Part shown: in pieces, positions 1 through 24,000 of the stretch
Position numbering within the stretch: the first letter of the stretch is position 1
How the letters are laid out: the number at the start of each line of letters is the position of its first letter
Assembly: GCA_023261485.1 (NCBI GenBank)
Contig: JAHFOY010000011.1
Span: forward strand, 6,763 to 30,762
Reading direction: 5' to 3'
DNA length: 24,000 nucleotides
Source of the DNA: Planctomycetota bacterium
Lineage (GTDB): Bacteria > Planctomycetota > Brocadiia > Brocadiales > Brocadiaceae
The notes under the pieces: generated by a model
Told to the model about the DNA's origin: nothing
Seen by the model: the letters and a program-made list of their open reading frames with translations, nothing else
Databases searched by the model: none
Position numbers and translations under genes: made by a program

Positions 1-550
1 CTCTAAATCTTTTTATCTGTAAATTTGTAAATGCTGAATCCTTCTCATCAGAAGAAGAACAGTGTGTGTATATGCCTTCAATGAGAAGATTTTTCATTCC
101 TTGTAGAGTCTTTACAAACTCTACGGCCTTGTCATGCTTTACACCAATACTGCCCATGCCAGTATCAACGTATATATGAACTTTTAATTTTTTATTAAAA
201 CAAGTTGCTTTATTTGATAATACCCCGGCAAGCTTCAAATCATAAACCGTAGGTATTAAGTCATAGTGAATAACCGTCTCGATTTGTTCTTCAAAGACGC
301 CACCCATAAGTAATAATGGTGTTTTTATACCTTTGTCCCTTAATTGAATTCCTTCCTCAAGGATGGCGATACCGAGCATTTCAGCGCCGTTATTTAACAA
401 AACCCTGCTAACCTCGTAGTCGCCGTGGCCATAAGCATCTGCCTTGACGATACCGAGAATTTTTATATCTGGTCCGACCCGTTTCTTTATAGCCAACAAA
501 TTATGCTTCAGGGCACCTAAGTCAATTTCAACCCACGTCGGTCTGTGCAT
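1..550 (-). CDS. alr: Alanine racemase, N-terminal about 183 codons (3' end lies beyond the window start)
   Basis: My manual translation of the minus strand from the ATG at 550-548 gives MHRPTWVEIDLGALKHNLLAIKKRVGPDIKILGIVKADAYGHGDYEV... This contains the PLP-lysine motif VKADAYGHG typical of alanine racemase. It is absent from the ORF track because no stop falls inside the window. It overlaps the bioF 3' end by 23 nt. Confidence 0.85.
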   Translation of the reverse strand, partial: MHRPTWVEIDLGALKHNLLAIKKRVGPDIKILGIVKADAYGHGDYEVSRVLLNNGAEMLGIAILEEGIQLRDKGIKTPLLLMGGVFEEQIETVIHYDLIPTVYDLKLAGVLSNKATCFNKKLKVHIYVDTGMGSIGVKHDKAVEFVKTLQGMKNLLIEGIYTHCSSSDEKDSAFTNLQIKRFR

Positions 551-1739
551 AGCCTTCCTTGAGATGTTTTACATTTCCATGAGTTAAAAATCCAATATCT
601 TTCAATGTGCTTATTAGTCTGTTAATATCCTCTTTGTTATGGGTAGCCATTAATGAAATGCGCAATCGGCTTGTACCCAAAGGTACGGTGGGAGGCCGAA
701 TTGCAGGGATCAAGATACCATTTTCATAGAGTCTTGTGGATAAATTAAGCGCATCTTCCGCTGTTCCAATAATAACGGGAACGATAGGACTTTCTCCGGA
801 AATATTGCTTATAAATTCCGACAGTTGCGACTTCAAATATCTTATATTTTCCCATAACTTATCAATAAGGGATGTATCTTCCTGGATAAGTGTCAGTCCT
901 GCCAGAGATGCGGCACATGCGGCGGGCGGCAATGATGTTGTATAAATGAAAGGTCGCGCCTTGTTTTTTAAGAAATTGACAAGATGCTTGCTTCCGGCAA
1001 TAAACCCACCGATGCTTCCAATCGCCTTACTCAATGACCCCATAATAATATCAATCTTTCCTTCGAGCCCATAGTGTTCGATCATGCCTTTCCCGTGTTG
1101 ACCAAACACTCCGGTGGCATGGGCATCGTCAACCATAATTATGGCATCGTATTTTTGGGCAATTTCTACAATTTCTGGTAGCGGGGCTGTATCGCCGTCC
1201 ATACTAAATACACTATCAGTAACCACCAACCTCCTTCGATATGTTGAAGATCTCAGCAACAAAGACTCTAATTGGCTTACATCATTGTGCGGATAAACAC
1301 GGAAAATTGCGCCTGATTGACGACAGCCGTCAATAATACTTGCATGGTTCAGTTTATCTCCAATAACTATATCTTCTCTCCCGGCTAGGGCACATATGGC
1401 GCCCACATTGGTCATATAACCAGTGGGGAACAGTAGTGCCGCCTCAGTGCCTTTGAATTCTGCAATCTTCTTTTCGAGTTCCTCGTGAAGCAGCATATTT
1501 CCGGCAACCAATCGCGATGCGCATGTACCCCATCCGTATTGATTAATAGCTGTAATGGCAGCTTGTTTTATTTTTGGGTGGTCGGCAAGGCCGAGGTAGT
1601 TGTTTGAACAGAACGAAAGATAGGATTTACCTTCTATTTGAATGTAAGGACCTTGAGCGCTTTCAATGGTTCTATAGTCACGCATCAATGCCTGCTCTCT
1701 CAATGACTTCAATTCATCTAAAATAAAATTTAGTCCCAT
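528..1739 (-). CDS. bioF: 8-amino-7-oxononanoate synthase (class II aminotransferase family)
   Basis: 403-aa ORF with typical AONS/KBL features: NNYLGL, DDAHATG, and the SLSKAIGS PLP-lysine region. bioB lies nearby, which favours BioF over KBL. Confidence 0.85.
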   Translation of the reverse strand: MGLNFILDELKSLREQALMRDYRTIESAQGPYIQIEGKSYLSFCSNNYLGLADHPKIKQAAITAINQYGWGTCASRLVAGNMLLHEELEKKIAEFKGTEAALLFPTGYMTNVGAICALAGREDIVIGDKLNHASIIDGCRQSGAIFRVYPHNDVSQLESLLLRSSTYRRRLVVTDSVFSMDGDTAPLPEIVEIAQKYDAIIMVDDAHATGVFGQHGKGMIEHYGLEGKIDIIMGSLSKAIGSIGGFIAGSKHLVNFLKNKARPFIYTTSLPPAACAASLAGLTLIQEDTSLIDKLWENIRYLKSQLSEFISNISGESPIVPVIIGTAEDALNLSTRLYENGILIPAIRPPTVPLGTSRLRISLMATHNKEDINRLISTLKDIGFLTHGNVKHLKEGYAQTDVG

Positions 1740-1832
1740 TGAATAGACGTTTCCTTGATTTTATATTATACCGTTGTTTATAATGGTTTTTTCAAACACA
1801 TTTTATAAACTACAGATTATAAAGACTGTTAT

Positions 1833-2108
1833 ATGGATACTATTCACAAGACCACGAGAAGGCGTAGACACAGAAGGAAATTATTTACTGCCAGGAGCAT
1901 ATCAGCATTCACATTTCTTTTGGCGATATCCGCCCTTACTGCGTTTATTATAACCAATCCTCTCGCAAATTTTTATACAGCAACGTACACACTGCTTATG
2001 TATCTTCTCACCATATGCGGATCTCTTTTAATTATTTTCATCGTGTTCTTTGGGTTCATCGTCAAATCTATTCGGTTCATGGGGAAAATGTTTCAAAAAC
2101 ACAGATGA
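1833..2108 (+). CDS. Small hypothetical membrane protein (basic N-terminus, two hydrophobic helices)
   Basis: 91-aa ORF with an RRRRHRRK N-terminus followed by two long hydrophobic stretches. I recognise no family. Confidence 0.4.
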   Translation: MDTIHKTTRRRRHRRKLFTARSISAFTFLLAISALTAFIITNPLANFYTATYTLLMYLLTICGSLLIIFIVFFGFIVKSIRFMGKMFQKHR

Positions 2109-2140
2109 TTATTTATCTCTTTCTTCCATAGGGGCCATGT

Positions 2141-2575
2141 ATGAAACCTATCTGTCATTTGGGTGTATCGATTATAACAGGTGTAGTTACATTTCTCATA
2201 ACAAAGACAATTTCCCCCAGTATTGCATGTTTCCTGGCTGGGTGGCTTGTGGATGTTGACCATATATGGGATTTTTATAAAAACTCCGGTAAAGATTTTA
2301 ACGTAAAAAGGTTTGTCAATGCATTTCAAAACGGGGAAGTAAAAAAGGCCTATTTGTACCTCCATAGTTATGAGCTTTTATTCACGCTGGCGCTTTTGTG
2401 TTTTTTTACTCATTTTAACCACCTTTTGTCTTTTACTACTTTGGGGTTCGCAGTCCATTTATTGTTTGACCAGATATTTAATCCCGTAAAACCGCTTACT
2501 TATTTTATTACCTATAGAATATTAAATAGCTATAATGCAGATGTCGTTTTTACGCACTTGACAAAAATATCTTGA
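2141..2575 (+). CDS. Membrane protein resembling the YdjM/DUF457 membrane-bound metal-dependent hydrolase family
   Basis: 144-aa ORF with several hydrophobic helices and conserved-looking His/Asp positions (CHLG, VDVDH, LHSYE, AVHLLFDQ) arranged as in DUF457. The assignment is by eye only. Confidence 0.5.
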   Translation: MKPICHLGVSIITGVVTFLITKTISPSIACFLAGWLVDVDHIWDFYKNSGKDFNVKRFVNAFQNGEVKKAYLYLHSYELLFTLALLCFFTHFNHLLSFTTLGFAVHLLFDQIFNPVKPLTYFITYRILNSYNADVVFTHLTKIS

Positions 2576-2643
2576 TTGTATAGGATTTTCATTTTATTTA
2601 TGCGGTTGTAGAGCGAAGAGCCTCCTCGCTCTACATTGAAAAG
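2573..2643 (+). repeat. Copy A of a ~70-nt dispersed hairpin element (partner at 19289..19358, inverted)
   Basis: tgattgtataggattttcattttatttatgcggttgtagagcgaagagcctcctcgctctacattgaaaag. It is about 90% identical to the reverse complement of 19289..19358. The internal hairpin gtagagcga/tcgctctac lies at 2608..2634. The TGA at 2573-2575 is the stop of ORF 2141..2575. Confidence 0.85.
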
Positions 2644-2676
2644 CCGCCCACGTTATCCTTGCAACTCGTTCGGTCG

Positions 2677-3660
2677 TTAGGAGGTTTGTAATTCCAAATG
2701 GAGATCCTTTATCATTTCTAAATCATCTTCGACCTTTCTTCCCTTTGTAGTCAGGTAGTTCCCAATCATGGTGCTATTGGCGCCCGCATAAAACATCCAT
2801 GATTGTAAATCCCGAAGTTTTTTTTCCCGTCCACCTGCAATCTTGATTTCCTTGTCAGGCAAAACGAATCGAAATACAGAAATAATTTTTAATGCCTCCA
2901 TAGGTGACAATGGAATACCACTCTCCAATGGTGTACCAGAAACAGGATGCAGGAAATTAAGCGGGACGACATCGACATCCAAATTCTTCAAGGTAAATGC
3001 AAGATCAATACGATCCTCTAGCCCTTCTCCAATACCAAAAATTGCGCCGCTGCATATTTCCAACCCGACTTCTTTGGCAGCACAAATGGTATTTATTCTG
3101 TCAGTAAACGTATGTGTTGAACATATGTTTGGGAAAAACCTCTCAGATGTTTCTAAATTATGATTAAGTCTTTTAAGTCCGCATTTTACTAAAGATTCGG
3201 CCATTTCCTTCGTCAATATCCCAAAAGAGCCGTGCGGATGGATACAGGTGTCCGTAACGACTGTTTTTATTGTCCTGCAAATTTTATCAAGGTCATCAGA
3301 ATTGCCTATACTATATCCACTGGTAACGATACCAATGGAGTTAGAACCCGCTTGCTCCGCGCATTTCGCAACATCAAGTATCCTGTTTGTGTCAATAAGT
3401 GGAAATTCTTCTATATCGGTGTGGTAACGTGAGGATTGAGAACAAAAACTACAATCTTCCGTGCATTGTCCCTGTTTTGCGCTAACAATGGAACATGCCT
3501 TTACAGAATGACCAAAATACCTCAAGCGTATTTGATTTGCCCAATAAAATAAATCATAGACTGCATCACCATCAATTTGCATTAGGTAAAGGGCATCATC
3601 ACGGCTGATGGGCTTGTTCTGTAAGGATCGGCCTGCAATCTGTTTTATTTTGTCATTCAT
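2677..3660 (-). CDS. bioB: Biotin synthase (radical SAM)
   Basis: 327-aa ORF with the CTEDCSFC (CxxxCxxC) radical SAM motif and overall BioB-like sequence (YFGHSV, GIVTSG, NHNLETS). Confidence 0.9.
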   Translation of the reverse strand: MNDKIKQIAGRSLQNKPISRDDALYLMQIDGDAVYDLFYWANQIRLRYFGHSVKACSIVSAKQGQCTEDCSFCSQSSRYHTDIEEFPLIDTNRILDVAKCAEQAGSNSIGIVTSGYSIGNSDDLDKICRTIKTVVTDTCIHPHGSFGILTKEMAESLVKCGLKRLNHNLETSERFFPNICSTHTFTDRINTICAAKEVGLEICSGAIFGIGEGLEDRIDLAFTLKNLDVDVVPLNFLHPVSGTPLESGIPLSPMEALKIISVFRFVLPDKEIKIAGGREKKLRDLQSWMFYAGANSTMIGNYLTTKGRKVEDDLEMIKDLHLELQTS

Positions 3661-3707
3661 TATGTTCAGTCATTTAGCCACGAATGAACACGAAGTTGTG
3701 GTTAAAA

Positions 3708-4724
3708 TTATTTATTTTTATATTTCAAATAGGCATTGCGGACATTCTGCCAAACAATTTCAGGACGTTCAGACCTAACATACGTCATACAATCCGTCCC
3801 TTCGAAGCTCCACGTGGCAATATTCCGAATGCCTGTGTCATAAGCAACATCTACAGCCGTAAGAATTTCCGCCTCTCTATTTGCCGGGACCCTATAGCCC
3901 TGTATCCAGATTTGGGGTTCCTTGTTATATTTTTTTGAAAGCGCCAGCACTTCGTTGGACACCCTGCGCACGAACTCCGTTACGTCCTGTTTATAGGCAT
4001 ACCAATAAGGGTCGCTTCCAAAGACATCCATACTCTTAATCATAGCGACCTTTTCCCATTCATAGATACCATACCGCGGATCGGTAGTTGGAAATAAACA
4101 GACAGAATTCTTCAGTCCCTTCTTTGCTGCGTCACTTGCCATGCATTCCAGGAAGTTAACAATAGTCATCTGACGGAAAGCCTTCACATCATCCGTAAAA
4201 TCAATCGGCATCTCATAGCCGTACTTCTCTTTGAAAATATCCTTACACACCTCGCAGGTGCACCCCCAGATATCCCTCTTTTTACCTCCAAACAGGGGTG
4301 TAAATTCGCCAAAAAACAAATGAGGCTCATCCCAAAATACGCCTTCGGCGCCTGTTTTTACCGCAAGTTCGATCCATTCGACCATTTTGTCCCGAAAAGT
4401 TTTTGAATTCAAACACGCCTTGTATACCTTCATCTCGCCCTCAGGGAAATTTAATCGCTGCCTGCAGTTGGGATATGTCTTTACAAAAGTAGAAAACGAT
4501 TCCCCGCCAAATACGCGCCCCACACCCCACGGATCAAGAAAAACCTCAAGTCCAATATCACGACTTGCCTTCACAATATCAACCATCGTCCCGGAATGGT
4601 ATGTAATATCATGTTCACTCATGGTGTGGACGACGAAATTGCATCCGTCATCAATCATCTTTTTCATGTCTTCCCGAACATGACGTAATATCCGATTCCC
4701 AAAATAACTTGCTCCGAGTTTCAT
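3708..4724 (-). CDS. Hypothetical protein, possibly a TIM-barrel glycoside-hydrolase-like fold
   Basis: 338-aa ORF on the same strand as bioB, ending 47 nt upstream of it. Motifs such as GVFWDEPH and DPWGVGR suggest a (beta/alpha)8 hydrolase, but I cannot name a family. Confidence 0.55.
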   Translation of the reverse strand: MKLGASYFGNRILRHVREDMKKMIDDGCNFVVHTMSEHDITYHSGTMVDIVKASRDIGLEVFLDPWGVGRVFGGESFSTFVKTYPNCRQRLNFPEGEMKVYKACLNSKTFRDKMVEWIELAVKTGAEGVFWDEPHLFFGEFTPLFGGKKRDIWGCTCEVCKDIFKEKYGYEMPIDFTDDVKAFRQMTIVNFLECMASDAAKKGLKNSVCLFPTTDPRYGIYEWEKVAMIKSMDVFGSDPYWYAYKQDVTEFVRRVSNEVLALSKKYNKEPQIWIQGYRVPANREAEILTAVDVAYDTGIRNIATWSFEGTDCMTYVRSERPEIVWQNVRNAYLKYKNK

Positions 4725-5193
4725 GTTGGGCTATGTTAACCTTATAAATGTATTATGTCAAGAAAATCCATTTCGATGACTGTTTTTTGCTTGCGCAGGA
4801 ATAATGAAATTGTTATTATAACGCCAAATTTAATCAAGGCTCTGCCATGTACGTGTTTCGAGGCATTGTTTTTAAGGACCTATAACAATAATTTGGGAAC
4901 CCGTCTTTGCTAGTAGGCGTACAATTCTCAATGAAGAAAGGTACAAGACTATCATGGGGTAGACCACCGTGAATACGGGTCCAAAAGATAGTCTCCCACG
5001 GCATTGCGGTGGAGCCTTAACTCTTATCTTCCAAATACTTCCGTAACATACGTATAACCCAATTTACACGATCAAAAGTCTGTCCTTTCACAAGTTCCGT
5101 ATTTCCTTGAATTAACATAGTCAAATTTATATAATATTTTTTACATAATCAAGGAACCTTATTCTATATTTTATTGTTTCATAAACCAGGAAA

Positions 5194-5793
5194 TTGCTAA
5201 CAATGAGGGAAGAAAACAACAGAAAGAAAGAGTTTGAAGATATTGCTATGGAACATATCGATTCCCTCTATAGCATGGCAATACGGCTGGTATTCAATAA
5301 GGAGGCGGCTGAAGACCTTGTCCAGGAAACGTATTTAAAAGCATATCGTTTTTTCGATACTTTCCAAAAAGGGACAAACATAAAGGCATGGCTTTTTAAA
5401 ATCCTTCGGAATACCTTTATAAATAAGTATAGGAAGACGGTTAATTTACCGAGTGAAATTTTTTACGAAGATGTCGAATCGGTTAATTCAAAGCTATCTT
5501 ATAAACAGGAAAGCGATTCTGCAGAATTAACAGACACTTTAGAAAGTAAATATAACGACCTTGGCAATTTAATGGATGATGATGTTAAGCACGCAATAGA
5601 TAGCCTGCCAATTGAATACAAAGAAGCTATCTTGCTTTCAGACGTAGAAGAATTATCTTATAATGATATTGCAGAAATTACAAACGTGCCGATTGGAACA
5701 ATAAAATCAAGACTGAACAGGGGCAGAAAGTTGCTCCAAAAAAGTTTATGGGAATATGCCAAAGATAGAGGTTTTATTAAGAGAGGGAAATGA
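5194..5793 (+). CDS. ECF-type RNA polymerase sigma-70 family factor
   Basis: Region 2 (LVQETYLKAYRFFDTF...AWLFKILRNTFINKYRK) and region 4 HTH (YNDIAEITNVPIGTIKSRLNRGRKLL) are present. The track start is TTG at 5194; an ATG at 5203 is an alternative start. Confidence 0.9.
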   Translation: MLTMREENNRKKEFEDIAMEHIDSLYSMAIRLVFNKEAAEDLVQETYLKAYRFFDTFQKGTNIKAWLFKILRNTFINKYRKTVNLPSEIFYEDVESVNSKLSYKQESDSAELTDTLESKYNDLGNLMDDDVKHAIDSLPIEYKEAILLSDVEELSYNDIAEITNVPIGTIKSRLNRGRKLLQKSLWEYAKDRGFIKRGK

Positions 5794-6626
5794 TGGTTTG
5801 CATTGAAGCAATTAAACACCTTTACGAGTTTCTGGATAGGGAAGTAGATAAATCTCAATATCTGATCATTAAAGAGCACATTGATAACTGTTTTGAATGC
5901 CGCCAAAGATACGAATTTGAAAAGGGCGTTCGATCTTTAGTAAAGGCATTTTGCGTAAATACCACAGCCCCGGCATACCTCCGTAATAAAATCATCGAAG
6001 GTCTCGGCTCTGTTGATGCAGAAATATCAGAAAATAAAGATATACAGGCTATTTCTGAGCAGAAAGTAACACGTGCGCTATTTTCACCCCGTTTGTATGC
6101 AATAGCAGCATCCATTCTTCTTTTGATAGCGGGTGGCGTTTTTTATTACGCCAATTATTATAATTATGATAACGATTACACGTCTATTGTCGATAACGCC
6201 GTAAAAAATCATGTCGTAGCGGTAAATGACAATCTGGTATTTAATGAAAAAACCTCGGTTGTAGGCAATGTAAATAAATATCTCGGCAATACCATAAATA
6301 CCAATCTTGGCAATTCGTCTCCTTTACTCACTGCAGAGCGAGTCAGTATCGCAGGCGGCATACCGGTAAAATTCTGTGGAACAAGCAGTCCCTGTGTTGT
6401 TTTCGACAAGGGGGGCAATAAACTTTCACTCCAAATTATACGCAACAGCGGTTTACCCATCAGAAATCTTGAAAGAACACGACTCGGTCTCAAAGAATTT
6501 TATATAGGAAATTGCCAGGGATTTAATTCCGTAATATGGGAAGAAGACGGTTCAACTTATTGCCTCACCTCAGACATCAATAAAAACGAAATTCTACGCT
6601 TTGCCGCAACGCTCACATCCCGATGA
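5790..6626 (+). CDS. Anti-sigma factor, zinc-binding (ZAS-type) with one transmembrane helix
   Basis: ATGA overlap with the sigma gene stop indicates translational coupling. There is an N-terminal HxxxCxxC motif (HIDNCFEC) and a central hydrophobic helix (LYAIAASILLLIAGGVFYY). Confidence 0.75.
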   Translation: MMVCIEAIKHLYEFLDREVDKSQYLIIKEHIDNCFECRQRYEFEKGVRSLVKAFCVNTTAPAYLRNKIIEGLGSVDAEISENKDIQAISEQKVTRALFSPRLYAIAASILLLIAGGVFYYANYYNYDNDYTSIVDNAVKNHVVAVNDNLVFNEKTSVVGNVNKYLGNTINTNLGNSSPLLTAERVSIAGGIPVKFCGTSSPCVVFDKGGNKLSLQIIRNSGLPIRNLERTRLGLKEFYIGNCQGFNSVIWEEDGSTYCLTSDINKNEILRFAATLTSR

Positions 6627-6751
6627 CCCTCAGATTTATTAATAACCTGTGACAACCCTATGCCCATGTAAACCCACCCACAATATGAACCCATCACCAC
6701 CGTCACATAAATCACTCGCGAGGCTAATTCTAAGAAATTTATTCCCGTAAA

Positions 6752-7417
6752 TTGAACATGCACACCACTGAAATGAACATATACGACGTTACACTTACCA
6801 TCTCGGATAAACTTATCACATGGCCTTCCGACCCCATAGTCTCCATTCGAAAAACACGCTTGATTTCTCAGGGCAATTCCTGTAATGTATCCGAATTAAA
6901 ATTTGGCTCGCATTGCGGAACCCATATTGATGCTCCGTATCACTTTGAAGAAAACGGTATCAGGATTGATCAAATTCCTTTAGATTTCCTTACAGGAAAT
7001 GCAACGGTATTTGACATAAAAAATAAAGAAAAGATTGATTTAGAGGATGTAAAACCATTACAATTAAAAGATAAAAAACGGGTTATTTTTAAGACTGTTA
7101 ACTCTACCTATTGGAAACTTCCGGAATTTAAAAAAGACTTTGTTTATATTACAAAAGAAGCTGCCCGGCATTTGGTAGAGAGTGGTGTAAAGGTTGTAGG
7201 AATAGATTATCTTTCTGTTGAAAAATTTGGAAATAAACCCGCCGACACCCACCACATATTTCTGAGAAATGGCGTTGTCCTTATCGAAGGGCTTGATTTA
7301 AGCAAGGTAAAAGCCGGAGACTACGAGCTAATTGCTTTGCCATTAAAAATAAAGGATTGTGATGGCAGCCCGGCGCGGGTAATTTTGAGGAGTATGCCAG
7401 AACATATCAAGTTGTAA
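6752..7417 (+). CDS. Putative cyclase / kynurenine formamidase-like protein
   Basis: The GSHCGTHIDAPYHF motif (HxGTHxDxPxH) is characteristic of the putative cyclase family. The start is uncertain: TTG at 6752, or ATG at 6758 or 6773. Confidence 0.75.
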   Translation: MNMHTTEMNIYDVTLTISDKLITWPSDPIVSIRKTRLISQGNSCNVSELKFGSHCGTHIDAPYHFEENGIRIDQIPLDFLTGNATVFDIKNKEKIDLEDVKPLQLKDKKRVIFKTVNSTYWKLPEFKKDFVYITKEAARHLVESGVKVVGIDYLSVEKFGNKPADTHHIFLRNGVVLIEGLDLSKVKAGDYELIALPLKIKDCDGSPARVILRSMPEHIKL

Positions 7418-7479
7418 CTAAAAGTAAGAATATCAAAATAATAAGTTTAAAAATACGGAAGATAGGAGGTATGTAGCTC

Positions 7480-8028
7480 TTGATTGAAATAAGGGTTCAT
7501 GGACGCGGGGGGCAGGGCTCTGTAACAGCGGCGGAATTATTAGGTTTTGCTGCACACAGCGACGGGAAATATGCCCAGGCATTTCCATCGTTTGGTTCTG
7601 AAAGAATGGGTGCGCCGGTTCAGGCATTTGTAAGGATCAGTGACAAGCCCATTCGCATCCGAAGCCAGGTGTATAAACCTAACTATGTTATTGTGCAAGA
7701 CCCTACTTTACTGGAGGTAATTAATGTATTGGACGGGTTACATGAAGACGGATTATTGCTAATCAACTCCAAGAAAAAAGCTGCAGAGCTGGGTATTAAT
7801 ACGAAGGTTAGAGTAAAAACTATCCCGGCTATGGAAATTGCCATGGAAGTGATTGGACGACCCATTATGAACACCACCCTGCTCGGTGCGTTTGCCGCGG
7901 CTACAGGGGAAATCAGTTTAGATGGTATCAAAAAGGCAATTCATCATAAGTTTCCGGGCTCGGTTGGAGAAAAGAATATTGCCGCCGTACTAAAGGCGTT
8001 TGATTTTATAAAAAAGGAGTCATTATGA
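7480..8028 (+). CDS. porG: 2-oxoacid (pyruvate-type):ferredoxin oxidoreductase, gamma subunit
   Basis: N-terminus MIEIRVHGRGGQGSVTAAELL is typical of gamma subunits. It is the first gene of a gamma-delta-alpha-beta operon with overlapping stops and starts. An AGGAGG lies about 10 nt upstream of the TTG start. Confidence 0.85.
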   Translation: MIEIRVHGRGGQGSVTAAELLGFAAHSDGKYAQAFPSFGSERMGAPVQAFVRISDKPIRIRSQVYKPNYVIVQDPTLLEVINVLDGLHEDGLLLINSKKKAAELGINTKVRVKTIPAMEIAMEVIGRPIMNTTLLGAFAAATGEISLDGIKKAIHHKFPGSVGEKNIAAVLKAFDFIKKESL

Positions 8029-8285
8029 GATTAGATTTAGGCGCTATTGCGAAGGCTGGTACCAGCAAGGCTAATCAAACCGGGAGTTGGAGGAATTATA
8101 AACCAATATTTCACCAGGTAAAATGTATTGGCTGTGGCCTTTGTAAAATCTATTGTCCCGAAGGTTGTGTTACCATGATAGAAAAAAAGAAATACACGGT
8201 CGATTATACATACTGCAAAGGTTGTGGGATTTGTGCCGAGGAATGCTCTTCAAGCGACATCGAAATGATAGTGGAGGAGAAGTAA
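8025..8285 (+). CDS. porD: 2-oxoacid:ferredoxin oxidoreductase, delta subunit (2x[4Fe-4S] ferredoxin)
   Basis: Two CxxCxxCxxxCP-type motifs are present (CIGCGLCKIYCP and CKGCGICAEEC). It has an ATGA overlap with porG. Confidence 0.85.
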   Translation: MRLDLGAIAKAGTSKANQTGSWRNYKPIFHQVKCIGCGLCKIYCPEGCVTMIEKKKYTVDYTYCKGCGICAEECSSSDIEMIVEEK

Positions 8286-9460
8286 TGAGTACTACATTTA
8301 TCGAGGGCTCCATCGCAGTAGCCAAGACCGTGGGTGTCTGCAGGCCGCACGTAATTTCGGCTTACCCTATCACACCGCAAACCCATATTGTAGAACATCT
8401 TTCAGAATTGGTGGCTGACGGAGAGATCAAGGCAGAATATGTCAATGTGGAAAGCGAACACTCCGCCGCATCGGTAGTTCTGGGATCCAGTGCTACAGGG
8501 GCGAGGACGTACACCGCCACCACTTCTCAGGGATTTTTGCTCATGATCGAAGTGCTTTTCAATATTGCCGGGATGCGGCTTCCCGTCGTCATGACCTGCG
8601 TTAACCGCGCCGTGTCTGCCCCAATTAATATCTGGAATGACCAGCAGGATTCCTTAACAGCCCGCGACAGCGGCTGGATACAACTTTATGCCGAAGATAA
8701 CCAGGAAGCAAGCGACATGCACTTGCAGGCATTCAAAATTGCTGAGAATAAAGACATCATGCTCCCTGTCATGGTATGCATGGATGGCTTTGTGCTCACC
8801 CATTCATTTGATCCGGTAGAGCTTATTTCTCAGGAGCAGGCGGACAAATTTCTGCCGCCGTTTAAACCAGAATATTATCTGACACCGAAAAATCCGCTTA
8901 CCCTCGGCACTATGGTAGGTCCTGATGGATACATGGAAACACGCTATTTTATTGAGAAAACAATGCATGCCTCGTTGCAGGTTATCAGCGACGTAGCAGC
9001 CGATTTTCATAACCAATTCGGACGTTTTCAGGGCGGCCTTATTGATACTTATAAGGTAGAAGATGCTACCCTCGTATTGGTAGCGATGGGTTCGATTATT
9101 GGCACAATAAAAGATATTGTGGATGAGCTCAGGGCAAAGGGACAAAAAGTCGGCGTCCTCAAGGTACGTTCATACCGCCCATTTCCAAAAGACGAAATCT
9201 ACAAGGCATTAAGCCACGTCAAAGAGATTGGCGTGGTGGAAAAGGCCGTTTCATTAGGTTACGGCGGCATTCTGGTAAATGAAATAAAGAGCGTATTCTA
9301 CGGTAAACCCAAAACCCCGAAGATCAATGGATTCATTCTGGGGCTGGGCGGCCGGGACATTACCGCAGACACCATACATCAGGTCATCAAAGAAACCGTA
9401 AAGGCCGCATCTGAAGAAAAATTTGTTGGTCTCAACGAAGCATTAATTGGAGGTAAATAA
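8285..9460 (+). CDS. porA: 2-oxoacid:ferredoxin oxidoreductase, alpha subunit
   Basis: I start it at the ATG of the TAATG overlap with the porD stop ([16 protein letters not shown]...YPITPQT...), not at the track start 8153, which would lie in another frame of porD. Confidence 0.85.
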
Positions 9461-9464
9461 ATTC

Positions 9465-10379
9465 ATGTCTACCACAACACTGACTGCCCCGAAGGAACAA
9501 TCATGCACGCTTTTGGCATCAGGCCATACCGCCTGTACCGGATGCGGCGAGGCACTTGCCGCAAAACTCGTACTGGGCGCAGCAGGTTCTGATATAATCG
9601 TAACCGATGCTACAGGATGCCTGGAAGTATTCACTACAAGATTTCCGCAATCATCATGGGAAGTCCCTTTTATCCACTCGTTATTCGAAAATTCGGCTGC
9701 TGTTGCCTCAGGTGTAGAAGTGGCCTTAAAGGCGCTGGGCAGGCAAAATGAGGCAAAGGTTATTGCGCAGGGTGGCGACGGCGGGACGGCAGACATTGGA
9801 TTACAGGCGCTCAGTGGCATGTTAGAAAGGGGACATGATATTCTTTACGTCTGTTACGATAATGAAGCATACATGAATACCGGCGTACAGCGCAGCGGTT
9901 TAACCCCATTTGACTGCATGACGACGACCAGCCCTTGCGGTGAACTTTCCTGGGGAAATAAACACAACAAAAAAGACATGCCCTCCATTGCTGCCGCACA
10001 CGGTATTCCTTACGTTGCAACGGCCTCAGTGGCATTTCCAAAAGACATTGAAAACAAGGTAAAAAAAGCCCTTTCGATAACCGGTCCAAAATATATGCAA
10101 ATCCACTCCCCATGCCCACTCGGATGGAGATCAAATCCTCAACTCACCATCAAAGTAGCTAAATTAGCCGTACAGACGGGACTCTATCCCATCTTCGAAA
10201 TGGAAAACGGCAAGGTAACAAAAGTGAGAAAAGTCACCACTCCAAAAACCCCGGTAGAAGAATATCTGAAAATTCAGGGACGCTTCGCCCATCTCTTCAA
10301 GTCACCGAAGGGAAAGGAAGAGATACAGAAGATACAGGAGATCGCAGACAGAAACGTAGAAAAGTATGGATTGGCATAG
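9465..10379 (+). CDS. porB: 2-oxoacid:ferredoxin oxidoreductase, beta subunit (TPP-binding)
   Basis: GHTACTGCG and [10 protein letters not shown] (TPP-binding GDG) motifs are present. I prefer the ATG at 9465, which has GGAGG upstream, over the TTG at 9447. Confidence 0.85.
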
Positions 10380-10558
10380 AAGCTGTTATTTTAGCTCACC
10401 GCATATTTGTTGCTCATGCAACACCAAGAGGAAAGACTGAACAGTTTTGCCGTAAAATAATTAATTGGGGTAAGCCAGTTTTGACTTCCAATTACAATGA
10501 CAATACCAGACTATTAATATGGGAATAAAGGCTGTCCAACCAGAGGATATATGCTGTA

Positions 10559-11542
10559 TCAGGTAGGCGCTATAAATTCTTTTTCTTGCGTATCGGTATT
10601 TATCAGCTTATTAATGGCGTCCAGCACGGGTTCTGTAGAGTTCTGAAATTTGGCTATGGGATTCACGATCGCAAGGCCACGGTAATATGTAACGAGTCCT
10701 TCTGCAACCTCTGTCATAATTTTGTTAAAGGTATTCCGTTTCTTTGCCCTTGCAAGTTTCACCTCGGGACCTTTATCCCCGGTAATGGGGATTCTTTCAT
10801 AATTGCCAAAATCCATCCGCAGTATATTGATCATACCACCCTGACCAGATAATTGATTGACAATTTCTGCCGAAGGTAACGAGGCGATATATGCTAAAGG
10901 GTAAGTGTAATCTTTGTATCCTTCCTTGTTCACATAAAAATCATTCAGAATACCCAGCGTCTCAAAATACTCTTGCACCCTTGTAAAACATTTTTTATTT
11001 ACCAGCGCCTCCTCTATTTCTTTGACTGGTTTACTTGCAGTTTTTAACTTTCCCAGAATGATGGTGGTAGCAATAGCCCTGTCCTGCTGATAGGTTTTTA
11101 CTTCAATTTGAATGTAATCGCTGCTCACAAACTGCCATAAAAATAGATTACACGTCCTTTCACAGTAAAAAGCAGAACCGGTAAATTTTATGTTTACGGA
11201 GGATATTTCTAATTCTGAAAAGAGGACTTCTAAGGGAAGGATGATCTTCGAAACGGTCATCGCACCGGGAACAATGTTGCCTTTCCGGTGGATGATATTA
11301 TTGTCGTTGGTTACATCAACGAAACGTTCGCCGTGCTGCTTGGAAATTGTATATTCGTGCTTGATTAGAAATTTGTCCCATACCTGCAACCGGCATTCGT
11401 TATGGGAATCATTCTCTAGTATTAAGCCGGGATGCGGCGTGCGCGCCTTTGCATCCCGAAAGCAGATTTTATCGGCCAAAAAACCTTCGACCCGCCTCAT
11501 TGGTATTGAAAATATAGGGGTTTGCGCTCTGCTCATAGACAT
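10559..11542 (-). CDS. Hypothetical protein with an N-terminal MaoC-like/hotdog-fold motif
   Basis: 327-aa ORF. VTNDNNIIHRKGNIVPGAMT resembles the D-x-N-P-I-H...HG motif of MaoC dehydratase-like hotdog domains. I do not recognise the C-terminal half. Confidence 0.5.
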   Translation of the reverse strand: MSMSRAQTPIFSIPMRRVEGFLADKICFRDAKARTPHPGLILENDSHNECRLQVWDKFLIKHEYTISKQHGERFVDVTNDNNIIHRKGNIVPGAMTVSKIILPLEVLFSELEISSVNIKFTGSAFYCERTCNLFLWQFVSSDYIQIEVKTYQQDRAIATTIILGKLKTASKPVKEIEEALVNKKCFTRVQEYFETLGILNDFYVNKEGYKDYTYPLAYIASLPSAEIVNQLSGQGGMINILRMDFGNYERIPITGDKGPEVKLARAKKRNTFNKIMTEVAEGLVTYYRGLAIVNPIAKFQNSTEPVLDAINKLINTDTQEKEFIAPT

Positions 11543-11901
11543 TACCGATAAAAAATTTCATCTTTTTTAATTGTTCTTGATTCTATTACCTGAATTATCT
11601 TATGTCAAGGATATAAAAAAATATTTTAACCTTAATAAAATAAATCGTAAGGTCTTAGGACAACACAATCTATCGGTTGCATAGGTTTGCATAACAAAGA
11701 CATTTCAATGCACTTTTTAACACATAGCAGAGTCACCACTATTCGCCTGGCGGGTATACATTACTTGCCCTTTATTAGCTTGACAAAAATTCGTGGTCTC
11801 AGTATGCTAACCGACATGCAACACATGATGTTTTTGTTAAACATTCATATTTCAATAAGATATAAAAGGCAATCCACTTAAAATTTAAAGGATATTTCCA
11901 A

Positions 11902-13179
11902 GTGCAACAAATCTGTGTATTTGAAGATAGCCAACACTCACAACTCATCCCACTTGTGTATGCAAAGCCGGTGTTTGAACTCCGATGCGGCTTATTTTCC
12001 AATTTGGAAAGAACTGTCAAACACTATCCTGATGCCGCTATTACCCTTTTTTGCAGAAATTACCTATCCGATATATTAAAAGAAAAATACCCTCATCGTG
12101 TTAACACCCTTCATACAACAGACAATGCCTGCCTTTTTTTAAACGGTCGTGCGATTATTTCTCTGCCTGTTCCTTTAGAAGGCCCGGAGGAAATTGGGGT
12201 TCAGGATAATACGCTTGTTTATGCCCGACTCAAAGGAAACAATGTAAAAAAAATATCTCACGAAAAATTTCTTACACCGGACGTCATCGATTTGCTGAAA
12301 GGTACGTTACCGGTGGTTGATACCCATGTACCCATCATCAACTATTTTTGGGATATCATAAAACACAACAAATCTCAAATAGAAAAGGATTTCATGCTAT
12401 TTGTCAAGGAAGGCTCTATTTCCGGAAAATTGTACGAAGGTGTTTATCTTATCAATGAAGACTTGGTATTTATCGGCAAAGGAAGCCGGGTTAAACCGGG
12501 CTGTGTATTTGATGCAGAAAATGGGCCTATTTATATAGGTAATAACGCCTCCATCGCCCCAAATACGACCATTGAAGGACCTGTTTACGTTGGCAACCAT
12601 TCTATAATTCAATCTAATTCGAGAATACGCGGAGGCGCCAACATTGGAGAGGGCTGCAAGGTAGGGGGAGAAATCGTAAATACTATTTTTCACAGTCACA
12701 GCAATAAACAACACGACGGATTCCTCGGTGATTCTTATATCGGCTCATGGATCAATATCGGGGCAGATACCGTAAATAGCAATTTACTTAATACCTATGG
12801 AAATATAAAGGTCGAACTGGGTGGGGATATTATCAATACGAATCACCTGTTCCTTGGTATGGCAATGGGAGACCATACAAAAACAGCCATCAATACAACA
12901 ATTATGACAGGCAGTGTTTTTGGTTTCGCCTGTAATATAATTACACCCGCCTATCCACCAAAATATCTTCCATCTTTTACATGGTATTCAGACAATGGAA
13001 TGAAGGTCTATATATTAGAAAAGGCATTACAGGTAGCAAGGATTGCGATGAAAAGACGGGATAAAGAAATGACCCCAACAGAAGAACAACTCTTTAGAAT
13101 GATATTTCAGCTTACAGAGAAAGAAAGAAATTCCATAAAAATATGGCACAAGCAGGAACTCAAACCTGACAGTTATTAA
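11902..13179 (+). CDS. Sugar nucleotidyltransferase-like protein with a C-terminal left-handed beta-helix (hexapeptide repeats)
   Basis: 425-aa ORF with a GTG start. The C-terminal half carries repeated [LIV]-G-x-x-x-x hexapeptide patterns ([39 protein letters not shown]), as in GlmU/LpxA-type proteins. Confidence 0.7.
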
Positions 13180-13252
13180 CAGAGTAGTCCCACGGCAACA
13201 CCAAGAGTTGCATACGAATTATTTTTGTGGTAAATATAATAAAGGGCATATT

Positions 13253-13852
13253 ATGGAAAAAGACCTCCAACACGAACGAATTATCATTGATACGAGTATT
13301 TTTACCAATCCGGAGATATACCAAACCTTTGGTAATAGTCCCACAGATGCGTTACGCGCATTCTTAGAGATTATCAGCAAATTGGATGGTCCGGCCTTTT
13401 ATATGCCCCCAACAATTTATCATGAGCTGCTGAATTTTGTCGAAATAAAGGATATCCCCGTCGAATTACAAATCCGTATATTTCAAAAACCCCCAAAAAG
13501 GTATGAACTTTCAGTTCCGGCTTTTTTGCTGTATGAACTTATCGAGGATGTGCGTCATAGAATTGACAAGGGTTTACGGGTAGCTGAAGATGCTGTAAGA
13601 GAGACATCCCCTGAAACTGAACCGGAGGCTATTAATAATCTGAGAAAAAAATACCGTTCAGCGCTTCGTGAAGGAATTATTGACAGCAAGGAAGACGTTG
13701 ATCTGATCCTCCTGTCCAAGGAAATGGATGGCATCCTGATAACAGCCGATACAGGTATCGTCAAGTGGGCGGATAAATTAGGTATCCGATACATTGATCC
13801 CCGTATGCTGCGGGGTATCCTGGATAAGTTAATACAGCAAGCCCACAAATAG
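13253..13852 (+). CDS. PIN-like RNA ligase partner protein (MJ_0950-like family, from memory)
   Basis: [42 protein letters not shown]...[15 protein letters not shown] matches my recollection of archaeal RNA-ligase-partner proteins. I prefer the ATG at 13253 to the TTG at 13208. The gene is convergent with the RNA ligase gene, with an 18-nt gap. Confidence 0.65.
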
Positions 13853-13870
13853 TTTGATCACCTTGAAAAA

Positions 13871-15013
13871 CTAATCAACATGGGCTGCGCCGTCCAGGTG
13901 ACTCTGAAGAATTTCATACGAGGCATAACATCTTCTTGCAAACCGGACATGCCAGTAAGCACCTTCTTTCTTTTTTGACAATATCTCGAACTTCACTTTA
14001 CACCTGTGCAGGTGATCAATCATCCTTTGAACATTTTTCTCTTCCCGAAATTTTAAGAGAAATCTTTCGTCGATAAGTTCTCCCCGCGCAGTCTTAGTAA
14101 CACTTTCATACACGGGTTGTAATAACACCTCCCCCAACTGAGCAAAAACTTCCGATTTCAATGACTTGACGTTTTCCTGAATAAACATAGCCGCGCGAAT
14201 AATGCGGTGGGTAAAAAACTCAGACATCATCTCAGCCATCAGCGGGGCAGTAACATGGATATCGCGCAAACAGGATCCTAATGTCACGTACTTCAGGATA
14301 TTTTCGTCAGGATGGGTTGGTTTCATTACGATCCCTTCACATCCCGTCTCATCCAATTCTTTAATAACTTTTTTCAGGGCTGGAATGTCGGAGACTGAAA
14401 ACCGCCCAAATCTCCTGACCGTTGGCATACAATATGTATCAAAGAGTTTGTACCTCTCTTCGACCGGAATACTTTGCGGTTTATCCAACATCATTAAATC
14501 AAAGGCAAAAAATCTGATATCCTCCTTTACATACGGTGGATGTTCAATGTTGTAAGGATTATCGGGGCCGGCAAATTCACCACAAACTATTAACTCCGGA
14601 TAATCATCAAATATCTTTTTTACATCCAAAAAATCCACAATCCGGTCGGTTGAGAAGGGACAGACATAGGCGCCGCGCGAAAAGGCCAGCACGCGGCCTT
14701 GAATGCGTGCAACCCGAATGTTGTAACCATCGACCTTTTCTTCTACGTAAAATGGTTGCGCGTAGGCCTTGTGGATGCCGTTTTCCAGATGCATTATCCG
14801 GGCAATACGCGGAAAATCAAAGAGGATGCCTTCCGGGGTAACGATCGCCCCTTTCCCCAACTCGCCAACCTTTTTCGCCACCCGATAAAAGCAGATACCG
14901 TCGAATTCCTCACGGACAACATCATGCCTGCCAACAGATTCGTCCCATGCGGGCCCAGAAATTCCTACCTGCCTGACTATGTCATATATTTCCATATGCA
15001 CAAACTTTCTCAC
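13871..15013 (-). CDS. ATP-dependent RNA ligase, archaeal Pab1020/Rnl3-like family
   Basis: Nucleotidyltransferase motif I, EEKVDGYNIRV (KxDG), is present. Overall length and downstream motifs (CGEFAG, EGIVMK) fit the Rnl3 type. The track start at 15013 is GTG; an ATG at 14995 is an alternative. Confidence 0.75.
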   Translation of the reverse strand: MRKFVHMEIYDIVRQVGISGPAWDESVGRHDVVREEFDGICFYRVAKKVGELGKGAIVTPEGILFDFPRIARIMHLENGIHKAYAQPFYVEEKVDGYNIRVARIQGRVLAFSRGAYVCPFSTDRIVDFLDVKKIFDDYPELIVCGEFAGPDNPYNIEHPPYVKEDIRFFAFDLMMLDKPQSIPVEERYKLFDTYCMPTVRRFGRFSVSDIPALKKVIKELDETGCEGIVMKPTHPDENILKYVTLGSCLRDIHVTAPLMAEMMSEFFTHRIIRAAMFIQENVKSLKSEVFAQLGEVLLQPVYESVTKTARGELIDERFLLKFREEKNVQRMIDHLHRCKVKFEILSKKKEGAYWHVRFARRCYASYEILQSHLDGAAHVD

Positions 15014-15299
15014 AACACAACCGTGATGGTTACGCTACCAGGTTGAAATACCTCATATAAAAAACTTTGTAAAGGTGATGTTACATAAACCCGTCCTTTG
15101 TTTTCAAGACAAAACTGATGAGCCGTCGAGAATACCTGCCTTAATTACAGCAAACTTTATCTATAACTCTCATATTTACATAAGGTTAAATTTAATGAGC
15201 GTTTTGTTTTTAATATTGACTTCAAAAAGACTCAATCGTATAATGAAATTCCTTTAAATTTTTTAGAGGAAATGAAATGTCTCCAAAAAGGATATTACG

Positions 15300-16769
15300 A
15301 TGTATATAATCCTGGGTTATGATGATATTGGAAATGCATTGGTTCGAAATCTAAGCAAGTCCGGCGAGGAGATATTCGTTATTGACACAGATGAATCTGC
15401 TTTGTTTGGGTTAAAAGAATCCAATCTACATACACATGTAGCGGATATACGTACTTTTGATTTAGGCGCATTACCGGAAAAACACACAATCGCCTTTGTC
15501 CTCTTACAAAAAAACTTTAAAGATAACTTGACATTAGTAAGGCGCATCAAGAAACTATTTCCCGATAAATTCATAGTATCAAGGGCAACCGATGAGAAAG
15601 AGGCTTCTGCATTAATAGAAAATGGCGCGGATCGTGTTGTTCAAACAACCAGAATTATTACAAATACCTTCCTGAGTGAACTGGAGGCAGCAAAAATAAA
15701 AAGGTCTGCTTCTCATTTAGTAAGTGTGATTAAGACAGCAACACGTAAAGGGTTGGCCATTTTTTTACAGGATAACCCGGACCCGGACGCCATCGCTTCC
15801 GGACTTGCATTAAAACGTATTGCTGAAAAATATGATATCCAATCCGGTATTTATTACGGCGGAAACATTGGTTATCGGCAAAATAAAACATTAGTCAATC
15901 TGCTGAAAGCGGACCTCATTCGATTAAAAACAACAGATGAGGCGCAGAAAATAATTAATGCTGCGGATAAGACGGCATTAATAGAAGCGTCTATTCCTTC
16001 AAAAAACAATATATTGCCTGCACATGCAATCCCCAATATTATTATTGATCACCATCAAACTGATTTACACCTTGTAAAGGGGGAATTTATTGAAATAGTG
16101 CCAAAAATTGGAGCCACCTCTACCATTATGACGAGATACATGAGACAACTGGGTATTGTACCTGACTCATCACTTGCCACAGCGCTCCGTTACGGAATCA
16201 GGGTGGATACTGGCGGATTTACGAGAAACACAACTACCGAAGACCTTGAGGCGGCTGCCTATCTCTCGCCGTTAGTGGACGTGGGCCTATTAAAACAAAT
16301 CGAGAACCTTCCTATGAGCGCAGAGACCATTGACATTCTTGGAAAGGCCATTCGAAACCGGGAAGTAAGAGGGCCATATCTGATTTCCTTTGTGGAATAC
16401 ATAACGGATAGGGACGCATTACCACAAGCGGCTGAATTAATGATACAACTGGAGGGTGTCTCTACAGTGCTTGTCTTTGGCATTGACAAAAACAAAGTTC
16501 AACTATCCGCTCGAAGTATAGATTCAAGTGTCAACCTTGCACTATTATTACAAAAGGCGTTTGGATTTATGAATGCCGGAGGTCACGCTAATATGGCAGC
16601 GGGTAGTATAGATTTGGGTACTTTTGGCAATATTAACAATAAGGCATTATCAAGTGTCATTTTTGATACCATACGAAAAAAGTTTTTCACAGCGGCAGGC
16701 GTAGATATCGAAAAGTGGGAAGTTCCAAAGAAACTGGAATTAATGATCAACAACGGTACCAGGAATTAA
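15300..16769 (+). CDS. DHH/DHHA1-family phosphoesterase with an N-terminal Rossmann (TrkA-N-like) domain
   Basis: DHH motif IIIDHHQTD and DHHA1 motif AGGHANMAAG are present. The N-terminus MYIILGYDDIGNAL resembles a GxGxxG-like Rossmann start. Confidence 0.8.
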   Translation: MYIILGYDDIGNALVRNLSKSGEEIFVIDTDESALFGLKESNLHTHVADIRTFDLGALPEKHTIAFVLLQKNFKDNLTLVRRIKKLFPDKFIVSRATDEKEASALIENGADRVVQTTRIITNTFLSELEAAKIKRSASHLVSVIKTATRKGLAIFLQDNPDPDAIASGLALKRIAEKYDIQSGIYYGGNIGYRQNKTLVNLLKADLIRLKTTDEAQKIINAADKTALIEASIPSKNNILPAHAIPNIIIDHHQTDLHLVKGEFIEIVPKIGATSTIMTRYMRQLGIVPDSSLATALRYGIRVDTGGFTRNTTTEDLEAAAYLSPLVDVGLLKQIENLPMSAETIDILGKAIRNREVRGPYLISFVEYITDRDALPQAAELMIQLEGVSTVLVFGIDKNKVQLSARSIDSSVNLALLLQKAFGFMNAGGHANMAAGSIDLGTFGNINNKALSSVIFDTIRKKFFTAAGVDIEKWEVPKKLELMINNGTRN

Positions 16770-16805
16770 ATCGTAATTACCATTTTATAAGTAAGGAGAA
16801 AGATT

Positions 16806-17813
16806 ATGGAAAAAGGTTTTTTAGGTGTGGGTTTGGTAAGTCTTACAATTTTTTTGAGCTCTTGTGTGGCCACTCAGACACAAGTAAAGCAAACAAAAGC
16901 CCCCGAATTACAAGTAGAAGTAAAGGCAGAACCGGCTGCACCCGAAGCCGCTGCTCCTGAAGCTCCAGCACCTGAGGCTGCCGCTCCGGCCGTAGAAGAG
17001 GCAAAACCTGCCGAAGCTACTGTTGCTGAACCTGCTGCTCCTGAAGCTGCCGCACCTGAAGCTCCGGCTGCAGAACCCGCTGCTCCTGAAGCTCCAGCGC
17101 CTGAGGCTGCCGCTCCGGCTGCAGAAGAAGCAAAACCCGCTGAAGCTCCTGCTGCTGTGGTACCGGCCGCTCCTGAAGCTCCAGCGCCTGAGGCTGCCGC
17201 TCCGGCTGCAGAAGAAGCAAAACCTGTTGAAGCTCCTGCTGCTGTGGTACCGGCCGCTCCTGAAGCTCCAGCGCCTGAGGCTGCCGCTCCGGCTGCAGAA
17301 GAAGCAAAACCGGCAGAAGAAGCTGTAAAACCCGAGGAGAAAAAGACAAAGGCTTTGCCTTCAGAAAAAGAGGAATCTAAGGCCGAGGCTTTACATCAAT
17401 GTGCCACTTGCAATAAAGAAGTTGGAGAAGGACACGTCTGCGGCGTTACAACGTATTGTCAACAATGCAAGGAAGAAGTTGGCGCTGGTCATATCTGCGA
17501 TTTGACATTCTTTTGCCACGATTGCAAAAAAGAGGTCGGAGATGGCCACGTCTGCAACGTAACGACTTTTTGTCCTAAATGTGAAGAAGAAGTCGGGGCA
17601 GGCCACATCTGCGACGTAACTTATTTCTGCTACGATTGCGAGAAAGAGGTGGGTGACGAACATATCTGCGGCGTCACCCATTTTTGTCCCACCTGCAAGG
17701 CAGAAGTTGGGGAAGGACACGAATGCGGAAAGACGTTCTTCTGCTTTGACTGTGAGAAAGAGGTAGCCAAGGATCATCAACACGAAAAGGCAGCCGAAAA
17801 ACCTGCAAAGTAA
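16806..17813 (+). CDS. Lipoprotein with a Pro/Ala/Glu-rich tandem-repeat linker and seven C-terminal CxxC-x7-HxC repeats
   Basis: The signal peptide carries a lipobox (LTIFLSSC). It is followed by PEAAAPEAPAPEAAAPAAEEAKPAEA repeats and then a 19-aa unit, CxxCxxEVGxGHxCxxTxF, repeated seven times (the last copy is degenerate). A strong terminator lies 29 nt downstream. Confidence 0.85.
   Translation: MEKGFLGVGLVSLTIFLSSCVATQTQVKQTKAPELQVEVKAEPAAPEAAAPEAPAPEAAAPAVEEAKPAEATVAEPAAPEAAAPEAPAAEPAAPEAPAPEAAAPAAEEAKPAEAPAAVVPAAPEAPAPEAAAPAAEEAKPVEAPAAVVPAAPEAPAPEAAAPAAEEAKPAEEAVKPEEKKTKALPSEKEESKAEALHQCATCNKEVGEGHVCGVTTYCQQCKEEVGAGHICDLTFFCHDCKKEVGDGHVCNVTTFCPKCEEEVGAGHICDVTYFCYDCEKEVGDEHICGVTHFCPTCKAEVGEGHECGKTFFCFDCEKEVAKDHQHEKAAEKPAK
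16930..17330 (+). repeat. Tandem 87-bp coding repeat (about 3 near-identical copies at 17079-17320 plus one diverged upstream copy)
   Basis: taccggccgctcctgaagctccagcgcctgaggctgccgctccggctgcagaagaagcaaaacc recurs with a period of 87 nt (for example 17161 versus 17248). It encodes the 29-aa unit PAAPEAPAPEAAAPAAEEAKPxEAPAAVV. Confidence 0.85.
17400..17798 (+). repeat. Seven tandem 57-bp coding units, each encoding a Cys2-His-Cys motif
   Basis: Protein-level period of 19 aa: CATCNKEVGEGHVCGVTTY / CQQCKEEVGAGHICDLTFF / CHDCKKEVGDGHVCNVTTF / CPKCEEEVGAGHICDVTYF / CYDCEKEVGDEHICGVTHF / CPTCKAEVGEGHECGKTFF / CFDCEKEVAKDHQHEKAAE. Confidence 0.85.
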
Positions 17814-17841
17814 CTTTTGAATTGATTCAAAAATTCAATGC

Positions 17842-17876
17842 AAAAAGGCATGCTTGGTACCAAGCATGCCTTTTTT
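17842..17876. terminator. Bidirectional Rho-independent terminator
   Basis: Perfect palindrome aaaaaggcatgcttggtaccaagcatgcctttttt, a 12-bp GC-containing stem flanked by an A-run and a T-run. It lies between the convergent genes 16806..17813 (+) and 18000..19190 (-). Confidence 0.85.
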
Positions 17877-17999
17877 GTTATATTCTGGAATCAAGTGCCC
17901 TGTCATTTCATATACTACCCCACGGGGATTAATAAAATCCTTTGGTATCATAGATTATATTTTGCGCTACATTGGATACTTTTAATCACCGCACCGCTA

Positions 18000-19190
18000 C
18001 TAATTTTTGCTAAAAAATCGTAGTATTCTCTGAAATTTCCTCAGTGCAACCCTTAGGCGCAGGGTACTCTGTCTTCCTTGTTCAATCCCTTCCATGCGCG
18101 CTATGACCTCTCTGGCAGGAGCTACGACGCGTAAAATAAATTTTATTCTTTTCTGCCACCCGGAAATGTTAGAAAAGTAAAAAAAATAGCAAAGATTTTC
18201 CTTTCGCTTACCCTGCCTGAGCAATCTGGAGAAAATCCTTTCTCCCAACCCTTTGCGCCGAGGATAGAGGGTTTCCAAGACTTCACGAGGTACACTGGCG
18301 CCAAAATATTCTTTGCTCAACCATAAACTATAAAACAAAGGCCTTCTCAATTGAAACTCCTCTGCCTCATTGCAAAGCTTTTCCCAATCTAATTTTTCTT
18401 TCCAATGGTTTATCACCCGGTGTATATCCCATACGTGGATTAGCAGATTGTAAGAATGCCTCATGGCATGTTCTGAGAGGTGAAGGAGTTGATGATGGAG
18501 GGCGAGGCACAGCGCATCTGCCTGTCGTATCTTTAAGGGAACTGCCTCCTTCCACAGCTTATCCGCATTAATTTTTTCTGCATAAATATAATTAGGAAGC
18601 GCATCATTAACCCAGTGCCAGTGCAGATGCAGGAAAAGCGGAGAACCCCTTTTCCTGTATAACTGACTGTTATAACAGTTAGATACCCGGAAAGAATCCA
18701 ATCGGACAAAAGACCGATACCCTAATTGGGACAGAACTTTATCAAGCTGCGGAACCTCTGCTGGTTTTACAAGGATGTCTACATCGCCCAGTCCGCGAAT
18801 CCCGAAGTCCTCATACACAGAGGAGAGGAGGGATGCCCCTTTCAAGATGATAATAGGATTATCCAGCATCCGGAGTAAAGCAGCCAATTCTTCAAGGATG
18901 CGGACATTTCTCCCCCAATTATTTATGTATTCCTTTTTGAGTTGTGCTCTAATTGGCGGAGGCATGTCAATCCCCCTCTTTATCAGGCCTTTGTAAAGGA
19001 GGAAAGAAAGCCCTTCTTTTTGGGAGACGCTTAACGCCTCTGTCCAGGAAGGCGAAATAGTTACATTATAGGAGGGATTTAATACCTGCGAGATGAATTT
19101 CAGGGCTTCGTTTCGCCCGGTCTCGTTTGAACATAGCGTGGCGCAGGCCGACTGGAACATATTCTCAAATTTACCCTGTGTTTCTAACAT
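18000..19190 (-). CDS. Nucleotidyltransferase-family protein (resembles the uncharacterised NTP_transf_5-type family found in RiPP clusters)
   Basis: 396-aa ORF. LKGASLLSSVYEDFGIRGLGDVDILV carries the G-x-GDxD-type nucleotidyltransferase motif. It lies directly downstream of, and on the same strand as, the rSAM/PqqD cassette. Confidence 0.65.
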   Translation of the reverse strand: MLETQGKFENMFQSACATLCSNETGRNEALKFISQVLNPSYNVTISPSWTEALSVSQKEGLSFLLYKGLIKRGIDMPPPIRAQLKKEYINNWGRNVRILEELAALLRMLDNPIIILKGASLLSSVYEDFGIRGLGDVDILVKPAEVPQLDKVLSQLGYRSFVRLDSFRVSNCYNSQLYRKRGSPLFLHLHWHWVNDALPNYIYAEKINADKLWKEAVPLKIRQADALCLALHHQLLHLSEHAMRHSYNLLIHVWDIHRVINHWKEKLDWEKLCNEAEEFQLRRPLFYSLWLSKEYFGASVPREVLETLYPRRKGLGERIFSRLLRQGKRKENLCYFFYFSNISGWQKRIKFILRVVAPAREVIARMEGIEQGRQSTLRLRVALRKFQRILRFFSKN

Positions 19191-19288
19191 TCGAGGATGT
19201 ATGCACTATATGTGTTTTTCATGTATCAGTAGAATACCCCATAAAATCTTGCTGTGAATAAACCAAAAACAGATTAGGCCTTCGGCAA

Positions 19289-19358
19289 CTTTTCAATGTA
19301 GAGCGAAGAGACCCTTCGCTCTACAAACCGCATAAATAAAATGAATCCTATACAATCA
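19289..19358 (-). repeat. Copy B of the ~70-nt dispersed hairpin element (partner at 2573..2643)
   Basis: The reverse complement reads tgattgtataggattcattttatttatgcggtttgtagagcgaagggtctcttcgctctacattgaaaag, with the hairpin at 19298..19324. The element overlaps the last three codons and the TAG stop of the rSAM gene 19348..20448, and it coincides with the GC-content switch. Confidence 0.85.
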
Positions 19359-20448
19359 GGTTGTCTGCCCGCGCGTGAGCGACCTGGCAGAAGTACGGAG
19401 TGGCGCCATCCAGCTCGCCGGTCTCCAGGTGCGCGTGGGCTGGGCACCACAGGCACAGGTTCACCAGAGGGCAGCTTCGGCAGGAATCAAGATATTCCTT
19501 GCGATGCGACCTCATATCCAGGACGCGGGGGACGAAATTAAACCAGGCATCGGCCAGATTGCCTTTCCGCAGGTCGTAGACCGTATTTGCCTGGCAGAGG
19601 GACGAGCAGAGGCGGAACGTGCCGTCGTAACCGACGTTAAAACTGCCGTTCCCTGCGCCGCAATGGAATAGATGATCGCACCCCTGGTGCGTGAATTCGT
19701 CATTAATGAGCGTGCTGCAGTTCTGCTGCATGGATTTCATCCGCTCCCCGTCCGCCCGTTCCAGGGCCACGACCTCCCGGGGCGTCAACCGTTCTGCATT
19801 TATCTCCCCGTTTCGCATCGGGTCGCCGTCATAACGCAGGTGAAGCTGGGGGTCGAAGCGGGAATAGTCCTTCGTTTTCTCACGGCAGAATGCCGCTATG
19901 GCGCCCTGCTCGGCCAGGTTGGACCGTATCGCAATTGCCTTGAGGCGGACCCGCACGCCGTTATTCATCAGCATATTCAGGCCGTTCATGAACATGCCGA
20001 ATGAGCCTGGTTTCCGGGTTACGCGCTCGTAGGTCTTCCGCGTTACACCGTAGACAGTAACCTCCACGTCTCGTGGCGGGTATTTCCTGAACAGAGCCAC
20101 ATGTCCTTCGTTTATCATCGTGGCGTTGGTGAATACGGAGACCAGCAGCCCCTTGCGCCTGAGCATGAGGTATATCTCCGGGAAATCTGGACGGATCAGC
20201 GGCTCGCCGCCGGTGATCAGGCACCACATGGCGCCGAGCTTGGCCGCCTGTTCCGCAATATCGCCAATTTCTGCGACGGTCAGTTCCCGTTCGCGGGCTG
20301 CCTTGTCGCCTTCGGGCAGGTTAATGTAGCAATGGCGGCAGTCGTTGTCGCACCGCGCCGTCACCTCGATATCAAAAGAGAGCGGTACACGCTTATCCCT
20401 CAATTTGTCCCAGAGAGAAAACTGCTGGATTTCGATGGTGCTGGTCAT
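19348..20448 (-). CDS. Radical SAM/SPASM-domain peptide maturase (PqqE-like), paralogue 1
   Basis: CDNDCRHC (CxxxCxxC) lies near the N-terminus. The C-terminal SPASM region is HCGAGNGSFNVGYDGTFRLC ... CRSCPLVNLCLWCPAHA. AAGGAG sits 6 nt upstream of the ATG at 20448. Confidence 0.9.
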   Translation of the reverse strand: MTSTIEIQQFSLWDKLRDKRVPLSFDIEVTARCDNDCRHCYINLPEGDKAARERELTVAEIGDIAEQAAKLGAMWCLITGGEPLIRPDFPEIYLMLRRKGLLVSVFTNATMINEGHVALFRKYPPRDVEVTVYGVTRKTYERVTRKPGSFGMFMNGLNMLMNNGVRVRLKAIAIRSNLAEQGAIAAFCREKTKDYSRFDPQLHLRYDGDPMRNGEINAERLTPREVVALERADGERMKSMQQNCSTLINDEFTHQGCDHLFHCGAGNGSFNVGYDGTFRLCSSLCQANTVYDLRKGNLADAWFNFVPRVLDMRSHRKEYLDSCRSCPLVNLCLWCPAHAHLETGELDGATPYFCQVAHARADNLIV

Positions 20449-21280
20449 TATAACTCCTTACTATGATCTTTGCCGCCTGTCGCTGAAGGGCATCGTCCAG
20501 TCCCATCCCGCGATAGCGTAAGCGCACGTGCGATTCTTCAATGCCCCATACATCTCCTGCGGCGCGCGCAAACGTTGTCCATGCAGCGGGATCGCGGCCA
20601 TCGTTCATGTGCAGCGCCAACGTCCAACGATCTATGATTCGGCCCTTCCACTCCATACTGGGATCGAAGTCGTCCGGCGCAAATGGACGGTATACCGCAT
20701 CTCCAAGCGTTCTGTTCAGCAGAACTCGGACGGTATATAAAATACGCGGCCTCAGGAGCGAGAAACAACAGCGCGCAATCGTCCCATACGGCGACATGTC
20801 CTGTACGCGTGCTAGTATGCGCACCAGCCACAAACGCAAACGCTGTTTCGTGTCCGTTAAAATCAGGCGCGCTGCGTAATACCGGCGCACTAGCCAGGGA
20901 TACCTTGCCGGCCGCAGCGGCACGGGCTTCCCTCTGCGCTCAATGGCAATGACAATGCCGAGCAGGTCTTCGTTAAAGGTAGGACCGTCGCTCCCTTCAT
21001 TTGCGCGGTCGGGCCTGGTGATGACATAATCTCTTCCATCGCACCTGCCCTTGCCGACGACGCGATGTCCGAACAGAAAACCCTCTCCGCGACATACCGC
21101 GATATCGCCCACCGAAACATCGCCGGCTGCCCGTGACTGAATCTTCACAACATCGCCCTGGCGAACGGTGGGATACATGCACGCCCCCCACACGCGAAAG
21201 GTAATGCCATCGCGGTCAGCCAGCGCCCGTCCGATTCGGAGGGAAGCCAGGATGAGACTATTGTTTTTTTTGACTGGCAA
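20393..21280 (-). CDS. S24/S26-fold (signal-peptidase/SipW-like) peptidase-like protein with an unknown C-terminal domain
   Basis: The N-terminal ~110 aa align by eye to SPase I boxes: WGACMYPTVRQGDVV (versus SGSMEPT...GD), FGHRVVG (versus the HRV of ER/archaeal-type SPases), and ITRPDRANEGSDGP...LLGIV. The ORF overlaps pqqD by 23 nt and rSAM-1 by 56 nt. Confidence 0.6.
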   Translation of the reverse strand: MPVKKNNSLILASLRIGRALADRDGITFRVWGACMYPTVRQGDVVKIQSRAAGDVSVGDIAVCRGEGFLFGHRVVGKGRCDGRDYVITRPDRANEGSDGPTFNEDLLGIVIAIERRGKPVPLRPARYPWLVRRYYAARLILTDTKQRLRLWLVRILARVQDMSPYGTIARCCFSLLRPRILYTVRVLLNRTLGDAVYRPFAPDDFDPSMEWKGRIIDRWTLALHMNDGRDPAAWTTFARAAGDVWGIEESHVRLRYRGMGLDDALQRQAAKIIVRSYNDQHHRNPAVFSLGQIEG

Positions 21281-21572
21281 CGAGGATGCCCCTCCTCACC
21301 ATCTCGCCCGCAAAGCCAAGGGCATCGTTTTCAATCTCATGGAGCGGCGTGTCGAACTCGGCAACCAGCGCTGTTGCCACATCCTTCAGCGTCCGATGCC
21401 CGTCCAGCTTCTGCCAGATGGCCTGGCCTGTATCGTTCAGGGTATAAAGTTCATCATCCGCATCCCCGATCCCGGCGACCAGCGGGACGATTATGATCTC
21501 GCCTTCAATCTCCCGCGCTACCACATCATCGGACGGGAAGCATACTGCATCGAGAGTAATATCCGTTTCCAT
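21258..21572 (-). CDS. PqqD-family protein (RiPP recognition element)
   Basis: 104-aa ORF. VVAREIEGEIIIVPL...LYTLNDTGQAIWQKLDGHRTLKDVATALVAEFDTPLHEIENDALGFAGEMVRRGILV is a textbook PqqD/RRE pattern. GGAGG sits 8 nt upstream of the ATG. Confidence 0.85.
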   Translation of the reverse strand: METDITLDAVCFPSDDVVAREIEGEIIIVPLVAGIGDADDELYTLNDTGQAIWQKLDGHRTLKDVATALVAEFDTPLHEIENDALGFAGEMVRRGILVASQKKQ

Positions 21573-21590
21573 AAAAACAACCTCCGTTCA

Positions 21591-21613
21591 TTTGACGTTC
21601 AGGAATTTCAAAC
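21591..21613 (+). repeat. 23-nt motif, copy 3 (tttgacgttcaggaatttcaaac), inverted relative to copies 1 and 2
   Basis: It matches 20 of 23 positions of the reverse complement of 22082..22104. It ends about 19 nt upstream of the PqqD start codon, in operon direction. Confidence 0.7.
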
Positions 21614-21803
21614 ACCCCCCATCATCCCTTTCTCGCGGATATCTCAGGGTTCGACTTTACTCACCGCAAGCGCGAAAAGGACAACGGATCAAGGGCAGAA
21701 TGCCTAAGCTTGCATACTGTGTCACAATATATTCAACCGGCCATATATAGCATAATCAATTTGCATAATACAATATTTGTATTGAAACCCTGCTGAAAAT
21801 TAA

Positions 21804-21983
21804 TTATGACAGAACCTGTGCGCTGCAGTTATTGGTGCAAGCATTGTTATTCCTACACGCACTATTTTTGTTACTTGGCCCGGTGCCCCCAATACTCGAC
21901 TTACAAGCCACCAAGACATCCTCTTCCGGTTTGTTTCTCACCAGAACAATCAGTTCCGGTTTACGCCATTCTTTTTTTTGCAT
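21804..21983 (-). CDS. Candidate RiPP precursor peptide, 59 aa (not in the supplied ORF track)
   Basis: Manual reverse-complement translation gives MQKKEWRKPELIVLVRNKPEEDVLVACKSSIGGTGPSNKNSACRNNNACTNNCSAQVLS*. AAGGAGG lies 7 nt upstream of the ATG. It shares the strand of the flanking maturase genes, sits between rSAM-2 and PqqD, and has a charged leader followed by a Cys/Asn-rich C-terminus. Confidence 0.7.
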   Translation of the reverse strand: MQKKEWRKPELIVLVRNKPEEDVLVACKSSIGGTGPSNKNSACRNNNACTNNCSAQVLS

Positions 21984-21990
21984 ATAGACA

Positions 21991-21995
21991 CCTCC
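21991..21995 (-). promoter_or_regulatory. Shine-Dalgarno sequence of the candidate precursor gene
   Basis: The minus strand reads aaaaaGGAGGtgtctatATG, a core GGAGG with a 7-nt spacer. Confidence 0.6.
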
Positions 21996-22081
21996 TTTTT
22001 TTAACTTTTTACGCCACTAAGGCAACAAGGCACAAAGAGACACACTCCTAACCCCCTCTTTTTGGAGGGGAATCAAAAAAA

Positions 22082-22104
22082 GTTTGAAATTCCTGTACAT
22101 TAAA
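22082..22104 (+). repeat. 23-nt motif, copy 1 (gtttgaaattcctgtacattaaa)
   Basis: It is similar to copy 2 at 22237..22259 and inverted relative to copy 3 at 21591..21613. A hairpin follows directly. Confidence 0.7.
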
Positions 22105-22108
22105 CTAG

Positions 22109-22144
22109 GTTGGGTTTTAAAAGACAAAACCCAACTACTTTTTT
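22109..22144 (+). terminator. Hairpin plus T-run, a terminator-like element for plus-strand (antisense) transcription
   Basis: gttgggtttt-aaaagac-aaaacccaac is followed by tactttttt. On the minus (operon) strand no U-run follows the same hairpin. Confidence 0.45.
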
Positions 22145-22147
22145 ACC

Positions 22148-22210
22148 CACCCCTAAATCCCCTCCCAAGAGGGGACTTCTTAAATTCCCCTCTTGAGAGG
22201 GGTAGGGGTG
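22148..22210. other. Predicted three-way-junction-like structure: outer stem cacccct/aggggtg enclosing two cccctc-N4-gagggg hairpins
   Basis: Hairpins lie at 22159..22174 (loop ccaa) and 22187..22202 (loop ttga), with outer pairing 22148-54 to 22204-10. A third cccctc/gagggg hairpin lies at 22053..22070. Confidence 0.5.
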
Positions 22211-22236
22211 TGTTTATCCATTACATATTTTAAAAA

Positions 22237-22259
22237 GATTGAAATTCCTATGCATTAAA
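22237..22259 (+). repeat. 23-nt motif, copy 2 (gattgaaattcctatgcattaaa)
   Basis: It is a direct repeat of copy 1 with four mismatches. The hairpin gctgc-cttcg-gcagc (22264..22278) and the string aactatttt follow it. Confidence 0.65.
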
Positions 22260-22330
22260 TTAGGCTGCCTTCGGCAGCAACTATTTTCCTCCCGTCAATC
22301 CCGAAGTGTTTAATCGGGAATCCATAAGGC

Positions 22331-23494
22331 TTATCTGCCTCTCACCCTTTCCCGCCAATCCTTCACCTCCCATCCGTGTTCATTCTCCCCAAGCCATCCC
22401 ATGAACCGCGCCTGGGCATGCGCCACGTCGCACAGGTACTCTACCGGCGTGTCCAGAGTACCGTGCTCTGTCCACGACTTGGCGGGGCACTGCTCGCACA
22501 TGCCTTTCAGGAAACAGCGGGCGCATCGGCAGAGATATTCAGGGTTCGTAGCCCGTATCTCGCGGAGGCGGGAGAAGCCGTCAAGCGCCTTTTGCAGGGG
22601 CGAACGTCCGTTCGCTCCCACCCTTACAACGTCTGACATCAGCTCCGGGGCGCGGACACCCATGCAGGGCTGCGCCCTTCCGTATGCGTCTATGTTCACC
22701 CCATTGCCTGCGCCGCAGGCGAACAGACTGTCTCCTTGTGGCCCCATGAACTTCGATGCGAACCCGGACATGTCCTTTCGGTATCCCGCCTCGTCCCGAG
22801 TCAGCGCCGAAATCCCATCCAGGGGAGATATGCGCAGCGATTTTATCTGTTTGTTCTTCTCCTCATTGTCACGGCTGTTGCGGAGATCGAAGAACATGGA
22901 GTATTGCGGGGGCTTTGTCATCCAGGGGATGGTCATGGCCCATTCTTCAAACTCTTCTATCTCCGCCCTGTTCTGCGGAAGGAGGGCCGACTTGACGACA
23001 AAAGGAATCCCGTGCTCCAGCAGTAGCTGAATGCCCGTCCAGCACTGATCAAAGGAGCCTGGCGAGCGGGTAGCCGCCTCGTAAGACTCCTCATGCATGC
23101 CGTATACGGTGATCTCGATGGCCACTTTTGGAGGGATGCGGGCAAGCAAGCCGGCCAGCCGCTCGTTGATGAGGCGGGCGTTGGTGAAGAGGAGGACCTT
23201 GATCCCCAACCTCCGCGCATAGAGGTACAGATCCTCGAAATCCGGCCTCAAAAGCGGCTCTCCACCGGTGAAGCGGACCTGCATGCACCCCAGATCTGCG
23301 GCCTGCTTCAGGATATCCTTCACCTGCTCCGTGGTCATCTCGCGCCTGCGCGTATTCTGGTCGTCTGAGGGAAGATTGATGCAGCAGTGGACACAGTCGT
23401 TGTTGCACCGCTCCGTCAACTCCATATCCAGGCTCCCCAGCCGCGGGAGGATCGGCTTTGGCTGTTGCTTTACCCGTCTGACAAATTCGCTCAT
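22331..23494 (-). CDS. Radical SAM/SPASM-domain peptide maturase (PqqE-like), paralogue 2
   Basis: CNNDCVHC (CxxxCxxC) is present. The SPASM region is ACGAGNGVNIDAYGRAQPC ... CRCARCFLKGMCEQCPAKSW. Its C-terminal YLCDVAHAQA parallels YFCQVAHARA of paralogue 1. Confidence 0.9.
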   Translation of the reverse strand: MSEFVRRVKQQPKPILPRLGSLDMELTERCNNDCVHCCINLPSDDQNTRRREMTTEQVKDILKQAADLGCMQVRFTGGEPLLRPDFEDLYLYARRLGIKVLLFTNARLINERLAGLLARIPPKVAIEITVYGMHEESYEAATRSPGSFDQCWTGIQLLLEHGIPFVVKSALLPQNRAEIEEFEEWAMTIPWMTKPPQYSMFFDLRNSRDNEEKNKQIKSLRISPLDGISALTRDEAGYRKDMSGFASKFMGPQGDSLFACGAGNGVNIDAYGRAQPCMGVRAPELMSDVVRVGANGRSPLQKALDGFSRLREIRATNPEYLCRCARCFLKGMCEQCPAKSWTEHGTLDTPVEYLCDVAHAQARFMGWLGENEHGWEVKDWRERVRGR

Positions 23495-23533
23495 TACTGA
23501 TCCTTTTTCTATTCTATATCCTTCGCTTTCTTC

Positions 23534-24000
23534 CTATCCTGCCTGTGCGAGCTTTTCCAACTCAGGCACTATTACCCCGCTCCTGTCGAACCGCATGGTA
23601 TAACATGGCGCTTCGTTCACGATCTGCTCCAGCACGTCCATCACCTTCTGCCACCACTCCGCTGTCACCATCGGCTTGATGAGGGTCGCCAGCAAACGCT
23701 TCCAGATATCCTTCCGGTCGGTCAGGGGAAGGATATCGTTCTGCAGGCTCTGCTCCAGAAAGAGGATCGCACGAAGAGGGGCTGAAGCGCCGGAGACGTC
23801 GGACACATCGCCGTGGCTCCATGTGCCGTGGACGCGGAAACCTTCATCCCACCGCCTGACAATGTTGCGGTCATCGCAGAGTATCTCGATTTTTATGGAC
23901 GAATGGCCATTCGCCTCTACGGCGGCGTTTTTCAATAGCGTTACCGTTGTAGACTTCCCTGCCTCGGAATGGCCGACAAAGAGGAGTCCCTGTCCGTTCA
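23534..24000 (-). CDS. HPr-kinase-like P-loop protein, C-terminal part (N-terminus lies beyond the window end)
   Basis: The reading frame stays open upstream of the track's TTG start. My manual translation of 23936-24000 gives ...NGQGLLFVGHSEAGKSTTVTL-LKNAAVEANG..., a GxSxxGKST Walker A as in the HprK/P C-terminal domain and RiPP-associated HprK-like kinases. Confidence 0.7.
   Translation of the reverse strand, partial: NGQGLLFVGHSEAGKSTTVTLLKNAAVEANGHSSIKIEILCDDRNIVRRWDEGFRVHGTWSHGDVSDVSGASAPLRAILFLEQSLQNDILPLTDRKDIWKRLLATLIKPMVTAEWWQKVMDVLEQIVNEAPCYTMRFDRSGVIVPELEKLAQAG

Follow-up and report, generated by a model that had tools for sequence, protein, structure and literature searches.

A probable RiPP biosynthesis cassette with three radical-SAM/SPASM enzymes on a horizontally acquired island of a Brocadiaceae bacterium

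The stretch of DNA analysed here, referred to as the window (24,000 nucleotides), carries a gene cassette which probably serves RiPP biosynthesis and lies on a horizontally acquired island of Candidatus Wunengus sp. YC60 (Brocadiaceae). Radical-SAM (rSAM)/SPASM enzymes, a PqqD-type RRE and a precursor gene of its own are encoded together, which supports the proposal of a RiPP cassette made in an earlier note on this DNA. All seven minus-strand genes described there were found as open reading frames containing the quoted motifs (Table 1). The core of the cassette is held by a 6.5 kb island with a GC content of 52-59%, compared to 37-42% in its surroundings and about 40% in the genome. At the end of the array a hairpin bordered by stretches of A and of T is located between convergent genes, in agreement with the previously suggested bidirectional terminator. 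As claimed before, the window harbours no lasso cyclase, lanthipeptide or YcaO genes, nor do its 10-kb flanks. No immunity gene adjoins this copy of the cassette.

Table 1. Features of the cassette and its vicinity in window coordinates.
Feature	Position	Strand	Basis
Terminator-like hairpin, bidirectional intrinsic type	17842..17875	.	15-bp stem, 6 GC pairs
Nucleotidyltransferase, 396 aa	18000..19190	-	Pfam NTP_transf_5, E 2.5e-44, 152 bits (cut-off 31)
rSAM/SPASM maturase B, 366 aa	19348..20448	-	CDNDCRHC; Radical_SAM E 2.6e-21
S26/GNAT two-domain protein, 295 aa	20393..21280	-	Foldseek and NCBIfam
Discrete PqqD-family protein, 104 aa	21258..21572	-	PF05402, 54 bits (cut-off 23.4)
Precursor gene, 59 aa, Cys/Asn-rich	21804..21983	-	Strong Shine-Dalgarno sequence and homologous peptides
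Intergenic region, 347 nt, upstream of precursor gene	21984..22330	-	Lower GC, several hairpins
rSAM/SPASM maturase A, 387 aa	22331..23494	-	CNNDCVHC; Radical_SAM E 1e-25
Fusion protein, C-terminal 155 codons	23534..24000	-	Walker A GHSEAGKST, ILCDDR motif

As longer contigs from this organism (L001 and L002) reveal, the P-loop reading frame at the window edge is the end of a gene encoding a fusion protein of 679 aa and starting at about 25573 in window coordinates. The cassette therefore extends some 1.6 kb beyond position 24000, and the view that the pathway is complete or near-complete within the window needs correction. The 375 N-terminal residues of the fusion protein, all outside the window, constitute a further rSAM/SPASM enzyme, raising the number of such maturases from the two reported before to three. 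In each of them the CxxxCxxC motif lies within residues 28-40 and the seven SPASM cysteines align, at pairwise identities of 27-38%. No N-terminal RRE is present in rSAM A. The gene of rSAM B, the best-conserved enzyme among the loci (56-73% identity), shares 56 nt with the gene upstream of it. Matches to the nearest solved or curated rSAM families (BlsE, SkfB, PqqE, MftC, AhbD, NirJ) are confined to the generic core. An assignment to cofactor or sulfatase-maturase families, named in the earlier note as evidence against a peptide pathway, found no backing as none of these families is matched at threshold.

The precursor gene, which is missing from the NCBI annotation, is preceded at a distance of 7 nt by a perfect Shine-Dalgarno sequence (AAGGAGGTG). 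Its product consists of a predicted leader (MQKKEWRKPELIVLVRNKPEEDVLVA) and a predicted core (CKSSIGGTGPSNKNSACRNNNACTNNCSAQVLS). Peptides homologous to it are encoded by about 29 related loci, which represent at least seven phyla, so that a small peptide gene, with whose presence the earlier note had let its reading stand or fall, is indeed a conserved part of homologous clusters. Members of this family share a leader of the type W-x-K-P-x-L…E-E-x-V-L, a four-Cys core and a C-terminus which is Ser in most copies and Thr in two. While P9, R16, L24 and C27 are invariant, W6, C43, C49 and C53 are conserved to at least 90%.

This conservation pattern bears on the question of whether the cassette supplies a peptide-derived redox cofactor of the PQQ or mycofactocin kind rather than a secreted natural product. 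The combination of PqqD, PqqE/MftC-like rSAM/SPASM enzymes and a peptidase does resemble the make-up of the PQQ and mycofactocin pathways, MftC gives one of the better NCBIfam matches (97 bits, obtained with the fusion protein), and the C-terminal residue of the precursor is conserved as it is in MftA. In addition, no exporter gene adjoins the cassette copy in the Brocadiaceae genome. However, whereas the leader is conserved and the Cys spacing fixed, the remainder of the core is hypervariable between species, and one locus (L027) even contains three divergent precursor copies, a pattern typical for bioactive RiPPs but not for cofactors. Moreover, 21 of the 34 loci compared share an ABC-exporter family, and no conserved partner oxidoreductase was found among them. 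Hence, we regard a cofactor pathway as highly improbable and favour a RiPP natural product.

The gene order of the cassette recurs in about 30 species-level genomes (MAGs) and is therefore not a product of chance. We based the comparison on 30 core loci (L001, L005-L033) and a wider set of 34. Syntenic cassettes are found in Desulfobacterota (Smithella, Syntrophaceae, Desulfobacteraceae, Geobacter), Acidobacteriota, Chloroflexota, Omnitrophota, Actinomycetota and other phyla, and three architecture types can be distinguished among them. Of the 30 core loci, 24 encode an rSAM A orthologue ahead of the genes for PqqD and the peptidase; the other six are mostly located on contigs stopping short of its position. 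Within the intergenic region ahead of the precursor gene we observed a direct repeat of 36 nt, present at 22077-22112 and again at 22232-22267, while a third copy, partial and inverted, precedes the PqqD gene (21592-21611). Three matches compare with a chance expectation of 0.02, yet a regulatory role of this region is only a guess.

The discrete PqqD-family protein, whose gene overlaps the next one by 23 nt and is present in 32 of the 34 loci, is presumed to be the leader-binding RRE. For the adjacent 295-aa protein the earlier description as S26-fold peptidase-like is correct with respect to the fold, but passes over an exchanged nucleophile and an additional domain. In the structural model (pLDDT 87) the N-terminal domain adopts the S24/S26 signal-peptidase fold, with LexA, UmuD', SEC11 and SipA as the top Foldseek folds, and the NCBIfam model of archaeal-type signal peptidase I is matched below its cut-off (E 3e-9). 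Cys34, within the sequence GACMYP, takes the place of the nucleophilic Ser, accompanied by the invariant residues His72 and Asp91. Among 173 relatives this position is Cys in 165 and Ser in eight, with His and Asp conserved throughout; relatives outside rSAM clusters have retained Ser. The C-terminal domain appears GNAT-like since its RYRGMGL sequence fits the conserved R-x-x-G-x-G motif and GNA1 and streptothricin acetyltransferase are weak Foldseek matches. Pfam reports no GNAT match in the window protein itself, but an above-cut-off match to Acetyltransf_1 in the fused relative P0340. We presume the 295-aa protein to be the leader peptidase and possibly also an N-acyltransferase. With type-I signal peptidases of the ER/archaeal/SipW type (S26B; SEC11/SPC18, TIGR02228) it shares the fold, a G-x-S-M-x-P-like loop and the positions of His and Asp. 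In contrast to these, it has a Cys nucleophile and no evident membrane anchor, is fused to a GNAT-like domain (in relatives sometimes also to NTP_transf_5) and is encoded in a RiPP cluster.

What had been taken for an HprK-like protein does contain the P-loop domain with the GHSEAGKST motif, but is merely the C-terminal domain of the 679-aa fusion. Its Walker A and CDD motifs are invariant in all 13 relatives. Sub-threshold profile matches suggest that this domain is HprK-like: ScmC and HprK_rel_B each match 12 of the 13 relatives, Pfam Hpr_kinase_C nine and the true HPr(Ser) kinase profile eight (best E 4.6e-6). Structures of HprK align with the domain from Walker A to DD, while a fold search with a model of the 154-aa fragment returned only generic P-loop GTPases (E > 0.02). 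The uncharacterised HPr-rel-A/HprK-related kinase B systems (TIGR04352, TIGR04353, TIGR04355) likewise place an HprK-related P-loop protein beside a PqqD-family "peptide chaperone"; however, their scores are far under the cut-off (best E 1.5e-8), and the present domain is part of an rSAM cassette and joined to an rSAM enzyme.

In the window protein, the P-loop domain is matched by no NCBIfam family other than ScmC. The earlier note had suggested that the cassette belongs to SynChlorMet (Scm; TIGR04248-TIGR04251), a set of uncharacterised families curated from genome context. If so, the 59-aa peptide would be the long-missing Scm precursor. All four Scm models match the corresponding cassette proteins as best or near-best hits, and two loci (L007, L029) display the Scm architecture of a standalone ScmC-like protein, two rSAM enzymes and PqqD. 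Nevertheless, the NCBIfam scores for ScmC (28-33 bits, cut-off 125), ScmD (29, cut-off 100), ScmE (63-77, cut-off 400) and ScmF (68-89, cut-off 400) all fall 3- to 6-fold short of the curated equivalog cut-offs, the AhbD, MftC, ACGX and NirJ families score equally high or higher, and PGAP names the cassette proteins only "radical SAM protein". Both systems unite PqqE-like rSAM/SPASM paralogues, a PqqD homologue and a ScmC-like P-loop protein. Unlike Scm, as far as it can be taken from the family models, the cassette has its ScmC-like domain fused to a third rSAM enzyme and adds a Cys-type S26/GNAT protein, NTP_transf_5 and an identified precursor family. Genuine Scm membership is thus unlikely, and these profile scores point to a relative of SynChlorMet instead.

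The nucleotidyltransferase (G-x-S … DVD motif) had been counted among the cassette genes as well, for which the operon structure found here gives no support. The gene follows rSAM B after a gap of 157 nt which contains a promoter-like site, and may have its own promoter. With a host-like GC content of 42-46% it is not part of the sharp GC island, and its product is only 21-33% identical to its counterparts in other loci. These properties favour a smaller core comprising only rSAM A, the precursor, PqqD, S26/GNAT and rSAM B, the nucleotidyltransferase being an unrelated host gene and the ScmC-like domain serving the third rSAM enzyme as a partner, either non-catalytic or chaperone-like and ATP-dependent, instead of acting as a peptide kinase. 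The generic hits of the fold search fit this scheme, as do nine loci devoid of both ScmC-like domain and NTP_transf_5, in which the C-terminal Ser of the precursor is equally conserved; this residue is therefore not solely a kinase target. Against it stand the invariant Walker A motif and DD metal site and the coupling of the two proteins, which are either both present or both absent. Within 10 kb, NTP_transf_5 is encoded in 10 of 15 ScmC-containing loci and in none of nine ScmC-lacking ones (Fisher p = 0.002, uncorrected for phylogeny), and the five exceptions are cut-off contigs or, in one case, a decayed locus, leaving 10 out of 10 complete ScmC-containing loci. Furthermore, three representative sequences (P0340, P0342, P0343) join NTP_transf_5 to an S26/GNAT homologue, and a Cohnella MAG possesses the set of HprK-like, PqqD, S26-like and NTP_transf_5 proteins in the absence of rSAM genes. 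Co-occurrence and fusions elsewhere thus speak for the nucleotidyltransferase as a cassette member, and we consider the smaller core unlikely. On the other hand, the 7.7-kb contig of one triple-fusion homologue (L038) carries no rSAM gene, which weighs against the overall reading of the cassette.

Lasso peptide pathways provide a close parallel for this part of the cassette. Their leader motif is of the aromatic-x-x-P-x-L type and is read by a discrete PqqD protein (B1). Paeninodin (PadeK) and pseudomycoidin (PsmK, PsmN) resemble the present system in an HprK-related protein with a DD pair, a discrete PqqD together with a leader of this type, a precursor ending in Ser and an uncharacterised nucleotidyltransferase for which fusions with the leader peptidase exist, and the co-occurrence of ScmC-like domain and NTP_transf_5 recalls that of PsmK and PsmN. 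The C-terminal Ser of lasso precursors is phosphorylated before folding by HprK homologues, in which the DD pair is essential, and a hexose is added to the phosphate by an uncharacterised nucleotidyltransferase, which in some cases forms one protein with the leader protease B2 (PMC6993621, PMC8498205). Unlike lasso clusters, the cassette contains neither a cyclase nor a transglutaminase-type B2 protease, its peptidase having the S26 fold; its class-defining enzymes are three rSAM/SPASM proteins, and phosphorylation is only predicted. As regards the latter enzymes, sactipeptide and ranthipeptide maturases (AlbA, SkfB, StsB, PapB, CteB; StsB, AlbA and SkfB are among the matches) similarly combine an rSAM domain with a full seven-Cys SPASM domain and act on Cys-rich cores with the help of an RRE. 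The cassette differs from them in that its RRE is a separate protein and not an N-terminal domain and that it has three paralogous enzymes with no family-level HMM match.

From these analogies a tentative reaction sequence can be outlined. The discrete PqqD would bind the leader motif W-x-K-P-x-L-x-x-L and hand the precursor to the three rSAM/SPASM enzymes, which all lack an RRE themselves and would each contain two auxiliary Fe-S clusters. On the four-Cys scaffold C-K-x(5-9)-G-P-x(6-7)-C-x(4-6)-C-x(2-3)-C they would place radical cross-links, for which Cys-derived thioethers like those of sacti- or ranthipeptides are the likeliest candidates. The HprK-like domain fused to the first rSAM enzyme might then phosphorylate a hydroxyl group, the C-terminal Ser being the best candidate by analogy to PadeK and PsmK, and the NTP_transf_5 enzyme might decorate the resulting phosphate as PsmN does. 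The leader would be removed, probably at L-x-(A/G/S)|C, by the 295-aa protein as a cytoplasmic type-I signal peptidase variant with Cys, His and Asp, and its GNAT-like domain may then acylate either the amine freed by this cleavage or the conserved Lys. Most likely, therefore, the bacterium converts a small Cys-rich peptide into a heavily modified natural product by means of a horizontally acquired cassette whose parent family, without earlier study, is widespread and combines an unusual mix of enzymes.

The minus-strand gene array which the earlier note had described at the end of the window is confirmed by the ORFs found and by domain searches (see the table). The two quoted motifs, CDNDCRHC and CNNDCVHC, are indeed present in two proteins recognised as Radical_SAM by Pfam and NCBIfam, and the predicted terminator is a hairpin separating convergent genes. 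The PqqD and S26/GNAT genes overlap by 23 nt and the S26/GNAT and rSAM B genes by 56 nt, which suggests translational coupling. By means of an exact-match look-up with rSAM A we located two longer contigs, L001 (GCA_052360605.1) and L002, of the organism from which the window comes, Candidatus Wunengus sp. YC60 (Brocadiaceae, Planctomycetota). On both, what had been taken for a separate HprK-like protein is the C-terminal portion of a 679-residue protein whose first about 375 residues constitute a third rSAM/SPASM enzyme. Since the P-loop ORF of the window is thus the tail of an rSAM fusion, the cassette comprises three rSAM domains instead of the two initially counted, the third being fused upstream of the P-loop domain, and it starts about 1.57 kb past position 24000. 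Genes further upstream, which code for HD-GYP-like proteins, a PEP-CTERM-type ATPase and an FxLYD protein, were rejected as cassette members because their GC content is host-like and they are not conserved in other loci. As stated earlier, no lasso cyclase is encoded: neither the Asn-synthetase-like macrolactam synthetase (C) nor the transglutaminase-like protease (B2) of the lasso pathway turned up when the window and the 10-kb flanks of L001 were searched.

Features of the cassette and of its surroundings (window coordinates)
Feature	Position	Strand	Evidence or property
RNA-ligase/DNA-ligase-like ORF	13871-15013	-	RNA_ligase, Lig_C
TrkA_N-DHH-DHHA1 ORF	15300-16769	+	adjoins the ligase-like ORF
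335-aa protein ORF	16806-17813	+	lipoprotein-like N-terminus
Terminator hairpin	17842-17875		15-bp terminator-like stem
NTP_transf_5 nucleotidyltransferase ORF	18000-19190	-	Pfam 152.2 bits (cut-off 31.2)
rSAM B ORF	19348-20448	-	Radical_SAM; CDNDCRHC
S26/GNAT protein ORF (295 aa)	20393-21280	-	sub-threshold archaeal/ER-type signal peptidase I match
PqqD ORF	21258-21572	-	Pfam PqqD 54 bits (cut-off 23.4)
36-nt repeat, inverted partial copy	21592-21611		PqqD ribosome-binding region
Precursor ORF (59 aa)	21804-21983	-	homologous peptides in other loci; Shine-Dalgarno
36-nt direct repeat, one copy	22077-22112		upstream of precursor gene
36-nt direct repeat, other copy	22232-22267		upstream of precursor gene
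rSAM A ORF	22331-23494	-	Radical_SAM; CNNDCVHC
P-loop ORF	23534 to past window end	-	C-terminal part of 679-aa fusion protein

The remaining genes of the window have housekeeping functions. The 335-residue protein contains 2.8 copies of an Ala/Pro/Glu-rich tandem repeat with a unit of 87 bp (95% matches) followed by about eight Cys/His motifs of the form C-x2-C-x2-E-V-G-x-G-H-x-C-x-(V/L)-T-x-F with a period of 114 bp, which weakly match the Pfam double zinc ribbon; as the orthologue in the L002 assembly has 306 residues, the repeat number varies. Close to the ligase-like and TrkA_N-DHH-DHHA1 genes a PIN_5 protein is encoded on L001, a neighbourhood unrelated to the cassette.

A GC content of 52-59% is observed across L001 7801-14400 (window about 19100 to beyond 24000) compared to 37-42% in both flanks. 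The limits of this sharp island coincide exactly with the start of the fusion gene and the end of rSAM B, which indicates a recent acquisition of the cassette by the Brocadiaceae genome through horizontal transfer from a donor of higher GC content. The closest relatives are found in Desulfobacterota MAGs (55-74% identity). Within the cassette, a 36-nt direct repeat (86% identical, core AGGAATTTCAA) is present in two copies, each of which adjoins a hairpin. Together with the inverted partial copy this amounts to three matches where 0.02 are expected by chance; possible explanations are an operator and a small mobile repeat.

The cassette is by no means confined to this genome. Clustering at 90% leaves 78 relatives of the S26/GNAT protein, nearly all of them metagenomic, and a profile of these relatives retrieves at least 154 clusters at 50% identity (E ≤ 1e-30). 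A scan of one genome per species yielded 33 loci, about 30 of which share, according to tblastn, the order [rSAM-ScmC fusion] - rSAM A - small peptide - PqqD - S26/GNAT - rSAM B. The MAGs concerned are labelled Smithella, Syntrophaceae, Desulfobacteraceae, Geobacter, Terriglobia/Acidobacteriota, Anaerolineae, Omnitrophota, Actinomycetes/Thermoleophilia and others, these lineages being anaerobic and mostly uncultured. ORF clustering of the loci reveals an ABC exporter (21 loci) and NTP_transf_5 (15 loci) as further recurrent families. Three locus types can be told apart: type I, as in the window, with the fusion protein and two further rSAM enzymes; type II with a standalone ScmC-like protein and two rSAM enzymes (L007, L029); and type III, mostly Smithella-type, with two rSAM enzymes and an ABC exporter but neither ScmC-like protein nor NTP_transf_5. 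No exporter adjoins the window copy of the cassette.

Some loci show peculiarities of their own. In Smithella-type loci rSAM A is immediately preceded by a bacterial serpin gene (L013, 6800-8008), with a gene for a CHAT-TPR protein further upstream. Many frameshifts occur in the cassettes of L032 and L033, two MAG loci from the same study series as the Thermoleophilia locus L027, and could be sequencing errors or signs of decay. An Omnitrophica MAG (L031, 1501-11428) harbours a different but related cluster which contains a standalone Cys-type S26-like protein of 192 residues with no GNAT domain, an ABC exporter, methyltransferases, an HprK-related protein, two PqqD proteins, one rSAM/SPASM and two B12-dependent rSAM enzymes, as well as a 46-residue peptide with the W-x-K-P leader start of the precursors described below and SSSS at its end.

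The three rSAM domains of the window cassette are paralogues sharing 27-38% identity. All of them possess CxxxCxxC near residue 30 as well as the seven SPASM cysteines of the two-auxiliary-cluster type, both motifs being aligned, and the position of CxxxCxxC implies that they lack an N-terminal RiPP recognition element (RRE). While Pfam Radical_SAM is matched with 77-91 bits, the Pfam SPASM model matches rSAM B only (18.6 bits, cut-off 21.5). None of the three enzymes reaches the cut-off of any curated NCBIfam family, the best matches (AhbD, MftC, NirJ, ScmE/F, StsB and ACGX) scoring 64-104 bits against cut-offs of 265-650. To the nearest solved structures (BlsE, SkfB, PqqE, MoaA and SuiB) the match is confined to the rSAM core. 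The hallmarks of rSAM/SPASM RiPP maturases are all found, namely the motifs, an RRE and a co-encoded precursor with conserved leader and variable core.

This precursor is the 59-residue peptide, whose ORF is preceded by a perfect Shine-Dalgarno sequence (AAGGAGGTG) 7 nt 5' of the ATG. It has no match in Pfam or NCBIfam and carries no annotation at NCBI. Homologues which align well are encoded in about 29 loci; homologous clusters do, as the earlier note had asked, carry a conserved small peptide gene, and the precursor of the cassette is now defined. Its leader, W-x-K-P-E-L-I-x-L-V-R-x-K-P-E-E-x-V-L-x-x, is highly conserved with P9, R16 and L24 invariant. Next come an invariant Cys, usually as Cys-Lys, and a hypervariable core in which only the spacing of the cysteines is fixed: C-K-x(5-9)-G-P-x(6-7)-C-x(4-6)-C-x(2-3)-C-x(4-7). 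The C-terminal residue is Ser in most intact copies and Thr in two. Type III precursors have a five-Cys core, CKxCT(N/D)PP(S/T)SGPS…, and L027 encodes three divergent paralogues (7218-7409, 12165-12404 and 12585-12770), two of which are situated downstream of rSAM B. A pathway for a peptide-derived cofactor similar to PQQ or mycofactocin, for which precursor peptide, PqqD and rSAM enzyme would likewise be expected, appears improbable in view of the hypervariable cores and the recurring exporters.

The earlier note had suggested that the cassette belongs to the SynChlorMet (Scm) family. Its architecture does comprise the parts of an Scm cassette (two PqqE-like rSAM/SPASM enzymes, a PqqD homologue and a ScmC-like protein) along with extra components, and L007 and L029 exhibit the plain four-part form plus S26/GNAT. 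ScmC is also the only NCBIfam family which matches the P-loop fragment of the window. All four Scm models produce matches, but none reaches its own cut-off: ScmC (TIGR04249) scores 28.3 bits with the window fragment and 32.8 with the full domain (cut-off 125), and ScmD (TIGR04248) 29.3 bits (cut-off 100), the PQQ PqqD model scoring higher at 32 bits. For ScmE (TIGR04250) and ScmF (TIGR04251), both with a cut-off of 400, rSAM B attains 77 and 68.5 bits, rSAM A 64.5 and 81.8 bits and the fusion protein 63.2 and 89.3 bits, respectively. Measured by these cut-offs the cassette falls outside the Scm family, and a true Scm cassette is improbable. Accordingly, the RiPP interpretation holds as regards the rSAM/SPASM-PqqD peptide theme but not as regards SynChlorMet identity, and the cassette is best described as a sister system which resembles SynChlorMet in outline (rSAM/SPASM paralogues, PqqD, ScmC-like protein) and has extra parts. 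In the literature collection searched there was no paper on SynChlorMet loci and nothing on the present combination of rSAM, HprK-like, nucleotidyltransferase and S26/GNAT proteins, anammox RiPPs included; papers on Bacteroidales RiPP mining and on RRE-Finder do not mention components of the cassette.

The AlphaFold (AF2) model of the S26/GNAT protein (pLDDT 87) consists of two domains linked by long helices. For the N-terminal domain, Foldseek returns LexA, UmuD', human SEC11A/C and SipA as top matches (probability 1.0, E 2e-3 to 2e-2), which places it in the S24/S26 beta-barrel fold; the signal peptidase I model TIGR02228 gives 36.9 bits versus a cut-off of 51.85. The alignment reveals G-(T/A)-C-M-Y-P in the nucleophile loop instead of the S24/S26 motif G-x-S-M-x-P. 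Like the window protein, 165 of 173 relatives carry Cys where the nucleophile is expected, and neither His72 nor Asp91 varies; shorter relatives from non-rSAM clusters (Cohnella, Bacteroidales, Armatimonadota) retain Ser. Judged from this alignment, a clade-specific Ser-to-Cys switch has taken place in a peptidase of the ER/archaeal Ser/His/Asp type. The putative Cys/His/Asp arrangement is compatible with an active Cys protease, presumably cytoplasmic; a hydrophobic anchor is not evident by eye. The precursor residues ahead of the invariant Cys, (V/I)-L-x-(A/G/S), would fit a signal-peptidase-like -3/-1 rule with predicted cleavage before this Cys. In the C-terminal domain a nearly invariant R-Y-R-G-x-G-L corresponds to the acyl-CoA loop motif of GNAT enzymes (R/Q-x-x-G-x-G/A). 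Foldseek matches of this domain to GNA1 and 3pp9 are weak (probability 0.85-0.96 but E 0.05-0.3). The window protein itself has no Pfam GNAT match; its relative P0340 matches Acetyltransf_1 with 25.3 bits (cut-off 20.7).

In the ScmC-like domain of the fusion protein, the Walker A motif G-H-S-x-A-G-K-S-T (GHSEAGKST in the window protein) and I-L-C-D-D-R are invariant across thirteen relatives, which corresponds to the order of Walker A followed by a DD pair in HprK/P peptide kinases. Among these thirteen, ScmC is matched by twelve (best E 1e-10), HprK-related kinase B by twelve (best E 1.5e-8), the true HPr(Ser) kinase/phosphatase TIGR00679 by eight (best E 4.6e-6) and Pfam Hpr_kinase_C by nine (best E 5.7e-4), all of these matches remaining under the curated thresholds. 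The sequences of HprK crystal structures match from Walker A to DD (PDB 1jb1 at E 0.016). A Foldseek search against the PDB with the 154-residue window fragment (model pLDDT 85) retrieved weak generic P-loop GTPase matches only and no HprK. As the matches are sub-threshold and this fold search is uninformative, membership of the HprK superfamily is likely but not proven.

[quoted passage not shown] There, PsmN, an "uncharacterised nucleotidyltransferase", places a hexose on the phosphate, and PsmN-like enzymes are at times fused to the leader protease B2 (PMC6993621, PMC8498205). Such fusions are mirrored by three representative proteins of 745-750 residues, P0340, P0342 and P0343, relatives of the S26/GNAT protein which are natural fusions of S26-like, GNAT and NTP_transf_5 domains. 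The lasso kinase-nucleotidyltransferase pairing, too, has its counterpart: of 15 loci with a ScmC-like domain, 10 have NTP_transf_5 within 10 kb, versus none of nine loci lacking the domain (Fisher p = 0.002, relatedness ignored), the five exceptions being cut contigs or a decayed locus. The window gene for NTP_transf_5 (42-46% GC) is placed just beyond the sharp island edge, 157 nt downstream of rSAM B with a promoter-like site within the gap. That the pathway has a smaller core and the nucleotidyltransferase is an unrelated neighbour seems, given this coupling, of low probability.

Related modules occur in other surroundings. A homologue of the triple fusion (L038, 4370-6607) is accompanied by an ABC exporter, a NagA-like deacetylase and a multi-pass membrane protein which by eye resembles a GT-C glycosyltransferase; no rSAM cluster is present in its context on this one contig. 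In a Cohnella sp. MAG (L037, 5822-11622) NTP_transf_5, an ABC exporter, a 39-residue ORF (…YSAPAVLEQL…), an HprK-like protein, PqqD, an S26(Ser) peptidase and an acyltransferase_3 are encoded with neither an rSAM gene nor a lasso cyclase. This module suggests a portable kit for leader handling and tailoring and may represent another RiPP type which uses it.

Taken together, these observations suggest a pathway in which PqqD would hold the leader and bring in the three RRE-less rSAM/SPASM enzymes. These would introduce cross-links into the four-Cys scaffold, thioethers being the default expectation for SPASM enzymes acting on Cys-rich cores. Thioethers from Cys sulfur to an alpha-, beta- or gamma-carbon define sactipeptides and ranthipeptides; of this type the sequences show the conserved four-Cys scaffold. 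The fused HprK-like domain may phosphorylate a hydroxyl group, with the C-terminal Ser as best candidate, and the nucleotidyltransferase would then elaborate this group. Since type III precursors conserve the Ser to the same degree although their loci possess neither ScmC-like domain nor NTP_transf_5, it must have another or an additional role. Leader removal would fall to the Cys-type S26 domain, and the GNAT-like domain joined to it may acylate the product. An S26 signal-peptidase fold recruited for RiPP leader cleavage, here with a Cys nucleophile, would be a first.

Orphan rSAM RiPP clusters are numerous; we regard the cassette as an uncharacterised, widespread variant of the rSAM/SPASM-PqqD RiPP theme, not as a new kind of system. 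A more far-reaching reading, which we put forward as tentative and rather unlikely, is that it founds a new RiPP class in which three rSAM/SPASM enzymes knit the four-Cys core, a GNAT-fused soluble signal-peptidase homologue of the Cys type cleaves off the leader and caps the N-terminus thus exposed, and the rSAM-fused HprK-like kinase builds, together with NTP_transf_5, a phospho-(glycosyl) ester on the C-terminal Ser. If this were true, a kit for leader handling and C-terminal tailoring known only from lasso peptides would have been recombined with radical chemistry. The family is widespread (about 30 species-level genomes), yet we found no literature on it, and it lacks both a curated model and an annotated precursor. 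A concrete precursor-enzyme set for a three-rSAM pathway is now available, which may offer a first clue to what serves as precursor in the long-orphan SynChlorMet-type cassettes, and the data provide evidence that the HprK-kinase and nucleotidyltransferase pair of the lasso peptides is a portable module for other RiPP classes.

Follow-up and report, generated by a model that had tools for sequence, protein, structure and literature searches.

A conserved 59-codon gene in a planctomycete contig probably encodes the precursor of a widespread radical-SAM-modified RiPP family

The stretch of DNA that we analyzed (the window; 24,000 nucleotides of contig JAHFOY010000011.1, from a planctomycete of the Brocadiaceae) carries on its minus strand a gene cluster in which a short open reading frame (ORF) lies between genes for radical SAM (rSAM)/SPASM enzymes and directly upstream of a gene for a PqqD-family protein, an arrangement that recurs across phyla. 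The features of the cluster, and the evidence for each, are as follows.

18000..19190, minus strand: NTP_transf_5 (PF14907) protein with a nucleotidyltransferase fold, 396 aa, containing G-L-G-D-V-D (Pfam, 152 bits; motif)
19348..20448, minus strand: rSAM/SPASM enzyme 2, 366 aa (Pfam Radical_SAM, 77 bits; full Cys motifs)
20393..21280, minus strand: two-domain protein of 295 aa with an S24/S26 signal-peptidase fold and a GNAT-like C-terminal domain, candidate leader peptidase (AF2, Foldseek, alignments)
21258..21572, minus strand: PqqD-family protein, 104 aa, presumed RRE/peptide chaperone (Pfam PqqD, 54 bits against a cut-off of 23.4)
21804..21983, minus strand: probable precursor peptide gene, 59 aa plus stop, MQKKEWRKPELIVLVRNKPEEDVLVACKSSIGGTGPSNKNSACRNNNACTNNCSAQVLS (direct translation; homologues; purifying selection)
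21991..21997, minus strand: Shine-Dalgarno site AAGGAGG (read directly from the sequence; 7-nt spacer to the ATG at 21981-21983)
22051..22281, no strand: 231-nt hairpin-rich insertion in the spacer between rSAM/SPASM enzyme 1 and the precursor gene, which the 99%-identical cluster L001 lacks and which does not belong to the system proper
22331..23494, minus strand: rSAM/SPASM enzyme 1, 387 aa (Pfam Radical_SAM, 91 bits; CX3CX2C and 7-Cys SPASM motif)
23534..24000, minus strand: last 154 aa of an rSAM/SPASM-ScmC fusion protein that the end of the window truncates (679 aa at full length, from clusters L001 and L034)

A sequence-only reading of this DNA had proposed that the ORF is an unannotated gene for a 59-aa precursor peptide, and our translation was identical to the one on which that proposal was based; the AAGGAGG, too, lies where it had been placed. 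The ORF is indeed absent from the NCBI gene calls (there is no gene at its position in GCA_052360605.1, DBJWYM010000004.1), but a different caller does call it on the identical ENA contig. It had also been argued that an open frame of this length with a consensus Shine-Dalgarno site is unlikely to arise by chance, and this argument did not survive. When positions 21573-22330 were shuffled, an ATG-initiated ORF of at least 59 aa appeared in 745 of 2000 shuffles (37%). The GC content of the ORF is 45% and that of the intergenic stretch ~41%, and an 81-aa antisense ORF overlaps the precursor ORF. Because shuffled DNA yields such ORFs that often, neither the length of the ORF nor its Shine-Dalgarno site is evidence on its own, and we rejected the improbability of the open frame as an argument for a gene.

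The ORF is a genuine gene under protein-level selection, a judgment that we base on its conservation. There are 13 close homologues and related peptides at 28 genome loci, and a profile search returned 3,023 representative homologues at E<=1e-3, each standing for a cluster at 50% identity. The leader is kept among them. Moreover, in a leader block of 20 codons, for which 45 distinct DNA versions were available, synonymous change is near saturation (pS 0.67) and non-synonymous change is not (pN 0.13), giving a pN/pS of 0.20. Conservation of the amino acid sequence in related clusters and an excess of synonymous over non-synonymous change were among the checks that the sequence-only reading had itself put forward, and both came out in its favor. 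(Between this ORF and its counterpart in the 99%-identical cluster L001 there are 7 substitutions, every one of them non-synonymous and within the core, which is diversifying.) NCBIfam and Pfam scans of the peptide gave no significant match, no precursor model among them fitting it, and a promoter and terminator scan together with RNA folding of the spacers flanking the ORF gave nothing above shuffles. One could still entertain the idea that the frame arose by chance in an untranslated spacer between operon genes, and its frequency among shuffles and its omission from the NCBI calls would be in keeping with that idea. Set against this, however, are amino acids conserved across phyla, homologues numbered in the thousands, a conserved position in the cluster and a consensus Shine-Dalgarno site; chance is already refuted by the conservation data and has next to no probability.

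The cluster consists of the rSAM/SPASM-ScmC fusion gene, an rSAM/SPASM gene, one or more precursor genes, the PqqD gene, the S26-like peptidase-GNAT gene, a further rSAM/SPASM gene and, often, NTP_transf_5, and this arrangement is conserved over at least seven phyla. Related peptides were found in Chloroflexota, Desulfobacterota, Bacillota, Actinomycetota, Coprothermobacterota, Aminicenantes and Methanospirillum, hosts that we take to be anaerobes with a reducing cytoplasm. Some loci have multiple precursors, and orphan precursor loci also occur. No transporter or immunity gene was seen within the window. The sequence-only reading had overlooked the cluster's genes for the kinase-like protein, the nucleotidyltransferase and the peptidase.

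Alignment of the peptides allowed the product of the ORF to be divided into the following parts.

21906..21983, minus strand: conserved leader, residues 1-26, K-K-E-W-x-x-P-E-L-I-V-L-V-R-x-K-P-E-E-x-V-L (invariant or near-invariant columns; codon analysis)
21900..21905, minus strand: invariant Cys27-Lys28 at the leader/core boundary (Cys in 100% and Lys in 99% of 147 representatives)
21855..21881, minus strand: G35-P36-x3-N40-x2-C43, candidate i-3 thioether site (family motif G-P-x4-[N/D/Y/A/H/Q]-x2-Cys; the cross-link is putative)
21825..21839, minus strand: C49-x3-C53 pair, CTNNC (gap between the last two Cys)
21807..21827, minus strand: C53-x5-S59(COOH), a tail of exactly six residues after the last Cys, with Ser at its end (tail-length counts)

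A conserved leader, a variable core and selection at the protein level are features of RiPP precursors, and the gene is a small one whose place next to tailoring enzymes and a PqqD-family gene is itself conserved. The general proposal that the ORF encodes a PqqD-guided, rSAM-modified RiPP precursor, its leader conserved and its Cys-containing core hypervariable, therefore holds, and we consider it probable that the peptide is the precursor of a widespread, uncharacterized family of radical-SAM-modified RiPPs, the putative modification steps included. Residues 1-26 are presumed to be the segment to which the PqqD protein (the RRE) binds. The Cys27-Lys28 pair had previously been put in the leader, and its invariance had gone unremarked.

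The core is hypervariable apart from its Cys residues, the G-P and the C-terminal Ser. Relative to the second Cys (Cys43 here), G is found at -8 in 78% of the family and P at -7 in 65%. The most constrained variable position of the core family-wide is -3 of this Cys (KL 1.17 bits), where N accounts for 34% (a 4.6-fold enrichment), Y for 11%, D for 10%, A for 9%, H for 7% and Q for 7%, and where G, S, T, P, V and I are almost absent. In the subfamily of the window peptide, N-x-x-C-R at Cys43 is found in 10 of 10 peptides. The preference at -3 may mark a cross-link acceptor, but could alternatively reflect a turn or cap motif. Toward the C-terminus, the gap between the last two Cys residues is 3 residues in 77 and 2 residues in 27 of the 110 peptides with at least four Cys. 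A tail of six residues follows the last Cys in 50 of 52 locus peptides and 120 of 127 representatives (~95%), and peptides end with Ser in 90% of cases and with Thr in the other 10%. (Counted separately, Ser ends 49 of 52 locus peptides and 112 of 127 representatives, and Ser and Thr together make up 97-100%.) This rule, a Ser or Thr six residues past the last Cys, is a further feature that the sequence-only reading had not noticed.

The full scheme of the sequence-only reading was that the leader ends at Gly32-Gly33 and that one or both of two rSAM enzymes form beta-thioethers at NSAC (40-43), NNAC (46-49) and TNNC (50-53). The window peptide has all three motifs, as does peptide P0001; an enzyme, NxxcB, is known to form a Cys-Asn beta-thioether at NxxC (PMC9389541), and the constraint at -3 of Cys43 makes N40-C43 the one motif of the three that follows a family pattern. 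The second and third, in contrast, are replaced in the closest relatives (by TSNC, LSGC, TVVC and SSFC, and by CTGSC, CGGSC and CFSSC), and in 131-147 representatives there was no enrichment of Asn or Thr at -3 of Cys3 or Cys4. The Gly-Gly is not conserved, the family motif being the G-P at -8/-7 of Cys2, and neither the window nor the loci with listed genes showed a C39 peptidase; the ABC transporter of locus L002 (570 aa) has no C39 match listed. A double-glycine leader was rejected on these grounds. Since the cluster has three rSAM domains, the third being fused to ScmC and cut by the end of the window, a count of two enzymes falls short as well, and the scheme leaves no role for the highly conserved Cys27 and C-terminal Ser. 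As a whole it is very improbable.

The CX3CX2C motif and the full 7-Cys SPASM motif are found in all three rSAM domains, which share a mutual identity of 27-38% (enzyme 2 scores 18.6 bits against the Pfam SPASM model, below the cut-off of 21.5). The best NCBIfam scores of the rSAM enzymes are 80-100 bits against cut-offs of 265-850, their best PDB matches are remote (E 1e-13 to 1e-5), and no enzyme of the cluster reaches any curated cut-off. Because these enzymes are without a close characterized relative, the formation of thioethers, at Cys43 and elsewhere, is a guess; we propose it because the Cys residues are the only conserved residues of the core that might serve as targets. The number of rSAM domains appears to track the number of Cys residues. 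Where ScmC stands alone and the locus has only two rSAM genes (L018, L025 and L032), all peptides have 3 Cys (4 of 4), and peptides with at least four Cys are found in 17 of 19 cases at loci with the fusion (Fisher p ~0.002 by our own tally of few loci that are probably not independent). This suggests that there is one rSAM enzyme per cross-link.

We also considered the possibility that the Cys residues form disulfides or bind metal and that the rSAM enzymes perform other chemistry on backbone or side chains, such as epimerization or the formation of C-C or C-O links. That the rSAM enzymes lack close characterized relatives leaves room for this, and four Cys could make two disulfides. Nevertheless, the core offers no other conserved target residue, the number of Cys residues follows that of the rSAM domains, 3-Cys peptides cannot pair fully and the cytoplasm of the presumably anaerobic hosts would be reducing. 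The chances of this alternative are slim.

The ScmC part of the fusion protein, to which a precomputed annotation assigns Pfam PF27840 'ScmC', is a P-loop domain of the HPrK/PEPCK fold with the motifs GHSEAGKST, ILCDDR and GTWSHG. Across the family, the conserved motifs are G-H-S-x-A-G-K-S-T and C-D-D-R, in which the His is conserved in >90% and the Lys and the Asp-Asp are invariant. When the AF2 model of the domain (pLDDT 83) was compared with the PDB by Foldseek, all 50 matches at E<=1e-3 were PEPCK or HPrK/P, with modest TM-scores (0.3-0.5). At the sequence level the match to HprK_rel_B has an E of 0.012 and covers the P-loop only, and a search of PDB sequences returned nothing beyond remote or P-loop matches. 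In lasso precursors, the C-terminal Ser is highly conserved and is phosphorylated by HPrK-like kinases that carry a His-Lys-Asp-Asp motif (PMC9266682; PMC6993621). In a comparison by motif, the His, Lys and Asp-Asp of ScmC fit this published pattern. Because ScmC has an HPr-kinase/PEPCK fold with these conserved residues, the analogy with paeninodin-type lasso peptides suggests that it phosphorylates the C-terminal Ser of the peptide.

Phosphorylation by ScmC might instead be the first step toward a lanthionine-type ring, in which the C-terminal Ser/Thr would lose its phosphate to become dehydroalanine or dehydrobutyrine and the Cys located six positions before it would then add to this residue, leaving only the other Cys residues to the rSAM enzymes. 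The near-exact spacing, the interchangeability of Ser and Thr at the C-terminus and the kinase fold of ScmC are all consistent with such a ring, and the beta-thioethers of lanthipeptides do come from activated Ser/Thr (PMC9389541). Furthermore, there is one rSAM domain fewer than there are Cys, both in clusters with 3 Cys and 2 rSAM domains and in those with 4 Cys and 3 rSAM domains, but an unmodified leader Cys27 also fits this count. Against the ring, no homologue of a lyase/cyclase (LanC-like or similar) was detected among the cluster genes, the phosphoserine made by HPrK-like RiPP kinases has been stable in those studied to date (PMC9266682), and the reading is wholly inferential. We consider it unlikely.

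Three further genes of the cluster may serve the same pathway. The 104-aa PqqD-family protein is below the cut-offs of the NCBIfam PqqD models. The AF2 model of the 295-aa protein (pLDDT 88) was matched by Foldseek first to SEC11 (SEC11A/C), LexA and SipA and then to GNATs, and the protein scores 36.9 against TIGR02228, below the cut-off of 51.85. It shares the S24/S26 fold and the His of the HR box with S26 signal peptidases of the SEC11/archaeal type (H72-R73 is invariant in 35 of 35 sequences, the His being the general base), whereas their Ser nucleophile (G-x-S-M-x-P) is replaced by Cys34, which sits at the nucleophile position in G-T-C-M-Y-P-T and is invariant in 31 of 31 aligned sequences; a distant homologue at locus L025 has Ser instead. 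The NTP_transf_5 gene is poorly conserved and has a GC content of 44% against 55-59%. Counterparts are present in clusters L002, L012, L018, L021 and L032 at 26-32% identity and, more weakly, in L023 (22%), and it is missing from some clusters, such as L004. The literature that we found on PF14907 consists of a phosphonate paper only. PsmN, an uncharacterized NTP transferase, adds a hexose to the phosphate of a lasso phosphoserine (PMC9266682; PMC6993621).

Taken together, sequence patterns and analogy, on which all of the modifications below are based, lead us to the following model. The PqqD protein would bind the leader (W-x-x-P-E-L-I-V-L-V-R...P-E-E-x-V-L) and present the core to the enzymes. 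Each of the three paralogous rSAM/SPASM domains would act on one Cys, most likely to form a thioether cross-link; Cys43 might be linked to Asn40, three positions upstream, and the ScmC-fused rSAM domain might handle the extra Cys of the C49-x3-C53 pair. The ScmC domain would recognize and phosphorylate the conserved Ser59, as PadeK, ThcoK and PsmK do on lasso-peptide precursors, and the fixed distance of six residues between Cys53 and Ser59 could be a ruler set by the fusion enzyme or could reflect a Cys53-Ser59 ring. The phosphoserine may in turn be a substrate of NTP_transf_5, which would decorate it in the way that PsmN does, and the Cys-His variant of an S26-type peptidase would cut off the leader near the invariant Cys27-Lys28. 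The complete proposal, namely a new RiPP class in which three rSAM/SPASM paralogues make one Cys cross-link each, a fused HPr-kinase-fold domain phosphorylates the C-terminal Ser/Thr (with glycosylation, nucleotidylation or ring closure as possible later steps), the fusion acts as a molecular ruler that keeps the last Cys six residues from the C-terminus and a Cys-His variant of the signal-peptidase fold removes the leader, is one that we advance tentatively.

The family is very large, with 3,023 clusters drawn from many phyla of anaerobic bacteria and from at least one methanogen. The NCBI calls on this contig miss the gene. No paper on this peptide family was found in the literature searched, which also yielded nothing that joins HPr kinase, radical SAM, RiPP and nucleotidyltransferase, nothing on SynChlorMet, and ScmC only as an unrelated acronym. 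The sequence rules of the peptides (Cys-Lys, G-P-x4-[N/D/Y...]-x2-C, CxxxC and C-x5-Ser/Thr-COOH) make enzyme chemistry that homology does not predict testable, and a system with one enzyme per cross-link would be easy to dissect. In addition, an rSAM pathway appears to have taken up a kinase/nucleotidyltransferase module so far known from lasso peptides; if this is true, tailoring of a C-terminal serine is portable between RiPP classes.

Among known systems, sactipeptides and ranthipeptides (AlbA, SkfB, StsB, PapB, CteB) likewise depend on rSAM/SPASM enzymes and an RRE acting on Cys-containing cores, and the CX3CX2C and SPASM auxiliary-cluster motifs by which their enzymes are recognized are present in all three domains here; StsB and SkfB are, however, distant matches (~60-84 bits against cut-offs of 625-850). 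In those systems one enzyme makes all of the links, whereas here there are three paralogous enzymes, apparently one per Cys, with the C-terminal Ser rule and the kinase domain in addition. The streptococcal RaS-RiPP of NxxcA/NxxcB (Cys-Asn beta-thioether) has in common with the window an Asn at -3 of a Cys beside rSAM/SPASM enzymes, and the acceptor tolerance of NxxcB resembles the -3 spectrum at Cys2 (N, D, A, Q and others with a beta-CH2; PMC9389541). The likeness covers one motif only: leader, hosts (environmental anaerobes here) and accessory genes differ, and the NCBIfam matches of the rSAM enzymes, the best of which are AhbD, StsB, ScmE/F, NirJ and MftC, far below their cut-offs, gave no hint of a specific relationship to NxxcB.

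With the kinase-tailored lasso peptides (paeninodin PadeA/PadeK, ThcoK, SyanK; pseudomycoidin PsmK/PsmN) the cluster shares a candidate HPrK-type kinase with His, Lys and Asp-Asp (homology that lies at the level of fold and motif only), a PqqD-like RRE, conservation of the Ser that ends the precursor and, often, an uncharacterized nucleotidyltransferase gene (PMC9266682; PMC6993621). The sole NCBIfam hint for the leader is in fact the paeninodin leader model NF033524, which matches residues 3-13 (KKEWRKPELIV) at an E of 0.26, below significance, and matches 9 of 17 peptides. What differs is that here three rSAM/SPASM enzymes and a Cys-rich core are found without the lasso cyclase (C) and the B2 protease. 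A lasso peptide was rejected: no Asn-synthetase-like cyclase or B2 cysteine protease is present in the window cluster or related loci.

Membership in the SCM, ACGX, GeoRSP, mycofactocin and PQQ systems was also rejected, with scores far below the cut-offs. For SynChlorMet (SCM; TIGR04249 ScmC, TIGR04248 ScmD, TIGR04250 ScmE, TIGR04251 ScmF), a system that is defined bioinformatically and is itself uncharacterized, these scores are 34.5 against 125 for ScmC, 29.3 against 100 for ScmD, 77-91 against 400 for ScmE and 68-97 against 400 for ScmF, and family members from four phyla likewise score far below the cut-offs. In the present family a third rSAM domain is usually found fused to ScmC, the peptidase-GNAT gene and NTP_transf_5 are additional, and the peptide matches no NCBIfam precursor model. 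At the same time, a ScmC-type P-loop protein, a PqqD relative and paired rSAM/SPASM enzymes are common to both, and SynChlorMet models are among the best NCBIfam matches for every component of the cluster.

Translation of the 59-codon minus-strand ORF at 21804-21983 gives the 59-residue peptide that the sequence-only reading had quoted, and AAGGAGG is present at 21991-21997, 7 bases ahead of the ATG. That reading had also argued that an open frame of this length was unlikely to arise by chance in AT-rich DNA. This argument fails because the GC content is 45% in the ORF and ~41% in the spacer, because 745 of 2000 shuffled versions of the 758-nt spacer contained an ATG-initiated ORF of at least 59 codons, and because an 81-codon antisense ORF overlaps the precursor ORF. 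As judged by sequence comparison, it is conservation, not open-frame length, that establishes the precursor gene. In particular, searching at the protein level gave 13 homologues whose N-terminal half is almost identical, scanning one genome per species with a degenerate pattern picked up 28 loci, and a profile run against 1.84 billion representative proteins yielded 3,023 matches with E≤1e-3, of which 498 had E≤1e-10. Moreover, the idea that the ORF is conserved at the amino-acid level was borne out: across 45 distinct DNA versions of the 20-codon leader block P-E-L-I-V-L-V-R-x-x-P-E-E-x-V-L-x-x-C-K, synonymous changes were near saturation (pS 0.67) and non-synonymous changes rare (pN 0.13; ratio 0.20), with two to five codons used per invariant residue. 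(Note that the ORF is absent from the NCBI gene calls on DBJWYM010000004.1 (GCA_052360605.1); a different gene caller did call it on an ENA contig encoding the same peptide.) We conclude that the precursor is real and worth following up; it is translated and conserved, and it sits in a gene cluster that is itself conserved.

Genes of the cluster.
23534 to beyond 24000, minus: C-terminus of an rSAM/SPASM-ScmC fusion (679 aa; full length in L001, the 99%-identical cluster, and in L034, the source contig running past the window end)
22331-23494, minus: rSAM/SPASM 1
21804-21983, minus: precursor
21258-21572, minus: PqqD (Pfam, 54 bits)
20393-21280, minus: 295-aa peptidase-like protein
19348-20448, minus: rSAM/SPASM 2
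18000-19190, minus: NTP_transf_5 (152 bits)

Each of the three rSAM domains has CX3CX2C together with the full seven-Cys SPASM motif, and their mutual identity is 27-38%. This gene order is repeated in metagenome-assembled genomes labelled Anaerolineae/Chloroflexi, Desulfomonilia, Smithella, Geobacter, Bacillota/Eubacteriales, Thermoleophilia/Actinomycetota, Coprothermobacterota, Aminicenantes and Methanospirillum. Many loci have two to six paralogous precursors (six at L012, three each at L006 and L002), and some precursors lie apart from any enzyme gene; at the loci grouped as L007, L008, L011, L013, L016, L017 and L027, several are over 10 kb away from the nearest cluster enzyme, and in one Eubacteriales genome the precursors are spread over four separate loci and three contigs. 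The cluster genes (18000-24000) are 55-59% GC, as against 41% in the flanks (1-17000), where the chromosome encodes ordinary anaerobe functions, which suggests that the cluster was acquired horizontally. NTP_transf_5, however, is only 44% GC and its between-locus identity is mostly 26-32%, compared with 51-72% for the full-length rSAM and PqqD genes, and it may thus have been recruited separately. The window's cluster lacks a transporter gene; in a related cluster (L002 8107-9819; L003 6260-7972), NTP_transf_5 is followed by a 570-aa ABC transporter for which no peptidase domain is listed. Immediately upstream of rSAM-ScmC come two HD/HD_5-domain genes and one TniB-like AAA gene (L034 4686-7854), and an HD_5 gene also flanks a distant cluster (L004 14364-15590; 35-37% identity in the HD domain); such a neighbour could be a phosphohydrolase or signalling partner.

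The surrounding ~7 kb differs from L001 by ~1%. A 231-nt insertion rich in CCCCTC...GAGGGG-type hairpins separates rSAM1 from the precursor (22051-22281) and is absent from L001, which has ~110 extra nt near window position 21620; both look like small mobile palindromic elements in spacers. A 43-nt palindromic element, TGTAGAGCGAAG...CTTCGCTCTACA, occurs at 2606-2648 and at 19284-19326 (between the rSAM2 stop and the NTP_transf_5 start); the copies are mutually 88% complementary and may be a terminator or REP-like repeat. On the strand opposite to the cluster, 16806-17813 (+) encodes a 335-aa lipoprotein-like protein with an LSSC lipobox, six Pro/Glu/Ala-rich tandem repeats of ~87-100 nt and then eight C-x2-C-x2-E-V-G-x-G-H-x-C repeats; the protein may bind metal. 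The flanking chromosome also encodes a Pab1020-type RNA ligase (RNA_ligase and Lig_C; 13871-15013, minus), adjoined by a TrkA_N-DHH-DHHA1 protein (15300-16769).

Family rules were drawn from 52 locus peptides and 127-147 representatives. The leader is near-invariant through residue 26, Cys27 is found in 100% and Lys28 in 99% of representatives, and the second family Cys (Cys2; Cys43 here) lies 13-18 residues past Cys27, most commonly 15. Upstream of Cys2, Gly occupies -8 in 78% and Pro -7 in 65%, and among the variable sites the strongest constraint falls on -3 (KL 1.17 bits), which is N in 34%, Y in 11%, D in 10%, A in 9%, H in 7% and Q in 7%, with G, S, T, P, V and I almost absent. The last two Cys are separated by three residues in 77 of 110 peptides with at least four Cys and by two in 27 of 110. 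Exactly six residues follow the last Cys (50/52 locus peptides; 120/127 representatives), and the peptide ends in Ser (~90%) or Thr (~10%); this C-terminal rule and the third rSAM domain had both been overlooked by the earlier reading. The rest of the core is hypervariable, with abundant Gly, Ser, Thr, Asn and Ala. Between the ORF and L001 there are 7 substitutions in 180 nt, all non-synonymous and all in the core (I31A, T34A, K39R, N51S, N52S), as would be expected of a diversifying core.

Three crosslinked (N/T)xxC motifs had been proposed, of which only the first (N40-C43) finds support in the family; the second and third vary in the closest relatives and are without enrichment. N-x-x-C-R is present in all 10 peptides of the window's subfamily, and family-wide the residues at -3 mostly have an unbranched beta-carbon, a spectrum resembling the acceptor tolerance of NxxcB (Asn, Ala, Gln and Asp; PMC9389541). 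Gly32-Gly33 finds no support as the leader end, since Gly-Gly is not conserved and neither the window nor the loci with listed genes showed a C39 peptidase; Cys27, which had been assigned to the leader, is invariant across the family. A candidate leader peptidase is the 295-aa protein. In its model (pLDDT 88) the N-terminal domain matches SEC11A/C, LexA and SipA and the C-terminal domain weakly matches GNAT acetyltransferases, and database homologues are named "signal peptidase I", "S24/S26 family peptidase" or "GNAT". The nucleophile position of its G-x-S-M-x-P box is Cys in 31/31 (one distant homologue has Ser), and the SEC11/archaeal-type His-Arg is invariant in 35/35; this combination in a signal-peptidase fold fits an active Cys-His peptidase. 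(Note that the gene is only 143 aa in the NCBI calls (L034 12671-13102); the 295-aa form starts at TTG and is covered at least 90% by most of 78 homologues, including all of the top 20.) Its overlaps with PqqD (23 nt) and rSAM2 (56 nt) suggest translational coupling to both.

The ScmC motifs G-H-S-x-A-G-K-S-T, I-L-C-D-D-R and G-T-W-S-H-G are invariant or near-invariant (n=33). With the AlphaFold model (mean pLDDT 83), all 50 significant Foldseek matches in the PDB (E≤1e-3) were PEP carboxykinases or HPr kinase/phosphorylases; the sequence match to HprK-related kinase B is confined to the P-loop (E 0.012). The HPrK-like lasso-cluster kinases PadeK, ThcoK, SyanK and PsmK depend on a His-Lys-Asp-Asp motif and act on the linear precursor, phosphorylating its "extremely conserved" C-terminal Ser; PsmN, an "uncharacterized NTP transferase", attaches a hexose to this phosphate (PMC9266682; PMC6993621). 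Candidate counterparts in the window's cluster are a kinase-fold domain in which His, Lys and Asp-Asp are conserved, a precursor whose last residue is a conserved Ser, and the NTP_transf_5 protein, which has a nucleotidyltransferase fold and a G-D-V-D motif. For the leader, NCBIfam offers a single hint, which we take as no more than a lead: residues KKEWRKPELIV resemble the paeninodin leader model (E 0.26), as seen in 9/17 peptides.

Across loci, the rSAM domain count goes hand in hand with the Cys count. Loci with a standalone ScmC and two rSAM genes in total (L018, Bacillota; L025, Actinomycetota; L032, a delta proteobacterium) have only three-Cys peptides (4/4), which keep the Cys at -6 from the C-terminus, whereas at loci with the fusion, and hence three rSAM domains, the peptides have four or more in 17 of 19 cases (Fisher p ~0.002 by our own count; the loci are few and may not be independent). 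This points to the Cys as sites of rSAM action, one enzyme per site. The general idea of a leader presumed to bind an RRE, together with a Cys-containing core on which rSAM enzymes act, was right. We infer all of the family's chemistry, as follows: PqqD would bind the leader; each of the three rSAM/SPASM paralogues would cross-link one Cys, Cys43 to Asn40, with the fused rSAM handling the extra Cys of the CxxxC pair; ScmC would bind and phosphorylate Ser59, whose phosphate NTP_transf_5 may extend; and the Cys-His peptidase would cut off the leader near Cys27-Lys28. The six-residue spacing is possibly a ruler formed by the fused kinase and rSAM domains. Possibly, instead, it reflects a lanthionine-type Cys53-Ser59 ring formed after phosphate elimination; the rSAM domain count, which equals the number of Cys minus one, would agree with such a ring and also with an unmodified Cys27.

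The nearest curated system is the SynChlorMet cassette, and membership was ruled out because every component, in the window and in family members of four phyla, falls far below the SynChlorMet cut-offs; nor does the family belong to the NCBIfam systems ACGX, GeoRSP, mycofactocin or PQQ. We found no paper on the family in the searchable literature, which covers journals other than subscription ones. The family would share with kinase-type lasso peptides the logic of tailoring a C-terminal Ser but lacks the lasso enzymes, and it resembles sactipeptides, ranthipeptides and NxxC systems in enzyme class only. It is an rSAM RiPP family with an unusual enzyme combination and sharp, testable sequence rules.

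Follow-up and report, generated by a model that had tools for sequence, protein, structure and literature searches.

The C-terminal Ser of the lasso peptides paeninodin and pseudomycoidin is phosphorylated by HprK-like kinases, and PsmN subsequently attaches hexose to the phosphate in pseudomycoidin (PMC6993621). Ribosomal natural products are seldom phosphorylated (PMC12639078). In PMC4289311, HPr kinase appears only in lasso clusters. The locus analyzed here, a 24,000-nt stretch (hereafter the window) of contig JAHFOY010000011.1 from a Brocadiaceae bacterium of the phylum Planctomycetota, raises the question of whether a kinase and a nucleotidyltransferase could decorate the last residue of a peptide of another kind. 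An initial annotation had placed an HprK-like P-loop protein at the right end of the window (23534-24000), a nucleotidyltransferase-family gene at the other end of the same cassette and a Ser-ended precursor between them, and proposed that both enzymes may act on a peptide crosslinked by radical SAM (rSAM) enzymes.

A predicted rSAM/SPASM-ScmC fusion enzyme

The flagged stretch (23534..24000) belongs to an open reading frame that, according to ORF calling and translation, has its stop end at 23534 on the minus strand and runs off the window at 24000. The full gene, recovered from three independent assemblies (L001:7922-9961), encodes 679 aa; its first 525 codons lie outside the window, with the start approximately 1.57 kb past the window end. 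The window thus holds the 3' end of the gene (154 codons and the stop). A Walker-A P-loop (GHSEAGKST) and a CDDRN motif lie within these last 154 residues, and both motifs, as GHSxAGKST and CDDR(N), are invariant across 35 aligned relatives. The rSAM1 half of the product matches PF04055 (E 1.5e-21), while the part in the window corresponds to a C-terminal ScmC domain (PF27840). The P-loop coding sequence of the initial annotation is therefore genuine, but it is a domain of a 679-aa fusion rather than a separate gene. From these translations and matches, we predict that 23534-24000 encodes an ATP-binding ScmC domain located at the C-terminus of an rSAM/SPASM-ScmC fusion, and that this fusion enzyme opens a seven-gene RiPP cassette.

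The family of this domain was then considered. PF27840 is listed in precomputed annotation for the 679-aa product and for 120 of 120 listed homologues; since our own hmmscan of the product against a Pfam copy returned no ScmC match, this membership is that of the precomputed annotations alone. The NCBIfam model for ScmC (TIGR04249) matched the window domain at E 4.6e-8 and 32.8 bits, below its cut-off of 125, and ten other family members likewise fell under this cut-off. For these ten members, ScmC and HprK-type kinases were the only family models matched, with best E-values of 6e-6 for HprK_rel_B, 1e-3 for hpr-ser and 0.0059 for HprK_rel_A. The HprK-related kinase A model (TIGR04352, cut-off 200 bits) gave zero match for the window ScmC domain even at E up to 10. 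An hhalign comparison with a true HprK-related kinase A reached a probability of 92% (E 5.8e-7) over the LH..A...GxSxxGKST block, and a ScmC profile searched against PDB reached HprK structures only at E 0.095. Sequence searches with the domain against Pfam and PDB yielded P-loop/ABC noise only and were set aside.

For the fold, a homologue with 74% identity (P0002) was modeled with AF2 (pLDDT 88.6). This model matched a PEP carboxykinase (PEPCK) with E 1.9e-8 and a probability of 1.0, and its best 50 matches were all PEP carboxykinases (TM 0.35-0.44). In the P0002 model and the invariant motifs, a PEPCK-like fold is combined with a Walker-A P-loop and, following the next strand, an acidic pair. 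As modeled, the ScmC domain is a member of the PEPCK/HprK superfamily. The 154-aa fragment modeled on its own gave no significant match in the fold search (best E 0.035; TM 0.42 and E 0.29 against HprK/P 1kkm). This fragment opens at the P-loop, so the strand or strands preceding the P-loop are missing and a model of the full domain is required. The HprK likeness noted initially is one of superfamily and fold, but it is remote, with only marginal sequence matches to HprK-type models. A paeninodin-type HprK is not what the locus encodes, as the domain has no TIGR04352 match and is fused to an rSAM enzyme. Of note, enzymes with a PEPCK-fold P-loop need not be protein Ser kinases.

Cassette enzymes and the precursor family

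The seven genes are arranged in the order fusion, second rSAM, 59-aa precursor, PqqD RiPP recognition element (RRE), signal-peptidase-I-like (SpI-like) peptidase, third rSAM/SPASM and NTP_transf_5. The second rSAM protein, rSAM2 (22331..23494, minus strand, 387 aa; PF04055 E 1e-25), has a Cys-rich C-terminal region that is SPASM-like by eye only, and no SPASM-domain match was obtained for it. The one Pfam match to SPASM (PF13186) came from rSAM3 (19348..20448, minus strand, 366 aa; PF04055 E 2.6e-21) and was weak, at 18.6 vs 21.5 bits. CxxxCxxC is visible in the translations of rSAM1, rSAM2 and rSAM3, which all match PF04055, and these proteins qualify as predicted radical SAM/SPASM peptide maturases. 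The cassette hence contains three rSAM domains, and not one or two as earlier wording had implied. A discrete PqqD-family RRE (21258..21572, minus strand, 104 aa; PF05402 E 2.2e-14) also matches the PqqD, ScmD and lasso-PqqD models, each below cut-off. The neighboring 295-aa protein (20393..21280, minus strand) is an archaeal-type SpI-like protein of the S24/S26 fold (TIGR02228 E 3.1e-9, below cut-off; PF00717 match weak) and is presumed to be the leader peptidase. Proteins of this type aligned as two classes, G.SM.P and G.CMYP, and the window protein reads GACMYPT, with Cys replacing the usual Ser nucleophile, and has a GHRV box.

The precursor gene (21804..21983, minus strand) is preceded by a strong ribosome-binding site (Shine-Dalgarno AAGGAGG) and encodes 59 aa ending in AQVLS. 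Its leader contains W-R-K-P-E-L and EE-x-VL-xx, and the predicted core, CKSSIGGTGPSNKNSACRNNNACTNNCSAQVLS, follows the pattern C1-K...C2...C3-xx-C4-x5-Ser-COOH. We collected 104 distinct homologues, 99 of them complete, as well as 12 more from databases; no NCBIfam model covers this family (WxxPEL leader, C-K...C-x5-S). The C-terminal residue is Ser in 95 of the 99 complete precursors and Thr in the other four, which is far beyond chance given a Ser frequency of 0.127 in the core, and the terminal Ser is the most conserved core residue. The 12 database sequences behave similarly (ten ending in Ser, one in Thr and one truncated). The Ser-ended precursor proposed at the outset was thus borne out by its homologues. 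The last Cys stands at position -7 in 93/99 complete precursors (Cys-x5-Ser). EE.VL..CK, with a small residue at -1, is invariant. In the leader, WxxPx[LIVMFA] was found in 94/99; the leader thereby carries the [W/Y]xxPx[L/I/V] motif to which the RREs of lasso and linear polyphosphorylated peptide (LPP) clusters respond. Because the precursors nearly always end in Cys-x5-Ser, decoration of the last Ser seems plausible. The number of cysteines varies with the fusion enzyme: loci without rSAM1 have 3-Cys precursors only (6/6), while 70 of 90 precursors with rSAM1 have four (Fisher p 4e-5).

A low-GC intergenic region (21984..22330) lies 5' of the precursor gene. A repeat search found two copies of a 36-nt direct repeat (22077-22112 and 22232-22267) and a 20-nt inverted repeat (22159-22202), which may be regulatory sites. 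Neither a sigma-70-like promoter nor an Rfam match was found near the precursor gene. Of note, the rigid Cys-x5-Ser spacing is not explained by simple phosphorylation alone.

A lasso peptide cluster is very improbable

An ordinary, paeninodin-like lasso cluster of the kinase type, with its cyclase and protease just past the window, could also account for the PqqD RRE, the kinase-like domain, the NTP_transf_5 gene and the WxxPxL motif of the leader, which is typical of binding by lasso RREs. The sequence beyond position 24000 was checked for the missing lasso genes, as the initial annotation had suggested. The approximately 7.9 kb upstream of the fusion encodes two HD-GYP proteins, a PEP-CTERM-type ATPase, an FxLYD protein, PSP1 and a tRNA synthetase. 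Pfam matches of all genes revealed no asparagine-synthetase-like (C) or transglutaminase-like (B) gene in the 21-kb locus (L001/L002), and the lasso B and C families are also missing from the genes that 80 related loci have in common. The peptidase of the cassette is SpI/S24-like and not transglutaminase-like. Moreover, with cleavage before Cys1 (CKSSIGGTGPS...), core positions 7-9 are Gly-Thr-Gly, with no Asp or Glu for a macrolactam ring. In the absence of a B or C gene, the lasso hypothesis was rejected for the 21-kb locus, and we consider it to have next to no chance of being correct. The proposal of a non-lasso scaffold therefore stood.

Distribution of the cassette and history of the nucleotidyltransferase gene

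We found the cassette at 80 loci across phyla, in many anaerobes both bacterial and archaeal. A first neighbor cluster of 79 loci from an all-against-all search was discarded as an antisense-ORF artefact of the rSAM genes. The family comprises 211 clusters at 50% identity with E <= 1e-30 and ranges over many anaerobic bacterial phyla and methanogenic archaea. Among 33 well-covered loci, the fusion is present in 28, rSAM2 in 32, rSAM3 in 31, PqqD in 32, the SpI-like gene in 32, an ABC exporter in 22 and NTP_transf_5 in 18, the latter being absent from 15. In many lineages, the NTP_transf_5 gene overlaps rSAM3 or comes after an exporter gene located behind rSAM3.

The gene that ends the cassette in the window (18000..19190, minus strand, 396 aa) is a clear NTP_transf_5 nucleotidyltransferase-family member, as annotated initially (PF14907 E 2.5e-44, 152.2 bits vs 31.2). 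Its catalytic DxD is intact as GDVD and conserved in all 32 aligned relatives; an E.HW motif is conserved too. Its base composition sets it apart from the genes next to it, with a GC content of 44% vs 55-59% for the core enzymes and approximately 40% for the flanks. In 150-nt windows, GC drops from ~0.58 to ~0.35-0.44 at 19191..19347, the gap between the rSAM3 and NTP_transf_5 genes and the right boundary of the high-GC block. The gene was also considered as a chimeric recombination junction, which was dismissed since GC and identity to orthologues are uniform along it; this uniformity locates the boundary within the 157-nt gap. The GC discontinuity indicates that the nucleotidyltransferase was not co-acquired with the cassette but is a resident gene here.

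Related Brocadiaceae carry orthologues of this gene (63-67% identity) in cassettes of the HPr-rel-A type. In these syntenic relatives, the orthologue follows a PqqD protein that passes TIGR04353, a 304-aa HprK-related kinase A (TIGR04352 E 2.8e-36, 125 bits, cut-off 200) and a precursor ending in GLS with a YxxPxI leader. At the syntenic Ca. Wunengus locus (L085), PqqD occupies 8126-8383, the kinase 8380-9294, the precursor 9528-9794 and NTP_transf_5 10001-11137. The presence of orthologous genes beside kinase A and GLS-ended precursors ties the transferase to Ser-terminal peptides and to a kinase. From this synteny and the GC profile, we infer that a high-GC rSAM cassette was acquired horizontally and replaced the PqqD/kinase A/precursor trio at this site, while the resident nucleotidyltransferase gene was kept. 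Given its host-like GC, it may lie next to the cassette as a remnant of the system that was displaced. The kinase-like domain and the nucleotidyltransferase that had been proposed as a tailoring pair both occur in the window, but the latter is found in only 18/33 loci and was not co-acquired here.

Proposed pathway

We propose that the cassette directs the synthesis of a RiPP crosslinked by rSAM enzymes, that the ScmC domain phosphorylates its C-terminal Ser and that the nucleotidyltransferase possibly extends this Ser further, with the rSAM core acquired horizontally (probability of about 0.5). All of this chemistry is putative, and the evidence for phosphorylation of the Ser is comparative: the invariable Ser or Thr at the end of the precursors and the syntenic HPr-rel-A system. 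The discrete PqqD RRE would bind the WxxPEL leader of the 59-aa precursor, and the three rSAM/SPASM enzymes would crosslink the core cysteines, most likely as thioethers, the fused rSAM1 serving the extra Cys of the C-xx-C pair. As a PEPCK/HprK-superfamily P-loop kinase, the ScmC domain would transfer phosphate from ATP to the hydroxyl group of the invariant C-terminal Ser, exactly six residues past the last Cys. The SpI-like peptidase, here a Cys variant, would cut the leader off just before Cys1-Lys2, and the downstream NTP_transf_5 may attach another group to the phosphorylated Ser, in the manner of PsmN in pseudomycoidin. Of a resident HPr-rel-A/LPP-like system, the rSAM core would have displaced the RRE, the HprK-related kinase A and the Ser-terminal precursor, leaving the nucleotidyltransferase in place. 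Against phosphorylation speaks that the ScmC domain misses every curated cut-off. The Ser3 specificity of LppK, the inactivity of LppN (both described below) and the absence of NTP_transf_5 from 15/33 loci also weigh against the proposed pathway.

Phosphorylation of the Ser could also be transient. Class III and IV lanthipeptides are made by kinase-then-elimination chemistry, and ScmC might similarly phosphorylate the Ser for the phosphate to be eliminated, leaving a C-terminal dehydroalanine, no stable phospho-Ser and an NTP_transf_5 unrelated to the Ser. The dehydroalanine would then be captured by the Cys at -7 in a seven-residue lanthionine-type ring or hydrolyzed to a C-terminal amide. 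The position of the last Cys at -7 in 93/99 precursors, which suggests a ring or fixed geometry over a free tail, the large excess of Ser over Thr (95 vs 4) and the dispensability of NTP_transf_5 in 15/33 loci fit such a route. However, the cassette showed no lyase-like domain, the fixed spacing could equally reflect recognition by the bifunctional rSAM1-ScmC, and by analogy to HPr-rel-A at this site the phosphate would be kept for the transferase to act on. We regard elimination as unlikely.

The terminal Ser may instead serve radical chemistry or recognition, for example as thioether acceptor from Cys-7 or as a C-terminal anchor for an rSAM enzyme. ScmC would then be an ATP-dependent chaperone or scaffold, or act on another substrate, and NTP_transf_5 in this window would be a leftover of the displaced HPr-rel-A system that plays no part in the cassette. 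Sacti- and ranthipeptide synthases commonly join Cys to defined acceptor residues, and this explanation would agree with the remote HprK likeness of ScmC, its fusion to an rSAM enzyme in 28/33 loci and the GC discontinuity that sets the nucleotidyltransferase apart. It accounts less readily for the invariance of the P-loop Lys/Ser-Thr and DD pair, whose equivalents are required for PsmK activity (PMC6993621), for the translational coupling of NTP_transf_5 to rSAM3, or its separation from it by only an exporter gene, in several phyla, and for the use of Ser-terminal precursors by the displaced system as well. We rate this explanation as improbable, and stable phosphorylation of the terminal Ser by ScmC is the reading retained below.

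Comparison with known systems

To our knowledge, SynChlorMet (SCM; ScmD TIGR04248, ScmC TIGR04249, ScmE TIGR04250 and ScmF TIGR04251 of TIGRFAMs/NCBIfam) has been defined in silico only and was never characterized. It shares with the present cassette an ScmC-type P-loop protein (PF27840), a PqqD-family protein, multiple PqqE-like rSAM/SPASM enzymes and an occurrence in anaerobic bacteria and methanogens. Few NCBIfam models were reached by the proteins studied here: ScmC ranked first for the kinase-like domain, ScmD, ScmE and ScmF ranked lower for the PqqD and rSAM proteins, and every SynChlorMet cut-off was missed by far (ScmC 32.8/125, ScmD 29.3/100, ScmE 77/400 and ScmF 89.3/400 bits). Unlike in SynChlorMet, ScmC is here usually fused to a third rSAM enzyme, the cassette further includes an SpI-like peptidase, NTP_transf_5 and, frequently, an ABC exporter, and a precursor family is identifiable. 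The cassette is thus related to the in silico SynChlorMet cassette yet distinct from it.

In LPP clusters, which have no lasso cyclase, an HprK-like kinase and an NTP transferase occur together with an RRE and a leader peptidase of the SpI type (Popov et al., Nat Commun 2026, PMC13381572). They resemble the present cassette in their [Y/W]xxPx[L/V/I] leader motif and frequent link to polysaccharide loci, and in a comparison of gene content with the LPP set, the SpI-like protein (E 3e-9, below cut-off), the RRE and NTP_transf_5 were present while the kinase-like domain was remote. The MsbA-like exporter of the LPP set is absent from this window, an exporter being found in 22/33 related loci. In contrast to the present cassette, LPP clusters occur in Bacillota and have no rSAM enzymes (none mentioned in PMC13381572), and the three rSAM enzymes found here do not fit the LPP definition of having no other primary modification enzyme. 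The stand-alone HprK-like LPP kinase polyphosphorylates Ser3 of the core and not the C-terminal residue; LppK did not accept Thr (PMC13381572). LPP cores are variable and lack a Cys pattern, and of the LPP leader consensus (YxxPxVLxHQxIxFETxxS) only the WxxPxL part is common to both, the rest reading VLVR..PEE.VL..CK here. LppN was inactive in the sole LPP system assayed (PMC13381572). Both PsmN and LppN, which may belong to PF14907, are termed uncharacterised NTP transferases in their papers (PMC6993621, PMC13381572).

Further parallels are the paeninodin/pseudomycoidin and HPr-rel-A (TIGR04352, TIGR04353, NTP_transf_5) systems, which also have a Ser-ended precursor and a nucleotidyltransferase-family enzyme. 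In the paeninodin/pseudomycoidin type, the terminal Ser is phosphorylated by a P-loop kinase for which a DD pair is essential, and a transferase extends the phosphate. In related Brocadiaceae, this chromosomal site is held by a bona fide HPr-rel-A member without cyclase, and the orthologous transferase is common to both. The present cassette differs from paeninodin/pseudomycoidin clusters by having no cyclase or B protease, a kinase-like domain of the ScmC type and not of TIGR04352 that is fused to rSAM, and a Cys-rich peptide presumably crosslinked by radical chemistry. With sactipeptide and ranthipeptide maturases that have PqqD-like RREs (for example AlbA, CteB, PapB) it shares SPASM rSAM enzymes, an RRE and Cys-rich precursors, and the number of rSAM enzymes tracks that of cysteines in this family. 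Known systems of that kind are nevertheless without a kinase-like domain, an SpI-type leader peptidase or a conserved C-terminal Ser. Literature searches for HprK/HPr kinase with radical SAM, SPASM or RiPP, and for SynChlorMet/ScmC/E/F, retrieved nothing relevant. The initial view that the combination is uncharacterised holds as far as rSAM enzymes are concerned, with no paper found joining them to it, but a kinase/NTP-transferase pair acting on a non-lasso peptide has a precedent in the LPPs (PMC13381572).

Implications for Ser-terminal peptides

Until 2026, the pair of HprK-like kinase and NTP-transferase was known only from lasso peptides, and the cassette described here would carry this tailoring logic over to rSAM-crosslinked peptides. 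Tentatively, a [W/Y]xxPxL-reading RRE, a PEPCK/HprK-fold kinase and NTP_transf_5 might form a portable module for tailoring C-terminal Ser tails, present on at least three unrelated scaffolds (lasso, linear LPP and radical-SAM-crosslinked) and with parts exchangeable in situ, a generalization that we hold as possible though doubtful. If so, the phospho-Ser may be glycosylated or otherwise passed on to the machinery for exopolysaccharides frequently encoded next to these cassettes. As the kinase is fused to rSAM, Cys-x5-Ser crosslinking and phosphorylation of the last residue would be coupled on one polypeptide. Orphan ScmC-type proteins would gain a concrete substrate candidate in the invariant C-terminal Ser of the newly delineated precursor family. 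Finally, the in situ swap of an HPr-rel-A system for an rSAM cassette, as it appears to have occurred in this Brocadiaceae bacterium with the transferase kept, would represent a natural experiment.

The ScmC domain is part of a radical SAM fusion enzyme

The minus-strand ORF at the window edge has its stop at 23534 and is still open at 24000. Its 154 in-window residues start with NGQGLLFVGHSEAGKSTTV, a Walker-A P-loop, and also contain LCDDRN. We retrieved the full locus through the neighbouring radical SAM protein in public assemblies, which yielded four contigs, the longest being 64.8 kb (GCA_052360605.1). On this longer contig of the same locus (L001; other L handles denote loci from other assemblies or genomes), the complete ORF has 679 codons (L001:7922-9961), with approximately 1.57 kb of the gene outside the window. 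Residues 1 to ~360 correspond to a radical SAM/SPASM enzyme (PF04055, E 1.5e-21) and the C-terminal ~310 residues to an ScmC domain (PF27840, precomputed match). Thus, what the initial annotation took for a separate HprK-like protein turns out to be the C-terminal part of a larger fusion enzyme, here called rSAM1-ScmC.

At the sequence level, the ScmC domain appears to resemble HprK only barely. Its top NCBIfam match was ScmC of the SynChlorMet (SCM) cassette (TIGR04249, E 4.6e-8, 32.8 bits versus a cut-off of 125), and HprK-related kinase B matched with an E value of 0.016. In the NCBIfam search, ten further family members matched only ScmC and HprK-type models, with best E values of 6e-6 (HprK_rel_B), 1e-3 (HPr(Ser) kinase) and 6e-3 (HprK_rel_A). 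For a 74%-identical homologue modelled with AF2 (pLDDT 88.6), the top 50 fold matches were all PEP carboxykinases (best E 1.9e-8, probability 1.0), with modest TM values of 0.35-0.44; a search with a model of the 154-residue in-window fragment alone gave no significant match. PEPCK shares its P-loop superfamily with the catalytic domain of HprK/P. At the level of the predicted fold, the "HprK-like" label does apply. Moreover, when the family profile was aligned by hhalign with a genuine HprK-related kinase A, the probability was 92% across the LH..A...GxSxxGKST block. The P-loop and a DD pair are invariant across the family, and the pseudomycoidin kinase PsmK requires the equivalent DD pair (PMC6993621).

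Composition and spread of the cassette

All cassette genes lie on the minus strand. The fusion gene (>24000-23534; ORF plus full-length gene in L001) is followed by rSAM2 (23494-22331; PF04055, E 1e-25), a 59-aa precursor with a strong RBS (21983-21804), a PqqD RRE (21572-21258; PF05402, E 2.2e-14), an SpI/S24-like protein (21280-20393; TIGR02228, E 3e-9, below cut-off), rSAM3/SPASM (20448-19348; PF04055, E 2.6e-21) and NTP_transf_5 (19190-18000; PF14907, E 2.5e-44), the latter bearing out the nucleotidyltransferase-family gene annotated there. Ahead of the precursor gene, the low-GC spacer (21984-22330) contains two direct repeats of 36 nt (22077-22112 and 22232-22267), which share 86% identity and are spaced 155 nt apart, as well as an inverted repeat of 20 nt (22159-22202); no sigma-70-like promoter or Rfam match was found in this spacer. 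A putative lipoprotein gene (16806-17813, plus strand) carries an 87-nt tandem repeat coding for Ala/Pro/Glu-rich units, then about eight CxxC...EVGxGHxC repeats (weak double-zinc-ribbon match). Its product differs in size across assemblies and relatives (335, 306, 367, 305 and 409 aa).

Upstream of the fusion gene are genes for two HD-GYP proteins, a PEP-CTERM-type ATPase, an FxLYD protein, PSP1 and a tRNA synthetase. Since neither a lasso cyclase nor a B protease is encoded among these upstream genes, the lasso-cluster reading fails the test that the initial annotation had set for it and was discarded, and the proposed non-lasso scaffold stands. The two HD-GYP (HD_5) genes are in tandem ahead of the cassette, past the window end (L001:5497-7854), a position at which the syntenic relatives carry a single such gene; the GC content of the additional copy is like that of the host.

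The 90%-clustered protein collection contained at least 1010 relatives of the ScmC domain, and the 50%-clustered library 211 representative clusters with E values no higher than 1e-30. Scanning one genome per species, we found 80 loci in Acidobacteriota, Desulfobacterota, Chloroflexota, Planctomycetota, Chlorobiaceae, Synergistota, WOR-3 and others, including the archaea Methanothrix, Methanolinea and Methanoregula. Window proteins were searched against six-frame ORFs of these loci, and components were counted in the 33 loci that extend 6 kb or more on each side. rSAM1 and ScmC shared a single reading frame in 28 of the 33; rSAM2, PqqD and the SpI-like peptidase were each present in 32, rSAM3 in 31, an ABC exporter in 22, NTP_transf_5 in 18 and Wzc/Wza polysaccharide-export genes in 11. 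Related cassettes are often flanked by Wzc-like (16 loci) or Wza-like (9 loci) genes or an ABC exporter (31 loci), and a few contain methyltransferase or sulfotransferase genes; on the window's own contig, the PEP-CTERM-type ATPase lies upstream. This link to polysaccharide loci echoes reports for lasso clusters and for those of linear polyphosphorylated peptides (LPP).

Precursor family and leader processing

We identified 104 distinct homologues of the precursor, 99 of them complete. The leader motif W-x-x-P-x-[LIVMFA], present in 94 of the 99, is of the type read by lasso and LPP RREs (PMC13381572), and is followed by a nearly invariant R..PEE.VL..C-K. The core pattern is C1-K-x14-17-C2-x3-9-C3-x2-3-C4-x5-Ser. 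Cys1 is preceded by a small residue (A, G, T, S or V), with Leu at position -3, which fits signal-peptidase-type cleavage, and we infer that such an enzyme may cut the leader directly before Cys1.

The cassette's SpI-like peptidase (20393-21280, minus strand) has GACMYPT where signal peptidases have SMxPT, Cys replacing the Ser nucleophile, and retains the His of the (G/S)HR box. Among SpI relatives found by phmmer, the nucleophile was Cys in 14 and Ser in 19 (duplicate loci L001, L002 and L004 counted); the observation takes in the related loci L018, L009, L027, L033, L061, L050, L045, L047, L058 and L065. These features suggest that an archaeal-type signal peptidase, in a Cys/His variant, serves as the RiPP leader peptidase. 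In 27 related loci, the Ser-type SpI peptidase carries a fused GNAT acetyltransferase domain (example loci for GNAT fusions or flanking genes: L023:4767-5849, L027:4741-7194, L006:13457-14665 and L057:6901-8757).

The window's precursor ends in AQVLS, and the final residue was Ser in 95 and Thr in 4 of the 99 complete precursors. With a core Ser frequency of only 0.127, this excess is not due to chance. Twelve more precursors from the protein collection ended in Ser (10) or Thr (1) or were truncated (1). Hence, the C-terminal Ser first pointed out in a single peptide reflects a family-wide rule. In 93 of the 99, position -7 holds the last Cys, and so rigid a Cys-x5-Ser spacing would also allow for alternatives in which the C-terminal tail forms a ring, besides tailoring of the Ser itself.

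Cysteine number also varied with enzyme content. The six loci in which ScmC stands alone and rSAM1 is absent (L010, L011, L022, L043, L044 and L083), from different phyla, had only three-Cys precursors lacking C3 (6/6), while four Cys were found in 70 of 90 precursors where rSAM1 is present (Fisher p 4e-5, counts uncorrected for phylogeny). These counts suggest one crosslink per rSAM enzyme, with the ScmC-fused rSAM1 acting beside the C-terminal tail.

Replacement of a resident system

Core enzyme genes have a GC content of 55-59% (GC3 60-74%) and flanking genes ~40%; the NTP_transf_5 and precursor genes are at 44% and 45%. The step falls in a 157-nt gap near 19300, and the block at 19300-24000 has sharp steps at both ends relative to the ~40% GC genome. 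The nearest NTP_transf_5 homologues (63-67% identity over their entire length) come from MAGs of Brocadiaceae, Ca. Wunengus sp. YC65 among them, with flanking genes matching those of the window on both sides and different genes between HD-GYP and the transferase. Besides NTP_transf_5, the cassette at these sites (L085:8126-11137, L086:8493-11239, L088:7347-11173) encodes an 85-aa PqqD passing the "HPr-rel-A system" model (TIGR04353, 36.2 bits versus 35), a 304-aa HprK-related kinase A (TIGR04352, E 2.8e-36, 125 bits, under the 200-bit cut-off) and an 83-88 aa precursor with a Y-x-x-P-x-I motif and a C-terminus of KRGLS, KQGLS or PGGLS. These precursors have an acidic-then-basic tail ending in GLS. 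No lasso cyclase was present in any syntenic Brocadiaceae locus compared, and no SpI peptidase was recognised in the L085, L086 and L088 cassettes; L088 has an additional 267-aa protein without a family match. This compact cassette appears to be the equivalent, in Planctomycetota, of the LPP system of Bacillota.

The GC step, together with synteny with the HPr-rel-A loci, indicates replacement in situ. An LPP-like system resident in the window's lineage lost its RRE, kinase and Ser-terminal precursor to an rSAM cassette acquired horizontally, and kept its transferase. NTP_transf_5 thus did not arrive with the incoming block, and the replacement ties it to Ser-terminal peptides and an HprK-type kinase. 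The Planctomycetota MAG L007 presents the same picture, with a 91%-identical fusion protein and the same GC contrast (57% versus 38%). In Acidobacteriota and Desulfobacterota loci, cassette GC equals that of the flanks, making a donor of that kind plausible. In other loci, NTP_transf_5 belongs to the operon of such cassettes, overlapping rSAM3 (L058, L065, L068, L042) or ~1.7-2.1 kb after it (L010, L016, L028, L039, L043, L046, L078).

Proposed tailoring of the C-terminal Ser

In pseudomycoidin, PsmK phosphorylates the C-terminal Ser and PsmN then puts one or two hexoses on the phosphate (PMC6993621), and the LPP kinase polyphosphorylates core Ser3 (PMC13381572). The LPP paper mentions no radical SAM enzymes, whereas the window's cassette has three, and the literature outside subscription-only sources yielded no paper about the SynChlorMet cassette or an HprK/ScmC-rSAM combination. 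We rate the cassette as one of SCM-type rSAM enzymes to which tail tailoring of the LPP/lasso type is joined. The terminal Ser would be the target of kinase-type tailoring, as proposed, and three independent lines of comparison support this: the Ser is invariant, the leader, RRE, SpI and transferase toolkit is shared, and the HPr-rel-A system is syntenic. The rSAM1-ScmC cassette is a good lead for genome mining and is open to direct testing.
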